Of a DNA stretch of 64,000 nucleotides, positions 1 through 64,000 are shown piece after piece (the stretch's first letter is position 1; every line of letters begins with the position of its first letter). The stretch lies in the IMG/VR virus record IMGVR_UViG_3300008227_000004; one strand, 5' to 3'. The notes below the pieces were generated by a model, which saw nothing but the letters and a program-made list of their open reading frames with translations, was not told the DNA's origin and made no database searches. The stretch is from a virus. Position numbers and translations under genes: made by a program.

Positions 1-22
1 ATGTAATGTCCCGTCTTTTTTT

Positions 23-319
23 TTGTATTATATAACGAGTAGCATAATGACATTCGAAGAAAGAGTTAGTGCATTGAGTATTAGTATTGGTAGGGCTATG
101 TTATGTGGTCGAGCATATCGTGTGGTTGGATTTCCGCGTGATAAAACGGGTCGTATATTAGTTGATGTTGGTACCGCTAATGATTGGCTGGATGTTGATG
201 ATGTATTATCAAGTGCGAAGAAGTTATTGATTGATAGTATTAGTGATGATGAGGTATCGAAGCCGGTTAGTGTATATAACATTAATCGTATTCATGGTGT
301 GTTAGATAGGGGTGTATAG
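23..319 (+). CDS. hypothetical protein
   Basis: 98-aa ORF at window start; first in a + strand array, overlaps next ORF. Confidence 0.4.
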   Translation: MYYITSSIMTFEERVSALSISIGRAMLCGRAYRVVGFPRDKTGRILVDVGTANDWLDVDDVLSSAKKLLIDSISDDEVSKPVSVYNINRIHGVLDRGV

Positions 320-677
320 ATTGGATATTAATGAGTTATTGAACATGCCATTGCATGAGCAGAAGTCTCTCAATACCAACAGACGTGTAATGAGGGTACC
401 TGGGGGATGGATATATACATTTCATGATTGTAATGGGTGGACCTTATCGTCGCAGTTTGTTGGTGAAGTTGTGGAAGAAGTTGATCGGTTAGCTGTACCG
501 GAGCCACCTCCTATTCGATTTTTGCCAGATGTTCCTGTTCCTAAGAGGCCAGTTGGTAAGATAATTAAGGAGGGTTGCACTAATTTTTGTTCCGAATGTG
601 GTAGTTCTGCTGTCAGGGATAGAATATTATTTGGTGATTTAGTTTGTATTAATCCGGAGTGTCATAGTCATGACTGA
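312..677 (+). CDS. hypothetical protein with C-terminal zinc-ribbon (CxxC...CxxC)
   Basis: 121-aa ORF; C-terminal CSECGS...CINPEC motif; stop overlaps next start. Confidence 0.5.
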   Translation: MYRLDINELLNMPLHEQKSLNTNRRVMRVPGGWIYTFHDCNGWTLSSQFVGEVVEEVDRLAVPEPPPIRFLPDVPVPKRPVGKIIKEGCTNFCSECGSSAVRDRILFGDLVCINPECHSHD

Positions 678-1347
678 CACATTATCGATTGAGTGGATGT
701 CCGAACGTAATGCTAATCCAGATCTGATAGATTTTGTTATTAGAAATAAGTTATTGGGTTATCCGCTTCATGACCTTATTAAATTGGATCGACGGAATAT
801 GTTGGTCCGATGGGTAACGAAGGTATTCACTGATGAGTGGTTGCCTGGATGTTTAAGTGAGGTTCGTCCATATATGTATGACCACCCATCAAAGTATTAT
901 GCCGTATATGAATATAATGATTTTGGTTTTTTGAGTTATACAAAAGAATGTGATGGTGTTGAGTCGTGGCGTGAGTATAATGAAGTTGGTAATCTGATTG
1001 GGGTTCGTAGCACCAGGGCGTTTACATCTGATAGCATTGGTACGTTGAGTCGTGTATCTGATGGTGAGCAGGAGCATTGGGATTATGATGCTCGTGGTAA
1101 TAACATCCATTATACGAACATGAATGGTGTTGAGTGTTGGGTTAAATATGATTTAAACAATAAAGTACAACATTATTTGGGTGCTAGTGGTTATGAAGAG
1201 TGGTATGTGTATGATGCTAATGGTAATCAAATCAGTTATCAGAACTCGGATGGTCGAGAACACAACACACCCACCATTTTATATGCTAACGGTCAACTGA
1301 AGAGTGTTGGTGATTGTGTTTTTAATTTTATAGGAAAGTCCAAATGA
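670..1347 (+). CDS. hypothetical protein with YD-repeat-like motifs
   Basis: 225 aa; repeated W/YxYDxxGN motifs (WDYDARGNNIHY, WVKYDLNNKVQHY, WYVYDANGNQISY) resembling Rhs/YD repeats. Confidence 0.5.
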   Translation: MTDTLSIEWMSERNANPDLIDFVIRNKLLGYPLHDLIKLDRRNMLVRWVTKVFTDEWLPGCLSEVRPYMYDHPSKYYAVYEYNDFGFLSYTKECDGVESWREYNEVGNLIGVRSTRAFTSDSIGTLSRVSDGEQEHWDYDARGNNIHYTNMNGVECWVKYDLNNKVQHYLGASGYEEWYVYDANGNQISYQNSDGREHNTPTILYANGQLKSVGDCVFNFIGKSK

Positions 1348-1560
1348 GTTCAAAAGAAAGTGTGCAGGTTGTGAATACAGAGATTGTGACCAATAGGGTA
1401 GGGAACTCTGTTCGTCGTTATATAATTTATACGATGGCGGATGGAACGTATCTTATGGGTGAGTTAGCTGGAATGAATATCCAAGAGCTTTCCGAACGTC
1501 AATGTGATGAGTGGTTAGCGTGATAAATTATATGTTTTGTAAACGACGAGGTATTGCGAT

Positions 1561-1914
1561 ATGAAGATAAACGTATCAAATATGTTACATTACGCGTACA
1601 CAGGTAAAGACAGTAAGCGTGATGGTATGCAACAGATTAAAGACCGATGTATTCGTATGGGTGTTGAGGTTCCACAAGAGGTTGATGAGTATTTAGCCTC
1701 TTGTATAAATTTACCTGGATCAAGAGGCCTACCATACCCACCACACAAATGTGGTAAACGTGTTCCATCTACTGGAATTGAGGATGTTGGTTTAAAACTG
1801 GACACTAATTGGTCAACAACGGGAAAAATCATTACATTAAGTGAAGTGGATCCACAATGCTCACACATACTACTAGTTGATGGGGATTGGAATGAACGGG
1901 GCTTTGTAAAATGA
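1561..1914 (+). CDS. hypothetical protein
   Basis: 117-aa ORF in + array. Confidence 0.45.
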   Translation: MKINVSNMLHYAYTGKDSKRDGMQQIKDRCIRMGVEVPQEVDEYLASCINLPGSRGLPYPPHKCGKRVPSTGIEDVGLKLDTNWSTTGKIITLSEVDPQCSHILLVDGDWNERGFVK

Positions 1915-2041
1915 GATTAACTTTATTGGAATTGATCGAGCAACTAAAAGCTACCACAAATCCTGTAACACAATGGTCACTACGTGTTATCATTGTTGAT
2001 AGATTAGTAAGACGAGATTTTGATCCCATTAAGGAAGACCA

Positions 2042-2413
2042 ATGACAACCACCCCAAGTTTGGAAAACATCAACCAGATAATACATCTAGCCCACTCAAT
2101 TCATCGGTGGAAACAGGTCTCTAGGGGATATAACGATTTGATGGTTGATGATTGTCGGTTATGTAAGATGTATGACACAGATGACAACGATTGTAACGGG
2201 TGTCCTGTGTTTGAGGATAGTGGTCATCGTAATTGTGAAGGGACTCCATATGACGCGTGGTGGGATTATGCTTATCACAATAAGATGGGATATGGATGTA
2301 TGGCTCGTGAAACGAACAAAGAAATTGATGATAGGTATGTATATTTGGCTAAAGCTGAGTTGCATTATTTGGAACGTATACAATATAAAATAATAGCGGG
2401 AGGGTACACATGA
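2042..2413 (+). CDS. Cys-rich hypothetical protein (paralog of 19335-19760)
   Basis: 123 aa; shares a C..C...C(E/D)GTPY(D/T)AW motif with the ORF at 19335. Confidence 0.5.
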   Translation: MTTTPSLENINQIIHLAHSIHRWKQVSRGYNDLMVDDCRLCKMYDTDDNDCNGCPVFEDSGHRNCEGTPYDAWWDYAYHNKMGYGCMARETNKEIDDRYVYLAKAELHYLERIQYKIIAGGYT

Positions 2414-2763
2414 GCGATAAACAATATTTAGAATCAATTCTATCTTTATGCACACCAAAGCAACGGAAGTTGTTTGAACGGATGTATCCGTATGGTGTTA
2501 AGGATGAACAAACCAAACAAGCAATAACGCAGGTTGAAAACACAATTAATGCTCTTAATTGTAAGAATGAGGAATTCAGAGATCTTCAGATTGCGTTCAA
2601 TGCATTTAAAAATGATGTTCATAAAAAAGAAAACCTGGCTGCTAGTACAATAGCAGAACTTGAACAAACGATAAAAACGTTACACGAATCAATTTCACAT
2701 GATCAACTTGATAGTTGGAGAACGAATCTAGACAAACACAGAAACAATACACCATCGGATTAG
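2410..2763 (+). CDS. hypothetical coiled-coil protein
   Basis: 117 aa; start overlaps upstream stop (ATGA). Confidence 0.5.
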   Translation: MSDKQYLESILSLCTPKQRKLFERMYPYGVKDEQTKQAITQVENTINALNCKNEEFRDLQIAFNAFKNDVHKKENLAASTIAELEQTIKTLHESISHDQLDSWRTNLDKHRNNTPSD

Positions 2764-2773
2764 ATAAGCTCGG

Positions 2774-2802
2774 TTGATCTGATAACAGTATTGGGGTATT
2801 AT
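2774..2802 (+). promoter_or_regulatory. sigma70-like early promoter (TTGATC, 17 nt, TATTAT)
   Basis: -35/-10 hexamers with 17-nt spacer about 30 nt upstream of the 2835 start. Confidence 0.4.
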
Positions 2803-2834
2803 GTTATTTTTTGAGATGAAAAGGGTTATACAAC

Positions 2835-3428
2835 ATGAGTAAATTGAGAGATCTTCCAACGACTGTTTGGTCTGGTATTATCGCGTGGGTGATAGGAGCA
2901 CTGATATTGGTGATGCTACTGTCTGTGGATTCTTACCAACACGTTAGTCAGTCGTACGTTGAAACCAAACACAACGATAACGCGTTTACGTATGATTATT
3001 TTCCCAATACTGATCATCAGGTGGAAGATTATATTCACGGTATTAAGACCAGAGACTCAGCAACTGATGAGTGGTATGCACGATTGCAACTGAAATCAAT
3101 CGATCCGGCAGACCAAACGCAACTAGCCGTGAGTTGTTCTGACTCTGTAGGTATGACATTCATAATTGAAGCACCATCCATTGACGAAGCTGATAAGATA
3201 ACCATTGTATACAAAAAGGATGTTATACGGATGTTTGAATTTGATAACAACATTACCAGTGCTGATAGTGTTGGTGTTGTGGATCCAACAGTGACAGAGA
3301 TACTGTACCGCATCATCAGCACATACGATTTTGTTGTGATAATGTATAACGGACAACGAATCCAATTCGATACTTCTGGAGTTGGTGTGATGGATTGGTT
3401 TCCTGCTGTTTGTAAGGCATTAAAATGA
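2835..3428 (+). CDS. membrane-anchored hypothetical protein
   Basis: 197 aa; N-terminal hydrophobic helix; RBS-like AAAAGGG upstream. Confidence 0.55.
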   Translation: MSKLRDLPTTVWSGIIAWVIGALILVMLLSVDSYQHVSQSYVETKHNDNAFTYDYFPNTDHQVEDYIHGIKTRDSATDEWYARLQLKSIDPADQTQLAVSCSDSVGMTFIIEAPSIDEADKITIVYKKDVIRMFEFDNNITSADSVGVVDPTVTEILYRIISTYDFVVIMYNGQRIQFDTSGVGVMDWFPAVCKALK

Positions 3429-3652
3429 GACGATGCAATTTTAAAGAGCCTGATTGGTTTGAAGGGTATGAGTTTTTGGAAGTGACACCTGGTGGTGGTG
3501 ATGCATATTATGACAGCGACGGTGATCGAGCTATAATCGTTTATCACAATAAAATCAAGGTGTACAGTAATCGTAAGAAACACATGTATAGTAAACATGC
3601 ATGTTCCTTTTCTGATTGTAATGTAATTGAATGTAAGCAGAAAGTATCATGA
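3425..3652 (+). CDS. hypothetical protein
   Basis: 75 aa; ATGA overlap with upstream gene. Confidence 0.4.
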   Translation: MRRCNFKEPDWFEGYEFLEVTPGGGDAYYDSDGDRAIIVYHNKIKVYSNRKKHMYSKHACSFSDCNVIECKQKVS

Positions 3653-4089
3653 ATCTAACCAAAGTTGAACGGTTGACGTTGATTAACCAATACAAGTTAT
3701 TGATGGCTGCAGATAAATTTTGTGACCACACCGAAGAGATAAGCATTTTGAAAAACGGATATGCAAATCTATATCACGAATTGTGTGAAGATTTGCAACC
3801 AGATATGGATTTGAATTCTGGGGAGTTTTACATGAACGTGTTGAGAATGCACCAAGATTGTAATATACCTTTTCGAGGTCTTGCTATAGATGATCCGAAT
3901 GTTGACTATGTCGGTCATTTGCTACGAAATAGATTTCATAGTGTTGGTGGTCAAGCTGTATTTCGTACCATCGGATCACCACCTAATTATACTAAGATGT
4001 ATTCAATGTACCTAATGCACAACACTCAATCAGAAGACCCAATAACCAACTCAATTAGAGCCAAAATAATAACTGCAGGAATATTATAA
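3649..4089 (+). CDS. hypothetical protein
   Basis: 146 aa; ATGA overlap. Confidence 0.5.
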   Translation: MNLTKVERLTLINQYKLLMAADKFCDHTEEISILKNGYANLYHELCEDLQPDMDLNSGEFYMNVLRMHQDCNIPFRGLAIDDPNVDYVGHLLRNRFHSVGGQAVFRTIGSPPNYTKMYSMYLMHNTQSEDPITNSIRAKIITAGIL

Positions 4090-4448
4090 TGTGTACAATA
4101 TCAATAGTGGCAATTGGACTGATAATACTGGGTGTTGCATTTTTTTGTTGGGCTTTCATCGCATTGTCCGGAGTTGGGGTAACCAAAACCAACAAGAAAT
4201 ACGGTCTCCGTTTAATGAACGGTGAGAAGATACTGTGGGTTGATGAAATGCATCAAGGTGAATTCGAACCATATACTTACGTTCCGTACCTTGAGTTTTT
4301 CAGAGATTATGAACTCGCGTTGTTCATTCAATTATGTTATGCATATGATTTGAACAACACCCCAGAAGATATTCTCAAATATGTATCAAAAGTAGATGTC
4401 GATAAACTACCAATAAAATTACAACAATATATTGCAAGCAAAAATTAA
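4089..4448 (+). CDS. small membrane protein
   Basis: 119 aa; N-terminal transmembrane helix. Confidence 0.5.
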   Translation: MCTISIVAIGLIILGVAFFCWAFIALSGVGVTKTNKKYGLRLMNGEKILWVDEMHQGEFEPYTYVPYLEFFRDYELALFIQLCYAYDLNNTPEDILKYVSKVDVDKLPIKLQQYIASKN

Positions 4449-4463
4449 AAGAAGGAATGTATT

Positions 4464-4682
4464 ATGGAAATAAGCAAAACCACAGTGTGCAATGGAGTGG
4501 TGGTTGAACCACACTCAACAGATGCGTGGCAGTCTCAACTCGGTGGTGATTACGGTGAGGCTTTCGTATCTTTTAAGGGATTCCGTGATGTATTTGGAGT
4601 TATTCACAAAATCCACCAACTTATACGAAACAGTCCAACGGGGACCAAATTTAAAATAGTATTACACACATATGATAGTTGA
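4464..4682 (+). CDS. hypothetical protein
   Basis: 72 aa; GAAGGAA RBS upstream. Confidence 0.45.
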   Translation: MEISKTTVCNGVVVEPHSTDAWQSQLGGDYGEAFVSFKGFRDVFGVIHKIHQLIRNSPTGTKFKIVLHTYDS

Positions 4683-4707
4683 CATTTAGGGTAACCTAAT
4701 GTATCAT
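4679..4707 (+). promoter_or_regulatory. sigma70-like early promoter (TTGACA, 17 nt, TATCAT)
   Basis: consensus -35 with 17-nt spacer and -10, 35 nt upstream of the 4742 start; overlaps the upstream stop. Confidence 0.55.
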
Positions 4708-4741
4708 ATGTCTTTTATCAAACAAGCAAGAGAGGTACAAC

Positions 4742-5329
4742 ATGGGTTTACAAGATATATTTTGGGTTTCAGGTGATGACGAAACAGCAGATCAAGCTGA
4801 AGTGCACACACAACCAACCAAGATAAGAGCCGAACCGAACACCTCAGCCGTATCATTAACGGATGAGTTCAGTAACAATTTGCCACCAGAGATTGTATAT
4901 TTCGAAGAGCAGTGGGATTTATTTGCGGCAGCGATCAAAGATGATCGTCAGTTAATGGCTATTGTATTGATTAACACGAAGCAGAAATATCCAGATGTGG
5001 ATGCAACAGTATTGTTAGGTTTATATAATGATTGTAAGCAGTCATTGGCTGAATCAGAACAAAAACGCGTTCATGCTGCTGCACAAGAGATGCAGACAGA
5101 TGCAGCTTCGTGTGTGTCTGAATTGGAAGAGATCGAAAATGAAATTGGACTAAAACGAGTAGAAGTTGATAAACTGTTGCATATCCGTGACAATCTATCA
5201 GAAGCACTGGATCGGTTCGAAGACACCAACATCAAGTTCAATAGTGATATCGAAGATGAGTATGATGGTATACTTGCGCAGATAAACAACCAAACCAAAT
5301 TATTAATCAACAACAGTGAGAAAAAATGA
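4742..5329 (+). CDS. acidic coiled-coil hypothetical protein
   Basis: 195 aa; good RBS AGAGAGG upstream. Confidence 0.55.
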   Translation: MGLQDIFWVSGDDETADQAEVHTQPTKIRAEPNTSAVSLTDEFSNNLPPEIVYFEEQWDLFAAAIKDDRQLMAIVLINTKQKYPDVDATVLLGLYNDCKQSLAESEQKRVHAAAQEMQTDAASCVSELEEIENEIGLKRVEVDKLLHIRDNLSEALDRFEDTNIKFNSDIEDEYDGILAQINNQTKLLINNSEKK

Positions 5330-6249
5330 GCAATGAATTAATACCTAGATCATTCTGGGAACGTAAAGAAGGTATCTTCGGTATGGGTATAACAGCCCTT
5401 ATAACATTTGGAGTAGCGTATGGTGCTTGGATGTTGTTACCTTTTATCATCATCATGTTGACCAATACGATACAGACTATATTTTTAGCTATCGCGTTAT
5501 TCCTCATGGTGGCTGTTTTGAGTAATGGAACATTCCATGCAATTGCTTGGCATACTTTTAAAAGTGTTACACGTTTCATTGCTAGTTTATTCGTTACAGT
5601 AGATCCGGTAGGGATTGTAAAGAATCACATCGAGAGTCTAAAAGACAAACGAGATGATATGCAAGCTCACGTTAAGGACCTAAGAGTAAACGCTAAATCG
5701 TTGATGTCAACTATCTCGTCAAGCAAACAGGAAATCGACGACACCTTGCGTATGGCCAAAAAAGCCGAACAAGAGGGTAATGCAGCTGAATTTCGATTAA
5801 GAACCAGAAAAGCTGGTCGTCGTCAAAATTCTGTCGCAGGTTTGCAAGAGTTATATAACAAAATGGAATATTTGTTACGTATCTTAGAGAAGATCTACAT
5901 GAATTCGGGTTACAAGATTGAAGACCTGGAAGATGATGTAAACATCAAGATCAAAGAGTTTGAAGCGAGTAAGGGTGCTAGATCAGCAATATCATCAGCA
6001 TTGTACTTACTGAAAGGTGATAGCAAGCGTGATGAGCTTTTCGAATTATCGATGGATCATATGGCAGATCAAGTTGACTTAATGCTCGGAGAGCTGGATG
6101 ATATGATGTTCGTAACGAATGAAATATCAGCTTCAATAGATTTGGAAAATGGAATGTACGAAGATAAAGGATTTGAACTACTTAAACAACTTGAGCAGAA
6201 CACAAATGGGATGCTTATTACTCAACAAGAATTTATTAACTTAAAATAA
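5326..6249 (+). CDS. membrane protein with long C-terminal coiled coil
   Basis: 307 aa; two predicted TM helices then heptad-rich region; precedes the ABC-transporter-like genes. Confidence 0.55.
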   Translation: MSNELIPRSFWERKEGIFGMGITALITFGVAYGAWMLLPFIIIMLTNTIQTIFLAIALFLMVAVLSNGTFHAIAWHTFKSVTRFIASLFVTVDPVGIVKNHIESLKDKRDDMQAHVKDLRVNAKSLMSTISSSKQEIDDTLRMAKKAEQEGNAAEFRLRTRKAGRRQNSVAGLQELYNKMEYLLRILEKIYMNSGYKIEDLEDDVNIKIKEFEASKGARSAISSALYLLKGDSKRDELFELSMDHMADQVDLMLGELDDMMFVTNEISASIDLENGMYEDKGFELLKQLEQNTNGMLITQQEFINLK

Positions 6250-6265
6250 CAAAGGTATTATAAAC

Positions 6266-8029
6266 ATGGCTAGAAAAGGCAAATTAGGAATCGGATCAAA
6301 ATTCATCTTGATGTTCGTTGGTGTAGGAATTTTTATCTTCGGAGGTCAGTACTTAGTACAAGAGTATGATCCTATCGTAGCAGAAGCTCCAGCAATTCCA
6401 AACAATCTCATTCCGATGGGTAAAGATCTGACAATTTCGACAGCACCGATTACCGAATATGTATCACCGGTAACGGCATCCGGTCCAATGAGTTATCGAT
6501 GGGCCACCATTCCTTGGAATGGTATGTCAGGTGCGATGTTCGCTGTTAGTGGTGAAAACAGCTTAATGAAACAATATGGGCTGGATGTGACAATCTCACG
6601 CCAAGATTCATATTCACAAATGCAAAACGATTTAGTGACATTCGCGGAAGCATATTCCAAAGGTGACACTCACACATCAAAAGGTGTTCAGTTTGTTACC
6701 ATCATGGGTAACGGAGCTCCAGCATTTGTTGCAGAGTTAAATGAACAACTACGAACTAAGTTAGGACCAAACTATATTGCACAGATTGTTGCTGGTGTTG
6801 GGTTCTCACGAGGTGAAGATCAATGTATGGCCTCTCCAGAAGCATTAAAGAACAAATTAAGAGGTTCTTTGATCGCAGCTGTTAAAGCAGATGGTGATGA
6901 AGATATTTGTTTCGCTTACATGGGTAGTAATGGTGTAGCAAACAATCCAGATTCAACAACATACGATCCTGATAAAGTAAACTGGGTTCACGTCGATTCA
7001 TTCGTAGAAGCAGATAACAAGTGGTTAAGCAATTATTGTGAAACACGACCAGTTATCTCTAACGGTGTTAAGACTGGATCTTCTAAGAAAGTATGTGTTG
7101 ATGGTGTTGGTACTTGGTTCCCAGGTGATGATGTTGTAGCACGAGGTGAACGTCCGATTGTTACCGTAGCTTCAACAAAAGATGATTATATGTGGTTGAT
7201 GCCAACTACAGTTATCACCATCAAACAATTTGCAGAAGATAACAGAGCTGATGTAGAAAATATGTTAGCCGCAGTACTTGAAGGTGGTACACGAGTAAAT
7301 GCATCCGATGCAGACTTATTAGTATCAGCAACAACAAGTGCAGCAATCTACAAAGAAGAAAATGGTGCATACTGGGCCAAAGCGTACAAAGGCTATACAG
7401 TAAAAGGTGTCGAGGTTGGTGGTTCATATGCTAACAACTTGGGTGATGCAATCAATACTTTCGGTTTACGAGCTGGTCAAGTAGATGTTATGACAGCAGT
7501 ATTAAATGGTCGTGGTCAAGTTGCTCAGAGTCAATATCCAGATCTGATCAAAGTGTTACCAGATGCGAACGAAGTTATCAACAAATCATTCATCCAAGCT
7601 TTGATGAAACGTGTAGATGATGCTAACATTAATGTTAAACCTTTCACACCAACATTCTCTTCAACCGATACCACTTCAACAGTGGTCGGCAAGAAAGTGT
7701 GGAAGCTAGCATTCAGAACTGGTAGCGCCAACTTTACCGAAGCCTCAAAACCAACATTAGCAAAAATCGTTGAAGAACAAGCACTTACAGGGCTAAAGCT
7801 ACAGATTCATGGATACACTGATAGTACTGGTTCAGCTGCTGGCAATGCAATTCTATCCGGTAAGCGTGCTAATGCAGTCAAGACTTGGGTAACATCAAAC
7901 TACTCCAAGACTTTCCCAGACGCTCGAATCGATACAGTCGCACATGGTCAGGATGATCCAATTGCAACAAATGCAACACCAACTGGAAGAGCTTTGAATC
8001 GTCGTGTTGAGATCTGGTTAGTAAAATAA
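6266..8029 (+). CDS. envelope protein with C-terminal OmpA/MotB-like peptidoglycan-binding domain; central region possibly NMT1/SsuA-like solute-binding
   Basis: 587 aa; N-terminal signal anchor; C-terminus has the OmpA_C signature (HGYTDSTGSAAGNAILSGKRA...NRRVEI). Confidence 0.6.
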   Translation: MARKGKLGIGSKFILMFVGVGIFIFGGQYLVQEYDPIVAEAPAIPNNLIPMGKDLTISTAPITEYVSPVTASGPMSYRWATIPWNGMSGAMFAVSGENSLMKQYGLDVTISRQDSYSQMQNDLVTFAEAYSKGDTHTSKGVQFVTIMGNGAPAFVAELNEQLRTKLGPNYIAQIVAGVGFSRGEDQCMASPEALKNKLRGSLIAAVKADGDEDICFAYMGSNGVANNPDSTTYDPDKVNWVHVDSFVEADNKWLSNYCETRPVISNGVKTGSSKKVCVDGVGTWFPGDDVVARGERPIVTVASTKDDYMWLMPTTVITIKQFAEDNRADVENMLAAVLEGGTRVNASDADLLVSATTSAAIYKEENGAYWAKAYKGYTVKGVEVGGSYANNLGDAINTFGLRAGQVDVMTAVLNGRGQVAQSQYPDLIKVLPDANEVINKSFIQALMKRVDDANINVKPFTPTFSSTDTTSTVVGKKVWKLAFRTGSANFTEASKPTLAKIVEEQALTGLKLQIHGYTDSTGSAAGNAILSGKRANAVKTWVTSNYSKTFPDARIDTVAHGQDDPIATNATPTGRALNRRVEIWLVK

Positions 8030-8052
8030 CACAACACATTTAATTAACACTG

Positions 8053-8076
8053 AAAACCGGAGCAATCCGGTTTTCT
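8053..8076 (+). terminator. rho-independent terminator
   Basis: AAAACCGGA-GCAA-TCCGGTTTT hairpin with U-tract right after the 8029 stop. Confidence 0.55.
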
Positions 8077-8094
8077 CGTATAAGGGCATCAACA

Positions 8095-8895
8095 ATGTTA
8101 AAGTACATACCTAAGTATTTGTATACACCGAACATCAAACCAAGTACAACCACATATATTATAATTGCTATAGCGGAAGTGTTATTGTTGTTGTTGGTTT
8201 GGTGGATGAGTACAGTTAAAATGAACCCATCACCAATTGATATCTTGTTTGCGTTTCCGACGTTATTGGAAATCAATTTTCCACACCACCTATTGATTAG
8301 TTCGATACTAACACTCAAAGCGGTATTGTATTCAGCTACACTATCGTTATTCTTCGCGTACTTTTCCAAGTTTGCTGTTGGTCTACCAATTGGAATGATC
8401 TTCGCTACGTGTCGTTTTATGGGATTGAGTGGGGTAATCTATATATTCACGATGTCATTTGATGGTGGTGAGTCATTGAAGTTAGCGTTGTTAGTATTTT
8501 CAATGAGTGTATTCTTGACAACGAGTATGATTGAAGTTGTGTGGAGTATTCCCCAGAAGAACTTTGACTTAGCTAAGTCGTTAAAGTTTAGCCCTCTGGA
8601 GACGTTGTATGAGGTTGTTATACTTGGAACAGCACACAAGATGTTTGATTGTCTTGGTCAGAACATAGCAATATCATGGATGATGTTGGCTACGGTAGAA
8701 GGAACTGTGAGATCTGGTGGTGGTATTGGTATTTTATTGAAAGACCAAGAGAAACATTTCCACCTAGCAGAAGTTTTTGCAATGCAGATAGTTATCTTAT
8801 TCACCGGAATGGTGTTATACTACTCCATTAAGAATCTCAAATACGTTTTTTGTCCATATGCAGCAATTTCAACAGGAACGCACCATGAATTATGA
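8095..8895 (+). CDS. ABC transporter permease (NitT/TauT-like, EAA-loop region)
   Basis: 266 aa; about 6 TM helices; EAA-like loop DLAKSLKFSPLETLYEVVILGTAHKMF...AISWMMLATVEG. Confidence 0.55.
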   Translation: MLKYIPKYLYTPNIKPSTTTYIIIAIAEVLLLLLVWWMSTVKMNPSPIDILFAFPTLLEINFPHHLLISSILTLKAVLYSATLSLFFAYFSKFAVGLPIGMIFATCRFMGLSGVIYIFTMSFDGGESLKLALLVFSMSVFLTTSMIEVVWSIPQKNFDLAKSLKFSPLETLYEVVILGTAHKMFDCLGQNIAISWMMLATVEGTVRSGGGIGILLKDQEKHFHLAEVFAMQIVILFTGMVLYYSIKNLKYVFCPYAAISTGTHHEL

Positions 8896-9694
8896 ATTAG
8901 GCGATGTTATATTCGAAGCAACAAATGTTAATCATTTCATTGATGGTAAACACATCCTACGGGATATATCATTTGGTGTGAAGAATATTAAACGGACGGG
9001 TGTAAATCAGGGACAAATCATTGCTTTGTTAGGTCCTAGTGGATGTGGTAAGACACAACTGTTTAAAATACTAACAGGCTTGATTACTCCAAAAGAAGGG
9101 ATGGTTGCTATCGATCAGAAGCAAATTGTACCAGGGGATGTTGGTATCATTGCTCAGGATTACCCATTATTCCACAACCGAACAATATACAACAACCTCA
9201 GAATAGCGTTGGAACGCTCACCTGATCCTACCAACATCAAGTCTAAAATAAAATCAGCCTTGGATAGATTCCACATGGCCGATAAAGAAGATTCATATCC
9301 TGGTGAGTTATCTGGTGGTCAGCGTCAACGAATAGCCATTCTACAACAGATTTTAATTGGCCACAAGTTCTTGTTGATGGATGAACCATTTTCCGGCTTG
9401 GATATCGTCATGAAAGATGAAGTCAAAGATATGATCAAAGAAATATCATTGATGGATGAAAAGAATACAACTGTTGTAGTATCTCACAACATCAACGATG
9501 CGGCAAGTATAGCCGATCAAGTGTGGATCATGGGACACGAACGAGATGAATCGGGAAATAAAATACCTGGTGCTGTTATAAGACACAAATTCGACCTGAA
9601 AGCATTAGGGTTGACATGGCGCGAGGACATTATGGTACAACCTGAATTCATTCAATTCGTCCAACGCGTAGAAACAATGTTTAGGGAGTTATGA
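8858..9694 (+). CDS. ABC transporter ATP-binding protein
   Basis: Walker A GPSGCGKT, ABC signature LSGGQRQR, Walker B LLMDEP, H-loop; overlaps the permease end. Confidence 0.85.
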   Translation: MQQFQQERTMNYELGDVIFEATNVNHFIDGKHILRDISFGVKNIKRTGVNQGQIIALLGPSGCGKTQLFKILTGLITPKEGMVAIDQKQIVPGDVGIIAQDYPLFHNRTIYNNLRIALERSPDPTNIKSKIKSALDRFHMADKEDSYPGELSGGQRQRIAILQQILIGHKFLLMDEPFSGLDIVMKDEVKDMIKEISLMDEKNTTVVVSHNINDAASIADQVWIMGHERDESGNKIPGAVIRHKFDLKALGLTWREDIMVQPEFIQFVQRVETMFREL

Positions 9695-9695
9695 T

Positions 9696-9959
9696 ATGAC
9701 GTGCCCACAAGATATATTCAACACCTGTCCGTTTGCTTACACAGACGCTAGCGAAATTGCACAAGGGTATGGGTGCTTACCATCGCCATACGAAATCATT
9801 AAGATGCGAATCGATCACGGAAAAACTTGGGCGTGTCACGATGAGCCAACGAAACCATGCATTGGTGCTATTGCTCACCTGAAAGAAAAAGAGTTGCCAT
9901 ACAAGGTTATCGATCCCAATCTGGTGACGGAAGCTGTTGATTGGAGTGTGTATGTCTGA
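9696..9959 (+). CDS. Cys-rich hypothetical protein
   Basis: 87-aa ORF immediately after the ATPase. Confidence 0.45.
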   Translation: MTCPQDIFNTCPFAYTDASEIAQGYGCLPSPYEIIKMRIDHGKTWACHDEPTKPCIGAIAHLKEKELPYKVIDPNLVTEAVDWSVYV

Positions 9960-10136
9960 CATACGAAACCACGAACTACCATTGTTTGATATCGGAGGGT
10001 GGACTTCTTGCACGCGTTACGGTATGATATGGGTTTTATTCGAAGACGAGGACAAACAAATGAACCCCGAGTTATACGACGAAGCTGTTGGTGTAGTTAA
10101 AGAATGCATTAAAACAGGTGCCCCTCCTTTTGGAGG

Positions 10137-10562
10137 ATGGCGATGAGTGTATCAAATATGCATATTATCCCCTCAGACGACGGGAAAGTTGTTATTAGGA
10201 TCGAATCGAATGAACCAACAATTAAGGACTTTGTTCTTCCGTGTAGCTCATTGGATTGTGTGCTTACGTTAATCACCAACCACTTGACCCCACATTTCAA
10301 TCCACCACCAGTTGCAGAAGCTTTTAGTGAGGAGTGGGGCACTGATACTGAATTGGCAGGCATGAAACATAGTTGTCGAAGTGGAACAAATCCGGCAGGA
10401 CCAGAAGCTAGATTCTCATGCAGTCATTGTGGCTTGGAATTGTTTGGTGACGAAATCGGATATGTAGCAGCAGGAACAAACTACGCCAACGGAGAATTTG
10501 CTCCTTGCCCTAAATGTGGTGAGGAAGGTAGCATTGAAAGAGATGATGAGGAAAACGAATGA
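10137..10562 (+). CDS. hypothetical protein with C-terminal zinc ribbon
   Basis: 141 aa; CSHCG...CPKCG. Confidence 0.5.
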   Translation: MAMSVSNMHIIPSDDGKVVIRIESNEPTIKDFVLPCSSLDCVLTLITNHLTPHFNPPPVAEAFSEEWGTDTELAGMKHSCRSGTNPAGPEARFSCSHCGLELFGDEIGYVAAGTNYANGEFAPCPKCGEEGSIERDDEENE

Positions 10563-11086
10563 ACGTACAACAATTAGTAGCTCTGGGTATGGAAGGTCAA
10601 GAATTTTCGTATGAATTCTTTTGGCGGGTAACTGGTAACTTAGGTTGTGCCAGTCAATGGTATGTTAGTAACACATTTACCGATGGAACCACAGAATACA
10701 CCAGTGCTGAACAATATATGATGGTTAAGAAGGCCATGTTGTTTGAAGATCACACACTAGCGGTACGCATGTTATATGAGCGTGACCCCAGAGAGGTCAA
10801 GAAAATGGGTAGATTGGTCAAAGATTTTGATAATGCAGTGTGGGATGAACACAAGTTTGATATCGTTGTAGCAGGAAATTTGTTGAAATTCTCCCAAGAT
10901 GAGCACATGAAAGAAGCGTTGTTAGCTACTGGAGATAGCATTTTAGTTGAAGCTTCCCCATATGACCACGTGTGGGGGATTGGGTTGATAGCTAGACACC
11001 ACCACGCTAAGATACCAACTAAGTGGCATGGTAAGAATTTATTGGGATTTGCATTAATGGAAGTACGGGAGAAGTTGAAATGTTAG
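10559..11086 (+). CDS. NADAR (DUF1768, YbiA-like) domain protein
   Basis: 175 aa; motifs SAEQYMMVKKA, KFSQDEHMKEALLATGDSILVEASPYDHVWGIG, NLLGFALMEVR typical of NADAR; paralog of 15969-16523. Confidence 0.7.
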   Translation: MNVQQLVALGMEGQEFSYEFFWRVTGNLGCASQWYVSNTFTDGTTEYTSAEQYMMVKKAMLFEDHTLAVRMLYERDPREVKKMGRLVKDFDNAVWDEHKFDIVVAGNLLKFSQDEHMKEALLATGDSILVEASPYDHVWGIGLIARHHHAKIPTKWHGKNLLGFALMEVREKLKC

Positions 11087-11319
11087 ATTGTATGGTATAC
11101 CAGGATGGTAAACTTGGTAGAGGTCGCCCTGGTAAGATTATTAAGAAGAGTGCACAACGAGTGTTAATCGAATTCACATTAACTGAATACGATTGTGATA
11201 TCGATGACTACACTGAAGTTACAAAACCTAGATGGTTTACTAGACGCAGACGGCAACAAGGCGGTGTGTATGAATGTAACAATGGTTGGAATTATTGGTT
11301 TTATGGGAGTATAGAATGA
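11080..11319 (+). CDS. hypothetical protein
   Basis: 79-aa ORF; overlapping start. Confidence 0.4.
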   Translation: MLDCMVYQDGKLGRGRPGKIIKKSAQRVLIEFTLTEYDCDIDDYTEVTKPRWFTRRRRQQGGVYECNNGWNYWFYGSIE

Positions 11320-11513
11320 CCAAATATGTCGTAATTTTAGTGTTGTGTGGATATATTGGTTATGGAGAATATCTAGTCAATCGCATGCACAGTACACTAC
11401 AACAATCTGGTGATGATTATACCGAATTCAAAGAGCAAGGGATTGGTGACTTAGCCAACAACGCTCGTATTGGTATATACAGTGACTATATCGAATTTAG
11501 GATGCAGGAATGA
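11286..11513 (+). CDS. small membrane protein
   Basis: 75 aa; N-terminal TM. Confidence 0.4.
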   Translation: MELLVLWEYRMTKYVVILVLCGYIGYGEYLVNRMHSTLQQSGDDYTEFKEQGIGDLANNARIGIYSDYIEFRMQE

Positions 11514-11857
11514 ACACACTATCATTGTTCGAGCGACTTCCATTGTCGTTGCGATCTGCTCAGATATGTGGGTGTAACTCCCCACGCATCAACATAACAC
11601 AAACATCATTCCGCATGGAGTGGGTGTGCAGGCATACTCCTATATGGGTGGAGTTGACATATAACGAAGATTTGTATACAATGTTGATAAAATCCAACGC
11701 ACCGGATGTTAGTATATTAGTGCGAACGATTCATGACATTGATCGCATTGGTGATCAAATTGAATACATAAGTGAATATTTGACAACCAAACCCAAACCA
11801 ATCTATCCCCCACGGGAACTAACAGAGAACGACTTATTGAATGGGTGGTGTGAATGA
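11510..11857 (+). CDS. hypothetical protein
   Basis: 115 aa; ATGA overlap. Confidence 0.45.
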   Translation: MNTLSLFERLPLSLRSAQICGCNSPRINITQTSFRMEWVCRHTPIWVELTYNEDLYTMLIKSNAPDVSILVRTIHDIDRIGDQIEYISEYLTTKPKPIYPPRELTENDLLNGWCE

Positions 11858-12369
11858 TAAGAGCTAACCTAATTCAATCGATTATAACTAAATTGTTTGT
11901 GTTGGATACGAACAACATCATAACCGGATACCGAACAATGGATAATGAGTCCGTTGTGGTGTGTGCTAGGAATGCTGCAACGTCGACCATAAGGTTTTGT
12001 GATGATGGATCGATTGTGGTGGGAACGGATGTAAACGATCGAGTTCGTTACGATACATCTACCTCAGGTATTAATATTGCGTGCAACAGTGTGATGAGAT
12101 CACTAACGTACTTGTTCGAACAACAACAAATATATGAGCATGGTTACGATATCGAAGGAAATATGGTTACATGGGAACAAAAAGATAACATAGCTATCGT
12201 TAAACACGACACCGAAGAACTGGAATTGCAGTTATGGAAACTGGAAAACGATCGACACCATGTTGTTCGAGTGGTGATTAAGTTTGGAGCCAAGACGTTA
12301 ACAGTACCATTAAAGGATAAACACTTTGGTGTTTTATCAGAAATTTACGATATTACGAGGATAACATGA
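11854..12369 (+). CDS. hypothetical protein
   Basis: 171 aa; ATGA overlap. Confidence 0.5.
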   Translation: MIRANLIQSIITKLFVLDTNNIITGYRTMDNESVVVCARNAATSTIRFCDDGSIVVGTDVNDRVRYDTSTSGINIACNSVMRSLTYLFEQQQIYEHGYDIEGNMVTWEQKDNIAIVKHDTEELELQLWKLENDRHHVVRVVIKFGAKTLTVPLKDKHFGVLSEIYDITRIT

Positions 12370-13052
12370 CATCAAATAACCAAACATTGTCTCTAGGAGA
12401 TTTACGCAACGCAAATGTAACACGGTTAGATCTACAAGTATGTTCTAAAGTGGATCACACTTGGATTCCAGCTCAATGGATGAATGCATTAGTTGGTGAA
12501 ATTGGGGAAGCTGCCAATTTTATAAAAAAAGTTGATCGGGGTGACAGCACCATAGACGAAACGCGTAATGATATAGCCAAAGAATTGGCTGATGCTCAGA
12601 TGTATTTGGACTTATTAGCGTACAAACTGGACATTGACCTTAGTCAAGCCACCGCTGACAAATTCAATGAAGTTAGTGATAGGCACGGATGCGATATTAA
12701 ACTTCGCGTATTACCAAAACAGAGTCGGAACTTACTGTGGTTGTTGATGGAATTTGATATCAACAGGTACCTAATGAGCAACGCCGATGGTAGGTGGGAT
12801 GGTAGTGAAAAAGCATCAAGACATCGGAACCTTGTAAACACATACGTTACAGGAGTAACTGGGTGCGATACCGATAACTGTTTCGATCATATTGAATATT
12901 GGGAAGCTATACACCGAACGACTCAAGCATTGACATCTCATTTGGATGAAGTAATTGACTTCCCCCTATTCGGTAGACCTGATTATGACGCACTTGCCCC
13001 AGAATTCTTTGACAAATTCATTGAATTGTGTGATAGTGTGCCTGTAACTTAA
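12366..13052 (+). CDS. MazG-like nucleoside triphosphate pyrophosphohydrolase
   Basis: 228 aa; EIGEAANF...IAKELADAQMYLDLLAYKLDIDL matches the MazG EExGE...ELADxL helix pair. Confidence 0.6.
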   Translation: MTSNNQTLSLGDLRNANVTRLDLQVCSKVDHTWIPAQWMNALVGEIGEAANFIKKVDRGDSTIDETRNDIAKELADAQMYLDLLAYKLDIDLSQATADKFNEVSDRHGCDIKLRVLPKQSRNLLWLLMEFDINRYLMSNADGRWDGSEKASRHRNLVNTYVTGVTGCDTDNCFDHIEYWEAIHRTTQALTSHLDEVIDFPLFGRPDYDALAPEFFDKFIELCDSVPVT

Positions 13053-13070
13053 CTTAAACAAGAGGATAGC

Positions 13071-13253
13071 ATGGCATCAGATAACACAGAATTCGAAATC
13101 GGTACGGGATACAATTGGGTCAATCAACCAGAACGACTAACGTACATGGGCAAATCTGGGAATTGGCACCAATTTGCAAAAATTGACAACCCGTCAAAAG
13201 TTTGGTGTGAAGTTTTGGATCAAGATCTGCGCTCGATGGAGAAGACGGTATGA
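13071..13253 (+). CDS. hypothetical protein
   Basis: 60 aa; RBS AGAGGA upstream. Confidence 0.4.
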   Translation: MASDNTEFEIGTGYNWVNQPERLTYMGKSGNWHQFAKIDNPSKVWCEVLDQDLRSMEKTV

Positions 13254-13363
13254 CCGAAATCCAAAAGAAAATGATTGAGCAAGCTAAACCAAAATTCATC
13301 CCATTCAAGGTGGTGAAACAATACGAACACCTAACACGAGAAATGTTAAGTCTGGGATAAAAT

Positions 13364-13633
13364 ATGTATACACAACAAACCGGTACCAAATTTGATGGTA
13401 CTGTAACCAGTATTTCATATGGAGCTGCAACACTACATGTTAATCAAGATGTATGTGGGGTTATTGCTATGTATGATGGTAGATCGTGCGAAGTCTGTGC
13501 GTTATACAAACAACAAAAAACTGGCTTTACTCAGTTTGTCTCGTTCTTATCCGAGGGCCACATGCGTGACTTCGAGTCGCGTGAGATAAATAAAGATTTA
13601 GACCGCATTTGGTGCTTAACTGATGACCTTTGA
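13364..13633 (+). CDS. hypothetical protein
   Basis: 89-aa ORF. Confidence 0.4.
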   Translation: MYTQQTGTKFDGTVTSISYGAATLHVNQDVCGVIAMYDGRSCEVCALYKQQKTGFTQFVSFLSEGHMRDFESREINKDLDRIWCLTDDL

Positions 13634-13847
13634 CCTGTTGAGACAAGGCCCACCAGTACCATGCTTGATTGAATTGGATAACATTGATGATCGATTAATC
13701 CTAACACTAACAGGGACCGCTACAATATTACCGAGAAAATAAAATGAATAAACTAAAACAATTAAATAGTGAATACAACATAATTTTAACTTCTGTGTTG
13801 TTTCTTGAGCTGTATATCGCATACCAAGGTGTGTATGGTGGGTAACT

Positions 13848-14033
13848 ATGTTTGAAATGATGTTAGCGTTATCCGTGTATTATATCGCATTGGCGCTCGT
13901 TGTGTGGATTGTTACCTTAATTTTCCAACATTTGTTGGGTGAAATGTTTACACACTGGACATTCGTTGGCTGGATGATATTCATTCCATTCGTGATTGCC
14001 ATCGCGTTGGTGATGGATTACCACCCGATATGA
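13848..14033 (+). CDS. small two-TM membrane protein
   Basis: 61 aa, hydrophobic. Confidence 0.45.
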   Translation: MFEMMLALSVYYIALALVVWIVTLIFQHLLGEMFTHWTFVGWMIFIPFVIAIALVMDYHPI

Positions 14034-14305
14034 CCAAAATAAACCTAAATCAATACCAACCACACCAACACATGGGGAAATCAAAACCAATATTCCCACT
14101 AGATAGAGAGATTGCAAGACTAGTGGTATTGGTATCATCAATAGTTGCTACGATAACCATTGTAGTAGTTGGTGTGATTTGGATAGTGCCACAATTAGAA
14201 AACATAACATCCTACCTCCCTCGCTTACCACAATCGGAATCATTCACTTGTACAGGTGGTGGTCCTGACCTCAACAACATTACCATTCGATGCGTTGCTG
14301 ATTAG
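14030..14305 (+). CDS. small membrane protein
   Basis: 91 aa; ATGA overlap; central TM. Confidence 0.4.
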   Translation: MTKINLNQYQPHQHMGKSKPIFPLDREIARLVVLVSSIVATITIVVVGVIWIVPQLENITSYLPRLPQSESFTCTGGGPDLNNITIRCVAD

Positions 14306-14323
14306 TTTCATATAGGGTATACT
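14295..14323 (+). promoter_or_regulatory. sigma70-like early promoter (TTGCTG, 17 nt, TATACT)
   Basis: GGGTATACT -10 context shared with other promoters in the window; 30 nt upstream of the 14353 start. Confidence 0.45.
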
Positions 14324-14352
14324 ATCTGTTTTTACATCAGACGGAATAACCA

Positions 14353-14988
14353 ATGAACAAACGAAACGACAATATACAAAAAGGTCTGGAAATGATCCGA
14401 GCAGCATACACCTCAGGTGTATATGTTGGTGGATCATACGGTCGACATTTAGTGATGCCCCAATATAACTACAATGACATTGATGTGTTTATTTGTGGTC
14501 CACGACGTATGGAGCAATGGGTAACCGATATACTACTAGCTCAATTATTCGATACAGTCGATAACAAAATTCGATACGACCAAGACGACCCACCCCACCC
14601 CGAAAATCCAGATTCAACCAAATATATGATGGAACACCAACACGGCAGAATCGTATGCACACTGGGTGATGTTACATTTGATCTAATATACTTGGATACG
14701 GATATCAATCACATCTTGGTTGAGCAGACAGCATCATCGTTAAGTTGCTTTTACCACGAGATAACATTTGATACTAATGAGATGCTACATTTAGTTGATC
14801 ACCCAATCACCAGAGAGGCAATAGGGGATTTAATCATTGGTAAAGTCTGTGTCATACACAAAGGCCGGTGCACCGATGAGCATCTTACTAAGATCAAACA
14901 AGTATGTGGAGCTTCAACATCCCCACTACACCTTGACGTAAAACCAGTATCATCAATAGCTGATGTATTAACCGGAACACAAAAATGA
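14353..14988 (+). CDS. hypothetical protein, possible minimal nucleotidyltransferase fold
   Basis: 211 aa; GGSYGR...DIDVF resembles the Pol-beta NTase GS...DxD motif (weak). Confidence 0.45.
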   Translation: MNKRNDNIQKGLEMIRAAYTSGVYVGGSYGRHLVMPQYNYNDIDVFICGPRRMEQWVTDILLAQLFDTVDNKIRYDQDDPPHPENPDSTKYMMEHQHGRIVCTLGDVTFDLIYLDTDINHILVEQTASSLSCFYHEITFDTNEMLHLVDHPITREAIGDLIIGKVCVIHKGRCTDEHLTKIKQVCGASTSPLHLDVKPVSSIADVLTGTQK

Positions 14989-15314
14989 TTGCAACCAAAA
15001 CCATAGAACAAATCATCATCGAAGCCTGCAAAGGTAACACTGCGGACGTATCGTTAAAAGAAGTGTATGCCGCTAGTTACTTTCAAGATGGTACAGAACA
15101 AGAATACTTCAAACACATGGCTAACATTCTTGGAAAAATTCGTGACAAATATATACCTGTTGACGTTTTTAATTTGCTATCTGAGCTCGGTCCCGAAAAC
15201 GACTGGAAATTCGAAGAAGGTGCATCGTATTGGGAAAAAGTCGTAATTTCACACACATCAGCAATACGATTAACCGAAGTTACTGCATTTGGAGATATGT
15301 TCGGTTATGAGTGA
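14985..15314 (+). CDS. hypothetical protein
   Basis: 109 aa; ATGA overlap. Confidence 0.45.
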   Translation: MIATKTIEQIIIEACKGNTADVSLKEVYAASYFQDGTEQEYFKHMANILGKIRDKYIPVDVFNLLSELGPENDWKFEEGASYWEKVVISHTSAIRLTEVTAFGDMFGYE

Positions 15315-15546
15315 TGTACCAATTGAACGGTTCATTGAACAATTGGGGCTTGACTACCATGTGTTACCGGGGTATGATATATACATGGTTGATTGTGGAC
15401 ATGGTATGTTTGCTAGATGCTTCTACGTCGACCAAAAAATACTTGTCATGTTAGCTAGAAGTGAGTGGGTTATCGACACACAACAAGAAGCGGACCAGGC
15501 ATGCAAAGATATACACACTTTTATAGGAAATACTGAAAATGGCTGA
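15289..15546 (+). CDS. hypothetical protein
   Basis: 85 aa. Confidence 0.4.
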   Translation: MEICSVMSDVPIERFIEQLGLDYHVLPGYDIYMVDCGHGMFARCFYVDQKILVMLARSEWVIDTQQEADQACKDIHTFIGNTENG

Positions 15547-15573
15547 ATTTATTGTAGATTTGTTCACAAGCTT

Positions 15574-15969
15574 ATGTTTGACAATTATCGAAACTGTGAT
15601 GTTCTGGAGAACCAAGAAATGAAAACAGAAGAACACGTTAGCGGATTGATGACGTTACTATGCCACAAACTACCACACGACGCTAATGTGGCAGTTTGTG
15701 GCATAAGCACGAACACTCGCATCATCGAATTTCCTACATACAAATTGCAGGTATCACTCGATTACACCGATGGCACGGTGGATATCAGTTTACCATCCGG
15801 CACATTCGTTATAAAGACCGAAGACGATGTCCAACGTTTCATTGACCAACTGGAAGATACTTCACATTCGTTGTTGCCACCTGAATTATCACCACTACCA
15901 GATTCTTACTTGGTGAAGGATTTAACAATCAGACAACTACGTCAACTATTACAAGAATCACGAGGATAA
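15574..15969 (+). CDS. hypothetical protein
   Basis: 131 aa. Confidence 0.45.
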   Translation: MFDNYRNCDVLENQEMKTEEHVSGLMTLLCHKLPHDANVAVCGISTNTRIIEFPTYKLQVSLDYTDGTVDISLPSGTFVIKTEDDVQRFIDQLEDTSHSLLPPELSPLPDSYLVKDLTIRQLRQLLQESRG

Positions 15970-16523
15970 TGATGAACACAAAAAAAGAACTCATCCAAGC
16001 AATACGGAATGGATTTGAACCAACCTTTAGTTATTTTTGGGGTGTTACTGACTTCTATAAACAACCCACACCACTAGGTTGCTTAAATTTGTGGAGTCCA
16101 CACTCTATCACTGATGGTACACGAACATTCAATTGTGGTGAACAAGCAATGGTTGTTACAAAAGCATTGATGTTTGGTGATGTAGCCACAGCAGATGCTA
16201 TTATGAAGATCACCAGACCAATTGACATGAAAGCTAAAGTCGTTGGGATTGATAAAGAACAGTGGAGCGAACACCTATTTAACGTCTTGGTACGTATAAA
16301 TGTGCTCAAGGCTATCCAACACCGTGAAGTTATGGACACTTTGATGGCAACTGGTGAAGATATCCTCGTTGGTGCTAGTACGTATGATACTGTTCTCGGT
16401 ATTGGTACATATGCAGCTCGAGCTAAAAAGCTAACCGTAGAAGAGTGGGAAGGTGAGAACGTGTTAGGCTTCGCATGGATGGCTGTTCGAGATCAATTCA
16501 ATGACAACCCATTACCATTTTAA
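15969..16523 (+). CDS. NADAR (DUF1768) domain protein, second paralog
   Basis: 184 aa; aligns along its length with the 10559 ORF (FSYFWGVT, GEQAMVVTKALMFGD, LMATGEDILVGASTYDTVLGIG, NVLGFAWMAVR). Confidence 0.7.
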   Translation: MMNTKKELIQAIRNGFEPTFSYFWGVTDFYKQPTPLGCLNLWSPHSITDGTRTFNCGEQAMVVTKALMFGDVATADAIMKITRPIDMKAKVVGIDKEQWSEHLFNVLVRINVLKAIQHREVMDTLMATGEDILVGASTYDTVLGIGTYAARAKKLTVEEWEGENVLGFAWMAVRDQFNDNPLPF

Positions 16524-16946
16524 ATGCAAACATTAAATACAAATACAATGAACTCACTAACGTTAGATGCTATATGCTCCACAATACGTGACAACCTAAT
16601 CGACCCAACGGATCTACAAGTAACACACCGAGGTGGACCAGCGACTGATTCAAACACCACACTAATTCTAACACACAACATACAATACCGTTGTATGTTA
16701 CTGCATGATGGTTCTGGTGTTATTGTTACAGTTAGGGGGGTTGATTGTTTTGTTAGTACTCCAACACAGGTACAAGACATTGCATCATCTATATTGCAAG
16801 ATTATCAACAACAACTGGATGAGCTAGACAGTACTACCGATTTAGTGCAATCACGTTCCGAGAAACGACCACCAACACTAACACTAGACCTGACTGGTTT
16901 ATCTCCTGATCAGGTTGCTAGAATATTGATTATCACTAAGGAATAA
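16524..16946 (+). CDS. hypothetical protein
   Basis: 140 aa. Confidence 0.45.
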   Translation: MQTLNTNTMNSLTLDAICSTIRDNLIDPTDLQVTHRGGPATDSNTTLILTHNIQYRCMLLHDGSGVIVTVRGVDCFVSTPTQVQDIASSILQDYQQQLDELDSTTDLVQSRSEKRPPTLTLDLTGLSPDQVARILIITKE

Positions 16947-16948
16947 AA

Positions 16949-17305
16949 ATGAGCGACAATGAGTGTCACTTCGGTAGGCTAATTCCAATCGAACAAAAAG
17001 AAACCCTGGAAGCTACTGCAAAATTTCATTTGGAGGCTCTTGGTGTGACGGATAGAGACTTCGATGATTTTACCACGTCGTGGTTGGATTATATGAAACA
17101 CAACATGGGTGCATTTGATAACAAATTTGCTCACATACACAATGGAAAAATATATCGAATCGAAAACGAACAGCTAGATGAATATGGATTTTCACGCTCA
17201 CAAGAAAAAGAAGATGGAACCATCGAATACCAACTATTATTTTATAACGGCGGTGGCAGCTTCGATGAAGTCCTGGATTCCGCTCTGGCTAGAGTATCCA
17301 CATGA
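16949..17305 (+). CDS. hypothetical protein
   Basis: 118 aa. Confidence 0.45.
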   Translation: MSDNECHFGRLIPIEQKETLEATAKFHLEALGVTDRDFDDFTTSWLDYMKHNMGAFDNKFAHIHNGKIYRIENEQLDEYGFSRSQEKEDGTIEYQLLFYNGGGSFDEVLDSALARVST

Positions 17306-17694
17306 TTGTTGACAATGTAATAATTTTCAAATATGATGATGACACATCTAACTTAAAATTGACTAGATGTCATGCAGAGCATATAGAAGAGTTGTGTCAA
17401 AATGTAGTTCGAGAAGTGTTCATCCAACAAAACCTCAATTCTACTGAAATAGACATATACCGTATAGTCGGTTCAGCTAAAAACGTAAGGTGCACCGATG
17501 ATGCACTGGTATGTGATATGCATCTATACGACACACCAAATGGTGCTATATTCAAGACCCACATTTTAAATCATGGTACGTCTAGCATTGACCTATCGAT
17601 AGCGTTGATCTGCAATAAAGATGCAAATGGTGTGAAATGTGATGGTCACTTAAATGTCATCGGATTATCCATAACTGATAAGGCAACAAAATGA
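17302..17694 (+). CDS. hypothetical protein
   Basis: 130 aa; ATGA overlap. Confidence 0.45.
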   Translation: MIVDNVIIFKYDDDTSNLKLTRCHAEHIEELCQNVVREVFIQQNLNSTEIDIYRIVGSAKNVRCTDDALVCDMHLYDTPNGAIFKTHILNHGTSSIDLSIALICNKDANGVKCDGHLNVIGLSITDKATK

Positions 17695-18881
17695 AAACCA
17701 ATTTATTTATACCTTCAAAAATTCGCGTAGGTTTTAGAAAGCGTAGTGATACGTTTACTGGTATGTTAGCATACGTCATCTATTATGACGAAAAAGGTAA
17801 GATTAGAAAAGAAAAATCGTGGACAGGGTGGTGCGACGATTCTATAACCACACTGGAAATCGACAACGATCCACGCAATGGCTACATTTTCAACAAAGGT
17901 GTCAAGCGGGATGGGCATTGGGGTAGCGGTCGTAGTGTTATCCGTGTGTACGATCCACGCGACTTTGAGTTTGAAATATCAGTTGACAACTTAATCGGTT
18001 TGTTGATGCACAGTGATGTATCAAAACGCGATATCGTCGAAGATTGTGTGTTTGCTTGGAGTGGTGCTGACTTGGTATTACTACCAACAAACTCCGTTGA
18101 ATATACCGAATCAGTCGAGTACACAGCTAAACAATCACTCAAAGTAAGCGCTCGTGATCTTGTTGTTGGTCGACAATACGGTCAAAAGAAACACAGCGGA
18201 ATACTAACATACATTGGTAGGTTTCCATGGCTTACATCAGAATATAAGTATGGTTACAGCTCTGACATCGATCAACAGCGATACCAAAAGGATAAAGGCA
18301 AAAAACACATATTTGTTAATAGTGCTGGTACATTCTTTCCAACCCCTGCAACAACGCTGAGTCACGAAATAAGCACGAGTGAAGTAAGTAACGTCGCCGA
18401 TTTAATCGATAAATACTTCCACACATCAAACTCCCAACGTATAAAATCGTTTGTAGTGAGAAGTGCTGCCACCCAGGATGTTTCCAATCGATCATACGTT
18501 GAACTGCACAAGATTGAAGATGATCGAATTATCAAGGCGTACTTGTACGCGTATGGGCAGAACACAACTAACCTGGAACGACAACCAATCTCGATATCCT
18601 TCGACGACATCAAAACCGACGAAGATGGACATTTGATTCGAGTGTTATTTAATTCAGCTCGGACAAATTATAATTACTACAACCGGATATCCGATAAGCG
18701 ACGGTTGTTGGAAACATACCAACAGAACGTAACACAACAACTGCGTACAATGCTACGAGATGCTGACATTGATGTTACAAAAGCCACACGCGAAAACATA
18801 TTTGCTGGATTGATCGAAATGGGGTATGGTGATCTGCATATCGTATTAGAAAATGGGAACACAATCCCCAACAAAACATAG
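17691..18881 (+). CDS. hypothetical protein (396 aa)
   Basis: long ORF with ATGA overlap; no recognisable motif. Confidence 0.55.
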   Translation: MKTNLFIPSKIRVGFRKRSDTFTGMLAYVIYYDEKGKIRKEKSWTGWCDDSITTLEIDNDPRNGYIFNKGVKRDGHWGSGRSVIRVYDPRDFEFEISVDNLIGLLMHSDVSKRDIVEDCVFAWSGADLVLLPTNSVEYTESVEYTAKQSLKVSARDLVVGRQYGQKKHSGILTYIGRFPWLTSEYKYGYSSDIDQQRYQKDKGKKHIFVNSAGTFFPTPATTLSHEISTSEVSNVADLIDKYFHTSNSQRIKSFVVRSAATQDVSNRSYVELHKIEDDRIIKAYLYAYGQNTTNLERQPISISFDDIKTDEDGHLIRVLFNSARTNYNYYNRISDKRRLLETYQQNVTQQLRTMLRDADIDVTKATRENIFAGLIEMGYGDLHIVLENGNTIPNKT

Positions 18882-19335
18882 GAATAATATTAAAATGGCC
18901 AATGAACAATTAGATAAACAAATAAAAACATTATTCGATACGCTCATGAAGCGCAAAAAAAGCGTAGACGCGGATGAAACAAAAATTAAACGATCATGGA
19001 AAACGAACTGCTCATTCACGCGTGATGGGGTAGCACAACCAATTAACATTCAAGTAGCATGCGAAGCAACCATACTAGACGTATACTCCCAAATGTTAAT
19101 GACGCGTGACTATGAAACAAAAGCAGCCATCATTTTGGGCCTTGATGTATCCTCACAGGTTTGTGGGTTTGAATTGGATGATTGGGTTGATGATTTCAAA
19201 AAACGGATAGCATCTATTCATATCAAATCAAAAAAACGCAAGTTGCTTGAATTGGAAACACGGTTAGAAGCTATCATCTCACCAGAACAACGTCGTGAAA
19301 TGGAATTGGAAGCGATAATGAAAGAGCTGGAATAG
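18853..19335 (+). CDS. hypothetical coiled-coil protein (start may be the ATG at 18895)
   Basis: 160 aa; lysine-rich coiled coil. Confidence 0.45.
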   Translation: MGTQSPTKHRNNIKMANEQLDKQIKTLFDTLMKRKKSVDADETKIKRSWKTNCSFTRDGVAQPINIQVACEATILDVYSQMLMTRDYETKAAIILGLDVSSQVCGFELDDWVDDFKKRIASIHIKSKKRKLLELETRLEAIISPEQRREMELEAIMKELE

Positions 19336-19760
19336 TGGGTATCCTGATATCGTTGTTGTTGGGCTTTGCTGTTGGGTGGTGGATACTTATCATCCATCAT
19401 CGCAGTTCCCAACGGCAAGCGCTACAGTCATCGATAGCCAAATGGAATGGCATCATATTCGAAAATAAAGCGGATGGGGGTCACACCGATTGTGCTTGTT
19501 GCCAAGCATTCATGTTACAACATCAGTCGTTGTGTCAATATTGCCCCATTGCCGAATACGTAGGGGCTGCATCATGTGATGGTACACCATATACTGCCTG
19601 GTACCTCAACAGACAAACAATGGGTGAGCCCAATCGCACCAGAGTTGTATCTGATAAGCAATCGCTATCGTTGGCAATCGATGAATTAGCGTTTTTACAT
19701 ACAGTTCTGGACAATTTAACCAACACACCATGGTGGGCACTCAATGTCGATAAGGCTTAA
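19335..19760 (+). CDS. Cys-rich hypothetical protein (paralog of 2042-2413)
   Basis: 141 aa; N-terminal TM; CACCQ...CQYC...CDGTPYTAW motif shared with the 2042 ORF. Confidence 0.5.
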   Translation: MGILISLLLGFAVGWWILIIHHRSSQRQALQSSIAKWNGIIFENKADGGHTDCACCQAFMLQHQSLCQYCPIAEYVGAASCDGTPYTAWYLNRQTMGEPNRTRVVSDKQSLSLAIDELAFLHTVLDNLTNTPWWALNVDKA

Positions 19761-19811
19761 TGTAGTTGCATCACCCCCAACACAATATTATACACCAACC
19801 GAGAGATAACC

Positions 19812-20114
19812 ATGTTTGAATTTGTAATGCTATGTACAGTAATATTCGCATTGTTGATATTTGTCCAAAGTAAATACTTCCCAATGCAACGCAGTAACAA
19901 GCCTATCGATCCATATTACGAGGATTGGCTTGAAATCGTAGACACAGCTTGGGATTACCGAGATGATCCAGTTGAACGTGGAGTATTATCGGAGTGCTTT
20001 TACTGCAAAACAGTAATACTGCATGATGGTGATGGTGATGATTTCGATACACCTATCCCAGAATCCCACTGTACCCACTGTACAACCGAAGCTACGAGAT
20101 ATTTGTGTGGTTGA
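19812..20114 (+). CDS. membrane-anchored Cys-rich hypothetical protein
   Basis: 100 aa; N-terminal TM; CFYC...CTHC. Confidence 0.45.
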   Translation: MFEFVMLCTVIFALLIFVQSKYFPMQRSNKPIDPYYEDWLEIVDTAWDYRDDPVERGVLSECFYCKTVILHDGDGDDFDTPIPESHCTHCTTEATRYLCG

Positions 20115-20574
20115 TTTGATCACATCGCTAGATGAGCTAGAGAAGACATATTTGTGGACGGCGATATGTTCCACAAATATGCTATCCGAATCGTTTATGC
20201 GAGAACATGCAGATGTTATTGATTGGACCACTGTTAGCAAATTTCAAACGCTATCTATTGATTTTATAATAGAATTCGAAGATAGCGTTAATTGGGAATT
20301 GGTTAGTCAGTACCAAACACTAACAGAAGATGTGATTGCTCAAAATTACCACCGCGTTACGTGGTGTTTCATATCACAATACCAAGTGATGTCGGACGAT
20401 TTCATACGCAAGTGGCATTTTAATATATGGTGGGAACGGTTGCCAATGGGTAAAAACAAACTATCCCACGACTTGATTCGAGAGTACGCTCACAAAATAC
20501 CGTGGACGTGTCTGGTATTCTACGGACACGTCCACGATAAGCACGAAGCAGCCAAACTTGGTTGCGATACATAA
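20023..20574 (+). CDS. hypothetical protein with internal repeats (start uncertain, possibly the ATG at 20179)
   Basis: 183 aa; repeated W..VSQYQTL..D(F/V)I motifs; 5-prime end overlaps previous ORF in another frame. Confidence 0.45.
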   Translation: MMVMVMISIHLSQNPTVPTVQPKLRDICVVDLITSLDELEKTYLWTAICSTNMLSESFMREHADVIDWTTVSKFQTLSIDFIIEFEDSVNWELVSQYQTLTEDVIAQNYHRVTWCFISQYQVMSDDFIRKWHFNIWWERLPMGKNKLSHDLIREYAHKIPWTCLVFYGHVHDKHEAAKLGCDT

Positions 20575-20597
20575 AGGCCTCACGGCCTTTTTTTTCG
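20573..20597 (+). terminator. rho-independent terminator
   Basis: AAAGGCC-TCAC-GGCCTTT hairpin followed by T8. Confidence 0.65.
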
Positions 20598-20610
20598 TCT
20601 ATTGGAATTG

Positions 20611-20639
20611 TTGACCCATATCAGTTTTTTTGGTATGAT
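20611..20639 (+). promoter_or_regulatory. sigma70-like early promoter (TTGACC, 17 nt, TATGAT)
   Basis: directly downstream of the terminator. Confidence 0.55.
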
Positions 20640-20672
20640 GGGGGTCTTTACTTTTACTAATCACGAATACAC

Positions 20673-20945
20673 ATGATCAAAACAATTTTACTAGACCACA
20701 CAAATCCAAGTCTCTCTCGCACGATCGAAAACCACCAACTTGGTATTCATTTATACCGCAAGCGTCTATCGGACATTACCATAGTAGTATACAATGGTAC
20801 GACTATCACTACGGTGAGTCCCGATCAAATCAAAGGCGGTCCAATAGAACTTCAACGGACCATTGATTTGCTAGTAAAACCCATGGGAGCAACCAAACCA
20901 ACAACTCCAAAGAAAAAGACTTACGATCCATTCAGTTTTCGTTAG
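20673..20945 (+). CDS. hypothetical protein
   Basis: 90-aa ORF downstream of the promoter. Confidence 0.45.
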   Translation: MIKTILLDHTNPSLSRTIENHQLGIHLYRKRLSDITIVVYNGTTITTVSPDQIKGGPIELQRTIDLLVKPMGATKPTTPKKKTYDPFSFR

Positions 20946-21354
20946 ACGCAGCCCTCCTACTCCTTAACCTTCCCATCAGAGGAACTGTGGCTCCTGACTG
21001 TATGTTTATAGTTAAAAGTCATCATATATTATTATGATGGCTGAATTTGCGTTTATCAGACCTCCGTATCGTGGATGAGTCGCATCGTCATAAGATGGTA
21101 TAGGTTAATGTCTGTTTATTCCTGAGCTGATTCAGCTAGCATCGGAGGACCGAGCACCCACATATCTGATTCCATCTACAATAAGCTATTGCTCCCAAAG
21201 ATGGTGTACGTGGTTAAGTCCCGCTTACAAATTGTCCAGATCTATTGTTTTGTTTTATGTCAGCCAACAATAGTTCTGCAATCCAAATGCTGACAAAAAT
21301 CCAACAGGTAGTATATACGGAACTTCGAATATGGCAAAGTGCCAAAATTACAGT

Positions 21355-21383
21355 TTGACATTTCTCACCCATTAGGGTAATAT
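21355..21383 (+). promoter_or_regulatory. sigma70-like early promoter (TTGACA, 17 nt, TAATAT)
   Basis: ATTAGGGTAATAT -10 context; 32 nt upstream of the 21416 start, which has an AGGAGG RBS. Confidence 0.55.
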
Positions 21384-21415
21384 ACGATTTTATGTTATTA
21401 AATTTAGGAGGATAG

Positions 21416-21835
21416 ATGTCCAACACAAAACCCAACGAAAATCAATCAATGCGAAACTTCATTCACGTCGTTAGTGTTGTGTTGTTGTTTGGTTTGTTTA
21501 TGATTGTTATGCTTGTACCTAGTAATGATATTGTGGCACAAAATACCAAATCAAACAACGATATGGGAATTCACTTACAACAATCAATCGAAAAAATAGA
21601 ACTTGCATTGGTTGATGCTAATGTAGATGTACAATCGCACGCTATAATGATACAAACATATGCGTACGTTCGATCTATATGGTCGAAGCAGTTAGCATAT
21701 CACTATGATGTTACAATTGATTTGAATCAATCCACACTCGCCCTGGTATTATCGAAATGCGTCGAAATGTCGGATAGTGATATCGAATTAACACATTCTT
21801 TTGGCATTCGAACGATTGAATGTCCAACCCTTTAA
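21416..21835 (+). CDS. membrane-anchored hypothetical protein
   Basis: 139 aa; strong RBS TAGGAGGA; N-terminal TM. Confidence 0.6.
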   Translation: MSNTKPNENQSMRNFIHVVSVVLLFGLFMIVMLVPSNDIVAQNTKSNNDMGIHLQQSIEKIELALVDANVDVQSHAIMIQTYAYVRSIWSKQLAYHYDVTIDLNQSTLALVLSKCVEMSDSDIELTHSFGIRTIECPTL

Positions 21836-21859
21836 AAATAAAATTAATTAGGATACAAA

Positions 21860-22336
21860 ATGCAACAATCAGTTTATGAAACATTCGTAGTGGAAATTAT
21901 CCACACAACTTTTTTCGCTCCAGTCGGTTTTTTGGCTTTGATGTTTTTATTTCAGATCATTCACTGGGTAGTTGCTTGGGTCGATGATAGTGATATAGTC
22001 AAAACAAATCTCGTGATGCAATGGACCATGATCCATATATTTGGATATCACATTAACACCAACAATGATTGTCATGGTCGTAGTGTGGGTTTATTCGGGA
22101 AGGACATTGATGGTGTATATCATGCTAGCGATGGAGCCTTGGCTATATTTGTAACTCCAATAGCATTAGCAATGCTACCAATGGTTGTTGCTACGATAGC
22201 GGAATATTGGGTGGTATTGGGCTTTGTTGCTATGGCGATTGCCTTTATGTTTGGGTTGCGAGGCTTGCGACGATTGTCAAAAGTGGTAAGCATTCACGTC
22301 AACGATAACAATGCACATGACAGGAGAAACAAATGA
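21860..22336 (+). CDS. multi-TM membrane protein (tandem paralog 1)
   Basis: 158 aa; 3-4 TM helices; C-terminal RRLSKV...H(D/N)R tail shared with the next ORF. Confidence 0.55.
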   Translation: MQQSVYETFVVEIIHTTFFAPVGFLALMFLFQIIHWVVAWVDDSDIVKTNLVMQWTMIHIFGYHINTNNDCHGRSVGLFGKDIDGVYHASDGALAIFVTPIALAMLPMVVATIAEYWVVLGFVAMAIAFMFGLRGLRRLSKVVSIHVNDNNAHDRRNK

Positions 22337-22743
22337 GTAATACATTGGTAGGTAATATGGCATTCCAAATGGAAATGGCTTTAGTTTGTTGGATCGGGGT
22401 GTTGTTACTCGTATATGGTTGTCAACTGGTATATAAATGGGTGCAAGATGATAAGTCCAAAACACCCAACATGATGATAGTATCAATGATGGGTGCAATA
22501 GGGTATAAACAATCACCATCCGACCCAATATTTCGATACATCAAAGATCCATCGGTAACACTGTGTGCTGACGTTGCACTATTTTGGTCATTCATAGGCG
22601 TGATGTTGATCCCCCCAGTTATTCACTTTTGGTGGGTTACGTTATTTGCAATGTGTTGTGCTGTATTGGTGTATGGTGCTCGGTTTGTAACCAGATTGAG
22701 CAAACAACTAACATCGTTACAGCACGATCGCGCAGATAATTAA
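22333..22743 (+). CDS. multi-TM membrane protein (tandem paralog 2)
   Basis: 136 aa; ATGA overlap; similar topology and C-terminal tail TRLSKQLTSLQHDRADN. Confidence 0.55.
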   Translation: MSNTLVGNMAFQMEMALVCWIGVLLLVYGCQLVYKWVQDDKSKTPNMMIVSMMGAIGYKQSPSDPIFRYIKDPSVTLCADVALFWSFIGVMLIPPVIHFWWVTLFAMCCAVLVYGARFVTRLSKQLTSLQHDRADN

Positions 22744-22892
22744 TCTTCTAATATAGCATCCAGTATCAATAGTTGTTGTTCATACGATAATTCTGTTGAT
22801 ACTGGTTCCGTAGCAACATCATCGTCAGACGTAGGGGTTGCTGATATTAACACAACCATCAGCACGATCAATACAAATACACAAGCTCTCAT
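22740..22892 (-). CDS. small secreted acidic peptide (50 aa) with signal peptide
   Basis: minus-strand ORF MRACVFVLIVLMVVLISATPTSDDD...; GGTGGAG RBS 8 nt upstream of its ATG; convergent with the 22333 gene; below the ORF-track length cutoff. Confidence 0.4.
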   Translation of the reverse strand: MRACVFVLIVLMVVLISATPTSDDDVATEPVSTELSYEQQLLILDAILED

Positions 22893-22982
22893 TTTTTATC
22901 TCCACCAAATATACATTATTATTTAGTTTACTTCCCTGTATGTTTGTGTTATAATTTTCTTTTTTAATACGTTTTTAGGAGT

Positions 22983-23267
22983 ATGGATATGGGTACGAAT
23001 ACACGTGTTGTTGGGTATTGCCAGGCAGATGAAACTTGGGTCAATATGGCAACCATTTGGAGGTCGTGTGAGAAAGCAAACGTAACAATTCCTGATGAGG
23101 TACAAGACTTCTTTGAAGGTGATGACCCAGGTGATGAACCGGGTATGGAGATTAGCATACAAGACGCGGTAACACCGTATAGTGCTGATATGAAAGAAGG
23201 ATACGAAATAGATGTATCTAAACTTCCCAGCAATATTAAAGTTGTTCGAATTTATAACTCTTATTGA
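22983..23267 (+). CDS. hypothetical acidic protein
   Basis: 94 aa; RBS TAGGAG upstream. Confidence 0.5.
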   Translation: MDMGTNTRVVGYCQADETWVNMATIWRSCEKANVTIPDEVQDFFEGDDPGDEPGMEISIQDAVTPYSADMKEGYEIDVSKLPSNIKVVRIYNSY

Positions 23268-23450
23268 TAGGATGTAATTATGTGCATGGTTCCGTATGTA
23301 GTGTTTGCTGTATTGTTGATTGCTTGTTTGTTTGGTGATCCGATCGGTAGAGATGATGTTTAATTACTTGGGTATGGAGATATATTGGGTGGTGAATTTA
23401 CTAGGATGGCCAGCATGTATGGTCGTTGCCTGTGTTAACAAGGGAAACAA

Positions 23451-23978
23451 ATGACAGACTTAAAGACAATATTAAAAGAAATGATTTTTGGGGTAGATTA
23501 CGGAAAATGTAAACTAGCCTACGAATTGTATTTGAATCAGCTGGGTTTACAGCTAATGAAAATAACTCCCATACTGGGCGACTACAACCTAACGAAAGAG
23601 GATGTAACCGATATGTTTGCTAAGCATAACATATTTGGATACCTACCATTTATTCATTTTTCGGTATTATGCCAACAGGGAGTAATATCCAAACGAGAAT
23701 TGGTAGCCATTTTATATCACATGTGCGATTCATCAAACCAACCACCATCTTTGGTACGTCAGATATTCTCATTCATGGATTCGTCGTTGACCACTGATAT
23801 GATATCGGAAGCACATGAACTGGAATTGGAAGAGTATCAACAATTCTTCGAAGAGTATGGCATCTTACCAATATTAATATCCGAGTATCATGATGTGTGT
23901 GAGAATGGTAGTAATATATACGCATCAGTAATTGATCTTATTACGGTAATCGAAGGACAGGCGGTTCCCAATGAGTAA
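23451..23978 (+). CDS. hypothetical protein
   Basis: 175 aa. Confidence 0.5.
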   Translation: MTDLKTILKEMIFGVDYGKCKLAYELYLNQLGLQLMKITPILGDYNLTKEDVTDMFAKHNIFGYLPFIHFSVLCQQGVISKRELVAILYHMCDSSNQPPSLVRQIFSFMDSSLTTDMISEAHELELEEYQQFFEEYGILPILISEYHDVCENGSNIYASVIDLITVIEGQAVPNE

Positions 23979-24291
23979 TTTATACGCGATGACTAATGGT
24001 GGTACGATAGCTCACAGAGTTGGCGAGAATGAATGGTACATCAACAATGGAGCGTGGGGATATAACATACTTACCGATGATAGTGTTGTTATAGCTGGAA
24101 CAAAACCATCACCAACAAACACAATAATGGGTAGCGTATATGTGTTTGAAGCTGATGATGATACAATGCATAACTTTAATCCATTCACGGATGTTGAATC
24201 ATTGAAGGCTAAATGTCCGCAATTGGATTGGAAAAATCTTCCAACATTTGAAGTGGTTACAGATGAAGAAGATGATGACATACGCTTCTAA
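23971..24291 (+). CDS. hypothetical protein
   Basis: 106 aa; overlapping start. Confidence 0.45.
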   Translation: MSNLYAMTNGGTIAHRVGENEWYINNGAWGYNILTDDSVVIAGTKPSPTNTIMGSVYVFEADDDTMHNFNPFTDVESLKAKCPQLDWKNLPTFEVVTDEEDDDIRF

Positions 24292-24486
24292 CATAAATAT
24301 TATTTAAAGAGGAGATCATCATGACGTATCAAAGAATATTAATACTGGTTATCATTTATTTGTTTGGAGTTGCTACACCATACGCATATCGTGGGTATAC
24401 AATCGACCCCTATCAAAACTCCAAACTGGATGGTGCAGGTAGCATAAATACCTCTCAATAGTAAGGTAAACCAGGAGAGCTTTGTC

Positions 24487-24750
24487 ATGGAAGCTAAGAA
24501 AATATTCATATTCATTTTTACAGCATTACTTCTGTTGTGTTGGGGTGATGTATTGTTAACAAACTACATGATACATGTACCAGTAACACCAGATTATACT
24601 GCCGCACACAACGTAGCTAAGGGGTTGTGGGGTTTTTGTTTATCATCATGGACATTCTTGTTGTATTACAACTGGAGGTACCATCGATCGTGTTGTGCAG
24701 CTTGCTTGGTTGACGAAGCCCACTCATGCGCATACGATCATGACGATTAA
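24487..24750 (+). CDS. small membrane protein
   Basis: 87 aa; RBS GGAGAG; N-terminal TM. Confidence 0.45.
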   Translation: MEAKKIFIFIFTALLLLCWGDVLLTNYMIHVPVTPDYTAAHNVAKGLWGFCLSSWTFLLYYNWRYHRSCCAACLVDEAHSCAYDHDD

Positions 24751-25033
24751 ACGTCCGTCAGCGGCTTTAATAAAATTGGCTAGCATCAAACTAGCCACAT
24801 TTGCTTGTCTTGTTATCTGGGGGTTAATACTGTGGAACGATTTACCTGACGCATTGTCGTATATTAGTATTTTGTACGGTATGGCTGTTCAATTGTGGCT
24901 TGGGTGTGTTGTTGGTATAATCTTTGGTCTATCAAAACGCACACACACAATATGCTCTCACACTGAATGTGTATTACACCCTGTATACAGGTCACGGAAA
25001 CAAAATGAAGAAACAGATAAAAACCCTCAATGA
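24695..25033 (+). CDS. membrane protein
   Basis: 112 aa; two TM segments. Confidence 0.45.
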   Translation: MQLAWLTKPTHAHTIMTIKRPSAALIKLASIKLATFACLVIWGLILWNDLPDALSYISILYGMAVQLWLGCVVGIIFGLSKRTHTICSHTECVLHPVYRSRKQNEETDKNPQ

Positions 25034-25190
25034 CATCGCTCGGTTGCGATATGACGTAGTACGACTGTATGATTTACCGGAATTCAATGGTAGCTTAAAA
25101 GCATATGTGACAACACAATTAGACAGTATGATTGCTGGACAAACCAGTCCGACAGACTTTATCGAGATGTATCAACGTATTAATAGTTGA
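25005..25190 (+). CDS. hypothetical protein (start moved to internal ATG to limit overlap)
   Basis: in frame with track ORF 24924-25190. Confidence 0.35.
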   Translation: MKKQIKTLNDIARLRYDVVRLYDLPEFNGSLKAYVTTQLDSMIAGQTSPTDFIEMYQRINS

Positions 25191-25222
25191 TAATTGGATC
25201 GCAATAGGGTATCATTTACGCA

Positions 25223-25750
25223 TTGATAACTAACTGGATAAAGCACATGACTTATATACCAACCACATTGCCCGATAATATTTCTGCACAAATTGACATT
25301 CCAGATGATTTTGTAACGGATATGTTGGAACTGATCAAAGATACGGTGATAATCGAGACAGGCGATCACTTTTCCTTGTCACCGCTGTTGAGTGGTGGTA
25401 TGTGTGATGACTCAAAAACCAAAGACAAAGATACCATCATTATTAGTCACGAATTCTTGGCCAATTTGTTAATTAAAAAATATCCAATCGAGTTGATGAT
25501 TTACTATCAACAAAATAAGGATAATTCACTTAATGTTGACCTAATTTATGTGCTGGTAAAACTTCTCCATGATGATCCCGCCTTCCTGGCAGCACGTAAC
25601 AAAGAGTTACTCCCAACATCTGATTTGTTGGAAGATATGATTACATTTGATGAGCAGATACTCAAGATCCCACCAAATATGTACAATGACATCGCAAGTT
25701 ACAAAACTACCATGGATATAATTGCCTCTCTTTCGCAGAATGACCGTTAG
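25223..25750 (+). CDS. hypothetical protein
   Basis: 175 aa. Confidence 0.5.
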   Translation: MITNWIKHMTYIPTTLPDNISAQIDIPDDFVTDMLELIKDTVIIETGDHFSLSPLLSGGMCDDSKTKDKDTIIISHEFLANLLIKKYPIELMIYYQQNKDNSLNVDLIYVLVKLLHDDPAFLAARNKELLPTSDLLEDMITFDEQILKIPPNMYNDIASYKTTMDIIASLSQNDR

Positions 25751-25757
25751 TAAGCGT

Positions 25758-25786
25758 TTGATTCTTGGTGTATAAGACAATATAAT
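25758..25786 (+). promoter_or_regulatory. sigma70-like early promoter (TTGATT, 17 nt, TATAAT)
   Basis: consensus -10, 30 nt upstream of the endolysin start. Confidence 0.55.
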
Positions 25787-25816
25787 TAAACAACGATATT
25801 ACATCGAGGTGAATAC

Positions 25817-26620
25817 ATGAATATAGAAACAATACAAACAGTACAAACTGGTATGAATAAGCATTGCGCTCAGAACTTGATCGTTGATGGTGATGCTGGT
25901 GCAAAAACAATGGCAGCATTGGATCACGTTCCACAAATCCCATTACCTTGGAAGGATCAACGCAAAATCGTGTGTTTCATCCAGTTGTATGCTTTTATTG
26001 AAGGATTCAATGGAGGACCAATAGATGGATACATGGGACCACAAACATTATACGCATTGGATCAACTAAAGTATTTAATCAAACATGATAAACCAGAACA
26101 AATTTGGCGTGATGGTGATGTTAATGTTCCAGCACCTGGTATTATATCGGATATTCCTTTACAAAATTACAAAGACCTAGTAAAATATTACGGAGAAGTG
26201 GGTACAAATCAAGTAAAAGTTGATTTGCCACATGCTGTACGTCTGGCTTGGGATACTGACACAAAAATCAACAGATTTACTTGTCACGAAAAGGTTGCTG
26301 ATAGTATCGTTCGTGTGTTAGATCGAGTTCTGGATCATTACGGATCCGAACAATACATCGATTTGGGTATGGATCTTTGGGCTGGATGTTTGAATGTTCG
26401 TAAGATGCGTGGTGGTAACAACTACTCCATGCACTCTTGGGGTATTGCTATCGATTGGGATAGTGCCAGAAATCAGTTAAAGTGGGGAAGTCAACGTGCC
26501 AATTTTGCAAATCCAATGTACGACGAGTGGTGGAAAATCTGGGAAGATGAACAATGGACATCTCTTGGACGTGCCACGAATCGTGACTACATGCATGTAC
26601 AACGAGCTAGATTAAAATGA
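25817..26620 (+). CDS. endolysin: two peptidoglycan-binding repeats plus M15-type zinc peptidase
   Basis: 267 aa; N-terminal LIVDGDAGAKTMAAL and GPQTLYALDQL PG_binding_1-like repeats; C-terminal SMHSWGIAIDWD...DYMHVQ matches VanY/M15 SxHxxGxAxD...D..H. Confidence 0.65.
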   Translation: MNIETIQTVQTGMNKHCAQNLIVDGDAGAKTMAALDHVPQIPLPWKDQRKIVCFIQLYAFIEGFNGGPIDGYMGPQTLYALDQLKYLIKHDKPEQIWRDGDVNVPAPGIISDIPLQNYKDLVKYYGEVGTNQVKVDLPHAVRLAWDTDTKINRFTCHEKVADSIVRVLDRVLDHYGSEQYIDLGMDLWAGCLNVRKMRGGNNYSMHSWGIAIDWDSARNQLKWGSQRANFANPMYDEWWKIWEDEQWTSLGRATNRDYMHVQRARLK

Positions 26621-26973
26621 CACAATCAGTCACGCAATACCAAGGTAAACCCTGTCGAAACGGACACAGCGGGATACGATACATAAAATGCAATCGGTGT
26701 GTTGCTTGCATGTCGAAACGATATCAACAACAAAAAAGAGCAACACCTAATTGGATGACACCACTCGAGCGGGTGTGGATCCGTGATACGTATGCGTTAG
26801 CCAAAACGATATCAACAGCCACTTTAATGATACACTCCGTGGATCATTACTATCCCATTAACGGAAAACTCGTGAGTGGATTGCATACCATATCAAACTT
26901 ACGAATAATTCCACATACGGAAAATATGAAAAAGAAAAACAAACACCCAGATGCGTTTTATGCGACTGGGTAA
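26617..26973 (+). CDS. HNH homing endonuclease
   Basis: 118 aa; N-terminal CRNGH...C..C zinc motif; C-terminal HSVDHYYPINGKLVSGLHTISNLRIIPHTEN HNH core. Confidence 0.6.
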   Translation: MTQSVTQYQGKPCRNGHSGIRYIKCNRCVACMSKRYQQQKRATPNWMTPLERVWIRDTYALAKTISTATLMIHSVDHYYPINGKLVSGLHTISNLRIIPHTENMKKKNKHPDAFYATG

Positions 26974-26984
26974 CAATTTTAACA

Positions 26985-27782
26985 TTGGTAACATTGGTGA
27001 AAATACGAATAATGAGTGACCTCCATCTTGAATTTGGAGAATTGGATGTGGCGGTTGGTGAAGATGAACAGAACACCACGTTGGTGTTGGCGGGTGATAT
27101 TGGGATAGCGCACCAACCGGATGTGTATGTTGGATTTTTTACCAAAATGAGCAACAGATTTAAACACATAATATATATAATGGGAAACCATGAGCACTAC
27201 CGTGGTAAATTTCCATTAACGTTGAGCATATTGCAAGACAAATTAAAATCATTGAGCAATGTTAGTGTGGTAGATAAAGATACTGTTATCGTTGATGGTG
27301 TTGCATTCGTGTGTGCCACGTTGTGGACTGATTTCGATGGTGGAAATCCGATGTCAATGTGGTATGCAAAAACTGGTATGAATGATTTCAAACTGATACG
27401 AACAGGCCCGAAAAGTGAGCCGTGGCGTAGGAAATTTGGTCCAGAAGATGCATTTGTTGACTTTACTCATGCAAAAGACTTTATATTCAAAGAAATTCCA
27501 AAACAAAAAGAAATGGGCAACAGCGTTATGGTTGTTACTCATCACGCTCCATCACATGAATCGTCGGCGCCTGAGTGGCGAAATGCTGACACAGCTGGTG
27601 CATATGCTTCAGTATTGGTGGATGAAATACTCGCCGCTGAACCAGATGTGTGGGTTCACGGACACATGCACTCAACTAGTGACTACATGATTGGTAATAC
27701 TAGAATACTAGCAAACCCATTCGGATACATGAAACATGATGTTAATGGAGAATTTAACGACCTGTTGACTGTCGAGTTATAA
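26985..27782 (+). CDS. calcineurin-like metallophosphoesterase
   Basis: 265 aa; SDLHLE, GDIG, GNHE, HHAP and GHMH metallophosphatase motifs. Confidence 0.7.
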   Translation: MVTLVKIRIMSDLHLEFGELDVAVGEDEQNTTLVLAGDIGIAHQPDVYVGFFTKMSNRFKHIIYIMGNHEHYRGKFPLTLSILQDKLKSLSNVSVVDKDTVIVDGVAFVCATLWTDFDGGNPMSMWYAKTGMNDFKLIRTGPKSEPWRRKFGPEDAFVDFTHAKDFIFKEIPKQKEMGNSVMVVTHHAPSHESSAPEWRNADTAGAYASVLVDEILAAEPDVWVHGHMHSTSDYMIGNTRILANPFGYMKHDVNGEFNDLLTVEL

Positions 27783-28134
27783 ATACCAGGATGAAAGTGC
27801 ACGAGGTAGTTCCTGAACCAACTAAAGCAGAAGTTCTCAAACGAATGAGAGCCATGATAAAACGTAAAGCTAAAAACCCAGCAGATCCCGAGTTGAGTGC
27901 TGGATGGAATCAAAGTCCGCATCAAGGTAGTACACCTGGTGCATTTTTGAATAGGTGACATATGAAAGTTGAAGAATTGGTATCATCAAAAGAATACAAA
28001 ACCACGAAAATTAATATTCACACAAGAAAGCGAAAAAGAAAAAGAAACATAAAGGGGGATACCGATCCCCATTTTTCTAACATAGACACCCACTACGGAA
28101 TGACTGGAGCTGGACGGGGAGCTGTTATACAGTC

Positions 28135-29210
28135 CTAAAAGTGGTATACTACTGACACTGCTCCGTAATGCCACAAATCGGCAAATTCTGGGTTGGATGC
28201 TGTTTTGTAATCAATCCAGATACTTCCCTTAGCCACGTGATATTCTGTTTTAACTTCCCATTGGTCGCGGTGTATCGTAATTCCAACACTAGCATCGTTT
28301 GACATGATTGTGTGTGGTGTACGCATTGCAGCTATAGCATCATCCTTAAAGATGGCTTCGTATCTGTTATAATTTGCGTGGACAGATATCAAATCCGACA
28401 CATCATACTGAGCAGTAGCAGAAATACCGTATGATGTATTCAAGTACTTCATCACCGCCATCCCTTCTAGTGATAATGTTACATCACCAAAACGTTTTTC
28501 ACCACCCAGTGATACAATATAATTTTTACCTGCTGCTCCATGCCCCCAATCTTGTAGCGTTATCGCCGTAACAACCCTCCAGTCGTCTCTGATGTAATCA
28601 ATGTTAATCAATTGATGACCACCAAATTTTGTTTCTACTTCTATCGGACGTCCAGAAAACCAAATAACAGACTCTTCTTTCTTATCAACCACGATTGGTG
28701 TGGTGATTGTGTATTTAAACGACCAATTTTCATATGATGTTCCAACTGCTACACCCCAACCGCTTGTCAACGCATATCGCAATTGATCCCAGTACATTGC
28801 TTGTGGAGCAACATTTCCTGGTCGTGTTCGTGGGTTTAAACGGTCTTTGTTGTATAATCCGTAGTGATGTCGTAACTTACCAGCTGTTAGCTCTATTGGA
28901 ACGACATCAGCTATCACGCTGTCGTACTCTACAAATGCATATGCAACTGATTGCTCCATGTGCTCAGTATCCAATCTGAATTGGGTAAAAGCCATCCACT
29001 CAGATGATATGTCGTAATTGATCAACAGTCCAACTTCCGGACTGCTTTCAACCGGTTCCGGTTCGGGTGATCCGTATACAAATTGATATCCAACATATCC
29101 GGATACATCAAAGTGTTTGTCTATGTAACTTCTAGTGTCGTGATCGTGTGCATGTGTAGCAAACGGAACAAAACTAATCAGCAGTAATAATAGTAATTTC
29201 CGAATCATCA
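28135..29210 (-). CDS. predicted outer-membrane beta-barrel protein with signal peptide (start at internal ATGATG; track ORF extends to 29241)
   Basis: signal peptide MMIRKLLLLLLISFVPFATHA; alternating amphipathic beta-strand pattern; C-terminal aromatic terminus ...VSVVYHF typical of OMP barrels. Confidence 0.5.
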
Positions 29211-29602
29211 TTCCATACCATGTAGTCGCCCACATACCCAATTGAATTTGGTGTGGATTTAATTATAATCATCATTTGCTCATCGGAAATGATAGTTTTT
29301 ACGCTTGATGAAATACCAGAGAACGTATTTTGTTGTAATAACTTTTTGTATCGGTAGTTTGATAGGTTTAACCACTGCAAAACAAAAAGTTTGTGCTCGA
29401 TTGAGTTTATTGGACGGATAAACACCGTTATCTTTGCACCTGTTGATACCCATTTTGTTGTTTTTCGGGTAAATATGTTTGTCAATTTAAACGTCTGCGT
29501 TGCTGTTAGTTTTTCAGCAGGCGGAGCAGTGTGTATTACCGTTTCGGCATGCGCGTGTCGAAGCGATGCTACCAGTAGTAGCATTATTAGTATACGAGTC
29601 AC
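29174..29602 (-). CDS. secreted/periplasmic hypothetical protein (GTG start)
   Basis: 142 aa; signal peptide MTRILIMLLLVASLRHAHA; AAGAGA RBS-like sequence upstream. Confidence 0.45.
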   Translation of the reverse strand: MTRILIMLLLVASLRHAHAETVIHTAPPAEKLTATQTFKLTNIFTRKTTKWVSTGAKITVFIRPINSIEHKLFVLQWLNLSNYRYKKLLQQNTFSGISSSVKTIISDEQMMIIIKSTPNSIGYVGDYMVWNDDSEITIITAD

Positions 29603-29607
29603 GTTGT

Positions 29608-29907
29608 TTATCTCTTGTTGGTTGAGTATATGTGTGTAACGGTACGCTCCATATCCGATAACTGCTCTTGTAGCTCAGCATCGGTAGTTTTTATATGTGC
29701 GATCGATTGTTTTATTGTTGTTAGATCTTTTTGCAACTCTTCGATCTTTACCGAGTTGAATTTCTCACTATATTCTTGCTGTATTTGTACTTGAGTTAGC
29801 TCTCCGTTTAGATTCACCCATGCGGTAATAACGCTACCTATCATAGCTAACGCAGGCAAGATATCCCATACAGTTTTTTGATTGCGTCTATCGTGATTAT
29901 CAGCCAT
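29608..29907 (-). CDS. membrane-anchored coiled-coil protein (i-spanin-like topology)
   Basis: 99 aa; strong RBS GAGGAAGGA 7 nt upstream; N-terminal TM then coiled coil. Confidence 0.55.
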   Translation of the reverse strand: MADNHDRRNQKTVWDILPALAMIGSVITAWVNLNGELTQVQIQQEYSEKFNSVKIEELQKDLTTIKQSIAHIKTTDAELQEQLSDMERTVTHIYSTNKR

Positions 29908-30012
29908 GAATTTCCTTCCTCATTCCGTGTAAATGATAACATCATTGTTATCGTGCTTGTCCTGGTATTTATGGTGGTGAATCCTAAATACGTTTTTATC
30001 AGGAGTATAGCA

Positions 30013-30639
30013 ATGGAACAAATTACACACAAAGAATTAGCACGAGCAGCTGCACGTAGCTACGACGCATACACTTTCTCGACAAACGAGTGTGAAGTGT
30101 TAGTGGAACTAAAGAAAGACCAGCAAGTTATAGCAATACGAGGAACAGAAGGAGGCCAATTAATCTCCGGTTTGGGATTTATGGATGTTATACGCGACAT
30201 GCGCTTTATTCCTTGGTACCATCCAGTGTTAGGTTGGGCACATTCTGGTTTTCTCAAAGGCGCTGTACGGATCACTGAAGACTTGAAGTCTCACATATAC
30301 AAAGACAAGCCTGTAGTGCTAACTGGACATTCACTTGGAGCGGCACTAGCACTTATCGTAGGAATGTTATTAAAACATGATGGATATGAGGTTGTTGAAT
30401 ATGTTGGATTTGCTTGTCCTCGTACCTTCGTGTACAATAAACAACGACACAATGAAGATACATCAGTACGATTTCCCATAACAATATACCGTTACGAGGA
30501 TGACATCGTACCAATGGTACCGTTTGCATTTCCTTTCTATTACCACCACCCAGTGGAGTTATCGCAACTTGGTAATGGTGATGGTACTCCATCAATATCA
30601 GACCACAGCATGACCAATTACGAAAATGCTGTGAGTTAA
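30013..30639 (+). CDS. class 3 lipase / alpha-beta hydrolase (start moved to ATG with AGGAG RBS; track ORF begins 29878)
   Basis: Lipase_3 signature VIAIRGTEG...PVVLTGHSLGAALALIVG (GHSLG nucleophile elbow). Confidence 0.65.
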   Translation: MEQITHKELARAAARSYDAYTFSTNECEVLVELKKDQQVIAIRGTEGGQLISGLGFMDVIRDMRFIPWYHPVLGWAHSGFLKGAVRITEDLKSHIYKDKPVVLTGHSLGAALALIVGMLLKHDGYEVVEYVGFACPRTFVYNKQRHNEDTSVRFPITIYRYEDDIVPMVPFAFPFYYHHPVELSQLGNGDGTPSISDHSMTNYENAVS

Positions 30640-31061
30640 GTAATCACACGACCAGCAAAATCAGTATCAGTTGCACTACTAAATGTTATAGTAAACGTAT
30701 TAGTAGTCGTAGCTGTTATACTACTAGACTGAGCAATAGCTACAGCATCAGCTTGCATGATTGCATATCCCAACGTCGAATTGCCCAAGTTGTGTGTTAT
30801 CGTGTATACTCCTGCACTATCACGTACAACAGACCAACCGCCTGGTAATACTGTACCAACACCTGCTCCAGTCACCTCTATGTAATGTGTACCTGGTGCA
30901 GAAATGCTAGACTCCCATTTCGCGTTTGTGTTATTCCACACCAATGCTTCACCATCTGCAGGTCCGGGGGCACTTACATCTTTGATGTCGTTTAAATCTA
31001 TCTTACCTTTCAAGCTCTCTGTTAAGTCAACTTGATAATCGGCTATTGTTGGTTGAGTCAT
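30636..31061 (-). CDS. hypothetical protein (Gly/Thr-rich, fiber-like)
   Basis: 141-aa minus-strand ORF ending just before the 31106 promoter. Confidence 0.4.
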   Translation of the reverse strand: MTQPTIADYQVDLTESLKGKIDLNDIKDVSAPGPADGEALVWNNTNAKWESSISAPGTHYIEVTGAGVGTVLPGGWSVVRDSAGVYTITHNLGNSTLGYAIMQADAVAIAQSSSITATTTNTFTITFSSATDTDFAGRVIT

Positions 31062-31105
31062 TATAATTTCCTATTAGTTAATAATGGTGTATTTATAATG
31101 GTTGG

Positions 31106-31134
31106 TTGACAACAACAACACTTTAACCTATAAT
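31106..31134 (+). promoter_or_regulatory. sigma70-like early promoter (TTGACA, 17 nt, TATAAT)
   Basis: perfect consensus hexamers, 30 nt upstream of the ligase start. Confidence 0.6.
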
Positions 31135-31163
31135 ATACTCAATTACACAAATAAGGGTTACCA

Positions 31164-33140
31164 ATGAGTTTTATCACAGATGCAGCAAAATCCACAACCG
31201 AATTAATTGATACACTGATCGAAGAGCATTCAACCCAGGAATTAATTGATATTCTAATGACTGCCGACGATGAATATGCCAACAGTACTGATGGTGATTT
31301 AACACTAACAGACACACAATACGACATCCTACGCCGCAAATTGCAACTCTCCGTTCCTCACCACGTATATTTTACTGGGGTTGGAAGTGCTGTCCGTGGT
31401 GGTAAAGTAAAACTGCCACATAAAATGGGCAGTCTAAACCAAATATTCGAGAATGATGTAGAAGCTTGGGTTTCTGATAACCGATTAACAACATCACGAT
31501 TTGTTATAACCGACAAACTTGACGGTGTTAGTGCGATGGTAATCTATCCTGGTAACGATGAACCGTTTCAAATTGGTTATAGTCGTGGGGATGGTACGGA
31601 AGGTGCGGATATTTCTCGTCACCTATCAAAAATTGTACCAAAATCAATACCACACCCAACATCGTTGGCTATTCGTGGTGAAATCATTCTAACAAAAGAA
31701 GGGTTTGATGTCCTGAAAACTAAAGTGTTTACTCGTCAGGGCTTAGAATACAAAAACGCTCGCAATATGGTTGCAGGGTTGATGAATTCAAAAACAAATC
31801 CGGATATCGTGTATTCATTTCTCAAATTCGTATCATACCAAATCGTTGGTGTTACTCTTAGTAAAACAGCAATGCTGTATACTCTAATGGAGTACGGCTT
31901 TAAAGTTCCCGTTCTGGCAACGCGGATGGGTAGGGATCTGAATGATCCAGACTTAATTGCATACCTAACAGAACGAAAAGAGAAAGCTGAATATGAAATC
32001 GATGGTATTGTTGTTGATGTTGATGACGAATTAGAGCGTGTGAGACTCAGTCCAAATGCTGCTGCCCTCAATCCATCATATTCATTTAAGTACAAAACGA
32101 CAGATGCTGATAATTACGCAGAAACGGAAGTTACTTGGATTGAACTGAGATTATCCAAACACGGATTCATAAAACCACGATTTCACGTTAAACCTGTTAA
32201 TCTGGTCGGTGTTACTATCGTTCATGCTACAGCCCTAAACGCCAAATACTTACTAGAAAACAAAATCAGACCAGGCACAAAAGTGGCAATCTCTCGTATG
32301 GGGGATGTGGTTCCTAATGTAACAAAGATTTTGGGACAGACCGACGAAATGTCTGATGACGAATACAACTTGTGGTTCAATGATCAAATGGATCAGTTCG
32401 GCGTTTGGACCTGGTCTACCACAGACAAAGGGGACGGTGTGGATGCAAAGGTAGTCGACATTAGCAACCATTCCATCATATTAATCAAGCAGTTATATGA
32501 TTTCTTTGATAAACTAGATATTGCGTTTCTTGGTATGGGCAATGTAACGAAATTAGTTGATAGCAAAATTGACACACCCGAATCGATACTAACAATGACC
32601 GAAGCTGAATTGGTTGGTGTGCTGGGTGAGAATGGGAAAAAAGTATTCAAAAGCATTCACGAAAAGTTAAATGGTATTACACTACACAAGCTAGTAGGTG
32701 CACACTCAAATCAACGTGGAATTGGTATACGAAAGATGCGTAAGGTTGAGCTAGCAGTTGGTGGTAACTTTACCACCAACCAATCAATATCATCGATCAA
32801 ATCGTTGGATGGCTTTGATACCATCACCGCTACGGGCGCCATGGCCGCTATAAACGCATTCAATGACTTTTTCCCCATCGTTAAGCATCTGGTAACACTT
32901 GAAAGTGCAACACCAACCGATGCTAAATTAGCTGGGATGAAAATATGCTTCACCGGCTTTCGTGATAAACCACTTCAAGCTGCTGTGGAGTCGAAAGGTG
33001 GTACAGTACAGAGTGGTGTTAGCAAAACCACCGATCTCGTTGTGACCGTTGATGTGAACGGTGCGAGTGGTAAACTAAAGAAAGCCAGAGATCTAAGCAA
33101 AAAGATCATTACAGTTGAAGACTTCATGCAGTTGTTATAA
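31164..33140 (+). CDS. ligA: NAD+-dependent DNA ligase (LigA-like) with C-terminal BRCT domain
   Basis: 658 aa; adenylation motif TDKLDGVS; OB-fold and HhH-like regions; C-terminal BRCT-like KICFTGFRDKPLQAAVESKGGTVQSGVSKTTDLVV. Confidence 0.8.
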   Translation: MSFITDAAKSTTELIDTLIEEHSTQELIDILMTADDEYANSTDGDLTLTDTQYDILRRKLQLSVPHHVYFTGVGSAVRGGKVKLPHKMGSLNQIFENDVEAWVSDNRLTTSRFVITDKLDGVSAMVIYPGNDEPFQIGYSRGDGTEGADISRHLSKIVPKSIPHPTSLAIRGEIILTKEGFDVLKTKVFTRQGLEYKNARNMVAGLMNSKTNPDIVYSFLKFVSYQIVGVTLSKTAMLYTLMEYGFKVPVLATRMGRDLNDPDLIAYLTERKEKAEYEIDGIVVDVDDELERVRLSPNAAALNPSYSFKYKTTDADNYAETEVTWIELRLSKHGFIKPRFHVKPVNLVGVTIVHATALNAKYLLENKIRPGTKVAISRMGDVVPNVTKILGQTDEMSDDEYNLWFNDQMDQFGVWTWSTTDKGDGVDAKVVDISNHSIILIKQLYDFFDKLDIAFLGMGNVTKLVDSKIDTPESILTMTEAELVGVLGENGKKVFKSIHEKLNGITLHKLVGAHSNQRGIGIRKMRKVELAVGGNFTTNQSISSIKSLDGFDTITATGAMAAINAFNDFFPIVKHLVTLESATPTDAKLAGMKICFTGFRDKPLQAAVESKGGTVQSGVSKTTDLVVTVDVNGASGKLKKARDLSKKIITVEDFMQLL

Positions 33141-33394
33141 TGAATACATTATTGGTCCTTATGGTATTGGTTCTAGGAATCGTTAATGGATTCCTAGTTG
33201 TCTGGTGGGCTACCCTATTTAATGATTACCGAAATGGGTTCATAGGCAAGTATGGTGGTAGATACGAACGAATAGCATCATTGAGCATACAAGGTGTATT
33301 GCCTGTGCTATTTGTTATCGTATTTCTGGTTATGTCGGTGGGTTTGTCTTACGTGATAACGAACGCATACTTCGCCTGGATGGTATTTTCGTAG
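33140..33394 (+). CDS. small two-TM membrane protein
   Basis: 84 aa; start abuts the ligase stop. Confidence 0.5.
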   Translation: MNTLLVLMVLVLGIVNGFLVVWWATLFNDYRNGFIGKYGGRYERIASLSIQGVLPVLFVIVFLVMSVGLSYVITNAYFAWMVFS

Positions 33395-33473
33395 CATGCA
33401 CGTGCACGTATCGAGTATAATTCAGTTTTCTAATGGGACGAATCCCAATTTTATTAACAATAAAGAGAATATT

Positions 33474-33749
33474 ATGAAACAAAAAGGCTTCACATTAATT
33501 GAGATGATGATTGTGGTAACAATCATCGGTATATTAGCATCAATCGTTATCCCTGCGGTGAAGGAAATGGAAGAGCGTAAAGGTACAACTAGTAATCCTC
33601 CCGTATTCAAATCAAAAGAGAATATTGTCCGTGAGTACCTACCAAATAAAAAACGCAGTCACAAAGAAGTTACACTAAAACAACACTCAGATGGAACACT
33701 ATATGCGTGTGATGCCATTGATGTTGATACTTGTTATCGGGTGAAATGA
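33474..33749 (+). CDS. type IV pilin-like (prepilin) protein
   Basis: 91 aa; MKQKG-FTLIEMMIVVTIIGILA is a class III prepilin leader (G-1, F+1, E+5); C-terminal Cys pair YACDAIDVDTCY; AAGAGA RBS-like. Confidence 0.6.
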   Translation: MKQKGFTLIEMMIVVTIIGILASIVIPAVKEMEERKGTTSNPPVFKSKENIVREYLPNKKRSHKEVTLKQHSDGTLYACDAIDVDTCYRVK

Positions 33750-34495
33750 TGGGAACTATGATTCTGCTGTACTTTGCATTAATTGTTGGCACTATGTTTT
33801 TTGATTTCTTACTGGAGTTGGATATGCCATTGATACTGTACGTTATCGGAACTGGTGTGTTCGTTGGGTGGGCTGCTGCGAATATTCACATGGATGCTGT
33901 CATACCGGAAACACCAATCGCTATAACACAAGATATAAAAACCATCCAAGATGACACGAAGCGGGAATTGAATGCCATCAAAGCTGATGTGAAAGCAGAC
34001 ATGAGCAAATTACGACCAGACGTTAAGGCTGACATATCGGAAGTGGTGGAACAAACCACCGATAGTGATGATAGCTCTTCAGTAAACACAGGTTTTGTGT
34101 TGGTTACTTGTGTCATCTTCGTGGTGGTTTGGATATTTACCGAAAGTTTGTTTGTTGGGATATTCGTAGCATTTATGTTCTTTTCGTTTGTCGGTGATAA
34201 CATCAGTGTCACTAGTTCAACTTCAACAAAATCAGAAGATGCAGTCCAAACACTAAAACAAGTGAACACCAAAGGTAGACGGTTTAAAACCGAATACCTA
34301 AGCAATCGCATACGAAGCAAAACACCAATATATCTGTTTAAAGGTGATGATGGACAAATAGCAACAAGCGACCCATCACTAAAAGACGAAGCACCAATAA
34401 TTTTTAAACCAATTAAATTAGTAACACATTCATCGGGGATGCTATATGCCTGTAAAGATTCTAAACAATGTTATCCGGTAGGTCAGTATGAGTAA
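33746..34495 (+). CDS. multi-TM membrane protein with pilin-like C-terminal disulfide domain
   Basis: 250 aa; several TM helices; C-terminus GMLYACKDSKQCYP parallels the pilin C-terminus GTLYACDAIDVDTCY. Confidence 0.5.
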   Translation: MMGTMILLYFALIVGTMFFDFLLELDMPLILYVIGTGVFVGWAAANIHMDAVIPETPIAITQDIKTIQDDTKRELNAIKADVKADMSKLRPDVKADISEVVEQTTDSDDSSSVNTGFVLVTCVIFVVVWIFTESLFVGIFVAFMFFSFVGDNISVTSSTSTKSEDAVQTLKQVNTKGRRFKTEYLSNRIRSKTPIYLFKGDDGQIATSDPSLKDEAPIIFKPIKLVTHSSGMLYACKDSKQCYPVGQYE

Positions 34496-35042
34496 GGTAG
34501 ATCAACACGATATGCTATTGGTGCTTGGAGATTGGTCCAGTGATGGTCACAGTCAAACAACCAACTTTGGTATCAGAACCAACAAAACGGTGGATGATAT
34601 ACAAAAAGCATACAAAGCATCATGCAAGATGACTGGAATATCCTTCAATCACAACGAGGATTATACCGAAGTCGCACGGGACTGGCGAGTGGATAAATTG
34701 TATCGAATTGCAACAGAGTATGACAAACCATTCACATATCAAGAAACGTATGATATATTAGTTGATTTGGATTGTCCTCTTGTTGATAATTTCATCAAAG
34801 GACATTATATGTATGATGGTAATGATGTGTACTACTTCAACGAAGACGATAGATTTAGACACTTTATCGACCTGTGGTTGTGGTTTGTGCAGTTGTCATT
34901 ACCCGATCTTGAGTATATAATGGCTCAAGACATTGCAATTGCTGATCCAGCATTTGCAGCATTTGATCCGCCACCACCTATTAATGGGTTTTGGAATGAG
35001 GGTCTTAACGTACAATTTGGCTATGGCCTGTACTGTCCATAA
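34488..35042 (+). CDS. hypothetical protein
   Basis: 184 aa; overlapping start. Confidence 0.5.
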   Translation: MSKVDQHDMLLVLGDWSSDGHSQTTNFGIRTNKTVDDIQKAYKASCKMTGISFNHNEDYTEVARDWRVDKLYRIATEYDKPFTYQETYDILVDLDCPLVDNFIKGHYMYDGNDVYYFNEDDRFRHFIDLWLWFVQLSLPDLEYIMAQDIAIADPAFAAFDPPPPINGFWNEGLNVQFGYGLYCP

Positions 35043-35048
35043 ATAACA

Positions 35049-35069
35049 GCGATGAGATAGACTCATCGC
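35049..35069 (+). promoter_or_regulatory. conserved hairpin element upstream of natV (GCGATGAG-ATAGA-CTCATCGC)
   Basis: perfect 8-bp stem with ATAGA loop, 27 nt before the natV ATG; same architecture upstream of nadV. Confidence 0.45.
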
Positions 35070-35095
35070 ATAACAATAACCTAGGAGGATTTCCT

Positions 35096-36133
35096 ATGAA
35101 TACAGAAGAACAATACGACTACCTCGTGTACATTGGTAGATTTCAGCCATCTCACTTGGCACACATCGAAACAATCAAAATTGCGTTACAACAATCCAAA
35201 AATGTTATAATACTAATCGGATCGTCATTTCAACCAAAGACAATCAAAAATCCTTGGTCATGGCAAGAACGTGCGGAAATGATCAGCAACTCGCTATCTC
35301 ATAGCGAAAAACTCAGAGTACAATTTGCACCCATTGCGGATGATGCTTACAACAATCAACGTTGGGTTACACAAGTCCAAAAAATGGTCGAAACGTTAAG
35401 CACCGAAGGAAGCCACATCGGAATGATCGGTCACACTAAAGATGACACATCATTCTACTTAAAAATGTTTCCTCAATGGAAGCATGTTGAGGTTCCTAAT
35501 ATCAACGACTTGCACGCAACTGACATCCGTGTCGCTTTGTTTGAACACTCAACAGACTTTTTCAGCAAACAAGTTATGCCAACATTACCAAAAGCTATTC
35601 ACGAATACTTGTTGGCATGGAAGCTAAAACCTATCTTCGAACAACTGAAATATGAATATGAATTTATACAGAAATATAAATCCGCTTGGGCTGTAGCTCC
35701 ATATGAACCAATCTTCGTGACAGTTGATGCTGTAGTGGTGCAATCAGGACACGTGTTATTGGTAAAACGGCGATCGGCTCCAGGAAAAGGATTGTGGGCT
35801 ATTGTCGGGGGGTTTGTAAATCCAAACGAGACTCTCATTGATGCTATGTTACGGGAATTAAGAGAAGAGACTAAAATTAAGGTGCCCGATCCTATATTAC
35901 GGGGGAATATCAAAATACAAGAGGTGTACGATCACCCTGCCCGAAGTTTACGGGGTAGAACTATAACACATGCTTACGGTATCGAATTACCACCAGGTGG
36001 ACTTCCAAAAGTGAAAGGAAGCGATGATGCTGAAAAAGCACAATGGATTCCGATTACCACAATTAAAGAAATGCGCGATCAATTGTTTGAAGATCACTAC
36101 GATATTATTTTTGATATGTTGGGACGGTTGTAA
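35096..36133 (+). CDS. natV: bifunctional NMN adenylyltransferase / Nudix ADP-ribose pyrophosphatase (NatV/NadM-Nudix-like)
   Basis: 345 aa; N-terminal nucleotidyltransferase motif YIGRFQPSHLAH (HxGH-type); C-terminal Nudix box GGFVNPNETLIDAMLRELREETKI; strong RBS TAGGAGGA. Confidence 0.85.
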   Translation: MNTEEQYDYLVYIGRFQPSHLAHIETIKIALQQSKNVIILIGSSFQPKTIKNPWSWQERAEMISNSLSHSEKLRVQFAPIADDAYNNQRWVTQVQKMVETLSTEGSHIGMIGHTKDDTSFYLKMFPQWKHVEVPNINDLHATDIRVALFEHSTDFFSKQVMPTLPKAIHEYLLAWKLKPIFEQLKYEYEFIQKYKSAWAVAPYEPIFVTVDAVVVQSGHVLLVKRRSAPGKGLWAIVGGFVNPNETLIDAMLRELREETKIKVPDPILRGNIKIQEVYDHPARSLRGRTITHAYGIELPPGGLPKVKGSDDAEKAQWIPITTIKEMRDQLFEDHYDIIFDMLGRL

Positions 36134-36177
36134 TAAATAACCTGGAAGAGAGCATTATCTCTTCCAGGAGACCACAC

Positions 36178-36792
36178 ATGGAAATGATAAACTTTAAACA
36201 ACGGTGGGATATATTATATCAAACGACAGACGATGTAGCTGAAACGTTAGTGGAAGCAAAACAACGCAATGCCACATATTATCGCCACATCTGTAAAAAA
36301 CACGGAAAAGTATTATTTTACACAAAAGACAATAGCTGTCCAATTTGTTGTAAGGTTGCTCGTGATATTCGTGTTACCCACAATAGGGTGTTTAATAGAT
36401 CCCGTGAAATATACAATGAAATTAAACAACGGGCAAAAAAAAAGAATGTTTTGTTTTTGTTGACAAAAGAAGAATTTAGAACAATATATGGAACAGTGCA
36501 TCTATGTCCGGTACTTCATATACCGATAGTATATGATAAAATCGAAGGAGTAATGACGGATAATTCTCCGTCCACTGATAGACTCATACCCGAAAACGGA
36601 TATACAATGGATAATATTAACATTATATCGAATCGAGCCAATCGGATAAAAAACAACGGAACACCAACCGAACACATACAAGTTGCTATTTGGCAATTGA
36701 AACAAGAGGGTAATACTGCGGAAGATATATTGGATATAGTAACAACGGCACTAAACTCAACCAACATCGTCAATGCTTTCATTGGTGACTAA
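36178..36792 (+). CDS. HNH homing endonuclease inserted between natV and nadV
   Basis: 204 aa; HNH_3-like DRLIPENGYTMDNINIISNRANRIKNN motif; zinc-binding CPICC. Confidence 0.55.
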   Translation: MEMINFKQRWDILYQTTDDVAETLVEAKQRNATYYRHICKKHGKVLFYTKDNSCPICCKVARDIRVTHNRVFNRSREIYNEIKQRAKKKNVLFLLTKEEFRTIYGTVHLCPVLHIPIVYDKIEGVMTDNSPSTDRLIPENGYTMDNINIISNRANRIKNNGTPTEHIQVAIWQLKQEGNTAEDILDIVTTALNSTNIVNAFIGD

Positions 36793-36850
36793 CAAAACCA
36801 GTTGTCGAGCATTGCAGTTACAGGTGATGCTTTTTATTTTTAACGCACAA

Positions 36851-36873
36851 GGGATATCGATAGACGATATCCC
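36851..36873 (+). promoter_or_regulatory. conserved hairpin element upstream of nadV (GGGATATCG-ATAGA-CGATATCCC)
   Basis: perfect 9-bp stem with ATAGA loop, 24 nt before the nadV ATG; followed by GAGGATTTC RBS block shared with natV. Confidence 0.45.
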
Positions 36874-36897
36874 ACGCAAACATAGAGGATTTCTATA

Positions 36898-38322
36898 ATG
36901 AACTTTTTACAACACGCAGTTTTTAACATTTTACTAAACACAGATTCATATAAAGCGAGCCATTGGTTGCAGTATCCCCCTGGTATTGAGTATGTTCACT
37001 GCTATATTGAATCGCGTGGTGGGGTATACGATGAAACGGTATTCTTCGGATTGCAGATGTTCTTACAAGAATACATGAGCAAACCAATCACACAAGAAAT
37101 GATTGACGAAGCGGAATTGTTCTGGCCTGCTCATGGTGAACCATTCAACAAAGAAGGATGGCAACACATATTAAAAGAGCACAACGGTTACTTACCGTTA
37201 AAAATCAAGTCGGTGGCGGAAGGTACTGTTGTACCGGTAAGCAATGCACTGGTTACTATCGTTAATACTGATCCGAAATGCTTTTGGTTACCATCACACG
37301 TCGAACCATCGATATTACGTGGTGTGTGGTATCCAACTACAGTAGCAACCAACAGCTGGACCACCAGAAAAGTAATTACGAGTTACATGAAATCAACATC
37401 CGACTTAACCGGACAAGAACAGGAAGATGCTATCGATTTTATGTTGCATGACTTCGGATCGCGTGGTGTTAGTTCACTGGAAAGTGCCATGATTGGTGGA
37501 GCTGCACACTTGGTAAATTTCAAAGGATCTGATAATGTACCAGGTATAGTTCACGCAAATAGACAATATTCGCATGAGATGTCAGGAAAATCTGTACCAG
37601 CATCCGAACACAGTTCAATTACTACATGGGGCAAGGGACGGGAGACAGAAGCATATCGCAATATGTTGAAGCAATATGGAGACAAGTTCTTCGCATTCTC
37701 TGTGGTATCCGACTCGTACGATATTTTCAATGCAGTTGAACATATCTGGGGTGATGAGCTGAAAGAATTGGTTATTGAGTGTGATGGGTGGCTAGTTATC
37801 AGACCTGATAGTGGTGATCCAGCAACCGTGGTAACAAAAATTATGTTGTTGCTTGAATCCGCATTCGGTTACATCCGTAATACCAAAGGCTATAAAGTAC
37901 TAAAACATGTTCGAGTGTTGCAAGGTGATGGCATTACAACCAAAAGCATTGATGCTATATTATCGAAGATGGTTGGATACAAGTTCAGTGCGGAAAATGT
38001 ATTATTTGGACAGGGTGGTGCGTTATTACAACAACTGGATCGAGATACTGGCAGATGGGCATATAAAGCAAGTGCTGCATTTATCAATGGTGAGTGGGTC
38101 GATGTATTCAAAGATCCGATTACCGATACCGGTAAACGCTCGAAACGTGGACAATTAATGTTATACCGTTCGGATGCAGGTAAATTTACAACAGATTGTA
38201 TTGGGGCAAAAACAATGGATGAACAAATGCTCACTCCTGTGTACCTAAATGGTAAAATATTGCGAACTACAACATTGGAAGAAGTTCGTACTACTAGATT
38301 CAACACAACTAACACATTATGA
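36898..38322 (+). CDS. nadV: nicotinamide phosphoribosyltransferase (Nampt/NadV)
   Basis: 474 aa; NAMPT hallmarks DSYKASHW, LHDFGSRG, GSDNVPG, RPDSGDP. Confidence 0.9.
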   Translation: MNFLQHAVFNILLNTDSYKASHWLQYPPGIEYVHCYIESRGGVYDETVFFGLQMFLQEYMSKPITQEMIDEAELFWPAHGEPFNKEGWQHILKEHNGYLPLKIKSVAEGTVVPVSNALVTIVNTDPKCFWLPSHVEPSILRGVWYPTTVATNSWTTRKVITSYMKSTSDLTGQEQEDAIDFMLHDFGSRGVSSLESAMIGGAAHLVNFKGSDNVPGIVHANRQYSHEMSGKSVPASEHSSITTWGKGRETEAYRNMLKQYGDKFFAFSVVSDSYDIFNAVEHIWGDELKELVIECDGWLVIRPDSGDPATVVTKIMLLLESAFGYIRNTKGYKVLKHVRVLQGDGITTKSIDAILSKMVGYKFSAENVLFGQGGALLQQLDRDTGRWAYKASAAFINGEWVDVFKDPITDTGKRSKRGQLMLYRSDAGKFTTDCIGAKTMDEQMLTPVYLNGKILRTTTLEEVRTTRFNTTNTL

Positions 38323-38771
38323 TATTAACTTTTTTTATATGTATGATCTTTCTCACTACTATTACGTTCACAATAGTAGCATTGTCAAATCACAACGAAT
38401 GTAGACATTTTCCGGTGATAGGGTACTGGATTAGTTTTGGATGGCAATTTATCAGTTTGGTTGTTAGTGTGCCACACAACCCGAAGGATATCGACAGGCT
38501 TACAGTGATATCAGGGTTTACACAACCCGAAATCATAATTGCCATGATAGGATTGGTAATTGGATTAGTCACATCTTTGGTGATATTTTTTGATTTTGAA
38601 TGGCATGATGACGTAGCCATAGCGAACTCACGAATCAAAAAACGGTGGAGAGAAATGTTTCCCAAGCGAGAGATACAACCAGAGCAAAAGCCAAAAAAAA
38701 GCGTCCATGACGAAAACACACTTGATACTGATGCGACAATAACATTGCGCAATCTAAAATCACACAAATAG
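38319..38771 (+). CDS. membrane protein
   Basis: 150 aa; 3 TM helices; ATGA overlap with nadV. Confidence 0.5.
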   Translation: MILTFFICMIFLTTITFTIVALSNHNECRHFPVIGYWISFGWQFISLVVSVPHNPKDIDRLTVISGFTQPEIIIAMIGLVIGLVTSLVIFFDFEWHDDVAIANSRIKKRWREMFPKREIQPEQKPKKSVHDENTLDTDATITLRNLKSHK

Positions 38772-38781
38772 GAACAACAAT

Positions 38782-39228
38782 ATGTCATTATTATCACAAA
38801 TAGCTGCAGATCGATTGCAATTCCGTAAGGACCGAAATAAAGCTGCCGCAACAACATTAACAACACTGTACGGCGAAGCTGCCATCTTAGGTAAGAATGA
38901 TGGTAATCGTGAGTCAACTGACGATGAAGTTATGAAGGTTGTCAAGAAATTCATTAAGGGCGTTCGAGACAATCAAACATATCGTCCGCTGACTGATGCT
39001 GAAATAAATGAAGTTGCGTTGTACGAGCAATATATTCCAGCTACAATATCAGAAGAAGTGATTACTGAATTCGCGTCGGGATTGTTATCTAGTTTATCAT
39101 CATCGGAAATCTCCATGAAGTTGATGGGTAGAACGATGGGTGCGTTAAACAAAGCCTTTCCGGATCAAGTGGATGGACAAATCGCTGGACCTATCATCAA
39201 ACAGATAATACAGGAGAAAATGGGGTGA
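38782..39228 (+). CDS. GatB/YqeY-domain protein
   Basis: 148 aa; N-terminus MSLLSQIAADRLQFRKDRNKAA...TDDEVMKVVKKFIKGVRD matches the YqeY pattern. Confidence 0.45.
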   Translation: MSLLSQIAADRLQFRKDRNKAAATTLTTLYGEAAILGKNDGNRESTDDEVMKVVKKFIKGVRDNQTYRPLTDAEINEVALYEQYIPATISEEVITEFASGLLSSLSSSEISMKLMGRTMGALNKAFPDQVDGQIAGPIIKQIIQEKMG

Positions 39229-39509
39229 ATGAACTGTTAATGTATGCCTTTATATTTGAGAACAGAATGTATCGCGTAGCACTATCACACGACGATTTAA
39301 CGTCAATATCAAACGAATCACGTATCGCTAGAATGGTTGAACAATCGTTGTTGGTTGTTGATTTACAAACGAACCAAATCAAAGAATGTGGATTTGAACA
39401 TGATGCTGGAAGTATCACCACATCAAATCCATTGTATCATATTTTTATGAGCTTACCATTGATCACACTAAACGATTTAAAAGGCAGAGAGCCTCAACTG
39501 TACCTATGA
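39225..39509 (+). CDS. hypothetical protein
   Basis: 94 aa; overlap. Confidence 0.4.
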   Translation: MNELLMYAFIFENRMYRVALSHDDLTSISNESRIARMVEQSLLVVDLQTNQIKECGFEHDAGSITTSNPLYHIFMSLPLITLNDLKGREPQLYL

Positions 39510-39706
39510 GTGAACATTATAAAATAATTGAAGGTACGCCTTCGTATGTGGCTGATGTGTGTGAAGCGATGATTCAGCAAGGTTGGCAATGCAACGGTGC
39601 GTTGTCAGTGTTCTCTGTAGGGGAGCGTATTATCGCATTCCAAGGTATGGTTCACTCACCAACAAAGACAGAAAAATCAATACCAAGCTTGATGGAGCCA
39701 CAATGA
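39506..39706 (+). CDS. hypothetical protein
   Basis: 66 aa; ATGA overlap. Confidence 0.4.
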   Translation: MSEHYKIIEGTPSYVADVCEAMIQQGWQCNGALSVFSVGERIIAFQGMVHSPTKTEKSIPSLMEPQ

Positions 39707-40023
39707 AAAATCACACACAAGATGAGGTATCGTTCTTAGACTCTCGGATATCAAGCACCAACCGTGTTGTAAAAGATCAAGATGATGAGTTATTACTGAG
39801 CCATGGATGGGAGTTTGCAGGATTGGGTTTATTTTCACACCCAGTGTTGAGTGGAGCTCGCAAACAAACGTGTTTTACGAAAGAACAAGCACTACTAAAC
39901 AACCACAAAGTAATCGGCAAATGTCCGATGTGTGGCATGTGCGAAGATACAGACTGCTGTCCACCGGCCGAATGTAAATGTTTATATGGTATAAATTTTA
40001 AATTACAAGGTAACCAACAATGA
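39703..40023 (+). CDS. Cys-rich hypothetical protein (start at ATG overlapping upstream stop; track ORF begins 39583)
   Basis: 106 aa; CPMCGMCEDTDCCPPAECKC cluster. Confidence 0.45.
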   Translation: MKNHTQDEVSFLDSRISSTNRVVKDQDDELLLSHGWEFAGLGLFSHPVLSGARKQTCFTKEQALLNNHKVIGKCPMCGMCEDTDCCPPAECKCLYGINFKLQGNQQ

Positions 40024-40463
40024 TTAACGAGATACATAAAGATATCACAACTGCAACAACTGGAATCGTAGCGCACGGTGTAAACTGTCAGAAAAAAATG
40101 GGATCAGGTGTTGCATTAGCAATTAAAAACAAATGGCCCATCATATACGAAGTATATATGGACAGTAAATCAACTTTAGGAATGGTGGATACCATTGAAG
40201 TTGGTGATCTATTATATGTTGCCAATTGTTATACTCAAGATGAGTGTGGTACAGATCAAAAGAAATATGCGTCACCCAGTGCAATCAGAACAGCACTTAT
40301 GAGTGTTTATGAGTTTGCTGAACAATATGGTATTGACGTACAATTGCCGAAAATCGGATCAGATCGTGGTGGTTTGGATTGGGATACAGAAGTGTTTCCT
40401 ATTATTCAAATGCTCGATGGTGTATTCGATACAGTAACAACAAATATACATTTATGGGACTAA
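40020..40463 (+). CDS. macro-domain-like protein (ADP-ribose binding/hydrolase fold)
   Basis: 147 aa; GIVAHGVNCQKKMGSGVALAI resembles the macro VNAAN...GGGVxGAI motif; later LPKIGSDRGGLDWD resembles the macro FPxISTGxYG segment. Confidence 0.45.
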   Translation: MINEIHKDITTATTGIVAHGVNCQKKMGSGVALAIKNKWPIIYEVYMDSKSTLGMVDTIEVGDLLYVANCYTQDECGTDQKKYASPSAIRTALMSVYEFAEQYGIDVQLPKIGSDRGGLDWDTEVFPIIQMLDGVFDTVTTNIHLWD

Positions 40464-40467
40464 AATC

Positions 40468-40659
40468 ATGAACAACGACATAGATCAAATGTCTGGGGCA
40501 ACTCAGTACTACGCAGCAAAAATTAACGGACAACTAATGGGTGGACAGTTTTTATCTGAATCCATCGCATCCGACCACGGATCGAAAATGTGCAAGGAAG
40601 GGGACCAAATGGTAATCGTTCCTGTAACATCATCTGGTCAAGAAATTTTACTAGGATAG
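40468..40659 (+). CDS. hypothetical protein
   Basis: 63 aa. Confidence 0.35.
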   Translation: MNNDIDQMSGATQYYAAKINGQLMGGQFLSESIASDHGSKMCKEGDQMVIVPVTSSGQEILLG

Positions 40660-40661
40660 TA

Positions 40662-40928
40662 ATGGAGCTATCATCAATTATGAGTGCAATGCCAATGGAT
40701 TGGCGGTACAGATGGTGCGAATCGGGTGCGTGTGGATGTCTTGGTTGTGCCAATGCCAGTGGTGGTGTTGGTGCAGCTGGATACTCAAAACAAGACTGGG
40801 AAGGGTGGGTTACGGATAACCCAAATCCAACTTCTAACAATCCCCAACCATACATACATCATGATTTACAAAATTACCTCATACTCAACGGAGAATTAAA
40901 CGTATGCAAGGACGAAACGAATTCCTAA
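40662..40928 (+). CDS. Cys/Gly-rich hypothetical protein (internal ATG of track ORF 40590)
   Basis: 88 aa. Confidence 0.35.
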   Translation: MELSSIMSAMPMDWRYRWCESGACGCLGCANASGGVGAAGYSKQDWEGWVTDNPNPTSNNPQPYIHHDLQNYLILNGELNVCKDETNS

Positions 40929-41125
40929 TCCATGTTTTGGAACTAACCGACGAACTATTACTAGCGTTGGAGGAGCGAGAAGAAATCGAACCCGACATCA
41001 ATATAGCTAGAGAAGCAGCAGAAGTTTTACGGGACGAACTTCGAGCATTGTGATAAATACTACACCAAGTATATAAACTTACGATGCCTTCATTGTTATT
41101 GCCGAGCATTAACACGAACAACAAA

Positions 41126-41168
41126 AACTTCACGTGGAAGCAGATAATGTTACCACGTGAAGTTTTTT
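41126..41168 (+). terminator. rho-independent terminator
   Basis: 12-bp stem AACTTCACGTGG/CCACGTGAAGTT with T-run. Confidence 0.6.
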
Positions 41169-41234
41169 CGTTATATTTGGGTTAATAAATCGAGACCAAC
41201 GCTCCAATTGAGCGATAAATCAAGGACAATACCA

Positions 41235-41609
41235 ATGGACAATGAATCACTATCTTTCAAGCAATTTTTAATCGAATATGATCACAGCGACTTACAACTT
41301 CGCCACGATCTCAACAAACAAAAAGCTGACAAACAATCAATTACCCAAGATTCAGCTAACTTCCAACGCAAAATGGATGCAGATCACGCCAAACAAACTG
41401 GGACACAATCACAAGACGGTGAACCAAATAAAGGTGATGTTCTTCACTCCCCTAGTGGTAAACAATTTCAAGTTATTGCTAGAAACAACGACGGGTTTCG
41501 AGTTCGCGAATTGGGTGGCGATCGCAAAGAAGGAACACTACCCCATGGTAGAAAATATACCGCTGTCGGAAAAACACCACTTAACAAGACCATATTTAAA
41601 ATCGCATGA
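41235..41609 (+). CDS. hypothetical protein (start moved downstream of the terminator)
   Basis: 124 aa; AAGGA RBS 9 nt upstream of the ATG at 41235. Confidence 0.5.
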   Translation: MDNESLSFKQFLIEYDHSDLQLRHDLNKQKADKQSITQDSANFQRKMDADHAKQTGTQSQDGEPNKGDVLHSPSGKQFQVIARNNDGFRVRELGGDRKEGTLPHGRKYTAVGKTPLNKTIFKIA

Positions 41610-42097
41610 TGAAACATTTAATATTAATCGCTATACTTTTCGGGATTACCCACACAGCGCAAGCTGATAGTGGAGAGCTGATTCTACCCATTATTCGGGT
41701 GTATGATGGAGACACCATTGTAACAAATTTATCGTTACCAGCACCACTGAATAAAGTTAGTGTCCGTATACGCGGAATCGATACTCCAGAAAATCCAGCT
41801 GCCAGTTATGTGGTCACCGGAAAGCTAGGACGAGCAAAGTGCAGACTGGAAGCTAAGCGAGCAAGAGCGGCTACAGCGTATCTGCGATTACTACACTCCA
41901 GACATGGCGGAACAATGACAGTAAAAAACCTTGAATATGGTGCTTACGCTGGTAGAATTGTTGGTGATGTGTATATTGGTGGTGTAAATGTTGGTCAACG
42001 GATGTTGGAGAGGGGATACGCTGTTCCATACGATGGTAAATCAAAACGGAACAATGATTGGTGTGTGCCTGATGTTGATATCCACCGTAAAAGGTAG
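41606..42097 (+). CDS. secreted thermonuclease (SNase-like)
   Basis: 163 aa; signal peptide; SNc motif VYDGDTIV...VRIRGIDTPE. Confidence 0.65.
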   Translation: MMKHLILIAILFGITHTAQADSGELILPIIRVYDGDTIVTNLSLPAPLNKVSVRIRGIDTPENPAASYVVTGKLGRAKCRLEAKRARAATAYLRLLHSRHGGTMTVKNLEYGAYAGRIVGDVYIGGVNVGQRMLERGYAVPYDGKSKRNNDWCVPDVDIHRKR

Positions 42098-42136
42098 TAT
42101 CATCACAAAATTACAACCACACACGAGAATTAAATA

Positions 42137-43231
42137 ATGTTAATATATGTAGTTGGTGGTGCCGTTAGAGACACCTTACTAAACCAACCAGTAAACGATA
42201 TCGATTATGTTGTTGTCGGTTCAACGCCCGAAGAGATGGAGTCGTTAGGCTACAAGCAAGTTGGAGCGGACTTTCCCGTATTCTTATGCCCCAATGGCGA
42301 TGAATACGCATTAGCTAGAACCGAGCGGAAAAACGGTAACGGTTACAATGGGTTCGAAACGAACTTCAATCCCACCGTTACCTTAGCCGAAGATCTACTA
42401 CGCCGTGACCTAACTATTAACTCAATGGCAGTATTGCTATCTGATTGGGATCAGTTCAAAACAACACATGATGTTACCAAAGTGATCGATCCATGTGGTG
42501 GGTTGCAAGATCTTGTTAACAAAACACTAAAACACACATCCGAGCATTTCGCGGATGATCCAGTACGATTGTTGCGAATAGCTAGATTCAACGCTAAGTA
42601 TGGGTTCAATGTAACCAGACAAACAATGCAATTGATGACAACAATGACCACAAACGGTGAAGTGGATCATTTGGTACCCGAACGTGTGTGGGCTGAAACA
42701 GCTAAAGCAATCGAGCTACCAAATGCAATGGAGTTTTTTTGGATACTCCATCGATGTGGAGCATTGAATGTTATCATACCAGGGCTAACAAAAACTCTGG
42801 TAGCAAATGGAAAATCGTTTAGATCGGCAACACTCAGAAATTGCAGCACCGCCATCCGAATGATGATATTATTTGGACCGATGCTGGATGCTTCTGACGC
42901 ATTAACAAAGCTACGAGCACCATCATCAGTAATCAGAGATGTGCTAGCATTTCAACATGCTATGCAATTGGTGAGCAACGATGTAACACCAGAGGCTGTA
43001 TTGGGATTTTTAAAAACAATAAAAACTTCTGAATTGCTCTACGATATTTCAACCGCCATTAGTGTAGTGAATCCATCAGGGGCGTTGATATACGATCGCG
43101 TTATACAAGGACACAACCTCATCAGATTTATATCGTTTCGTTCGCTACCGGCCAATCATACGTTGGAAGGTAAGCAAATTGGTGTAGCAATCGATAATCT
43201 TCGCATCGCAGTTATTGCTGACCTATTATGA
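42137..43231 (+). CDS. cca: tRNA nucleotidyltransferase (CCA-adding enzyme)
   Basis: 364 aa; VGGAVRDTLLNQPVNDIDYVV and RRDLTINSMA are class II CCA/poly(A) polymerase head motifs. Confidence 0.8.
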   Translation: MLIYVVGGAVRDTLLNQPVNDIDYVVVGSTPEEMESLGYKQVGADFPVFLCPNGDEYALARTERKNGNGYNGFETNFNPTVTLAEDLLRRDLTINSMAVLLSDWDQFKTTHDVTKVIDPCGGLQDLVNKTLKHTSEHFADDPVRLLRIARFNAKYGFNVTRQTMQLMTTMTTNGEVDHLVPERVWAETAKAIELPNAMEFFWILHRCGALNVIIPGLTKTLVANGKSFRSATLRNCSTAIRMMILFGPMLDASDALTKLRAPSSVIRDVLAFQHAMQLVSNDVTPEAVLGFLKTIKTSELLYDISTAISVVNPSGALIYDRVIQGHNLIRFISFRSLPANHTLEGKQIGVAIDNLRIAVIADLL

Positions 43232-43479
43232 CTACATCAAACGCAAAAGTAACAAAAGCATTATCAGAGTTGGGGCTTCGACAAGAAGCTCCACTTACTG
43301 CCGAACAAGAAGCAGTATTCAAACGGGCTACCGATTCTGATGAAGCCTATCTATATCAAGTAGAGCAGCTATTTCAACAACCAGAAAAAGAATAGGTTGA
43401 TATATCTAAGTTCCATAGTATAATATGGTTAACATCTTATGTAAGATGTAATTTTAATTTTAACTTTGGAGATTTACAT

Positions 43480-44979
43480 ATGTCATTATTTTTAACGATA
43501 GTTTGTTTTGCGGCTATCATTGGTGTTTCCGTCTGGAAACGCATCCACAACAACAACTTAGCGAAAATGCGAGCTACTGGCAAAGAGCGGGGGTACGATG
43601 ACGAAAAAATCGAAGCCTTGTTGGAATCAGAAGTGTTTCCGCTACCAGCCTGGTCTGGTTCAGCGTTATTTGGTTTGGGTTCACTTTCATTATCAGTTTT
43701 CGTATTCAACTTCATGTTGTTTTATGCTCAACCGACACATATGTATCACGTAAGAACAATGTTCAACCAGGAACGTGTGGTTGATGGTATTGGGTGGTCG
43801 TATTATGGTGGTGGTCAGATTGAACCTTGGAAAAAAGCTGTATCTGTTCAAGCAGCTAACAACACTGGTGCTGGCAATGCAGATCAAATTTCACAAAACG
43901 AAAATGCTATTAGTGCCAACTTACTACCACAAAATATCGTATTCTTGGACAACGTAGATGCTGATGCTTCCGCTTCTGTACGTTTTAGACTACCAACCGA
44001 TAAAGAAACATTTTTGCATTTAGCACACGAATATCGAAACCCAGCTAACTTCTTACGTACTGCACTAATTCCTGCATTTAAAGAGACGTTGCAAGCTACC
44101 GCATCATTAATGAGTGCCGAAGAATACTTTGCTGGTGCTCGTACAGAATTCGCTACCGAGTTCGAAAACCAAATGAATAACGGTATATACTTGGTTCGTC
44201 GTGAAGAGTTCGTTGTTGCTGATAAAACACAATCAACCAAAAGTTCCGCAAACGCATCTAAAGGTGACAAGCAAGACGATTACGAAGATAACAAAAAAGT
44301 CATTTTCAAAGTTGTTAAGGTTATGGAAGCTGATGGTGTGACACCAGTTCGTAAGAAACAAGCGTTTACCAATTATGGTGTGTCTGTTATCGAAGCTCGT
44401 ATTCCCAACATGGATCCTAATAGTGAGTTTATCACTCGAATGCAGAAAAAACAAAAAGCTTCTGCTGACCGTGCCATCGCTCGTGAGAGTCGAATCCAAG
44501 AAGAAGAACAGAAGTTGTTAGCAATCGCCAAAGGTGATCGCGAAGTAGCTGAAAGACAAGCTGTTTGGAGAGCTGATCAAATCGAACAAACAACTAAAGC
44601 GGAAACAGCTAAACAGCTAACAATCACAGTTGCCAACCAATTAAAAGAACAAGCGGAAATCGACAAGAAAACTGCTGACATCTTACTTGAAAAGGCACAG
44701 GTGGACGCTAAAGCGACAGTTGTTACTGCTCAAGCGGAAGCAAAGAGTCGTAAGCTTAAAATCTTAGCAGATAACGGGTTGAAGCTGAAAACAGATGCAA
44801 TCGTCCAAATGAATAAGGACAACGCAGAAGCATTCGCCAAACGTAAAGTACCAACAACAGTAGTGTATAGTGGTAACGCCAAAGGACAACTTGGTAGTAG
44901 CAGTGATATGGACACAGTCGTAACCAGTCAAATGTTAAAGAACTTAAAAGCGCTTGACTTGGATATGTCAGTAAAGTAA
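43480..44979 (+). CDS. membrane protein, SPFH/band-7 (flotillin)-like with coiled-coil tail
   Basis: 499 aa; N-terminal TM; central region with SPFH-like pattern; long Ala/Lys/Glu coiled coil. Confidence 0.4.
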   Translation: MSLFLTIVCFAAIIGVSVWKRIHNNNLAKMRATGKERGYDDEKIEALLESEVFPLPAWSGSALFGLGSLSLSVFVFNFMLFYAQPTHMYHVRTMFNQERVVDGIGWSYYGGGQIEPWKKAVSVQAANNTGAGNADQISQNENAISANLLPQNIVFLDNVDADASASVRFRLPTDKETFLHLAHEYRNPANFLRTALIPAFKETLQATASLMSAEEYFAGARTEFATEFENQMNNGIYLVRREEFVVADKTQSTKSSANASKGDKQDDYEDNKKVIFKVVKVMEADGVTPVRKKQAFTNYGVSVIEARIPNMDPNSEFITRMQKKQKASADRAIARESRIQEEEQKLLAIAKGDREVAERQAVWRADQIEQTTKAETAKQLTITVANQLKEQAEIDKKTADILLEKAQVDAKATVVTAQAEAKSRKLKILADNGLKLKTDAIVQMNKDNAEAFAKRKVPTTVVYSGNAKGQLGSSSDMDTVVTSQMLKNLKALDLDMSVK

Positions 44980-45007
44980 CAATGGTGTAACCACCAGTAA
45001 CACAAAG

Positions 45008-45031
45008 AAGCCGGCTTATGTCGGTTTTTTT
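45008..45031 (+). terminator. rho-independent terminator
   Basis: AAGCCG-GCTTATGT-CGGTTT stem with T7 run after the 44979 stop. Confidence 0.45.
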
Positions 45032-45039
45032 GTGTTACC

Positions 45040-45047
45040 TATAAATA
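45040..45047 (+). promoter_or_regulatory. T4-type late promoter TATAAATA
   Basis: exact TATAAATA, then AAGGAG RBS and ATG at 45076. Confidence 0.5.
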
Positions 45048-45075
45048 CAAGCAAATACACAAGGAGAACTTGCAC

Positions 45076-45336
45076 ATGGCAGGCACAATCAATTATCTAT
45101 ACGATCCAAAGCAACTAGTGTGGGTTATCAAACCATCGATATGTAACACATACGAAGTGTTATCCGTAGAGGCTGGATCTATCATACAAGTGGGTTCTAC
45201 TACAAATGCGATTGAATCAACACTATCGTACGATGTACGTATCACTGGACAGGCAGGGGTAACAACATTTGTGGAAGCTGATGTATTCCCATCGCTAGCA
45301 GCAGCAACAACCGAATATGAGATTAGATTAACATGA
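45076..45336 (+). CDS. hypothetical late protein
   Basis: 86 aa; RBS AAGGAG 9 nt upstream. Confidence 0.55.
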   Translation: MAGTINYLYDPKQLVWVIKPSICNTYEVLSVEAGSIIQVGSTTNAIESTLSYDVRITGQAGVTTFVEADVFPSLAAATTEYEIRLT

Positions 45337-45875
45337 GACTATCCGAAATAAAACCATTAACAGAAGCAGCAAAAACAGTAGCACAATTAGAACAAGAATT
45401 GGGTGATGCACGATCAAAGTATTCCGCTTTCAGACGGGATAACAGCATCAAAAGCAAATCAGAAGTTCCACATCACCTACAAAATAAGTTCCGTGGATTC
45501 GTTGATAAGATCGCTGCAATTAACGAGCAAATAAAAATTGCAAAAGAAAATGCACAGGATAGTGGTGACAAAAGCACAACAAAAGACTTCAATCAAAAAT
45601 TAGCATCACGACACGATGACAAAGAAGCGTCCGATGCTCGTAAAGGGAAAGCTCTGAGTGCTGGTAGTGGTGCTGCAAAAGCTTGGGTTGAAAAGCAAGG
45701 TGGGTATGCTGGAGCTGGCAAAGAAATGGAGCGAATTGCTAAAGAACAGACTAACGATGGTCAAGAACCTTTCGATGCTCAAGAAATTGCTGATAAAATC
45801 GGCATCACCAAAGGTAGCGTATTACGCTGGATCAACACTCGTAAAGAGTTTTATGGTGTAAAAAAATACAAATAA
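45333..45875 (+). CDS. hypothetical protein (Lys/Ala-rich)
   Basis: 180 aa; ATGA overlap. Confidence 0.5.
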   Translation: MRLSEIKPLTEAAKTVAQLEQELGDARSKYSAFRRDNSIKSKSEVPHHLQNKFRGFVDKIAAINEQIKIAKENAQDSGDKSTTKDFNQKLASRHDDKEASDARKGKALSAGSGAAKAWVEKQGGYAGAGKEMERIAKEQTNDGQEPFDAQEIADKIGITKGSVLRWINTRKEFYGVKKYK

Positions 45876-46057
45876 TTGTTGCCCTTTAGGGGACCAGCAT
45901 ATATACTTACATCTTTAACACTTTTTGAGACTATTATGAAAACAATTAAGAACACCACAACGAATACCGCGAATGCAGTGGCAATTAATATTGCCACAAA
46001 GCACGAGTGGGCTGAGTTTGGATTTTAATTGTAGTAATAACTAGTTTTAAAATAAAA

Positions 46058-46091
46058 AACCTCAGCTCAGAAATGACCTGGGGTTTTTTTA
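46058..46091 (+). terminator. rho-independent terminator
   Basis: CCTCAG...CTGGGG stem followed by T7. Confidence 0.5.
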
Positions 46092-46164
46092 TGCTCTTTA
46101 AAAATGTGGATTGAAATAAAAAACGAAGTATAGTATAATATGTTTTTTTGATAGGAAACAGATT

Positions 46165-46515
46165 ATGGCACTTCGGATAACAGATCCAACACTGATGGTA
46201 CTCAAAGAAAAAGATTACCCAGCATATTTTTTGCTGCGGGGTAACGAAGATTACTTTAAGGTGTTGGCTCAAATTGCGACCGAACGAGTCAAGCAAGGTT
46301 ACTGGTATGAAAAGAAACCAGCCAAAGCCCAAACTGACTTATTCGCGGACAATAGTTCTCAACATGACAGAATCGAAGCTATTTTAAAAATGGATAGGTC
46401 CACCAAACAATTCAGAACCGAAATACACCACTTTATGCAAGATCGGATGTATGATGGTTACGAATATGAAGGGTGGGAATTTGAACGATTTGAAACAATA
46501 AAAGAGCAAAAATGA
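46165..46515 (+). CDS. hypothetical protein
   Basis: 116 aa; RBS-like GGAAACAG. Confidence 0.5.
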   Translation: MALRITDPTLMVLKEKDYPAYFLLRGNEDYFKVLAQIATERVKQGYWYEKKPAKAQTDLFADNSSQHDRIEAILKMDRSTKQFRTEIHHFMQDRMYDGYEYEGWEFERFETIKEQK

Positions 46516-46991
46516 TTAATATAGAAAAAGGTAGTATCTGGTATCGATTGGCACTGTATGGAGTCTTCTTTGAGGAAATACACATGACATCAAATTTATG
46601 CCCATTCATGCGACGTGTGATGTTTGGGGTGGTCTTAATTGCTGGATATGTGTTCCTTGGATCCTTGGTTACGATGTGCATCGGTACACCACCACTACAA
46701 GTGATGATGGCTATTATGCATGGCGGTGAGTATATCATCCCCAACTTAGCGATGGTTATTGGATCAGCAATCTGGATAACAGGCGCACTTATAGTTGTGT
46801 TTTGGTTTTTTGCTGATACAGAAAGTGGTGAAGCAATACGAGCAACTGTTAACAAAGCTTATGATAAGCTTGACATGGACGACTGGATTATAGTACAATA
46901 CTATCAAGCCATTCACGATAAAATATGTCCACAATTAAACTTTGGTGGTAGCATCGAAGATGGACACATTAAAGCACTAAATGAGGAATAG
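46512..46991 (+). CDS. multi-TM membrane protein
   Basis: 159 aa; ATGA overlap. Confidence 0.5.
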   Translation: MINIEKGSIWYRLALYGVFFEEIHMTSNLCPFMRRVMFGVVLIAGYVFLGSLVTMCIGTPPLQVMMAIMHGGEYIIPNLAMVIGSAIWITGALIVVFWFFADTESGEAIRATVNKAYDKLDMDDWIIVQYYQAIHDKICPQLNFGGSIEDGHIKALNEE

Positions 46992-47109
46992 ATGGATTTA
47001 ACTTGGATATACGTTTTTGGAATAGTTTTATTTGCTGGCTCTGTCGCACTGTGCCTAGGTATAATAACCTATAAAGTGCGGAGAGACAAAGCAAGTTGGA
47101 AGTAATATT

Positions 47110-47186
47110 GGGGTTGTAGCTCAGCTGGAACGAGCATCTGCCTTGCAAGTAGAGGGTCGGGGGTTCGAATCCCCCCAGCTCCACCA
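47110..47186 (+). tRNA. tRNA-Ala (anticodon UGC)
   Basis: cloverleaf: acceptor GGGGTTG/CAGCTCC, D-arm GCTCAGCTGGAACGAGC, anticodon loop CTTGCAA, T-arm GGGGGTTCGAATCCCCC, CCA encoded. Confidence 0.8.
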
Positions 47187-47622
47187 ATAAGAACAACATG
47201 CACGAGGATGGGTTGATGATGTGTAACACGCGGTCAACTTAAAGGAGCCTAGATCGTAGCCTAAGCTACTACGAACATTCCCACCGCAACCTTGTGCGGA
47301 AGATAGACGCAACCTTTTATAGTAAGGATTATAAGGCAGGTTAGTACGCCTGTGGCATCGCAAGTACTCGAGTGAAGTCTGAAAGGTGTTTTACCGTGCC
47401 AAACACTCGTTAATCAAAGTCGGAAACGGTTTTCACTATATACGGATATATGAAAAAGAAAATACGGATAATTTCAAAAATAAACAAGCAACACAGACGA
47501 GTAATCGAACATGGTGTTGCGGAATGTGGTTCCATAATCGTTATGAAAAAGGAACCTTTAAGCTCACTACATCCTAACCTACATTTTGATAATGACGGTT
47601 GGTATATGTGGTGTGATAATAA

Positions 47623-47695
47623 GCCTTAGTAGCTCCAATGGTAGAGCTCTAATTTCGTAATTTAGATGTTGCTGGTTCGACTCCAGTCTAAGGCT
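47623..47695 (+). tRNA. tRNA (anticodon CGU, Thr by rule)
   Basis: acceptor GCCTTAG/CTAAGGC perfect; D-arm GCTCCAATGGTAGAGC; T-arm GCTGGTTCGACTCCAGT; anticodon loop TTCGTAA. Confidence 0.65.
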
Positions 47696-47699
47696 CACA

Positions 47700-48158
47700 A
47701 TGGATTTGTATTTGTGGGTGATGGTTCGACTCGTAAATATGGGCATGAAAAAATGTACTAAGTGTGATAGTGATAAACCGTTAACTGAATTCTACAAAGC
47801 TGTTAGAATGAAGGATGGGTACCAATCTAGTTGTAAATCGTGTGCTGATGTAAGCACCAAAGGATCCAGGGCTAAAAACCCAAAGAAATATCACAACATG
47901 CGATATTCGTATGCAAAACAACGCCAGGCATACATAACGTCGTTGAAGATGCAATCAGGGTGTGTGTGTTGTGGTGAAGATGAATTGTGTTGCTTAGATT
48001 TCCACCACTTAGATCCGACACAAAAAAAATTCAACATTAGCAGCGCTGCCACGAAATGTGGATGGGGGGTGTTACTGGAAGAAATACAAAAGTGTGTTAT
48101 CGTGTGTGCTAATTGCCACAGAAAGATACACAACAATTTAATAACAATAAGCTCTTGA
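47700..48158 (+). CDS. HNH endonuclease embedded in the tRNA cluster
   Basis: 152 aa; zinc-finger CTKCDS...CKSC and HNH core CVCCGEDELCCLDFHHLDP...CANCHRKIH; its stop overlaps the next tRNA 5-prime end. Confidence 0.65.
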   Translation: MDLYLWVMVRLVNMGMKKCTKCDSDKPLTEFYKAVRMKDGYQSSCKSCADVSTKGSRAKNPKKYHNMRYSYAKQRQAYITSLKMQSGCVCCGEDELCCLDFHHLDPTQKKFNISSAATKCGWGVLLEEIQKCVIVCANCHRKIHNNLITISS

Positions 48159-48227
48159 AGCATTTATCTGGATGATGTCAACTCTTGTAAAGTTGGGAAT
48201 ACGGTTCGATTCCGTACTGGAGCTCCA
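48151..48227 (+). tRNA. tRNA (anticodon UGU, Thr by rule) with atypical D-arm
   Basis: acceptor GCTCTTG/CTGGAGC (one mismatch); anticodon arm CAACT-CTTGTAA-AGTTG perfect; T-arm TACGGTTCGATTCCGTA; CCA encoded. Confidence 0.5.
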
Positions 48228-48242
48228 CAATAAGGAAGTAAC

Positions 48243-48476
48243 ATGACTTTTAGTATTAAAGATATTGTAAAAAATAATGTAGCTAACATGCTATACTATA
48301 GACACCAAGTAGTGTATTATAGTGTATTGGTTCCAGGTGAAAACATTGAGTATTCATTTCCGGTTCCATTGGATGATGTACAGGATGCTACCCTTCACCA
48401 CGAAGAGAAGGCAATACTGTTGATGAGATACATCCGCAAAGCTGTTAAAGATGGCACGTTCGTAAAGGTAATATAA
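48243..48476 (+). CDS. hypothetical protein
   Basis: 77 aa; RBS AAGGAAG upstream. Confidence 0.5.
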   Translation: MTFSIKDIVKNNVANMLYYRHQVVYYSVLVPGENIEYSFPVPLDDVQDATLHHEEKAILLMRYIRKAVKDGTFVKVI

Positions 48477-48670
48477 TGAAAGACAAACGGTCGATTGAAC
48501 TAACTGGAACAGATATTGTGTTGGAGCTATCAAAAGCAACTGCGGTAAAAACACAAAAGAACATGATACATTTGGATGAACTTGATGATGGAACCTGGAG
48601 ATTGATTTATAATGGTAACTTAATCCCTGATTTTTCCCAAATCTCAGCACTAACAATGGTGCGACAATAA
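48476..48670 (+). CDS. hypothetical protein
   Basis: 64 aa; overlapping start. Confidence 0.4.
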   Translation: MKDKRSIELTGTDIVLELSKATAVKTQKNMIHLDELDDGTWRLIYNGNLIPDFSQISALTMVRQ

Positions 48671-48903
48671 TGTATATGACATATGGTGTGATAACTAGAG
48701 GTGGGTATAGTGGTGGTGAGTGGAGCGAGACTTCACGCACCATCAACATACAAGCTAAAACTAGAAAGAAATTGCAAGCAAAGAAAGATGAAGCTACAAA
48801 AACGCACACGAGTGCTGGCAGTCCAATCGACTTTGGGTATGTATCAGGGACATCAGAAATCGAGTGGTCATCACAACTGTGGAAGTTAGTTTCTTCCACC
48901 TAA
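48670..48903 (+). CDS. hypothetical protein
   Basis: 77 aa; overlapping start. Confidence 0.4.
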   Translation: MYMTYGVITRGGYSGGEWSETSRTINIQAKTRKKLQAKKDEATKTHTSAGSPIDFGYVSGTSEIEWSSQLWKLVSST

Positions 48904-48914
48904 TTTTAATAATA

Positions 48915-48986
48915 GCGGATTAACTCAATTGGTAGAGTGCTCACCTGATAAGTGGGAAGTTTTGGGTTCGAATCCCAAATCTGCTA
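48915..48986 (+). tRNA. tRNA-Ile (anticodon GAU)
   Basis: acceptor GCGGATT/AATCTGC; D-arm CTCAATTGGTAGAG; anticodon arm CTCAC-CTGATAA-GTGGG; T-arm TTGGGTTCGAATCCCAA. Confidence 0.75.
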
Positions 48987-49004
48987 CAAACAAAAAGGAT
49001 AATA

Positions 49005-49451
49005 ATGATAGGTACATTAACAATTTCGCAAGCTGTAATAGGATTCCTAGGATTCCTGGGTATCAACAATTTCAAAGAACTTACCAACGCCATATATGGA
49101 TTGGTTGGGATGAAAAGGGATGGTGTTGAGATAATCCAGACGGATAACGATGTTGAGATTCGTAAGAATGGCAAGCTGATTATCAAGTTTGATGTTGACT
49201 CCATAGAAGAAATGTTTGATAATACGTTACCAGTTCCGGACTTCTCATACAACTCGTATGAGGCGTTTATTGTTAACCAATGGGATGTGTTGGACCCGAA
49301 GCCAACCATTATAAAATTGTGGCGTGAAGATGCTGCCATTTTGATTAAAATAAAATATCCAGGTACTGGACAAGAAGCAACAACGAAAATAGAACACGGT
49401 GACTTAGCTGAACAACGATTAACAATCTTAGCTGAACTACATCGAGAATAG
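49005..49451 (+). CDS. hypothetical protein
   Basis: 148 aa; follows tRNA-Ile. Confidence 0.5.
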   Translation: MIGTLTISQAVIGFLGFLGINNFKELTNAIYGLVGMKRDGVEIIQTDNDVEIRKNGKLIIKFDVDSIEEMFDNTLPVPDFSYNSYEAFIVNQWDVLDPKPTIIKLWREDAAILIKIKYPGTGQEATTKIEHGDLAEQRLTILAELHRE

Positions 49452-49456
49452 ATTAT

Positions 49457-49531
49457 TCCCACTGGGCCGCAAGGTGTGGCACCTCCCTGTTAAGGAGATT
49501 TAGCGAGGTTCGATTCCTCGAGTGGGAGCCA
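49457..49531 (+). tRNA. tRNA-Asn (anticodon GUU)
   Basis: acceptor TCCCACT/AGTGGGA perfect; anticodon loop CTGTTAA; T-arm CGAGGTTCGATTCCTCG; CCA encoded. Confidence 0.65.
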
Positions 49532-49546
49532 AATAAGGAAAAAGCA

Positions 49547-49759
49547 ATGGATACATTAGGGGAATTAGCGAAGATCATGGGCATCGAGAATCAAACCAGA
49601 TACTGTATAACATACGGTGAAGGTGATAACAAATGTAGCTGTGAATTTTCTGCAAGAATGTCAAATTCGGAAGAAGAATTAGCTGACCTGCTTGAGGAAT
49701 TTGTCTCTCATTTACGAGCTGACAAAACCGAAGTGACAACGAAGGATGGGATATTCTGA
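49547..49759 (+). CDS. hypothetical acidic protein
   Basis: 70 aa; RBS AAGGAAAAAG. Confidence 0.45.
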   Translation: MDTLGELAKIMGIENQTRYCITYGEGDNKCSCEFSARMSNSEEELADLLEEFVSHLRADKTEVTTKDGIF

Positions 49760-49869
49760 ATGTGTGCAATGCTGGACTTGGATGAGTGGCTTGACGAGAT
49801 GAAGCCAACCGATAGAGAACGCAATGTAAAAAGATTTAAAGATTTATATGTAGCACAATTTCAACAACT

Positions 49870-49937
49870 GGGGGTGTATACGGTTAGACTGGATGGTTTG
49901 CAACCAACCGGGCGGAGTTCAACTCTCCGTACCTCCA
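49870..49937 (+). ncRNA. tRNA-like element with truncated D-arm (possible tRNA or pseudo-tRNA)
   Basis: acceptor GGGGGTG/TACCTCC with G-U pairs; canonical T-arm CGGAGTTCAACTCTCCG; anticodon-like arm GATGG-TTTGCAA-CCAAC; only 12 nt for the D-region; lies inside ORF 49760-49960. Confidence 0.3.
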
Positions 49938-49956
49938 CAAAAAACAACGAGGATGC

Positions 49957-50313
49957 ATGATGTCTGATAGAAAACCTGGAATAGGCAACTTTTTTAAGTG
50001 GCCGGTATTTGAGCTGGATCCGAATGATAGCAACACCACGGTGTTCACAGTATCTAAAGATCGTGACAAAGAACCAGGAACAATCTCCGGATTTGATATG
50101 TCACCATCAGATACGCTACTGATTAATGATTGGTTAGCAGATCACAACAAAACATGCAAATTTTACGATGACGGGAGCACAGCTTCTAATCCTTGTGGTG
50201 CAATAGGTGGTAGACTAACGTACAGCTTCACTCCAACGGGGTTGGGTACTGTAGTTGTGGTTATGTGTGCTTGTGGTGCTAAACTTGATTTAACAGACGT
50301 GGATAATTGGTAA
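49957..50313 (+). CDS. hypothetical protein
   Basis: 118 aa; ATGATG overlap upstream. Confidence 0.5.
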   Translation: MMSDRKPGIGNFFKWPVFELDPNDSNTTVFTVSKDRDKEPGTISGFDMSPSDTLLINDWLADHNKTCKFYDDGSTASNPCGAIGGRLTYSFTPTGLGTVVVVMCACGAKLDLTDVDNW

Positions 50314-50588
50314 TGTTTATAGTAGAGAGTGAGATTGATAGATCCGAACAACACAATCCTGTTTTACGGGTTGTTGTCTTTCAAACCGCCGACGATCAGC
50401 AACAATTCGATACGAGGACATATAGCATGTCTCTTCGATCGGTAGATGCAGATATGCACCAATGGTGCGAACAAGTGATGGTTGCAAATGTTACAGATAT
50501 TGTCACCCAAGTAGAACAGGGTACTAAAGCTAACATCAAAAAAATGATTGCCAAGACATTTAACTTTCTTGGCCTAGACTTTTCATAA
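50307..50588 (+). CDS. hypothetical protein
   Basis: 93 aa. Confidence 0.45.
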   Translation: MVMFIVESEIDRSEQHNPVLRVVVFQTADDQQQFDTRTYSMSLRSVDADMHQWCEQVMVANVTDIVTQVEQGTKANIKKMIAKTFNFLGLDFS

Positions 50589-50771
50589 ATAACTAAATGA
50601 AACATATACAATTTATAGTGTGGTTTTCTGATTCATCATATGACCCCCAAAAGGTTGAAGTTTGGGCGTTAACCAAAGAGCAAGCAGTCATATTGGCACA
50701 AGCTGAGCGAATCAAAGCTGGTGACGATTATACATTGCATAGTATTAGTTTTTGAGAGTTTTAAGGGCAAC

Positions 50772-50963
50772 ATGGCCAGAGATTTTGGGGTTACAAACAA
50801 GAAGTACAAAAAAGCGTTATCAGATATGCGTGATATCGAATTGACAACAGAACATCTGGAATCAGTAAAATTGTTGTTAGCGGCCGAGGATGCAAGAGCT
50901 GCATTAGCGATAAAAAATCAACAAGTCAGTGAAGGAGATCTTCACCGACGGTTTAATTTATAG
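50772..50963 (+). CDS. hypothetical protein (internal ATG of track ORF 50721)
   Basis: 63 aa. Confidence 0.4.
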   Translation: MARDFGVTNKKYKKALSDMRDIELTTEHLESVKLLLAAEDARAALAIKNQQVSEGDLHRRFNL

Positions 50964-51420
50964 GTACTTTTGGTGGTAATAAATGGAAGCGATATATCAT
51001 TGCAGTGAATGCTCATTTCGATGGAGACAAAAACCTGATATGGTTGTGTGTCCAAAATGTAAACACAAATACGTAAAGTGGATAAATTTTAGCGACTGTG
51101 AAAAAAACAAATTTAGATAGATCAGCAGAACGTGTCAGCAACTATGCGCAGCTTGACACCTACCGGACATTGGGGGTTCGACTCCTCCCTGTTGAGCAAA
51201 ATAACAATTTTGTGTTATTCCCATCCCGTACCCAACACCTGACACTATCGGGAACCATACATGCTACGGCATATGGGGGAACAACATAAGAATGGTGACG
51301 AATCCACATCTGTGCACGGAGGTGGAGGAAAGATAAGAATGGTAGTCACACCTCCCCTCCCGACACAAGCCACAAAGTGGCACTATCGGGAACCATCCGT
51401 GTTACGACACGAGGGAACAA

Positions 51421-51496
51421 TGGATCGCTAGCTCAATCGGCAGAGCATTCGACTTTTAATCGAAGGGTACTGGGTTCAAATCCCAGGCGGTCCACC
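51421..51496 (+). tRNA. tRNA-Lys (anticodon UUU)
   Basis: acceptor GGATCGC/GCGGTCC; D-arm GCTCAATCGGCAGAGC; anticodon arm TTCGA-CTTTTAA-TCGAA perfect; T-arm CTGGGTTCAAATCCCAG; CCA encoded. Confidence 0.8.
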
Positions 51497-51676
51497 AATT
51501 AATTTTAACTATTTTGAAGGTAAAAAAATGACAGCTTTTGTCGCTATTGTAACATTAATTGTAGTTTGGGTATTAACGTGGTTTTTAAATAAACGATACG
51601 ATGATGACCCAATAAAAGATTTCTTGCGTTATATTGGAGCCACCTTTGCATCAATGGCTATTGTATTCTTCTGGCA

Positions 51677-52045
51677 TTGGATGTGATAAGCAACAGAAAC
51701 ATCGCTGAATATGATCAGTTGTGTAAGTGGAGATCTGCTTGGTACGCTGCGTTGAACCGACCAGTTGCAGATTCACAGAACAACCAAGATAAGATAATTC
51801 GTCGTATTCACATCGCAAATATGAAAATCAGCGGTATGTTACAACGATGCAACGATGTAACCACTGATGATACTTATTACCATCCAAGAGATGATAACGA
51901 TCAGCGGTGGATTATAATATTCGAAGACGCAGATGTTGGTAATCAAATATACTTCGATGAACAGGAAGCTATCGCTGCATATGAGCGGTTAGAATGTAAC
52001 TGGAATTGTCATTTATTTCAATCCGTACAACGCAACACAAAATAG
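51677..52045 (+). CDS. hypothetical protein
   Basis: 122-aa ORF ending at the next tRNA. Confidence 0.45.
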   Translation: MDVISNRNIAEYDQLCKWRSAWYAALNRPVADSQNNQDKIIRRIHIANMKISGMLQRCNDVTTDDTYYHPRDDNDQRWIIIFEDADVGNQIYFDEQEAIAAYERLECNWNCHLFQSVQRNTK

Positions 52046-52118
52046 TCCCGAGTCCGAATGGCGAGGAACCTCTTTTACACAGAGGCCGTATACGGTTCGA
52101 TTCCGTACGGGACTACCA
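52044..52118 (+). tRNA. tRNA-Val (anticodon UAC)
   Basis: acceptor AGTCCCG/CGGGACT perfect; anticodon arm CCTCT-TTTACAC-AGAGG perfect; T-arm TACGGTTCGATTCCGTA perfect; CCA encoded. Confidence 0.7.
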
Positions 52119-52120
52119 AT

Positions 52121-52333
52121 TTAATTAGGCACTGTTATGGTTATGGTCCTATCTGTTATTTCTTCGCACCCATCGGAAAACATCAATGTTATGTGATCTT
52201 TCACAGTATCGTGGTCAATGCTCACTAATTTGTTTTTGTATCCATCCAATCCACCTTCCGATATTATCATTGCTTGCCCCGATTTTGTTAGTACATCTAC
52301 CAAAAATTCAGCAGAGAGTGTAATTCGTATCAT
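52121..52333 (-). CDS. hypothetical protein on the minus strand after the tRNA cluster
   Basis: 70 aa; AGGATGG RBS-like 7 nt upstream of the ATG; opposite orientation to its neighbours. Confidence 0.5.
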   Translation of the reverse strand: MIRITLSAEFLVDVLTKSGQAMIISEGGLDGYKNKLVSIDHDTVKDHITLMFSDGCEEITDRTITITVPN

Positions 52334-52402
52334 GTTACCATCCTATATTATTGTATTTTGTATTTATGGGTGGGTATTACCTCATAAATACCCAATTAAC
52401 AC

Positions 52403-53185
52403 ATGGAGATTTTAATGAAAGTTAGTGATATATTATATGAAAGTCATGCAAATGAGCGCATCATCAGTGCCTTGGCCGATGCGATAGCCACCAACATCAT
52501 GGATGGTATAAAAAATGGAACTCTACCTTCGATGAAGTTGGGCGATCACGAAATCCCACATACGGGTGTGATTGGTACTGTTGCTAAATTAGCAGGTTCA
52601 AAACTAACAGGTTCATTATATAACAGATTGGGTAAAGTTAAAGTGGAGGTGTTTAATTCCAAAGCATCTAACAACGCTGGTGAAGCACAACAAGGGATGG
52701 TTGCAGTCAATACCCACGCATTAAGATCAAAAACAAAATTAGCTAGCACACTGGTGCATGAGTTGAAACACGTTCTGGAATACTCACAAACGAAGGGCGA
52801 TCACAAAGGAATGACATCCAAACACAAAGAAACAAATGAGCCAGATTCACAAGGTGATCAGGACCACACCAAACAATATCACCGTCGTCGTACGGAAATT
52901 AACGCTAGATTATCTCAAGCAATGAAAGGGTTAACTGCAGAGTTGGATAAGGTTGATGGAAAAAAGATTACAAATGAGCAGCTTTCGGAATTAATTTTTA
53001 AACAACTGTCTAAGTATGAGCTGCAGATGATTTTCAAATCAGGCAAATCAACAATCATGTCATCTATATTTGGAAGCACCCCTCCACCTAAGTCCATTTT
53101 TCATCCAACGGACAACAAGTATTACCAGAAACTAATATCACGCTTATATTCATATGCAAAAGAGCATATCGATCGAGTACAATAA
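52403..53185 (+). CDS. hypothetical protein with HExxH zinc-metallopeptidase motif
   Basis: 260 aa; LVHELKHVLEY; RBS-like ACATGGAG upstream. Confidence 0.45.
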   Translation: MEILMKVSDILYESHANERIISALADAIATNIMDGIKNGTLPSMKLGDHEIPHTGVIGTVAKLAGSKLTGSLYNRLGKVKVEVFNSKASNNAGEAQQGMVAVNTHALRSKTKLASTLVHELKHVLEYSQTKGDHKGMTSKHKETNEPDSQGDQDHTKQYHRRRTEINARLSQAMKGLTAELDKVDGKKITNEQLSELIFKQLSKYELQMIFKSGKSTIMSSIFGSTPPPKSIFHPTDNKYYQKLISRLYSYAKEHIDRVQ

Positions 53186-53200
53186 CCAACGGAGAATTAC

Positions 53201-53452
53201 ATGACTGACCAAAGAGAACCAATCGCATCCATCATGGATATGAACGAGGAAGTAGAAAACCTCGAACAACACCGATTAGCAAATGCTACATATTTCCCAT
53301 GCTACATCAACACAAAAGACGACACTGTCGCTCCAGCGTTGTTTACTGAACGCGAATTGCAAGTAGCAATGGACCGCGCTCGAAAGAATCCTGAAGATAT
53401 AACCAGTCAGTATGAAGAAGAAAAAACGTGGCTAGAGAGCATTTTCGGATAA
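53201..53452 (+). CDS. hypothetical acidic protein
   Basis: 83 aa; RBS ACGGAGAA. Confidence 0.5.
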   Translation: MTDQREPIASIMDMNEEVENLEQHRLANATYFPCYINTKDDTVAPALFTERELQVAMDRARKNPEDITSQYEEEKTWLESIFG

Positions 53453-53483
53453 ATACCAACAATTATAAAGGAGATCTACCTAA

Positions 53484-53690
53484 ATGAACACATTAATGAG
53501 AAAGCGTGCAGCACGCTTAGCTAAAATCGCCAACACAGAAATTAAAGAAGCTACAATCCCAGTTGTTGAAGCTCCTGTGGATACAGTCGAAGAAGTTGAA
53601 GACGTTAAAGAACCAACCCCATCACAATCCGTAGCTGCTAAAGTTGTATCAGCAGTTAAGAAAAAAACATCCACAAAGAAGAAAAAATAA
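53484..53690 (+). CDS. small Lys-rich hypothetical protein
   Basis: 68 aa; RBS AAAGGAGA; C-terminal KKKTSTKKKK tail. Confidence 0.5.
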   Translation: MNTLMRKRAARLAKIANTEIKEATIPVVEAPVDTVEEVEDVKEPTPSQSVAAKVVSAVKKKTSTKKKK

Positions 53691-53693
53691 CAC

Positions 53694-53722
53694 TTGACCA
53701 CCTTTTGTTGATGTGTTATACT
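53694..53722 (+). promoter_or_regulatory. sigma70-like early promoter (TTGACC, 17 nt, TATACT)
   Basis: near-consensus hexamers, 29 nt upstream of the 53751 start. Confidence 0.55.
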
Positions 53723-53750
53723 ATTATATCACTACAACAAAAGGTGTTTC

Positions 53751-54185
53751 ATGCTTGATAAAGCTATAGCCATCGTCGCACAGGCATTCGAAGGTAAATT
53801 CGATAAAGGTGGGCAACCATACATATTACACTGCTTGGCAGTTATGTATCAAATTCCAGAAAATGACACACAAGGACGTATAGCAGCTGTTATGCATGAC
53901 TTGATTGAAGATTGTCCTGAGTGGTATTATGAACGATTGATCAACGAAGGATTTGAACCGGAAACTGTGATGGTTGTTGAAGCTGTCACACACCTGAAAG
54001 ATGAGACGTACGATGATTACATCAAGCGAGTTTACGCATCGCCACACCTAGATTTTCGCGCACGCGACATCAAAAAAGCTGACTTACGACACAACTCGGA
54101 TATTCTTCGCATGAAAGGTATTAGAGCAAAAGACTTCACCCGTTTGGAAAAATATCACAAAGCTTTTCTATTTCTAAGCGACTGA
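53751..54185 (+). CDS. HD-domain phosphohydrolase resembling the (p)ppGpp hydrolase domain of RelA/SpoT
   Basis: 144 aa; GGQPYILHCLAV...AAVMHDLIEDC matches the SpoT/Mesh1 HD pattern (H..H...AALLHDxxED). Confidence 0.5.
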   Translation: MLDKAIAIVAQAFEGKFDKGGQPYILHCLAVMYQIPENDTQGRIAAVMHDLIEDCPEWYYERLINEGFEPETVMVVEAVTHLKDETYDDYIKRVYASPHLDFRARDIKKADLRHNSDILRMKGIRAKDFTRLEKYHKAFLFLSD

Positions 54186-54221
54186 GGTTGCAATAATTCA
54201 CACACCAGGTATAATAGTCAC

Positions 54222-54416
54222 ATGTATTTAATATTATTTTGTTTATTTCTTGTAATTGGAATGGATATGGGCATCCTTGCCTATGTTATTGGTTTCTTTT
54301 GCATGTTTCACCCAGTAACACTCATTATCTTTGGTGTGTCGGTAGCTGTAATAACCGGTGCCCCGATTTGGGTGTATGTTGTTGGTATTATTTGTACACT
54401 TTCGGAGATAAAATGA
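54222..54416 (+). CDS. small two-TM membrane protein
   Basis: 64 aa; hydrophobic. Confidence 0.45.
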   Translation: MYLILFCLFLVIGMDMGILAYVIGFFCMFHPVTLIIFGVSVAVITGAPIWVYVVGIICTLSEIK

Positions 54417-54682
54417 GCACAACTAAAACAATTTTGGAATTGGCTGCAGGCTATGCTGCAGGCACGTATACAGAAGACGCACTGATGGAAGTATGTGGGG
54501 ACGATAGTATCGTTTCTGACATCATATCGATTGCTGGTGGTCTGGTTGGAGCTGGCTTAGTTGCTGGTGCTACTAGCATGCTACTGGATACTGAAATCGC
54601 AACAGACGTAACGGATGTTGTAGACGAAGCACTGGATGGTATCGGTGAAGCTGTATCGGGGTTAAACCCATTTAGTTGGTAA
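54413..54682 (+). CDS. hypothetical acidic Gly/Ala-rich protein (ATGA-overlap start; track ORF begins 54239)
   Basis: 89 aa. Confidence 0.45.
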   Translation: MSTTKTILELAAGYAAGTYTEDALMEVCGDDSIVSDIISIAGGLVGAGLVAGATSMLLDTEIATDVTDVVDEALDGIGEAVSGLNPFSW

Positions 54683-54846
54683 CGCGTGTTAACTGTTCCG
54701 AATCGATAAGTATAGCAAAGTGGTGGTTACACGTTAAAACAACCACCACATTAAGACAAACCCAATAACATACGATTTTTCAATATTATGATAAAACATT
54801 TTAAAAGTGGGTTTCATTAGTTATATTTTAACTAAAGGAACCCAAA

Positions 54847-55383
54847 ATGAAAGAAACAAAACCGTACCAAAACCGTATCCATATCTTCCATCACACTGAT
54901 GGCAAATTGTGGACATTTGAAAATATACAAGAAGCTTGCCGATATATCACATCAATACGAGCTATTGGTGAAGTTGGAAGCCAATTCACTACATTTTCTT
55001 ACCATCAAGAATTTGCGGATGAGCACTATGGCATACAAATATATCGCCACAGTGAAGTCATAATACGTGATGATTATGGAGAAATAGTCCACTTGCAAGA
55101 TCTGATAGACGAGTGGAATAAACGATTCAAAAGCAAGTACCGTTGGAAAGGACCTCGTAGATTATCGGGATCTAAGTACTCCAGCTATCGTTGGTTTAGA
55201 GCACTACGCACCACGAATGAGCGCAGACAGGCAGTAGAAAACTGGGATGCGTATGACGATTATGGTATCGTTGTTAAACCGAGAGGTAAACGCAACGTGA
55301 ATAGTCTACCAAATTCGTGGGATGACTATTGTCGTTCACAAAACCATAGTTGGAAAAAGCATCGTAAGACACAGTGGCGTTGA
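54847..55383 (+). CDS. hypothetical basic protein
   Basis: 178 aa; RBS AAAGGAAC. Confidence 0.5.
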   Translation: MKETKPYQNRIHIFHHTDGKLWTFENIQEACRYITSIRAIGEVGSQFTTFSYHQEFADEHYGIQIYRHSEVIIRDDYGEIVHLQDLIDEWNKRFKSKYRWKGPRRLSGSKYSSYRWFRALRTTNERRQAVENWDAYDDYGIVVKPRGKRNVNSLPNSWDDYCRSQNHSWKKHRKTQWR

Positions 55384-55440
55384 AATAATTGGGTATTGTC
55401 TGTATACTAAAGGTTCACATTTAATCGTTTAGGAACAGTA

Positions 55441-56913
55441 ATGTCTAAAAAATCTAAGTTACAAAAACAAAAGTCACAACAACACAAGCAAGTCGCACAG
55501 CAAAAGAAAGACACTGCTGCCATTCTGGCTGAACACCACAAAAACCCCCCACCTGACTTTGAATTGCAGGTGGGGGATAATAATCAAGAAATCCTTAACG
55601 GTGACATCCAAGTTCGTTGGTGTATTACAGAAGAGCTGATAGACGCCCTAAACGAATCAAATGTTGTCGATCCACACATCCTACTGATATCAGCACAAAA
55701 AGGTAGCAGACAGGAAATGCAACGTCAGTTAATACCATTAACACAACTAAAAACATTCGTACGCTGCACCAAAGCGGGAGACGTAATTCTACACGCTTGG
55801 ATTATAAACGCTGTTGGTGGTCGCAAAGAAATCAATAAAAAATTCATGCGTAAGTTGCACGGTGATTTCGCAACAGATATGTTGGATTATGCAGGTGAGG
55901 GATACACCGCTGGTCGTGAGATCGCAAAATATACATCATTACCTGTGGTAATCCCAGCAGGCGTGTTTGGTAAAGAGCCTGGACCTCGCATGAAGAGATT
56001 CGTCAATATGTGGCACTCAAACAAAGCGGTGGATGAATGCAACTACAGACAGCGATTGATAATTGCGTGTACCATAAAGTGGGAAGCTATGATTGTGTAT
56101 GCGTTGGTGGCTATGACCCTTAGATTGATGCTATCATTTTTTGTGGCAGGGTGTGGTTATAGAAAAAACGTCAACTGGAACTTGGTTCTGCAGGTGTTCG
56201 AATTCGATGCTGCGGATATTTTCAGCGATGAATACGGTGGTAATTGGCTCGCCAACGACTACCTGCCGAAAATCACACACAAACACACCGATGGATACAG
56301 CACACTGAACCAATATTTCTTTTCATTTGTGCCACTAATACCATCGGTCGTAGCCTTCATATATAGTATCATTTATATGGGCTCGGATTTGGATAGTGTT
56401 GATAGTGTTGTGTTGACTAGTTTGACGGTAATAGCATTGGTGAAGATTGGTGTAGTCGTTGATGTGCTGGCATCGTTGATATTGTGGGCTGCTCACACCA
56501 CGATGTGGGATAGACTGGATAAATACATTAAGTATATCGACCGATTGTTGTGTAAGCGTCAGAACTTAGGGTGGCGCATTGTTAACACCATCGGTATTGT
56601 GGGTCTTGTTATGATGTTTGGATATGTTGCATATGTAATGTGGAGTATGATACAATGGGCAGTGTTATTGGTTGGGTCATTGGCTCTGTTGTTTGTTTTT
56701 ATGTACGCTATGTTAACATTATTTTACAAGTTCTTCACGATCGATGAAAAACACAACAACATCAATGATGTTAAAGAATTGCTATGTAATGATTGTGATG
56801 GGGCTGTGTTGAAAGGTGAGAGCCGAATAGTACCATTCCCAAGCAGACAGCGTCGAATCAAGCTTTTATATCTTGAGACAAAAAACAAAGTCTGTAAACC
56901 AATGCAACAATAA
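55441..56913 (+). CDS. large multi-TM membrane protein with hydrophilic N-terminal domain
   Basis: 490 aa; about 6 TM helices in the C-terminal half. Confidence 0.55.
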   Translation: MSKKSKLQKQKSQQHKQVAQQKKDTAAILAEHHKNPPPDFELQVGDNNQEILNGDIQVRWCITEELIDALNESNVVDPHILLISAQKGSRQEMQRQLIPLTQLKTFVRCTKAGDVILHAWIINAVGGRKEINKKFMRKLHGDFATDMLDYAGEGYTAGREIAKYTSLPVVIPAGVFGKEPGPRMKRFVNMWHSNKAVDECNYRQRLIIACTIKWEAMIVYALVAMTLRLMLSFFVAGCGYRKNVNWNLVLQVFEFDAADIFSDEYGGNWLANDYLPKITHKHTDGYSTLNQYFFSFVPLIPSVVAFIYSIIYMGSDLDSVDSVVLTSLTVIALVKIGVVVDVLASLILWAAHTTMWDRLDKYIKYIDRLLCKRQNLGWRIVNTIGIVGLVMMFGYVAYVMWSMIQWAVLLVGSLALLFVFMYAMLTLFYKFFTIDEKHNNINDVKELLCNDCDGAVLKGESRIVPFPSRQRRIKLLYLETKNKVCKPMQQ

Positions 56914-56972
56914 ATAAGATCACCACGATGGTTGGTTTATCGCCAACCATCATCAATTACAAGGATACTAAA

Positions 56973-57149
56973 ATGGCAGAAGAAAAACTATTAGGCGATA
57001 TCGTCGAAGAGCAATTAAAAAAGGTACATGCTGACAAAATTGCAGCAGCAGTATCTAAGGTCACAAAAAAACCGTGTGGGTGTGAAAAACGTAAGGAAGC
57101 ATTGAATAACATGCACCAACGTATTAAAAACAGCCTGCACAACAAATAA
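56973..57149 (+). CDS. small hypothetical protein
   Basis: 58 aa; internal ATG of track ORF 56928. Confidence 0.35.
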   Translation: MAEEKLLGDIVEEQLKKVHADKIAAAVSKVTKKPCGCEKRKEALNNMHQRIKNSLHNK

Positions 57150-57247
57150 CCAATGATAAGCAACACAACAAAAACGTTACACACGATATAGCTCACACAT
57201 CTACCAACAATTCCGTTGGATGGTGATGTGGGTATTGAGTGTGAACT

Positions 57248-57523
57248 ATGAACAAAAAACGAGCTTTTCGTCGCCACCAAACGCAAAAAAAATATAAAGC
57301 TGCACTTCTGTTGGTGCGAGATCGGTGGTATAGTGATGATTATACCACCGATCAGATACATGAACAAGCATCCCGAATTCGTGACAATATGAAAGATTGT
57401 TCGTGCTCGATGTGTTGCAATCCACGTCACAATGGGTGGGTGTCCAACGCTGAGCAATTAACAATGCAAGAGCGACGAAATTTTGACAAATACAACCAAT
57501 GGGAATTACATGAAACACATTAG
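57248..57523 (+). CDS. hypothetical basic protein
   Basis: 91 aa. Confidence 0.45.
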   Translation: MNKKRAFRRHQTQKKYKAALLLVRDRWYSDDYTTDQIHEQASRIRDNMKDCSCSMCCNPRHNGWVSNAEQLTMQERRNFDKYNQWELHETH

Positions 57524-57962
57524 AACACCAGACGAGTACGAAAATCACGGATGTGCATTTTCGGTATTTTTGGCAGGATCGATATCATCAGACGAAGCAA
57601 TCGATTGGCAACAAATGATAGCAGATTCAATGCAGAATAGTAGCGTTGCTCTACTCAATCCAAGGTCGTCAAATTGGATTGAACCGGAAACCACCGAAGC
57701 GTTTAAGATGTTGGTTGATTGGGATTGGGACGCTATGTTGTTTGCGGATTATGTGGTTGTGTATTTCGATGCCAACACACAATCTCCTGTTTCGATGATG
57801 GAGCTGGGGATGTTAGTCATGGCAAAACCAGACAAAACTGTTGTTGTGTGTCCAGATGAGTTCTGGAGATCTAAGCACGTGAATGCGTTGTGTGAGCGTC
57901 ATGGTATCCATACGGTGAAAGACATATACGGTGTGTTGGATTTTTTCAATGAATCAACCTAA
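57483..57962 (+). CDS. nucleoside 2-deoxyribosyltransferase-like (NDT/Rcl fold) protein
   Basis: 159 aa; VFLAGSI near the N-terminus and SPVSMMELGMLVMAKPDKTVVV (catalytic Glu context) resemble the NDT family. Confidence 0.4.
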   Translation: MTNTTNGNYMKHIRTPDEYENHGCAFSVFLAGSISSDEAIDWQQMIADSMQNSSVALLNPRSSNWIEPETTEAFKMLVDWDWDAMLFADYVVVYFDANTQSPVSMMELGMLVMAKPDKTVVVCPDEFWRSKHVNALCERHGIHTVKDIYGVLDFFNEST

Positions 57963-58263
57963 ATGTCCTATCTGTGGACGAGAAGCAGGTGGTCAAATGC
58001 AATCCCATCACCTGCTCCCCCGTACATTCCGCAACCGTACATCTGATGTACACTTGGGTGAAAATCGTGTAGACATACACAAAATGTGCCACCAAAAGAT
58101 CCATGCTACATTTTCGGAGCATGAACTGTTTAGTTTCTATCACACAACAGATAGGATTATCGAACACCCTGAAATGAAAAAGTTTGTTTCGTGGATGAAA
58201 AAGAAGCCGTTAGACTTCTATAGTAAAAACAACGACACCTCTAGTAGGAAGCGCAAAAGGTAA
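57931..58263 (+). CDS. HNH endonuclease
   Basis: 110 aa; CPICG...SHHLLPR...HKMCHQKIH. Confidence 0.55.
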   Translation: MCWIFSMNQPKCPICGREAGGQMQSHHLLPRTFRNRTSDVHLGENRVDIHKMCHQKIHATFSEHELFSFYHTTDRIIEHPEMKKFVSWMKKKPLDFYSKNNDTSSRKRKR

Positions 58264-58277
58264 CCATAAATATTAAC

Positions 58278-58484
58278 ATGGATATACAAACCCAAAAAGA
58301 ACTAATCGAGATGAGACGATTGCTACAGGAACAAACCAAGCAAAACGATAATTTGCGGACTGCAGTGGCAAAGCTACATCAAGAGCTAATACGCACCAAA
58401 ACTCAACTAAAACGAACCACTGAAAATGGTAACCGATCACGAAAAGATCTAAATAATATTTTGCAAACCCTATCCAAGCGTTAA
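58278..58484 (+). CDS. hypothetical coiled-coil protein
   Basis: 68 aa. Confidence 0.4.
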   Translation: MDIQTQKELIEMRRLLQEQTKQNDNLRTAVAKLHQELIRTKTQLKRTTENGNRSRKDLNNILQTLSKR

Positions 58485-58563
58485 AAAAGCCAAAACCACC
58501 AAGGTTTGTAGCCTTTTCAATAAATAATAGATAAATAAAAACAACCACAAGGGTTCAAATACT

Positions 58564-58872
58564 ATGGAAAAGACATTCAAGCAATTTTTGGTTGAAGATG
58601 CCAAAACAAGAGCATCCACCAAACGCATTGCGGACATGATAAACAGTGCCACATCTGGTAAGTTTAACGCTACAGTAGCAACTAAAACTGGCGGCACGAA
58701 TTCTGTGTTGGCAATCACAACCAAAGATGGTAAAATCCCTGCTGCGGTAGATAACGTATTCAGACAGCACAAGATCGGTGTTGGTGATAAAGAATCTGTC
58801 AAAAATAAGGATGGAACAGTTACCATCAAATTTACCACAATGGAAATGAAATGCGGTTTACCGAATACTTAG
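58564..58872 (+). CDS. hypothetical protein (small tandem family, member 1)
   Basis: 102 aa; N-terminus MEKTFKQFLVED shared with the next two ORFs. Confidence 0.5.
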   Translation: MEKTFKQFLVEDAKTRASTKRIADMINSATSGKFNATVATKTGGTNSVLAITTKDGKIPAAVDNVFRQHKIGVGDKESVKNKDGTVTIKFTTMEMKCGLPNT

Positions 58873-59126
58873 CCGAAGCATCTGCATTTAAAGTGTTGAC
58901 TAAACATAAGGTTGAGTTGTCACCCGAAGAACGGGCTACTGTAATGAAAGAAAAAGCCGTTTGGCACCATGGACCAAATGGTAGCCCATCTCCAGCAGTG
59001 TGGAAATCGACAGACAAATCCGGTAAGACAACATATATAACAAATACACACAGAGCGTACAATACAGCGACCACATTAAAAGGCGCGATTGGACGATATC
59101 ACAAATTTATTAAAGGAACGGCGTGA
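58851..59126 (+). CDS. hypothetical protein (family member 2)
   Basis: 91 aa; N-terminus MRFTEYLAEA. Confidence 0.45.
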   Translation: MRFTEYLAEASAFKVLTKHKVELSPEERATVMKEKAVWHHGPNGSPSPAVWKSTDKSGKTTYITNTHRAYNTATTLKGAIGRYHKFIKGTA

Positions 59127-59740
59127 TGGATTTAACATTCAAAGAATTTTTAACAGAGAGCGACACTCACAATTGGGTTCGTAATCCTAGTTCATGGAGC
59201 CAAATATCCTCCAGTCAGGGTAGCAAAGTAGCAAAGAGTACGATAGCCGATGTACCAGTTGTTACTGCTCAAGAATTGTGGGGGAAAGCTTCACCCAAAC
59301 CTATGGATAAGATTGTAAAACATCCCAATCAACGCCGTGTCGTTGTTAAAGTAGGACGGAATACATATCTGGTAGATGTTGGTTTTGAAGGAAGCCGTAG
59401 CCGTAGCTTCAAATTGGTCACTTCTGGATCCATGCTTGGTGATGAACAACGAAAAATAACTTCATCAACAGCACGATCGTGGAGTGATATCCATGGTAGT
59501 GTACCAGCATCGGAAGCTAAAGATTTACCTGTATATTCTGCAGATGCTTTGTGGGATGATGGTGGTAAAGCTACACCAAAGTCACCTTTCAAACAAACAC
59601 CAAAAGAAAAAGCATTTGTTGCAAAGATCGCCAATGCTAAATATTTAATACGTTTGGGTGATAAACCATCTGATAGATCGATTTCACGCGTAAGCCCAGG
59701 TTCGGTTGGTATTTTGGGTTCAAGCTCGAGAAGACGATAA
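59123..59740 (+). CDS. hypothetical protein (family member 3, internally duplicated)
   Basis: 205 aa; N-terminus MMDLTFKEFLTE; two repeats of a (V/L)P(V)...A(Q/D)(E/A)LWG..(A/G)(S/T)PK unit. Confidence 0.5.
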   Translation: MMDLTFKEFLTESDTHNWVRNPSSWSQISSSQGSKVAKSTIADVPVVTAQELWGKASPKPMDKIVKHPNQRRVVVKVGRNTYLVDVGFEGSRSRSFKLVTSGSMLGDEQRKITSSTARSWSDIHGSVPASEAKDLPVYSADALWDDGGKATPKSPFKQTPKEKAFVAKIANAKYLIRLGDKPSDRSISRVSPGSVGILGSSSRRR

Positions 59741-59741
59741 T

Positions 59742-60293
59742 ATGACGTTCCTTCAAGATTTACACGTGCTATCAGAAGCCGGTGATCCTCTTGATGCAAT
59801 ACCAGAAGATGCTTTTGCAGAAGTGCAAAAAAATATCAAAAACGGTGCTAAAGATTTGGATCAAGATTGGGCAAATGCACTAGATTTAGTGCATAAAGCG
59901 TATGATGTGTCGGGTGTGCAACGCCCGACCCCTGATCTAAAGAATGCATGGAAACAATACGAAACAAATTTGCAGTTTGCTGTTGAGCAGTTAGCTAAAT
60001 TTCGTGGTATGGAAGCCGATTGGCGGATGTCATCAGCTATGTTTCACGAAGCATTGGAGCGCAAATTCACATTTCGTGTTGTTGAATTGGGTGGGGATCA
60101 CAGTAAAAGTCATGACGTCGAAGCTACTAGCATGGATGACATCATCGACAAAATTGTTGCTCGCACGAAAGATTCGCATGACGTAAAACGTAAAAAATCC
60201 CGCGACAAAGAAAACCCAAATACTGTAACGTTGGTGTTTTCTAAGTGGGGAATACGCAAAAACTACCAAATCAAAATATCTCAATTATCATGA
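59742..60293 (+). CDS. hypothetical protein
   Basis: 183 aa; first ATG after the upstream stop. Confidence 0.5.
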   Translation: MTFLQDLHVLSEAGDPLDAIPEDAFAEVQKNIKNGAKDLDQDWANALDLVHKAYDVSGVQRPTPDLKNAWKQYETNLQFAVEQLAKFRGMEADWRMSSAMFHEALERKFTFRVVELGGDHSKSHDVEATSMDDIIDKIVARTKDSHDVKRKKSRDKENPNTVTLVFSKWGIRKNYQIKISQLS

Positions 60294-60706
60294 AATTAGT
60301 TGACTTATTCGAAAACGCAAACAACATCAAGTGGGCAACTGGTAAACACGTCGACAAAGGGTTGAGTGTGCACCAACACAACATTAATAGTGGTGACTTC
60401 ACCATGATTAATGTTGATATTAAAAAACTATTTTCTAAAACAATCGATATGCAACAATTGAATCCTGATGTTGCTGATGGCGGATCTAACGCAAAAAATT
60501 TCAGAATTGTCAACGCAAAAAAGTTTTGGGAAGATGGTGGGTACATGGATCTTGCTGTTATCAGTTTTGACTCACACCACAAACTAATCCAATTTACAGA
60601 CGGTCGTCACCGTTTGGTTGCTGCATACCAATTAGGACAGAAAACCGCTCCGGTTCTAGCATACAACAAAAACTTAGATAAACTAAAGGGTTTACTAAAC
60701 ATGTAA
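60290..60706 (+). CDS. ParB-like nuclease domain protein
   Basis: 138 aa; ATGA overlap; FTDGRHRLVAAYQLG resembles the ParB N-terminal DGHHR motif. Confidence 0.4.
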   Translation: MKLVDLFENANNIKWATGKHVDKGLSVHQHNINSGDFTMINVDIKKLFSKTIDMQQLNPDVADGGSNAKNFRIVNAKKFWEDGGYMDLAVISFDSHHKLIQFTDGRHRLVAAYQLGQKTAPVLAYNKNLDKLKGLLNM

Positions 60707-60725
60707 TCCGTAGTATAGTTCTGGT

Positions 60726-61310
60726 TTACACATCTGCCATCACGTGATGTGTGTTACTCTTAGTTTTGTTTTCCGCTTCGGTGATGATACGTAGATTGGC
60801 ATAGCAATGTAGCCCACAAACCAATTCGTGTTGTAGTGGTATAATATGATCCACTTGATAGTTGGTCATTCCGCCGTGTGATAATGCAGCAGCCCTTTTG
60901 TATATAGCTGCTATCAATTCAGCTTCATACCAAGTTGGAGTGGCATTCAATTTTGCTGCCCGTCTGTTAGCAGCATATAGTCTAAACAATTCTTGGTGAT
61001 CGATCCTATATTGTATTGCGTGGTCCGGATTCCGATCCCGCCACATTTGTTGGTATTTGTGATATGATAGTCGGTTCTGACGTTGTCGTTGTTTTTGTTT
61101 CATCAAATATGATTCCCGATTTTTTTGATAATGTTCTTTTTGGTATGTTGGATCTGCCGAATACCGCCGGCGCTCCCGTTCTTGTTTGCACGATGTGCAT
61201 TCACCCGACGACGTCAATCGTTCTGATGTGTGTCCATTTCTGCACACCAGTCCACTAAAATACCTAGTAAGCGTTAACTGTTTTGCTTCAACTCTTGATA
61301 TAATTTTCAT
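60726..61310 (-). CDS. HNH homing endonuclease (minus strand, between + strand genes)
   Basis: 194 aa; N-terminal CRNGH...C..C zinc motif like the 26617 ORF; C-terminal YQVDHIIPLQHELVCGLHCYANLRIITEAENKTKSN HNH core. Confidence 0.6.
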   Translation of the reverse strand: MKIISRVEAKQLTLTRYFSGLVCRNGHTSERLTSSGECTSCKQERERRRYSADPTYQKEHYQKNRESYLMKQKQRQRQNRLSYHKYQQMWRDRNPDHAIQYRIDHQELFRLYAANRRAAKLNATPTWYEAELIAAIYKRAAALSHGGMTNYQVDHIIPLQHELVCGLHCYANLRIITEAENKTKSNTHHVMADV

Positions 61311-61355
61311 ATTGTTGTATTGTTATTGTTTTTAATCATATGTGGATATTTACTA

Positions 61356-62468
61356 ATGAACCAATACCAACAAACTTTATACGATCAATTGATAGCCCTA
61401 ACATCAACCACCGATGCCTTCTTTTTCGCTGATCACACACACGAACGCATTAAATACCGAATTTTCAACTATCGATTAGCATCATATTCGTTGTTTTGTT
61501 TACCGTCAGCGCAAGAATGTCGAGGTATTATGTTTGAATTGGATGAATGTGGGGATGCCATTAGATTAGCTGCACTTCCTATGCACAAATTCTACAATTT
61601 GCACGAAAATCCATTTACTATGGATGTTGACCTAACAACTGTTGATCGAATTATGGTTAAGTCGGATGGTTCGTTAATCTCAACGTACATGCATGGCAGT
61701 GAAATGCGGCTAAAATCCAAAGGATCGTTAGCTTCTGTCCAAGCGATTGATGCTATGGAGTGGTTGAACAAATACGAGAACATCGACTTCAAAATGGACT
61801 TGTTGCACTTCACCCTAAACGGTCACACTGTAAACTTGGAATGGGTGGGACCCGACAATCGAATCGTGTTAGGATACGAGCAGTCAGCATTGATTGTATT
61901 GAATATCCGCGATACTGCCACAGGATTGTATCGCCCTGCCTCTATGTCAACGTTCATCGACTACTCATACCCCAACGTAAAAACAGATGATGTGGTATCG
62001 TTCGTTGAATCTGTACCACGCATGACAGATAGCATTGAAGGCTTCGTTTGTATTACTACAGATGGTTTGTGGTTCAAATTGAAAACAGAAAAATACTTGT
62101 CGTTGCACCGCACGAAAGATTCGATTAACTGCCCACGTAGATTATTCGATGCTTGTGTTGATGATGCTGTTGACGATATGCGCTCAATGTTCTATGATGA
62201 CCCTCAAGCGATCGTGCTTATCGATGAAATGCAAGAATTTGTTGATACACGATACAACCACATGGTTTCCACCGTTGAAACTTTTTTTGCAACAAATGAA
62301 CGATACGATCGCAAAGATTTCGCAATTACAGCTGGTCAAGAGTTAACCAAACAAGAGTTCGGCTTGGTGATGAACCTGTACATGCAACGTCCCGTAGATT
62401 ACAAGGCTTCCATGAAGAAAAATTGGAAGAACTACGGTATTTCAAACGAAAAAACGGAAACAAAATGA
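61356..62468 (+). CDS. rnlA: RNA ligase 1 (T4 RnlA-like)
   Basis: 370 aa; motif I KSDGSLISTYMHG (T4: KEDGSLVSTYLDG); conserved ECRGIMFE, FNLHENPFTM, RIVLGYEQ blocks matching T4 Rnl1. Confidence 0.85.
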   Translation: MNQYQQTLYDQLIALTSTTDAFFFADHTHERIKYRIFNYRLASYSLFCLPSAQECRGIMFELDECGDAIRLAALPMHKFYNLHENPFTMDVDLTTVDRIMVKSDGSLISTYMHGSEMRLKSKGSLASVQAIDAMEWLNKYENIDFKMDLLHFTLNGHTVNLEWVGPDNRIVLGYEQSALIVLNIRDTATGLYRPASMSTFIDYSYPNVKTDDVVSFVESVPRMTDSIEGFVCITTDGLWFKLKTEKYLSLHRTKDSINCPRRLFDACVDDAVDDMRSMFYDDPQAIVLIDEMQEFVDTRYNHMVSTVETFFATNERYDRKDFAITAGQELTKQEFGLVMNLYMQRPVDYKASMKKNWKNYGISNEKTETK

Positions 62469-63052
62469 TGAGAGAACCAGAAATAACAAACAAATCAGAA
62501 TACTTGGCTGCTATGGCTAGTGCATCTGCAGCAATAGGAACCGCAGTCGTTAAACGATCAGGTAAACCGTTTAAGTCATCTAATACACAAAACACGGTGG
62601 TTGGAGTGTGCATTAATCCTAATTCACGAAAAATTGCATACATCTTCGATGAAGATGAATCGATTGTCGATTGTTTCAGATGCAAACCAGCCACCATAGC
62701 ATGTAAAAAGCGGAAGCGTTCCATTACTATTACCGACAAACAACACGGGGATTACTCCGATTATGATTGTGAGGTAACAGCAAACGAGCAAGGTGGGTTG
62801 GAAGTTCTTTGGAACCAACGATTTGAAGTTACTTACGGATACCTATCGGGGTGGCATGACCACATCAAAGGTACCACCGCAGGTACATTCCATGATGATG
62901 GTAGTGGTATTAACATCACTGTTGGTGATAGTAACACAATCATGGTTGATTATTCACAATTATCCGTTTTATATGCCATGCTCAAATACCACAACGAACA
63001 CAGCAAATTTGAGCCTGCACCACTAACTTACACAATACACAAAACCAAATGA
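62465..63052 (+). CDS. hypothetical protein
   Basis: 195 aa; ATGA overlap with rnlA. Confidence 0.5.
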   Translation: MMREPEITNKSEYLAAMASASAAIGTAVVKRSGKPFKSSNTQNTVVGVCINPNSRKIAYIFDEDESIVDCFRCKPATIACKKRKRSITITDKQHGDYSDYDCEVTANEQGGLEVLWNQRFEVTYGYLSGWHDHIKGTTAGTFHDDGSGINITVGDSNTIMVDYSQLSVLYAMLKYHNEHSKFEPAPLTYTIHKTK

Positions 63053-63519
63053 AACATATTATAACATCAATAGCTCTACAAGTAGTAGCAATATTCACAT
63101 TCATGTACGATCCATCAGCATTAAACATGGGTGGTTCCATTCACCCATTGCCAAACTGGCTCGTTGGGATTGCTACCATTTTTGGTAATGTCATGTGGAT
63201 ATGGGGATTGCTACTCATGTTACTTGCATGCATTTTCACAATCTCATCGTTCGTCGATGATGGTGCTGCTGTGGTGCAAGCTAGTCATGACTCCGCCAAC
63301 GAAACCACAATAACACCATCCACGCAATGGTTAGCCACTTTGCTGTTGTATACCTCAGGTATAGTAGGTATCATAGGATTGGGATCGGGGTTTTGGTTCA
63401 CAGGTATTTGGTGGCTTATTGCATTGGTGGCCATGACTAAGTACCGTCGGGAATTCTGGAAACAAGTCCACTTAAATCACAACAACCTAAAAGACAATGA
63501 AGAGCATCCACTCAAGTAA
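63049..63519 (+). CDS. multi-TM membrane protein
   Basis: 156 aa; 4 TM helices; ATGA overlap. Confidence 0.5.
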   Translation: MKHIITSIALQVVAIFTFMYDPSALNMGGSIHPLPNWLVGIATIFGNVMWIWGLLLMLLACIFTISSFVDDGAAVVQASHDSANETTITPSTQWLATLLLYTSGIVGIIGLGSGFWFTGIWWLIALVAMTKYRREFWKQVHLNHNNLKDNEEHPLK

Positions 63520-63865
63520 CGATTTGCGGTTAGTGCAGGTCAATGCACTAACCGTTATATGTACCGCCACACCTGGAATTAATCCCGTCCATGAGTTTAA
63601 CACAATTGGACAAGATTTGAAGGCGGTTGGTTTTAATGGTACTATCATATTCGACCTATTGTGCTGCAATGGGTTGAGTACCAACCGATTCATTCGGGCC
63701 CACATCAGCGACGGTGTTATTGATCGATCATCGCTTGAAGTTGCGAGTAATCTAGCAGATGACTTGCTGAACCATCAAAACGAATACATGCGTGCACACC
63801 CATCGTTCGTTAGACACAGTGTGCTATCTAGTGTTCAGGTTAAGCAGTTCCTCGGTCACGCTTGA
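63497..63865 (+). CDS. hypothetical protein
   Basis: 122 aa. Confidence 0.45.
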   Translation: MKSIHSSNDLRLVQVNALTVICTATPGINPVHEFNTIGQDLKAVGFNGTIIFDLLCCNGLSTNRFIRAHISDGVIDRSSLEVASNLADDLLNHQNEYMRAHPSFVRHSVLSSVQVKQFLGHA

Positions 63866-63891
63866 CACTCCATCCCACTTTAGGGTATACT
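63862..63891 (+). promoter_or_regulatory. sigma70-like early promoter (TTGACA, 18 nt, TATACT)
   Basis: TTTAGGGTATACT -10 context identical to the promoters at 14295 and 4679. Confidence 0.45.
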
Positions 63892-64000
63892 TTACGTTCT
63901 TTCAACAAATCAATAGGTAACAACTGTGGATATCACATTAATATTACTATTGGGTGGCGCATTACTGATCCCTTTAGTATCCAAGCAAATTTTTAATACC

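Follow-up and report, generated by a model that had tools for sequence, protein, structure and literature searches.

The region from position 4742 to position 9694 of the 64-kb window (the whole stretch of viral DNA that was analyzed) carries five tightly packed genes on the + strand, w195, w307, w587, w266 and w278. Together they are the phage version, without an AAA+ gene, of a PspA-associated operon for ABC import that is found widely in bacteria and repeatedly in huge phages. Envelope maintenance is the most likely role, with PspA-like protection of the inner membrane coupled to peptidoglycan-tethered solute import, and we place the probability that this five-gene, PspA-linked, wall-anchored importer cassette acts as a coupled envelope-maintenance module at about 0.55. 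The functional coupling of the PspA-like protein and the transporter we infer from gene linkage only. The features of the region are as follows.

4679..4707, + strand: sigma-70-like promoter match TTGACA-17-TATCAT, 35 nt 5′ of the w195 start
4742..5329, + strand: w195, coiled-coil partner specific to the cassette (iterative HMM, synteny)
5326..6249, + strand: w307, PspA/IM30-like protein (ESCRT-III superfamily) anchored by two TM segments (family matches, fold, synteny)
6266..8029, + strand: w587, inner-membrane-anchored periplasmic protein (AF2, Foldseek, Pfam)
6290-6367, + strand: TM helix of w587 (aa 9-34), with no lipobox Cys
aa 35-72 of w587: disordered linker
6482-7651, + strand: NitT/TauT-type solute-binding domain of w587 (aa ~73-462; Foldseek)
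7682-8026, + strand: OmpA-like peptidoglycan-binding domain of w587 (aa 473-587; Pfam, Foldseek)
8052..8075, + strand: strong hairpin GAAAACCGGA-GCAA-TCCGGTTTTC between the w587 and w266 genes
8095..8895, + strand: w266, divergent NitT/TauT-type importer permease (NCBIfam, family profile)
8858..9694, + strand: w278, ABC ATPase (Pfam, motifs)

Homologues of each ORF are found elsewhere in the same order with E values of 1e-18 to 1e-150, and these are therefore real genes and not chance ORFs. A preliminary description of this DNA had listed four consecutive ORFs of 307, 587, 266 and 278 aa, all on the + strand, and the coordinates and lengths agree; it missed the 195-aa gene upstream, and the conserved unit is five genes, not four, and begins with w195. 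It had also proposed a complete ABC importer in a phage, and we recognize all three components, the binding protein, a NitT/TauT-type permease and the ATPase. Neither of the results that would have spoken against that proposal is seen, as the permease does have ABC-transporter family matches and the 587-aa protein does have a periplasmic-binding-protein fold. Megablast found no match for the region among 50,697 phage records, and w587 itself has no entry in the contig index.

The PspA-like protein and its upstream partner

The w195 stop codon overlaps the w307 start. In the w195 product a short hydrophobic or amphipathic motif at the N-terminus is joined by a low-complexity linker to a C-terminal half that is helical, and the gene is fast-evolving. 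An iterative HMM seeded with w195 collects 81 of the 87 ORFs directly upstream of PspA-TM genes, and its off-target matches, among 10,434 ORFs, are almost all to other upstream genes. The family is present in all 41 of the 41 PspA-TM-seeded viral loci, as well as in RsoM2USA (gp55) and Lak-B7. A Pfam search of the family returns only scattered coiled-coil noise and no identity, and no relationship between the w195 and w307 families is detected with hhalign.

The w307 protein had been described as a two-TM coiled-coil protein; the two TM segments and the long helices are there, but its place in the PspA/IM30-like family was overlooked. Two hydrophobic segments (approximately aa 20-43 and aa 48-66), flanked by positive charges on either side, are followed by long helices, and a predicted cytoplasmic helical hairpin plus further helices span aa 94-295. 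The N-terminal amphipathic helix α0 is absent, with the two-TM hairpin (aa ~20-66) in its place. The w307 sequence itself does not match PF04012 (PspA_IM30) in Pfam at E<0.1, and the domain matches 12 of the 36 family members (best 2.9e-7). Relatives carry PspA/IM30 as their database names, with PF04012 on four of those listed; the top 12 Foldseek matches are all Vipp1/PspA, and a bona fide PspA occupies the w307 slot in Acidobacteria. The family profile matched nothing among PDB sequences, PspA included, and an hhalign comparison with an E. coli PspA was not significant, a result that is uninformative because it sets one sequence against a low-diversity coiled-coil profile. From the family matches, fold and synteny we conclude that w307 probably belongs to a membrane-anchored PspA/IM30-like family.

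The importer

The AF2 model of w587 (pLDDT 86, pTM 0.81) separates a solute-binding domain from the OmpA-like domain, as anticipated by the preliminary description of an NMT1/SsuA-like middle and an OmpA/MotB-type C-terminus. Foldseek matches are to TauA (3e-11, TM to target 0.73), CmpA (4e-10), NrtA (5e-10), SsuA and ThiY for the former, and to 3td3/3td5 (TM to target 0.8) for the latter. Pfam OmpA (PF00691) is matched at aa 483-579 with an E value of 3e-16 and a score of 60 bits (cut-off 27.2). The protein carries the motifs HGYTDSTG and NRRVEI, and all family members keep T518, D519, R534 and N578-R579-R580. In solved complexes of OmpA-like domains a conserved Asp and Arg make the contacts with the stem peptide of peptidoglycan, and D519 and R534 of w587 are presumably the equivalent residues. 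NMT1 (PF09084) is found in 9 of 40 members of the w587 family, and the Tenacibaculum protein in the orthologous slot has clean NMT1/NMT1_2 matches. The PBP (solute-binding) domain of w587 is a strongly conserved predicted binding protein. Its identity to any solved PBP is 10-14% and a PBP-only profile matches no solved PBP in the PDB by sequence, so that ligand inference is impossible; nothing supports the nicotinamide- or thiamine-precursor-like compound that had been suggested.

The permease is divergent in sequence. The hydrophobic segments of w266 fit about six TM helices, and NCBIfam matches are to NtrB (4e-6) and TauC (7e-3). With the family profile, the only matches in the whole PDB are CmpB (6e-6, positions 25-253 of 262) and NrtB (2e-4). 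Pfam BPD_transp_1 (PF00528) falls below threshold for w266 itself and matches 12 of the 15 family members (best 3e-9), and we conclude from family-level matches, fold and synteny that w266 is a BPD_transp_1-type permease. The EAA-like loop noted previously is a putative variant one, FDLAKSLKF...VVILG (aa 157-178); in the family the motif is D-x-A-(R/K)-(T/S)-L...V-V-I-L-G, which lines up with the loop of CmpB and NrtB, and D158 is almost invariant.

The w278 start overlaps the end of w266, with an alternative start at 8885. Pfam ABC_tran matches w278 at 1e-27, and its Walker A (GPSGCGKT, aa 59), Q-loop (Q100), LSGGQ (aa 151), Walker B (FLLMDE, aa 171) and H-loop His (H210) are all present, in keeping with its earlier description as a canonical ABC ATPase; judged by these motifs the enzyme is probably catalytically intact. 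It is 43% identical over its full length to the ATPases of bacterial cassettes and has a conserved, family-specific C-terminal extension of ~50 aa.

Promoter and terminator-like sequences

The promoter match upstream of w195 is the best within positions 4300-10200, with agreement at 11 of 12 positions, and it is only suggestive, since shuffled sequence is expected to hold just as many promoter-like sites overall. The hairpin between w587 and w266 has a 10-bp stem, a 4-nt loop and a U-rich 3′ side (ΔG -16.8 kcal/mol, z -3.6), and one of 200 shuffles folds as well. It is terminator-like in both directions and ends 19 nt before the w266 ATG. A terminator had been placed here (at 8053-8076); the hairpin is present, and it is a candidate terminator, attenuator or RNA stabilizer. 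It is plausible, as a prediction, that w266 and w278 are expressed apart from the upstream genes.

Distribution in phages and bacteria

At least 549 bacterial species carry the cassette, as do at least 87 phage contigs of IMG/VR, a large share of which are 200-578 kb long, so that it is not the unusual set that it first appeared to be. All four HMM-defined genes occur with their order kept in 67 of the 80 viral loci, and the order is the same in Longimicrobium and Campbellbacteria. Curated complete huge-phage genomes, LR756500 and Lak, carry the cassette; the Lak megaphages have a divergent full cassette in which the TM, PBP and OmpA parts are retained. PHROG families match 9 of 10 ORFs flanking the viral loci, and the window itself has a phage context of NAD+ salvage genes, tRNAs, an RnlA-like ligase and an NAD-dependent DNA ligase.

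There are also partial versions. Some phages have the w195/PspA-TM pair only, including three of our loci (L174, L204 and L211) and the cultured jumbo phage RsoM2USA, where the pair is gp55/gp54, and in some bacteria the transporter has no adjacent PspA gene; these suggest that the PspA half and the transporter half can work apart, which counts against the coupled reading. Among cultured bacteria the PBP-OmpA transporter is found in Tenacibaculum (whose operon gives clean Pfam calls), Serratia microhaemolytica, Undibacterium and Emticicia. A PspA-TM gene adjoins it in the first three, and none was detected in Emticicia. Cellular variants with a canonical PspA have an extra AAA+ ATPase. A phmmer search for it (queries from loci L101 and L212) gave 19 matches in cellular loci, and none in viral loci or in the 64-kb window. 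The 300-aa TM partner of cellular operons has one marginal viral match (24.9 bits, locus L022) and none in the window.

Proposed function and alternatives

In the reading that we favor, w307 and w195 would assemble on the inner membrane of the infected cell and hold it sealed and energized through a long jumbo-phage infection. The wall-anchored w587 would capture a small polar solute and pass it to a w266 dimer and a w278 dimer for ATP-driven uptake. Protection and import would be coupled, and the cassette would be one envelope-maintenance module rather than a nutrient scavenger. If so, many of the largest phages bring membrane protection and a complete transporter into the cell, envelope homeostasis joins the host functions taken over by jumbo phages, and a PspA-linked operon that is common among bacteria becomes open to study. 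Deorphanizing the PBP domain could reveal a solute tied to envelope stress.

A bolder reading, which we regard as tentative and unlikely, is an ESCRT-III-like membrane repair system of huge phages, in which the TM-anchored PspA homologue and w195 would hold the host inner membrane sealed and energized in the face of membrane-puncturing abortive-infection effectors or premature lysis, and the coupled, peptidoglycan-anchored ABC module would replace a Vps4-like AAA+ as the sensor or energy source. Such a machine would be the bacterial-virus counterpart of the ESCRT-III that mends gasdermin and MLKL pores in eukaryotic cells. PADLOC reports only generic ABC-ATPase (mad3, AriA) and MotB-like (ZorB) domain matches, and the cassette therefore corresponds to no known defence system.

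The preliminary description had weighed nutrient import against an envelope-related machine, and the linkage to PspA-like genes, together with the wall anchor, favors the latter over simple scavenging of nutrients. A plain auxiliary importer (of a nutrient such as a sulfonate, nitrate, bicarbonate or a vitamin precursor), next to which the PspA-like and coiled-coil genes would lie without any tie of function, would account for three importer components that look functional; phage ABC-transporter genes are classed as auxiliary metabolic genes (phrog_293), and this phage invests in host metabolism, as its NAD+ salvage genes in other parts of the window show. However, 67 of the 80 viral loci, and many phyla of bacteria, have the transporter in linkage with PspA-like and w195 genes. 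A wall anchor is part of the binding protein in every case, the highly divergent Lak form included; soluble or lipid-anchored scavenging PBPs have no need of one. Substrate-utilization genes are absent nearby, w587 has no sequence-level similarity to PBPs of known ligand, and simple nutrient import is poorly supported and seems unlikely. Even as an ordinary nutrient importer, the cassette would give a phage a complete ABC importer of its own, and none encoded by a phage is reported in the literature searched.

An ATP-driven mechanotransducer or sensor, in place of a net importer, is improbable to a similar degree. Here the wall-anchored PBP would sense a periplasmic or peptidoglycan-derived signal, its docking would set off ATP hydrolysis, hydrolysis would regulate or remodel a PspA-like polymer, and in AAA+-less variants the ABC module would stand in for a Vps4-like or AAA+ ATPase. 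The occurrence of AAA+ in cellular variants with canonical PspA and its absence from the viral loci and the window are consistent with this, as are the conserved C-terminal extension peculiar to this ATPase family and the two tethers on the PBP, which cannot diffuse; a link between membrane remodelling and transport has also been proposed (Ravi et al. 2024, PMC11237479). Against it, the fold of the permease is that of a type I importer (CmpB/NrtB-like), a class with import as its only known activity, the many invariant polar residues of the PBP fit a normal ligand pocket, and there is no demonstrated or predicted contact between the ATPase and PspA.

A device for lysis or for spanning the envelope, comparable to spanins, Tol-Pal or MotAB, that bridges envelope layers and controls lysis is suggested by the TM and coiled-coil architecture, the OmpA/MotB-type domain and weak ZorB (MotB-like) matches to the OmpA part, but it is highly improbable: the two TM segments of w307 leave both its ends in the cytoplasm and its coiled coil is therefore not periplasmic, a MotA/ExbB/TolQ-like channel protein is absent, and the cassette is conserved beside housekeeping genes in free-living bacteria. 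The notion of passenger DNA, from recent host capture with no phage role or from mis-assembly or contamination, draws on the nearest non-viral relatives of w587 (in bacterial-MAG contigs, Methylococcales and Chitinimonas, at 40-43% identity), but it has very little to recommend it and is largely refuted, as the GC content of the region (0.38-0.41) is that of the rest of the window, the closest relatives (loci L168 and L169, 86% and 73% identity) are on syntenic phage-like contigs, four of the five genes (w307, w587, w266 and w278) are under purifying selection (dN 0.09-0.29, with synonymous sites saturated), the binding-protein tree contains all-viral clades of 16, 14, 9, 9, 7 and 7 members, and the cassette is in the curated complete genomes of LR756500 and Lak.

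Comparison with known systems

[quoted passage not shown] OGG56892.1), which is described in one computational sentence and coupled to an AAA+ ATPase (Ravi et al. 2024, mSystems, PMC11237479); the main text of that paper does not contain the word 'virus'. The phage cassette has the gene content of this operon with the exception of the AAA+, which is missing from the window and from all sampled phage loci, and it has a w195-family partner that the operon sentence does not mention. The cellular operon was already described, and no report of it in phages was found. In the jumbo-phage literature we found no phage-encoded PspA or ABC/OmpA cassette other than a 'pspA-like gene' beside terD in Jug phages, and no experiment on any cassette member, cellular or phage, was found in the literature searched.

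The cassette shares its PBP fold, permease family and standard ATPase with CmpABCD, NrtABCD, TauABC, SsuABC and ThiXYZ. Unlike these NitT/TauT importers, it has a PBP that is TM-anchored, OmpA-fused and undetectable by sequence profile, a putative variant EAA loop, a distinct ATPase C-terminal extension and linkage to PspA-like genes. Similarly, w307 resembles PspA, Vipp1 (IM30) and LiaH in its predicted α1-α2/3 hairpin plus further helices, in the PF04012 matches within its family and in its operon position, which canonical PspA fills in related operons, but differs in its fused two-TM anchor in place of α0, its remote sequence relationship and its being phage-encoded. By analogy, LiaI or PspB/C supply a membrane anchor in trans in other systems. 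An FtsEX-like system was considered and rejected, as w266 shows no homology to FtsX; FtsEX-EnvC is an ABC system that works with a coiled-coil protein and enzymes of the cell wall, FtsX has a type VII (MacB-like) fold, there is no binding protein in FtsEX-EnvC, and the coiled coil of EnvC is periplasmic. The cyanophage PstS is a phage-encoded periplasmic solute-binding protein with a known ligand, but it is a lone protein that uses the host permease and ATPase, whereas the present phage brings its own complete transporter along with a wall anchor and two PspA-associated proteins.

Organization of the cassette and its genomic setting

The preliminary description placed four ORFs here. Their coordinates are as it gave them and all are closely packed on the + strand, but the unit has five genes rather than four, the further conserved member being w195:

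4742–5329, +, w195, coiled-coil partner (195 aa), stop codon overlapping the w307 start
5326–6249, +, w307, PspA/IM30-like protein with two transmembrane helices (PspA-TM; 307 aa)
6266–8029, +, w587, solute-binding protein (TM, PBP and OmpA parts; 587 aa)
8095–8895, +, w266, permease (266 aa)
8858–9694, +, w278, ABC ATPase (278 aa)
4679–4707, sigma-70-like site just upstream of w195, the best match in the region

The hairpin reported between w587 and w266 is present as a perfect 10-bp stem at 8052–8075 (dG −16.8 kcal/mol, z −3.6); it has a U-rich 3′ flank, and 19 nt separate its end from the permease ATG. The GC content of the cassette is uniform with that of the remainder of the window. Upstream (3649–4089) is a gene for a 146-aa protein bearing a YfbU domain (PF03887, E 2.7e-8), and about 900 nt downstream (10559–11086) one for a NADAR-domain protein (PF08719, E 5.5e-52). 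NADAR domains are tied to NAD and ADP-ribose metabolism, in agreement with the NAD+ salvage genes that the window carries at other positions. In the closest full relative (L169) an HNH endonuclease gene directly follows the cassette ATPase (6412–6999).

The window is clearly phage DNA; it carries a DNA ligase, NAD+ salvage genes, a CCA-adding enzyme, tRNAs and an RnlA-like ligase gene. The first of these are:

31164–33140, NAD-dependent DNA ligase
35096–36133, NadR-like cytidylyltransferase/NUDIX protein
36898–38322, nicotinamide phosphoribosyltransferase (NAMPT)

Together they form a NAD+ salvage set typical of large phages (31164–38322), and the ligase is nearest to those of jumbo phages, e.g. 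Phosso, XacN1, RAS14/CM1, Xoo-sp13 and Atu_ph07. The CCA-adding tRNA nucleotidyltransferase (42137–43231) is followed by seven tRNA genes (Ala, two Thr, Ile, Asn, Lys and Val; 47110–52118).

The transporter proteins

w587 was modelled confidently by AlphaFold2 from 40 homologues (pLDDT 86.4, pTM 0.81); the model consists of a transmembrane helix (aa 9–34), a disordered linker (aa 35–72), a two-lobed alpha/beta domain (aa ~73–462) and a C-terminal alpha/beta domain. Foldseek searches of the PDB match the central domain to TauA (3e-11, TM to target 0.73) and further to CmpA, NrtA, SsuA, ThiY and Thi5. For the C-terminal domain they retrieve OmpA-like domains (TM to target about 0.8), and Pfam places an OmpA domain at aa 483–579 (E 3e-16). 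The suspected fusion of a binding protein to an OmpA-like domain is genuine. NMT1 (PF09084) is present in nine of 40 family members. The binding protein shares no more than 10–14% identity with any characterised one, and a PBP-only profile searched against the PDB recovered no solved PBP by sequence; a ligand can therefore not be proposed, and nothing supports the nicotinamide- or thiamine-precursor-like compound suggested earlier.

The permease w266 has weak NCBIfam matches to NtrB (4e-6) and TauC (7e-3). A permease-family profile run against the entire PDB retrieved only CmpB (6e-6, over almost the full length) and NrtB (2e-4), and BPD_transp_1 is found in 12 of 15 family members. The third protein, w278 (ABC_tran, E 1e-27 in Pfam), is the canonical ABC ATPase it was thought to be, with Walker A, Q-loop, LSGGQ, Walker B plus catalytic Glu, and H-loop all present. 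Because of the Foldseek, CmpB/NrtB profile and BPD_transp_1 matches, w587, w266 and w278 are a NitT/TauT-type binding-protein-dependent ABC importer. The permease does match ABC-transporter families and the 587-aa protein does have a periplasmic-binding-protein fold of the TauA/CmpA/NrtA type, the two points on which the preliminary description had made its importer depend, and the importer is therefore real.

The PspA-like protein and its partner

w307 belongs to a discrete family of proteins of about 330–345 aa, with 351 matches in a word-indexed profile search and 1,481 50%-identity clusters in an exhaustive one; source names of members are 'PspA/IM30 family protein' or 'phage shock protein A'. 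PF04012 is found in 12 of 36 members (best 3e-7) and has no match to w307 itself. The w307 model opens with two TM helices whose outer ends both face the cytoplasm and continues with a helical hairpin, which is long (pLDDT about 90), and a further pair of helices; Vipp1 or PspA takes each of the first twelve places among its Foldseek matches, with CHMP1B, Snf7 and CdvB coming next. The strongest independent support for a PspA-like w307 is positional, as the corresponding slot in Acidobacteria operons holds a bona fide PspA_IM30 (56.7 bits, above the gathering threshold).

In 81 of 87 loci a w195-family gene directly precedes the PspA-TM gene, and one lies upstream in all 41 loci found by a PspA-TM family search; searches with the w195 family gave nearly no off-target matches among 10,434 ORFs. 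Pfam provides no identity for this family, and no similarity to the PspA-TM family could be detected. w195 shares just 30% identity with its counterparts in the closest relatives (L168 3763–4356 and L169 1264–1830), phages in which the binding protein shares 86% and 73% identity with w587, and it evolves much faster than its neighbours (pN/pS 0.69–0.77). Either constraint on this coiled coil is relaxed or its surface is engaged in an arms race.

Distribution in phages and bacteria

A PBP-OmpA protein is encoded in at least 87 IMG/VR viral contigs, 80 of which were kept for analysis (26 of these being 200–578 kb). PspA-TM, PBP-OmpA, permease and ATPase genes occur in the window's order in 67 of the 80 viral loci, often with small ORFs inserted between the genes. 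These ORFs (70–250 aa) are frequent in phage loci (many of L006–L085) and seldom seen in cellular ones. Nine of ten large ORFs flanking viral loci match phage protein families. The uncultured huge phage LR756500.1 is the one deposited phage genome found to carry the full window-type cassette. Lak megaphages have a full, very divergent cassette whose binding protein keeps the TM, PBP and OmpA architecture, and this Lak type is common to about 14 further IMG/VR loci. One example is the unannotated cassette of the Prevotella phage Lak-B7 (L167 4048–10858), with a 229-aa partner, 355-aa PspA-TM, 527-aa TM-PBP-OmpA protein, 277-aa permease and ATPase, and three additional small ORFs separating the binding-protein gene from that of the permease.

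In RsoM2USA, a cultured jumbo phage of Ralstonia, the w195/PspA-TM pair stands alone (gp55/gp54, each labelled hypothetical; L166 4344–5909), which offers a tractable experimental system. The pair also occurs without the transporter in a few IMG/VR contigs (L174, L204 and L211). The w195-family/PspA-TM pair is the invariant core.

A permease, an ATPase and an OmpA-fused binding protein were considered an unusual set. The PBP-OmpA protein is not rare; besides the viral contigs, a pattern scan confirmed relatives in genomes of at least 549 bacterial species. Among the matches listed are Acidobacteriota, Armatimonadota, Bacteroidota, Gemmatimonadota, Myxococcota, Proteobacteria and CPR bacteria, with Serratia microhaemolytica, Undibacterium and Emticicia as cultured carriers. 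Cellular cassettes are flanked by housekeeping genes. In Acidobacteria the operon combines PspA and the transporter with a 300-aa TM protein and an AAA+ protein, and that of Tenacibaculum encodes PspA-TM, NMT1-OmpA, BPD_transp_1, ABC_tran and AAA+, with a 2OG-Fe(II) oxygenase after the AAA+ gene. The cellular additions (L101 10417–13030 and L212 11473–14283, Acidobacteria and Bacteroidota) comprise a conserved TM protein (~300 aa) and an AAA+ ATPase (572–631 aa). No AAA+ partner is present in any sampled viral locus or in the whole window, and the ~300-aa TM partner is missing from the phage versions, one marginal match aside (L022).

In a neighbour-joining tree of binding proteins, all-viral clades (16, 14, 9, 9, 7 and 7 members) are interspersed among cellular ones. 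The relatives nearest to the window (86% and 73% identity) show synteny with it; compared with them w307, w587, w266 and w278 have dN of 0.09–0.29 with synonymous sites saturated, and are under purifying selection.

Proposed role and relation to known operons

Established for the cassette are its parts, topology, conserved gene order, purifying selection, and intact catalytic and wall-binding residues. Since the linkage persists across phyla and in two very divergent phage variants, we favour a joint envelope-maintenance module (probability roughly 0.55), most plausibly keeping the inner membrane sealed and energised over the long course of a jumbo-phage infection. The PspA-like domain would lie against the inner membrane on its cytoplasmic side, its own TM hairpin replacing helix alpha0 as anchor. 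The binding protein, held between inner membrane and peptidoglycan, would pass a small polar solute on to dimers of the permease and the ATPase. The earlier importer reading stands for the predicted family and the PBP-OmpA fusion, but not for an unusual or four-gene set: this is probably a PspA-linked envelope module. A plain nutrient importer is unlikely given that linkage, and we rate just as low a sensor or mechanotransducer in which the ABC module stands in for the missing AAA+ protein. Passenger DNA, with four of the genes under purifying selection, and a lysis or spanin-like device both seem highly improbable.

In the literature searched there is no report of the cassette in phages and no experiment on any cassette member. 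The cassette goes unmentioned in the Iyer/Aravind jumbo-phage survey, a 2026 jumbo-phage review, Al-Shayeb et al. 2020 and a 2025 ESCRT-III review, and a Jug-phage paper notes just a 'pspA-like gene' next to terD. In cells, a PspA/Snf7-associated ABC operon was described by Ravi et al. (2024, mSystems, PMC11237479), who suggested that membrane remodelling is linked to solute transport; the word 'virus' is absent from their main text. The window cassette is the same kind of operon, as the Acidobacteria and Tenacibaculum variants confirm. The operon as they describe it is coupled to an AAA+ ATPase, which the sampled viral loci and the window lack, and we rate the cassette as a phage-borne, AAA+-less variant of an operon already described computationally in cells.

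Follow-up and report, generated by a model that had tools for sequence, protein, structure and literature searches.

The window, a 64,000-nucleotide stretch of viral DNA (IMGVR_UViG_3300008227_000004), carries two open reading frames (ORFs) of the NADAR family, a macrodomain gene, and genes related to NAD+ metabolism. Its source is an uncultured jumbo phage of about 325 kb.

10559..11086, + strand: NADAR1, canonical Glu-type (YbiA/NADAR-like) NADAR, 175 aa, Pfam PF08719
15969..16523, + strand: NADAR2, diverged NADAR-fold protein without the catalytic Glu, 184 aa, PF08719
31164..33140, + strand: NAD+-dependent DNA ligase (LigA-type, BRCT); Pfam DNA_ligase_aden 9.4e-27, DNA_ligase_OB 2.3e-13, BRCT 5.6e-08
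35096..36133, + strand: NMN adenylyltransferase/Nudix bifunctional protein (NadM/NatV-like); Pfam CTP_transf_like and NUDIX
36898..38322, + strand: nicotinamide phosphoribosyltransferase (NAMPT/NadV); Pfam NAMPT_N and NAPRTase
40020..40463, + strand: stand-alone macrodomain, BT1257-like, in the TARG1/DarG structural neighborhood, 147 aa

As the preliminary description had claimed, the ORFs at 10559-11086 and 15969-16523 are both present and align end to end, with 63 of 177 positions identical (36%, E 9e-33). Both exceeded the cutoff of the Pfam NADAR profile PF08719 (35.1 bits), NADAR1 with 176.8 bits over profile positions 1-163 of 163 (E 5.5e-52) and NADAR2 with 104.5 bits (E 9.1e-30), as well as that of NCBIfam TIGR02464 (73.7 bits; 152.8 and 88.2 bits, respectively). 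The family assignment thus held for the pair, but the hallmark motifs attributed to both copies were complete in NADAR1 only, with LVGASTYDTVLGIG in NADAR2 occupying the site of LVEASPYDHVWGIG in NADAR1. The start codon of NADAR1 overlaps the stop codon of the upstream ORF (ATGA) and is preceded by GAGGA 6 nt upstream; NADAR2 is likewise translationally coupled and has a GAGGA of its own. A second ATG at 15972, with better Shine-Dalgarno spacing than the one at 15969, would yield a 183-aa NADAR2; P0001, a database protein derived from JGI, uses this start (183 aa, beginning MNTKK). No DarT1 or ART gene adjoins either NADAR gene: the immediate upstream ORFs (10137-10562 and 15574-15969) and the other neighbors tested gave no informative match in Pfam or PHROGs, and ORF 15574-15969 had no significant PDB match.

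The best PDB sequence match of NADAR1 was the Phytophthora nicotianae NADAR 8BAU (E 1.3e-24). The eight ADP-ribose contacts listed for this structure in PMC11543638, namely E43, K50, R79, W89, R93, E125, D130, and W133, correspond to E51, K58, R85, W95, K99, E131, D136, and W139 of NADAR1, which accordingly carries all residues that define Glu-type NADARs (Glu at the 8BAU E125/SCO5665 E167 site together with the equivalents of E43, K50, D130, and W133; Schuller 2023, Mikolcevic 2026). Judged by these residues, NADAR1 is probably an active ADP-ribosyl-base N-glycohydrolase. Its ADP-ribose-contacting residues are common to 8BAU, Streptomyces SCO5665, and E. coli YbiA (PDB 2B3W), which are cellular rather than phage proteins, and no NADAR of sequenced phages exceeds 48% identity to NADAR1. 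NADAR1 resembles T4 AdfN (gp30.3), NADAR-Bas32 of T5-like phages, and NADAR-Bas60 of Vequintavirinae in being a stand-alone, single-domain NADAR of a lytic phage without an adjacent toxin gene, and the E36/K43 pair on which AdfN function depends (PMC11257639 / PMC11825919) is shared as E51/K58. T4-type NADARs differ in that His replaces the conserved Glu (PMC11543638, PMC11257639); at this E125 site, the residue is Glu in NADAR1 and Gly in NADAR2. DarG1, the antitoxin of the DarT1-NADAR system (PMC11543638), belongs to the same superfamily as both copies and presumably shares its chemistry with NADAR1, but it is partnered with DarT1, carries an N-terminal extension absent from both copies (175 and 184 aa), and places its catalytic Asp (D171) at the -2 position, where both copies have Leu.

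The preliminary description had cast NADARs as enzymes that reverse DarT2-type toxins, which names the wrong toxin: NADARs hydrolyze guanine-ADPr, the product of DarT1, but show no activity on thymine-ADPr, the mark left by DarT2 and reversed by macrodomains (PMC11543638, PMC11125620). G-ADPr is hydrolyzed in vitro by every NADAR family tested, and Glu-type members, including E. coli YbiA, also hydrolyze C-ADPr (PMC11125620, PMC12945103). For DarTG1, rescue of phages has been shown with phage NADARs belonging to three unrelated clades (PMC11257639). By analogy with AdfN, NADAR-Bas32, and NADAR-Bas60, NADAR1 would most likely cleave ADP-ribose from guanine, and possibly from cytosine, at the N-glycosidic bond, with phage DNA or RNA as its substrate, and could thereby undo the marks of DarT1-like or pierisin/ScARP-like host ADP-ribosyltransferases. 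However, YbiA and the T4 NADAR hydrolyze G-ADPr in vitro yet do not rescue E. coli from DarT1 toxicity (PMC11125620), so in vitro competence would be no guarantee of an anti-DarT1 role for NADAR1.

The unusual, if only modestly interesting, element of the locus is NADAR2, which has lost the essential catalytic Glu yet is kept in related phages. 8BAU and the Glu-type NADARs were its best matches in both sequence and structure; its AlphaFold model (pLDDT 95.3) superposed best on 8BAU (TM 0.77, rmsd 2.3 Å) and YbiA (TM 0.70), and no non-NADAR fold in the PDB matched at E<1. NADAR2 retains E58, K65, W99, and D140, but in contrast to 8BAU, SCO5665, and YbiA, it has G135 at the E125 site (Ala in its relative P0002) and L143 at the site of the pyrophosphate-contacting W133, and a 3-aa deletion takes out the LGR motif of the R79 loop. 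Further changes are L103 for R93, N40 for a conserved Ser, and T138 for Pro. Lacking E125, W133, and LGR equivalents, it falls outside the Glu-type residue definition. Among the single-domain NADARs within the best 150 representatives, the catalytic site was Glu in all 128 and the W133 site was Trp in 127 of 128; the combination of Gly or Ala with Leu, while E43 and K50 are kept, occurred in this comparison only in the NADAR2 clade. The motif LxE..P.D..WG was also present in all 14 IMG/VR viral NADARs fetched. Even E167D and E167Q at this site fully abolish SCO5665 activity (PMC12945103). With Gly or Ala there, Leu in place of Trp, and the shortened loop, the canonical NADAR reaction is most likely beyond NADAR2. 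The preliminary description had treated the two copies as merely diverged enzymes and had named loss of catalytic residues in both as evidence against itself; the copies are indeed diverged members of the family and NADAR1 keeps its residues, but NADAR2 has lost the catalytic Glu along with further contacts to ADP-ribose, so half of that contrary finding was obtained.

Despite these losses, NADAR2 is a maintained functional gene and not a decaying copy. The clade is small: 5.8 billion proteins hold only 4 of its clusters, and among 1.8 billion representatives it forms a single 50% cluster. Its syntenic orthologues (56-64% identity) carry the same residue changes, and every related contig that was recovered had the ORF intact and in the syntenic position (five loci, plus three further protein clusters). 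The dN/dS of the clade, 0.05-0.22, an approximate range because dS is near saturation, points to purifying selection, and its members share the pocket motifs ASTYD..LGIG, KITRPID.KAK, and EWEGENVLGF without variation. Lys90, also invariant, flanks the deletion and could stand in for the lost Arg.

We tentatively regard the NADAR2 clade as a NADAR-fold pseudoenzyme kept by a lineage of jumbo phages and, at least here, beside an active NADAR, or as a NADAR with a new substrate or mechanism, a reading that is possible but falls short of probable. If true, no natural NADAR lineage that lacks a catalytic carboxylate or His yet is under purifying selection would have been described before. As a pseudoenzyme, NADAR2 may dispense with hydrolysis and instead bind, for example, a host defense protein or nucleic acid that is ADP-ribosylated, or a DarT-like toxin itself. 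T5 U56, likened here by its description, shows that the NADAR fold can serve a phage through binding and not catalysis, the reading we favor for NADAR2. This protein reportedly acts by binding ADP-ribose, which is doubtful for NADAR2 because its pyrophosphate contacts are lost. PMC11257639 cites U56 (Carabias et al. 2024), a NADAR-like inhibitor of Retron-Eco1, as a phage NADAR for which catalysis is dispensable.

The alternative, raised in the preliminary description, is that both NADARs are active but differ in specificity (for example in the base recognized, in acting on DNA or RNA, or in whether the DNA is modified), NADAR2 through relocated or water-mediated catalysis. It would account for the four retained residues, for purifying selection, and for conservation within the clade being highest in the pocket motifs. 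Because the catalytic site differs among active NADAR families, being Glu, Asp two residues upstream (DarG1), or His (T4-type AdfN) (PMC11543638, PMC11257639, PMC12945103), NADAR2 may have a relocated catalytic residue. Nevertheless, Gly and Ala offer no functional group, the -2 position is Leu133, and no acidic or His residue occurs there or among the clade-specific substitutions; given that conservative replacements already inactivate a Glu-type enzyme and that the Trp and LGR loop are also gone, we consider joint activity unlikely.

The macro-like ORF at 40020-40463 proved to be a macrodomain, as had been proposed. It marginally passed Pfam Macro PF01661 (23.0 bits, cutoff 22, E 8e-5) and matched phrog_335 (1.6e-29), and its AlphaFold model (pLDDT 95.5) resembled BT1257 (2FG1), DarG (5M3I), and TARG1 (4J5S) with TM 0.80-0.83 (0.78-0.83 over the wider comparison set that also includes AdfM and the DarG2 structures 5M31 and 5M3E), with more than 200 macrodomain PDB chains matching at E<=0.001. 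The PADLOC DarG profile was matched (6.3e-11) only over its macro part (profile positions 1-130 of 329), and the NCBIfam DarG score remained below its cutoff (36.6 versus 250 bits). N22, G30, A32, Q73, and G118 are invariant in the family. N22 corresponds to the Asn that contacts the distal ribose in DarG2, AdfM, TARG1, and BT1257, whereas Q73, Gln in 44 of 44 family members, aligns with the catalytic Lys of DarG2 (Lys80), chimallivirus AdfM (Lys78) (PMC13309987), and human TARG1 (K84). Bacteroides BT1257 likewise has Gln at this position and, like AdfM, is stand-alone, as is the macro ORF; at 147 aa, the latter lacks the C-terminal DarT-binding domain of DarG2. By its sequence, with an invariant Gln at the catalytic Lys position, the macro ORF would not be a DarG2/AdfM-type DNA ADP-ribosylglycohydrolase. 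For NADAR1, the proposed counter-defense role is the best-supported reading, through its phage analogues (PMC11257639).

NAD+ salvage and an NAD-dependent ligase, also proposed earlier, were borne out by the Pfam matches listed above and by NCBIfam scores of 596 bits for NAMPT (NF006629, cutoff 405) and 440 bits for NMNAT-Nudix (NF003786, cutoff 397). The closest counterparts of NAMPT are in Xanthomonas jumbo phages (55% identical), and we take the pair to be the counterpart of KVP40-type NadV/NatV. NAMPT and NMNAT-Nudix are the first and second enzymes of NARP2, the NAMPT + NMNAT route of NAD+ reconstitution as described in PMC13464706 (citing its ref. 49); both are phage-encoded here, on the same strand with one small ORF between them, making this an ordinary member without notable difference. 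The ligase and the NARP2 pair lie between the NADAR genes and the macrodomain gene. The combination of NADAR, macro, and NAD-salvage genes in large phages is well documented and not unusual, and Iyer et al. 2022 described NADAR/Macro/Nudix neighborhoods with NAD+ salvage genes (PMC9503650).

Taken as a whole, we somewhat favor the reading that NADAR1, NADAR2, the macrodomain, and NARP2 form a layered phage toolkit against NAD+/ADP-ribose-based host immunity; given the observed family memberships, folds, residues, synteny, selection, and rarity, we infer its biochemical activities and anti-defense roles as follows. Alongside NADAR1 acting on base-linked ADP-ribose, NADAR2, with its NADAR fold and partial pocket, could serve as a non-catalytic binder or inhibitor, or act on a different, smaller ribosyl substrate. 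The macrodomain, with its Asn22/Gln73 active-site pair, may process another kind of ADP-ribose linkage or a soluble derivative of ADP-ribose. NARP2 would rebuild NAD+ after its depletion by host defenses and could also feed the NAD-dependent ligase.

Iyer et al. 2022 proposed instead that phage NADAR, Macro, and Nudix proteins mainly target soluble ADP-ribose derivatives and not modified DNA (PMC9503650). Applied here, the substrates of the NADARs and the macrodomain would be small molecules. These could be soluble, ADP-ribose-derived signals of the immune response or toxic side products (for instance cADPR variants or ADPr-1''P), or else compounds that the phage itself generates as by-products of its NAD+ and RNA-repair metabolism; beside NARP2, the window encodes an RnlA RNA ligase, a CCA-adding enzyme, and a Nuc_deoxyri_tr2 domain protein, and a smaller ribosyl ligand would fit the loss of pyrophosphate contacts in NADAR2. 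We consider this improbable, since NADAR experiments since 2023 all show hydrolysis of base-linked ADPr on DNA or RNA, the phage NADARs tested protect against DarTG1 (PMC11543638, PMC11257639), and the literature compared reports no case of a NADAR acting on a soluble signal of immunity. In addition, the NADAR genes do not adjoin the NAD genes, lying about 19 and 24 kb upstream of NMNAT-Nudix (35096). It is far less probable still that both NADARs are housekeeping YbiA-type N-glycosidases destroying reactive riboflavin-pathway intermediates: TIGR02464 is named "riboflavin biosynthesis intermediates N-glycosidase" and related database proteins are labeled ribA/ribD-fused, but no riboflavin biosynthesis gene occurs among the window's annotated ORFs, it is not apparent why a lytic jumbo phage would require this function, and YbiA itself acts on G- and C-ADPr. 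That NADAR2 is a functionless, decaying duplicate is scarcely credible, as the several conserved active-site residues it has lost are replaced by the same substitutions fixed clade-wide, in an intact, syntenic, translationally coupled ORF with low dN/dS and a confidently predicted fold.

Two ORFs of the window, at 10559-11086 (NADAR1, 175 aa) and 15969-16523 (NADAR2, 184 aa), lay exactly where the preliminary description had placed them, and both belong to the NADAR family, with Pfam E values of 5.5e-52 and 9.1e-30, respectively (cutoff 35.1 bits); the NCBIfam model TIGR02464 was passed as well. As had been claimed, the two align end to end, with 36% identity (E 9e-33). Each is translationally coupled to the preceding ORF (ATGA and TAATG overlaps) and has GAGGA ahead of it; in NADAR2, a second ATG at 15972 offers better spacing and coincides with the start of P0001, the JGI-derived database protein for this gene. 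No ART toxin was detected in the upstream ORFs (10137-10562 and 15574-15969) with Pfam and PHROGs, or with PDB sequences for 15574-15969. The macro-like ORF proved to be a macrodomain by Pfam, PHROGs, and predicted structure, and all components of the described NAD context were found:

31164-33140, LigA-type NAD-dependent ligase
35096-36133, NMNAT-Nudix
36898-38322, NAMPT
40020-40463, macrodomain

The observation was thus confirmed, and its interpretation as counter-defence was supported in part. The window has a G+C content of 40% and small, closely packed genes, nearly all coding on the plus strand. The JGI contigs that carry its proteins reach 324,905 bp, and the nearest phage proteins, 45-55% identical, belong to Lak megaphages and to jumbo phages of Xanthomonas and Ralstonia. 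The source, an uncultured jumbo phage, has no close relative among sequenced phages: a Megablast search with 10000-17000 gave no match in 50,697 phage records.

NADAR1 has the features of a standard enzyme. It matched the crystal structure of the Phytophthora nicotianae NADAR (8BAU) with an E value of 1.3e-24. Bacterial and phage NADARs related to it at 45-53% identity number in the thousands, with 4,390 proteins at E<=1e-20. In 8BAU, ADP-ribose is contacted by E43, K50, R79, W89, R93, E125, D130, and W133 (Schuller et al., PMC11543638), and the NADAR1 equivalents are E51, K58, R85, W95, K99, E131, D136, and W139, a set from which NADAR1 is predicted to be probably active. Its best match, 53% identical, lies in a bacterial NACHT/RadC context, and none of 5.8 billion proteins exceeded 54% identity. 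No NADAR1 orthologue was found in related phages, whose contigs stop short of its position; compared with loci L001-L005 and L020, the 10559-11086 gene may be a lineage-specific acquisition.

Guanine-linked ADP-ribose, whether on DNA or on RNA, is hydrolysed by all NADAR families that have been tested; Glu-type NADARs also cleave the cytidine-linked form, and none acts on the thymine-linked form (PMC11125620, PMC11833690, PMC12945103). Given this specificity, the earlier statement that NADARs reverse DarT2-type toxins was a mislabel: the guanine toxin is DarT1, and it is macrodomains that reverse the thymine modification of DarT2. This correction bears on the choice of host strains in follow-up work. 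Three unrelated phage NADAR clades, represented by T4 AdfN, Bas32, and Bas60, shield phages from DarTG1 (PMC11257639), and the NAMPT and NMNAT pair is now named NARP2 (PMC13464706). Counter-defence has already been published for a phage NADAR (AdfN) and a phage macrodomain (AdfM), and so has NARP2; the window's NADAR1, macrodomain, and NAD genes therefore belong to known kinds. Macro, SLOG, and Nudix domains co-occur with NADARs more often than expected by chance, and gene neighbourhoods that include NAD+ salvage genes are also described (Iyer et al. 2022, PMC9503650); the window adds one more to the many large phages that pair NADAR, macrodomain, Nudix, and NAD+ salvage against NAD/ADP-ribose-based immunity.

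Alignment of NADAR2 and its clade with canonical NADARs revealed an altered active site. The position of E125, the catalytic Glu, is occupied by Gly (Ala in one member), and that of W133, the pyrophosphate-contacting Trp, by Leu; the LGR motif holding the R79 equivalent is gone through a 3-residue deletion, R93 is replaced by Leu or Gln, a highly conserved Ser by Asn, and the Pro of ASPxD by Thr, while the equivalents of E43, K50, W89, and D130 are kept. Among the best 150 representatives, single-domain NADARs have the Glu in 128 of 128 cases and the Trp in 127 of 128, and all 14 viral NADAR loci from an IMG/VR scan (30-37% identity) have the canonical Glu and Trp. The consequence of such a change is documented: E167D and E167Q of SCO5665, at the E125 position, abolished all G- and C-ADPr activity (PMC12945103), and the structural equivalent in DarG1, D171, is needed for efficient guanine de-ADP-ribosylation (PMC11543638). 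The predicted fold of NADAR2 is well defined (pLDDT 95.3) and matches 8BAU with a TM score of 0.77 and an rmsd of 2.3 Å. No acidic or His residue that would compensate was apparent in the sequence, either at -2, where DarG1 has its catalytic Asp, or in the substitutions that set the clade apart; an invariant Lys90 adjoins the deletion and might stand in for the lost Arg. Isoelectric point and net charge did not discriminate, and a "GEN" motif considered as clade-specific was rejected, being common in canonical NADARs.

Other Glu-less domains occurred only as repeats within long multi-NADAR proteins, most of them also without E43. Among matches outside the window, P0005-P0016 reach 4,240 aa with 3-7 tandem NADAR domains, many repeats lacking both the E43 and E125 equivalents and bearing the motif HLG...N..YGTG; these proteins represent a separate architecture that is apparently degenerate.

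The NADAR2 clade is small, comprising only 4 protein clusters in the 5.8-billion-protein collection, the window's own and three at 56-64% identity. Its profile, run against 1.84 billion 50% representatives, retrieved one representative from the clade, scoring 362 bits against 138 bits for the next protein with a single domain, and a scan of metagenome contigs with this profile gave 355 pattern matches and no relatives. The known relatives come from short metagenomic contigs that show synteny with the window between its positions 12.4 and 27.8 kb; they are therefore true orthologues in related phages. Pairwise dN/dS ranged from 0.05 to 0.22, with dS close to saturation, and the best-conserved stretches of the clade (ASTYD..LGIG, KITRPID.KAK, and EWEGENVLGF) line the former active site. 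NADAR2 is thus a conserved gene that keeps its syntenic position and evolves under purifying selection, and it is not decaying. Two neighbours share the syntenic block: a 396-aa unknown protein at 17691-18881 (phrog_2475, 5.4e-56) is its most conserved member (76-90%, compared with 56-64% for NADAR2), and a 211-aa protein just upstream of NADAR2 (14353-14988) shows 54-60% identity in L001-L003, the related contigs extending that far. The latter had no match in Pfam, PHROGs, NCBIfam, PADLOC, or PDB sequences; by eye, its GGSYGR...DIDVF stretch resembles a pol-beta-type nucleotidyltransferase motif.

The designation of the two NADARs as paralogs holds in the broad sense only, since many cellular NADARs are as close to NADAR2 (36-39%) as NADAR1 is (36%). 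A recent duplication within the genome was unsupported, NADAR1 being only about the tenth-best match of NADAR2 outside its clade. A phage genome seldom has two Glu-type NADAR loci: the NADAR1 query hit 738 places in 737 phage records and the NADAR2 query 570 places in 570 records, and no second NADAR was present in the sequence retrieved around the 14 IMG/VR viral loci, which extended to at most 10 kb on either side. In related phages, orthologues exist for NADAR2, for the macrodomain (up to 82% identity), and for their neighbours, whereas matches to NADAR1 reach at most 54%.

We infer the activities of NADAR1, NADAR2, the macrodomain, and the NAD genes, and in our reading NADAR2 does not perform the canonical reaction, acting instead as a non-catalytic binder or inhibitor, or as an enzyme whose ribosyl ligand is different and probably smaller. 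Johannesman et al. (PMC11257639), citing Carabias et al. 2024, mention a precedent for a phage NADAR that works non-enzymatically. What is new here, judging from sequence, is a NADAR lineage that is conserved but lacks the catalytic residue; our literature search found no description of phage NADAR paralogues, pseudo-NADARs, or a Glu-less conserved lineage. NADAR2 amounts to a natural experiment in which a Glu proven essential by mutagenesis has become Gly or Ala and the Trp and loop Arg are also gone, yet the protein is maintained. As a binder, it would broaden the notion of phages turning antitoxin-like folds into non-catalytic inhibitors; as an active enzyme, it would reveal a new substrate or catalytic solution in a family with few known physiological targets beyond DarTG1. 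The presence of NADAR1 in the same genome provides an easy paired control.

The macrodomain scored marginally in Pfam (23.0 bits against 22) and strongly in PHROGs (phrog_335, 1.6e-29). Its model (pLDDT 95.5) gave TM scores of 0.78-0.83 to BT1257, M. tuberculosis and T. aquaticus DarG, TARG1, and SCO6735, with BT1257 and the DarG/TARG1 group nearest by both sequence and structure. DarG2 and the recently described chimallivirus AdfM combine Asn22 with Lys80/Lys78 (PMC13309987). The window's family keeps Asn22 without exception but has Gln73 in place of the Lys (44 of 44 aligned members), with Gln also in BT1257, so that the protein is predicted to be DarG-like in fold but not in this defining catalytic feature; unlike DarG2, it has no DarT-binding C-terminal domain. 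Phages commonly carry members of this family, which were found in 496 records under labels such as "phosphatase" and "Appr-1-p processing."

Several other genes were recorded. A 159-aa protein at 57483-57962 has a nucleoside 2-deoxyribosyltransferase-like domain (PF15891, 2.5e-23) and may be a further nucleoside- or NAD-related N-glycosyl enzyme. Three consecutive genes at 6266-9694, unusual for a phage, encode a protein of 587 aa that carries an OmpA/MotB peptidoglycan-binding domain at its C terminus (Pfam 3e-16) and has weak ZorB matches, a 266-aa protein without a match, and an ABC-type ATPase (PF00005, 1.2e-27; best PADLOC match mad3, 1.6e-27). Other accessory genes are annotated as a MazG-like pyrophosphatase at 12366-13052 (phrog_229, weak), a class-3 lipase at 29878-30639, a staphylococcal-nuclease-like protein at 41606-42097, and an SPFH/Band-7 protein at 43480-44979. 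A tRNA maintenance kit (42137-43231, 47110-52118, and 61320-62468), consisting of a CCA-adding enzyme (PolyA_pol head and RNA-binding domains), seven tRNA genes (Ala, Thr x2, Ile, Asn, Lys, and Val) with small ORFs in between, and a T4 RnlA-type RNA ligase 1 (TIGR02308, 310 bits), suggests defence against anticodon nucleases.

Follow-up and report, generated by a model that had tools for sequence, protein, structure and literature searches.

What is the function of three envelope-protein genes that stand on the minus strand of a jumbo-phage region read almost entirely from the plus strand? The question arises from a 64-kb stretch of viral DNA (IMG/VR record IMGVR_UViG_3300008227_000004; hereafter the window), which represents part of a 278-kb phage genome. 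Three tightly packed genes, designated A (29907-29608), B (29602-29174), and C (29211-28135), are located on the minus strand of this plus-strand jumbo-phage region. An earlier note based on the letters of the DNA had described these genes as an envelope islet that breaks the strand polarity, next to a plus-strand lipase gene and followed by a further minus-strand ORF (30636-31061). All five ORFs are present at these coordinates, and among the longer ORFs of the window (at least 110 aa) nearly all are on the plus strand, which bears out the polarity break.

The boundaries and spacing of the three genes point to a single transcription unit. Gene A (99 aa) is preceded by the ribosome-binding site GGAAGGAAA. 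Gene B (142 aa) starts at GTG 29602, 5 bases past the stop of A, which yields MTRILIMLLLVASLRHAHA before the cleavage site and ETV after it, and its basic N-terminal region is retained in homologues. Gene C (357-358 aa) starts inside the end of B, most likely at ATG 29211 or 29208, giving MMIRKLLLLLLISFVPFATHA ahead of HDHD; TTG 29241 is not favoured, and a JGI gene call whose protein is identical to C comprises 357 aa. With an overlap of ~38 nt between B and C and a gap of only 5 nt between A and B, the three genes form one operon. A bidirectional terminator-like hairpin (GGGGATACCGATCCCC; 28055-28070, both strands), with T-tracts on each strand, is located 65 nt past the stop of C and forms the 3' end of both the A-B-C operon and the converging plus-strand genes. 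Five terminator-like sites were seen in the region versus 1.9 +/- 1.2 expected. On the other side, A and the lipase gene diverge from an intergenic region (29908-30012) that presumably contains the promoters of both the operon and the lipase gene. No strong sigma-70 match was found on the minus strand of this region, and its palindrome (GATAACA-N4-TGTTATC, 29935-29952) is not kept in the related loci L001, L004, and L008. An Rfam scan of the operon surroundings and eight related loci found no element, such as a c-di-GMP riboswitch. Moreover, the GC content, GC3, and codon adaptation of the five genes match the genome average (CAI 0.70-0.74 vs 0.73 +/- 0.03). Thus, the comparison with the flanks that had been suggested as a way to detect recent acquisition gave no sign of it. 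No second copy of A, B, or C could be detected in the 64-kb window.

Two neighbouring genes lie outside this unit. The plus-strand gene at 30013-30639 starts at ATG 30013 with AGGAG upstream (TTG 29878 is not used) and encodes a cytoplasmic class 3 lipase/esterase of 208 aa containing GHSLG, as previously proposed; Pfam Lipase_3 (PF01764) is matched at 51.7 bits versus a cut-off of 22. Its GHSLG is aligned to the catalytic Ser motif of fungal class 3 lipases (1dt3 and 6a0w), and the Asp in YEDDIVP aligns with N/RDIVP of the fungal enzymes. Judged from the sequence, the catalytic His is probably that of the C-terminal DHSMTNY, outside the aligned stretch. The view that such an enzyme is rare in phages did not hold: PHROG 21992 ('esterase/lipase') is matched with an E-value of 1e-23, and homologues occur in 15 phage records (XacN1 and P-SSM2 among them). 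Nor does the gene belong to the unit, since it stands beside the trio only in the close relatives L001 and L008, is separated from it in L004, and is absent beside it in L006 and L010-L017. The second neighbour, a minus-strand ORF of 141 aa (30636-31061) that converges on the lipase gene, is kept at the same position in L001 and L008. It shows weak matches to PHROG 9627 and 13853 (both of unknown function) and none in PDB or in isolated phages.

The largest protein of the trio, C, is a 16-stranded porin of ~337 mature residues, nearest to OprP and general porins. It has a signal peptide cleaved between ATHA and HD, contains no Cys, and ends in the C-terminal beta-signal VVYHF (in full VSVVYHF), in agreement with the former description of a beta-barrel outer-membrane protein. 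OprP is the top structural match, and inward-folding long loops are present. One of these, between strands 5 and 6 (residues ~111-149), is basic and reads GKLRHxYGLYNKDRLNPRTRPGNxAPQAxYWD; nowhere are the phage and bacterial porins better conserved than in the corresponding motif, G(K/R)x(K/R)...YN..R..P.TR....PQ..Y, and the net charge of the loop is +4 to +7 in 16/16 phage-type members. A crude alternation estimate placed 5 K/R versus 13 D/E at lumen-facing strand positions. Scans of Pfam, NCBIfam, and PHROG with C returned no match, and neither did a profile search against PDB sequences. At the gathering score Porin_O_P (PF07396) is not matched by C, and bacterial relatives reach it only below threshold (16.1 vs 20.9 bits; 7/35 members, best E-value 1.3e-4). 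On the other hand, a word-indexed search found 17 homologues of C and an exhaustive search 622, while 69 homologues of B were identified, so that neither gene is a chance ORF. Among large uncultured phages, the porin family comprises at least 36 clusters at 50% identity.

B was previously noted only as a secreted protein, and its signal-peptidase I type signal (cleaved between AHA and ET; no Cys) agrees with that. What had been missed is that B is a periplasmic single-lobe PstS-like domain (PBP_like_2), i.e., half of a PstS-type binding protein. The fold belongs to the phosphate class of type II periplasmic binding proteins, with the fold and motifs of the second PstS lobe (IF..k...W..G..I.V and ..SIGY). 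The mature protein has ~120 residues and one lobe, compared with ~250-320 residues for PstS, and the two ligand-closing lobes of PF12849 proteins are not present. At the sequence level, B of the window scores 19.4 bits against PF12849 (below the cut-off of 27), 9/11 of its relatives match the family, and the copy in bacterial locus L020 exceeds the cut-off (30.2 bits). A profile search of B against PDB sequences yielded only marginal PstS matches, and the cluster annotation of B-like proteins is solely 'ABC-type phosphate transport system substrate-binding protein'. In the HMMER alignment to 4ecf, the S-G-T anion-binding turn of PstS is matched by S-I-E(-H), i.e., the turn is lost and replaced by S-I-E-H, and S67, E69, and H70 are nearly invariant across the B family.

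With regard to A, its sequence agrees with the proposed membrane-anchored coiled-coil protein: a cytoplasmic tail (MADNHDRRNQK) is followed by one membrane helix (residues ~13-32), after which a coiled coil of ~65 aa extends into the periplasm and closes with the conserved motif LE(R/E)(T/S)V..(L/I)Y. The tail has only ~12-15 residues in this phage, and distant members have a longer one with 1-2 WDGx(D/E)RR repeats. Family matches of A (AbiTi, E-value 4e-4; PHROG Rz-like, E-value 0.022) were rejected as assignments, being coiled-coil noise.

The three genes are conserved as a unit among phages. Searching related phages, as had been recommended, identified the A-B-C trio in at least 13 phage or viral contigs whose neighbouring genes are otherwise unrelated, and the expected conservation of the islet was thus confirmed for the trio. 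The gene order and the overlapping or abutting arrangement are kept in L001, L004, L006, L008, and L010-L017, with variable flanks such as ribonucleotide reductase, ClpX-like genes, and tail-fibre-like genes. Synteny is maintained down to 45% identity, which, together with the fully phage-adapted codon usage, indicates a long maintenance of the module. The trio is missing from the nearest isolated jumbo phages (e.g., XacN1, CM1, Phosso, and Atu_ph07) and was found in 0/50,697 records of isolated phages. Against the same 50,697 records, DNA searches with the region in near and distant modes and tblastn searches with C, B, and the 141-aa ORF gave no match. A PADLOC scan of A, B, and C also resulted in no family assignment. 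The A, B, and C families have no member in any curated family or in any cultured phage.

A further line of evidence comes from bacteria. Patterns derived from the phages retrieved no loci from bacterial genomes; a tight bacterial alignment retrieved 590, of which 80 were sampled. The phage C profile matches the porins of all 80 loci and the B profile the upstream ORF in 77, and in these 77/80 loci the B-like and C-like genes are adjacent, co-oriented, and overlapping. An hhalign comparison of C with locus L020 gave 97.6%. Thus, B and C are phage copies of an uncharacterised bacterial gene pair, which the earlier note had not recognised; in bacteria, the pair shares one operon with a periplasm-sensing c-di-GMP enzyme. 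Carriers include Nitrosomonas, Nitrosospira, Nitrospira, Halomonas, Sulfuriferula, and others. Downstream of the pair, a same-strand GGDEF-EAL protein of at least 800 aa is encoded in 54/77 loci (with a dCache_3-PAS-GGDEF-EAL architecture in the three cases tested), and a TIGR03694 acyltransferase, related to autoinducer synthases, is located directly upstream in 45/67 assessable loci. Locus L020 contains B-C without the GGDEF-EAL enzyme. No paper on such a half-PstS/porin/GGDEF-EAL operon could be found in the literature, and since the operon itself is uncharacterised, a 'sensory input' role of bacterial B-C is suggested by the gene neighbourhood only. The bacterial B-like and C-like genes are genuinely homologous to those of the phages and likewise overlap in the same order, whereas the phages lack the acyltransferase and the c-di-GMP enzyme and have gained A upstream of B. 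Neither a downstream dCache_3-PAS-GGDEF-EAL gene nor an upstream TIGR03694 gene accompanies the trio in any phage locus, and the 64-kb window contains no GGDEF motif or TIGR03694-like gene. Homologues of A were found upstream of B-C in 13 phage loci and in none of the 80 bacterial loci, and A is thus a phage-specific gene. Moreover, the phage-type B and C group together in a clade that stands clearly apart from the bacterial proteins (E-value gap 1e-44 to 1e-28), and the loop motif differs between phage (RxNPxTRxG) and bacterial (TRDxxFTRP) porins.

The analysis establishes what folds the proteins have, how their operon is built, that the three genes are conserved together, and that B-C come from bacteria, with the gene context described above. 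Our favoured reading, to which we incline only tentatively, is that A-B-C constitutes a three-tier accessory envelope module of large phages for solute admission and periplasmic recognition. C would form a diffusion channel of 16 strands, probably as a trimer, in the outer membrane of the host, with a pore shaped by the strongly conserved basic L3-type loop. B, whose synthesis would be coupled to that of C by the gene overlap, would enter the periplasm as a lone PstS-type lobe, and A would be anchored in the inner membrane with its short coiled coil extended into the periplasm. A small solute could then be let through the outer membrane by C and recognised in the periplasm by B. In the phage version, A may take the place of the host enzyme as the inner-membrane partner of B, so that the phage would dictate how infected cells sense or import a small solute from outside. 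Alternatively, the module might feed into, or block, the host's own c-di-GMP sensor. That the three proteins interact, in which direction the relay runs, and what kind of ligand is involved are inferences. Several observations count against this reading: a tail of ~12-15 residues in A offers very little for signal output, a single B lobe is unable to enclose a ligand as PstS does, and the bacterial locus L020 has the B-C pair without the enzyme.

Several other explanations were considered. Nutrient uptake is possible but unlikely: C would let anions or phosphate pass in the manner of OprP and B would carry phosphate like PstS, supplying more phosphate for the replication of a 278-kb genome. 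The basic L3-type loop of C would suit such a role, and there are precedents in cyanophage PstS (7xg8) and in viral contigs carrying glnK-amtB-ompL (PMC8115048); Porin O/P-like proteins also occur among predicted viral proteins. However, B has one lobe and a nearly invariant Glu where the anion-binding turn should be, no arginine ladder is apparent on the lumen-facing strands of C by the crude estimate given above, and C falls below Porin_O_P. Furthermore, the bacterial homologues are found beside a GGDEF-EAL enzyme rather than pstCAB, and Pho-box-like sites upstream of bacterial B genes were detected in 5/72 loci versus 3 in controls, a weak test based on the E. coli consensus. A would also be left unexplained.

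The same bacterial context could be taken to suggest a c-di-GMP decoy or hijack, a scenario that we regard as unlikely. B with C would dock on the host dCache_3-GGDEF-EAL sensor, or A would intercalate, and host c-di-GMP, hence biofilm formation and motility, would be locked in a phage-favouring state. Such a sensor is indeed the partner of the bacterial B and C homologues, and both the phage specificity of A and the lack of a GGDEF motif in the window (64 kb of the 278-kb genome) are consistent with a decoy. Nevertheless, the wide separation of the phage and bacterial clades and their different loop motifs speak against a close imitation of any host protein existing today.

The interpretation as a surface-remodelling moron, in which the porin and its helpers replace or mask host receptors and exclude superinfecting phages, seems quite unlikely, even though the cassette is accessory, stands on the opposite strand, is separately transcribed with its own terminator, and is sporadically distributed (absent from the four isolated jumbo phages named above), and phage-borne porins are already known. 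It leaves unexplained both the strict co-inheritance of B and A with C and the position of the B-C pair beside a bacterial signalling enzyme. The suggested Lom/Bor-like identity of C, and likewise an Ail-type one, has to be abandoned, since the barrel has 16 strands instead of 8, there is no lipobox, and no family match was obtained; similarity to the OmpC family is also lacking.

A more specific proposal, which we consider rather improbable, is that the trio acts as an envelope-spanning sensing relay by which a jumbo phage eavesdrops on a population signal or the c-di-GMP state of its host. C would admit an extracellular signal, perhaps the product of a TIGR03694-type acyltransferase such as is found with the bacterial homologues, B would recognise it, and A would pass the information inward via its arginine-rich WDGx(D/E)RR / RRxxxR tail. 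This tail may bind c-di-GMP or a phage regulator because its motif is spaced like the c-di-GMP switch of PilZ. The receptor would thus be composed of captured host parts and the phage's own component.

Finally, a non-canonical lysis device, in which an i-spanin-like A would be joined through its coiled coil and B to C and break the outer membrane late in infection, is very improbable. In its favour, A and its 12 homologues have the i-spanin layout of an N-terminal membrane helix and a periplasmic coiled coil, an M15 endolysin gene (25817-26620) and a small two-helix membrane protein lie 1.5-3.4 kb away, and the window has no lipobox ORF (canonical o-spanin). However, the signal-peptidase I sites of B and C are of the A-x-A type, neither protein has a lipobox or any Cys, the PHROG spanin match of A is insignificant (E-value 0.022), the trios of L006 and L010-L017 are away from lysis genes (only in the closest lineage does an endolysin lie within ~1.5 kb), the B-C homologues belong to non-lytic bacterial operons, a ~65-residue helix (~10 nm) plus a 4-nm domain would probably be short for spanning the periplasm, and the module is accessory, yet every such phage needs outer-membrane disruption. 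Of the formerly proposed spanin pair plus porin, only the porin stands; the missing lipobox and Cys, the insignificant match, and the inconsistent link to lysis genes speak against the pair.

The trio is of interest in several respects. An outer-membrane protein gene in a phage is commonly taken for a lone 'moron', and here a porin is strictly co-inherited with periplasmic and inner-membrane partners. Moreover, the trio points to an unstudied operon, widespread in nitrifiers, other Proteobacteria, and Nitrospirota, in which a porin and half of a binding protein are coupled to a c-di-GMP enzyme and to an acyltransferase resembling autoinducer synthases. Either system, once understood, may provide new clues to how signals or solutes are handed over from the outer membrane to an inner-membrane sensor, and also to what a lytic jumbo phage gains from placing its own version in the host envelope.

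Comparison with known systems places the trio among several partial relatives. With OprP/OprO of Pseudomonas (PDB 2o4v; PF07396), C shares the 16-stranded barrel at 12% identity; however, by the crude estimate given above, the arginine ladder is not evident on its wall, which seems acidic, with the basic residues concentrated in the loop, and no Pho-regulon signal (E. coli consensus) was found upstream of the bacterial homologues. B shares the second-lobe fold and motifs with PstS (PF12849; cyanophage P-SSM2 7xg8) and differs in having neither the other lobe nor S-G-T and no linkage to pstCAB. A resembles the i-spanin of lambda Rz/Rz1 in topology, but it is shorter, with one helix, without a lipoprotein partner or Cys, and without a significant family match. 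Phage-borne porins include the lambdoid Lc (phage PA-2) and NmpC (prophage DLP12), which are believed to replace or mask host surface receptors and to exclude superinfecting phages. Viral contigs also carry ompL, together with glnK and amtB (PMC8115048), the only precedent found in the literature on phage porins with partners, and BFVD contains porin-like entries. Like C, all of these are full-size outer-membrane diffusion channels carried as accessory phage genes; on the other hand, they are single OmpC/OmpL-family genes, and none has been described with a half binding protein and a coiled-coil partner.

The closest parallels in logic are found among bacterial signalling systems. In YfiBNR, LuxP-LuxQ, and NspS-MbaA, an envelope or periplasmic binding protein controls an inner-membrane sensor, often a GGDEF/EAL enzyme, and the outer-membrane or periplasmic part is a Pal-like lipoprotein or a full two-lobed binding protein. 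A relationship to these systems at the sequence level is not to be expected. We know of no phage version of this type of signalling, and the relay proposed for the trio would share its logic of control.

The islet at 28135-29907 consists of three minus-strand genes packed head to tail. Gene A (29907-29608), preceded by the ribosome-binding site GGAAGGAAA, encodes a membrane coiled-coil protein of 99 aa; B (29602-29174, 142 aa), a one-lobed, half-PstS periplasmic protein, starts at a GTG five bases past the A stop; and C (29211 or 29208 to 28135, 357-358 aa), a 16-stranded porin, starts within the 3' end of B. The operon is closed by a hairpin at 28055-28070 that has T-tracts on either strand. 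Since this bidirectional terminator lies inside a 58-aa plus-strand ORF with a Lys/Arg-rich product (27962-28138), that ORF is doubtful as a gene. About 28 nt 5' of the A start codon there is an operator-like, perfect 7-bp inverted repeat (GATAACA-N4-TGTTATC, 29935-29952), which is not kept in three related loci (L001, L004 and L008). Both B and C carry signals of the signal-peptidase I type (MTRILIMLLLVASLRHAHA followed by ETV, and MMIRKLLLLLLISFVPFATHA followed by HDHD, respectively), no cysteine occurs in the whole sequence of either protein, and C ends in VSVVYHF. In GC, GC3 and codon adaptation, the three genes and two neighbors, a class 3 lipase gene and a 141-aa ORF, all fall within the range of the other window genes; the islet is thus an old resident of the phage genome rather than the recent acquisition considered in the earlier note.

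Coding in the window is nearly all on the plus strand. The NAD-dependent DNA ligase (31164-33140) shares 34-39% identity with ligases of the jumbo phages Phosso, XacN1, CM1 and Atu_ph07, a 277,870-bp JGI contig encodes a protein identical to porin C, and no DNA match to the window was found among 50,697 deposited phage genomes; the source is thus an uncultured jumbo phage. Seven tRNA genes (Ala, Thr x2, Ile, Asn, Lys, Val), with small ORFs in between, form a cluster at 47110-52118. Directly 5' of the ligase gene, a sigma-70 consensus promoter (12/12, TTGACA-17-TATAAT, 31106-31134) suggests transcription by the host polymerase. A possible lysis region (24695-26620) contains an ORF of 112 aa (24695-25033) whose product has two hydrophobic helices, followed by two small ORFs and an endolysin gene (25817-26620; 267 aa, PG_binding and Peptidase_M15_4 domains). 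Within the 64-kb window of the 278-kb genome, no lipobox ORF (canonical o-spanin) was detected. The plus-strand gene at 30013-30639 encodes a 208-aa class 3 lipase or esterase that lacks a signal peptide. Its recognition by the GHSLG motif is borne out by Pfam (51.7 bits), PHROG 21992 (E 1e-23) and alignment to fungal class 3 lipases, which covers GHSLG and the Asp of DDIVP, with a candidate His in DHSMTNY. Such a gene, called rare in phages in the earlier note, is of a known kind: lipase-annotated homologues occur in 15 phage records, among them those of cyanophage P-SSM2 and of the related jumbo phages XacN1, Xoo-sp13 and CM1. It is part of the backbone common to these phages and not of the envelope module. 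The 141-aa ORF (30636-31061, minus strand) is kept in close relatives and gave no informative match in family, PDB and isolated-phage searches.

A search of related phages, as proposed in the earlier note, recovered the A, B, C order in all loci of sufficient length (L001, L004, L006, L008, L010-L015 from IMG/VR, L016 on a 450-kb contig, and L017/L018), down to 28-32% identity; the genes there overlap or lie a few bases apart. Close relatives (45-71% identity) retain the window neighborhood of metallophosphatase, lipase and ligase, whereas distant ones (28-32%) have quite other neighbors, including ribonucleotide reductase, glutaredoxin, a ClpX-like ATPase, a fibre-like protein of 1680 aa and secreted proteins that are fimbria-like. 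Neither the 141-aa ORF nor the lipase gene is carried along with the trio. Such co-inheritance despite great divergence and rearrangement provides strong evidence that the A, B and C proteins work together. An exhaustive search yielded 36 porin cluster representatives at E < 1e-30 and the B search 69 clusters; neither B nor C was found in isolated phages, and the search with phage C returned no homologues outside metagenomic and viral contigs.

Several other genes lie near the trio in these relatives. In a 45%-identity relative (L004:3814-7225 and L005:332-3743), four extra co-oriented genes separate the trio from the lipase side, encoding a DUF4376 protein (180 aa) and then proteins of 107, 339 and 492 aa, which may be fibre-like; a CAP-domain gene adjoins its lipase gene. 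On a 102-kb viral contig, three genes just 5' of the trio (L010:5062-6442, minus strand) encode small secreted proteins whose N-termini are fimbria/SCPU-like; they represent a second set of envelope/surface genes in a phage. In several distant trio phages, a conserved small minus-strand gene (95-126 aa, motif TPKQIAQTYVxNDIIVHExIL; L010:9107-9394, L011:9122-9502, L012:9050-9343) faces the 3' end of the porin gene in convergent orientation. Close to the islet, relatives also have genes for a release-factor-like protein that is truncated (PCRF/RF-1, 190 aa) and for aspartate decarboxylase (PanD) (L001:14005-14577, L001:10532-10894, L004:11560-11898, L008:6664-7026).

In protein A, the N-terminus is short and basic (DRRNQK); a single hydrophobic helix follows, and then approximately 65 residues with only weak coiled-coil-type matches. 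Its homologues in other phages are longer (100-161 aa), the added length being a cytoplasmic tail in which a WDGx(D/E)RR repeat occurs once or twice and in many cases reads RRxxxR (L010:7098-7574, L011:7095-7538, L012:7077-7478, L013:7153-7623, L014:7049-7477, L015:6997-7470, L016:6513-6971, L017:6507-6989). These tails match no known family, and the spacing of RRxxxR is that of the PilZ c-di-GMP switch motif; only DRRNQK is left of the tail motif in A of the window. The periplasmic part of the homologues ends in a conserved LE(R/E)(T/S)V..(L/M)Y, after which come basic residues. In the C family, the best-conserved stretch is a loop, GKLRHxYGLYNKDRLNPRTRPGNxAPQAxYWD (pLDDT about 60), with a net charge of +4 to +7 in all 16 members. 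The barrel wall is acidic by a rough estimate (5 K/R versus 13 D/E on strands, with a crude inside/outside assignment). On the same crude assignment, the wall is unlike the arginine ladder of OprP, and its charge segregation resembles that of general porins but with reversed polarity.

Relatives of B and C also occur in bacteria. One B homologue lies on a bacterial contig (L020) between miaA-hfq and mutL. The gene after it overlaps it and encodes a protein of 399 aa that can be aligned to the phage porin profile (hhalign 97.6%, E 4e-12), contains the same loop motif and weakly matches Porin_O_P. This pair (L020:7001-8546) has no GGDEF-EAL gene alongside, so a B-C pair can exist without the enzyme; its deposited B gene call is too short, since an in-frame signal peptide lies upstream. 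An exhaustive porin profile search gave 622 matches, the more distant of which (about 400 aa, motif GR.KNP.G.YNETRDV.FTRPS..LPQSIY) have no curated family. Scanning one genome per bacterial species for the motif revealed at least 590 loci, and 80 were kept for analysis (Nitrosomonas, Nitrosospira, Nitrosovibrio, Nitrospira, Ca. Nitrotoga, Halomonas, Sulfuriferula, Methylococcaceae and others). The phage profile matches all 80 porins, and a B-like ORF lies directly 5' on the same strand in 77. In 54 of these 77 loci, the product of the next same-strand gene is 800 aa or longer and has both GGDEF and EAL motifs (dCache_3-(PAS)-GGDEF-EAL in three examples). A TIGR03694 'PEP-CTERM/exosortase system-associated acyltransferase' (269 bits versus a cut-off of 112, with a weak Autoind_synth match) is encoded immediately 5' in 45 of 67 assessable loci and anywhere in the locus in 65/77. 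No A-like gene was present in the 80 loci. The complete operon of acyltransferase, half-PstS, porin and dCache_3-PAS-GGDEF-EAL enzyme (e.g., L046:4584-10109, L099:5444-10062, L087:5397-9959) is widespread in nitrifiers, Halomonas, Sulfuriferula, methanotrophs and others and apparently uncharacterized; literature searches found no publication on it, and neither its half-PstS nor its porin gene has a Pfam or NCBIfam model.

This genomic context suggests that the bacterial porin and half binding protein would form the outer part of a sensory chain ending at a periplasm-sensing c-di-GMP enzyme. The B/C gene overlap in phages and bacteria points to matched synthesis and probably a complex. As the phage version lacks the enzyme and has A added in front, we tentatively favor, as a plausible reading, a device that would admit a solute and recognize it in the periplasm, in which A would be the phage's own partner in the inner membrane. 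The folds, the operon, the co-inheritance of its genes and the bacterial context are observed, whereas physical contacts between the three proteins, a ligand, possibly anionic or phosphorylated, and an output are what we infer for the device. Two close variants of this reading appear unlikely: a decoy that targets the host's own sensor, and plain nutrient uptake. For phosphate uptake, it is striking that the best structural matches of both B and C come from the phosphate system. However, B is a single lobe that has lost the S-G-T turn, C falls outside PF07396 and shows no arginine ladder in the rough wall estimate, Pho boxes 5' of the bacterial homologues are not enriched (5/72 versus 3 in controls), and the genomic partner is a c-di-GMP enzyme, not pstCAB. 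A phage-owned, envelope-spanning sensing relay, in which the RRxxxR tail would be linked to c-di-GMP, seems rather improbable. That A-B-C might serve lysis, as the spanin-like pair of the earlier note implied, is very improbable: A has the topology of an i-spanin and the M15 endolysin lies 1.5 kb from the trio, but a lipoprotein partner and Cys are absent, family matches are all insignificant, the link to lysis genes is not conserved in other lineages, bacterial B and C homologues are non-lytic, and the module is accessory, being absent from the nearest isolated jumbo phages.

Phage-borne porins such as Lc and NmpC are already known, and porin-like entries are present in BFVD. A viral ompL beside amtB has also been described (PMC8115048). 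What appears to be new is the co-inheritance of a porin with two partners (a PstS-like protein of a single lobe and a coiled-coil protein of the inner membrane), the absence of a curated family for all three, and the descent of the trio from a c-di-GMP-linked operon of bacteria that is itself unstudied. In its logic, the proposed sensory chain would be analogous to the LuxP-LuxQ, NspS-MbaA and YfiBNR systems.
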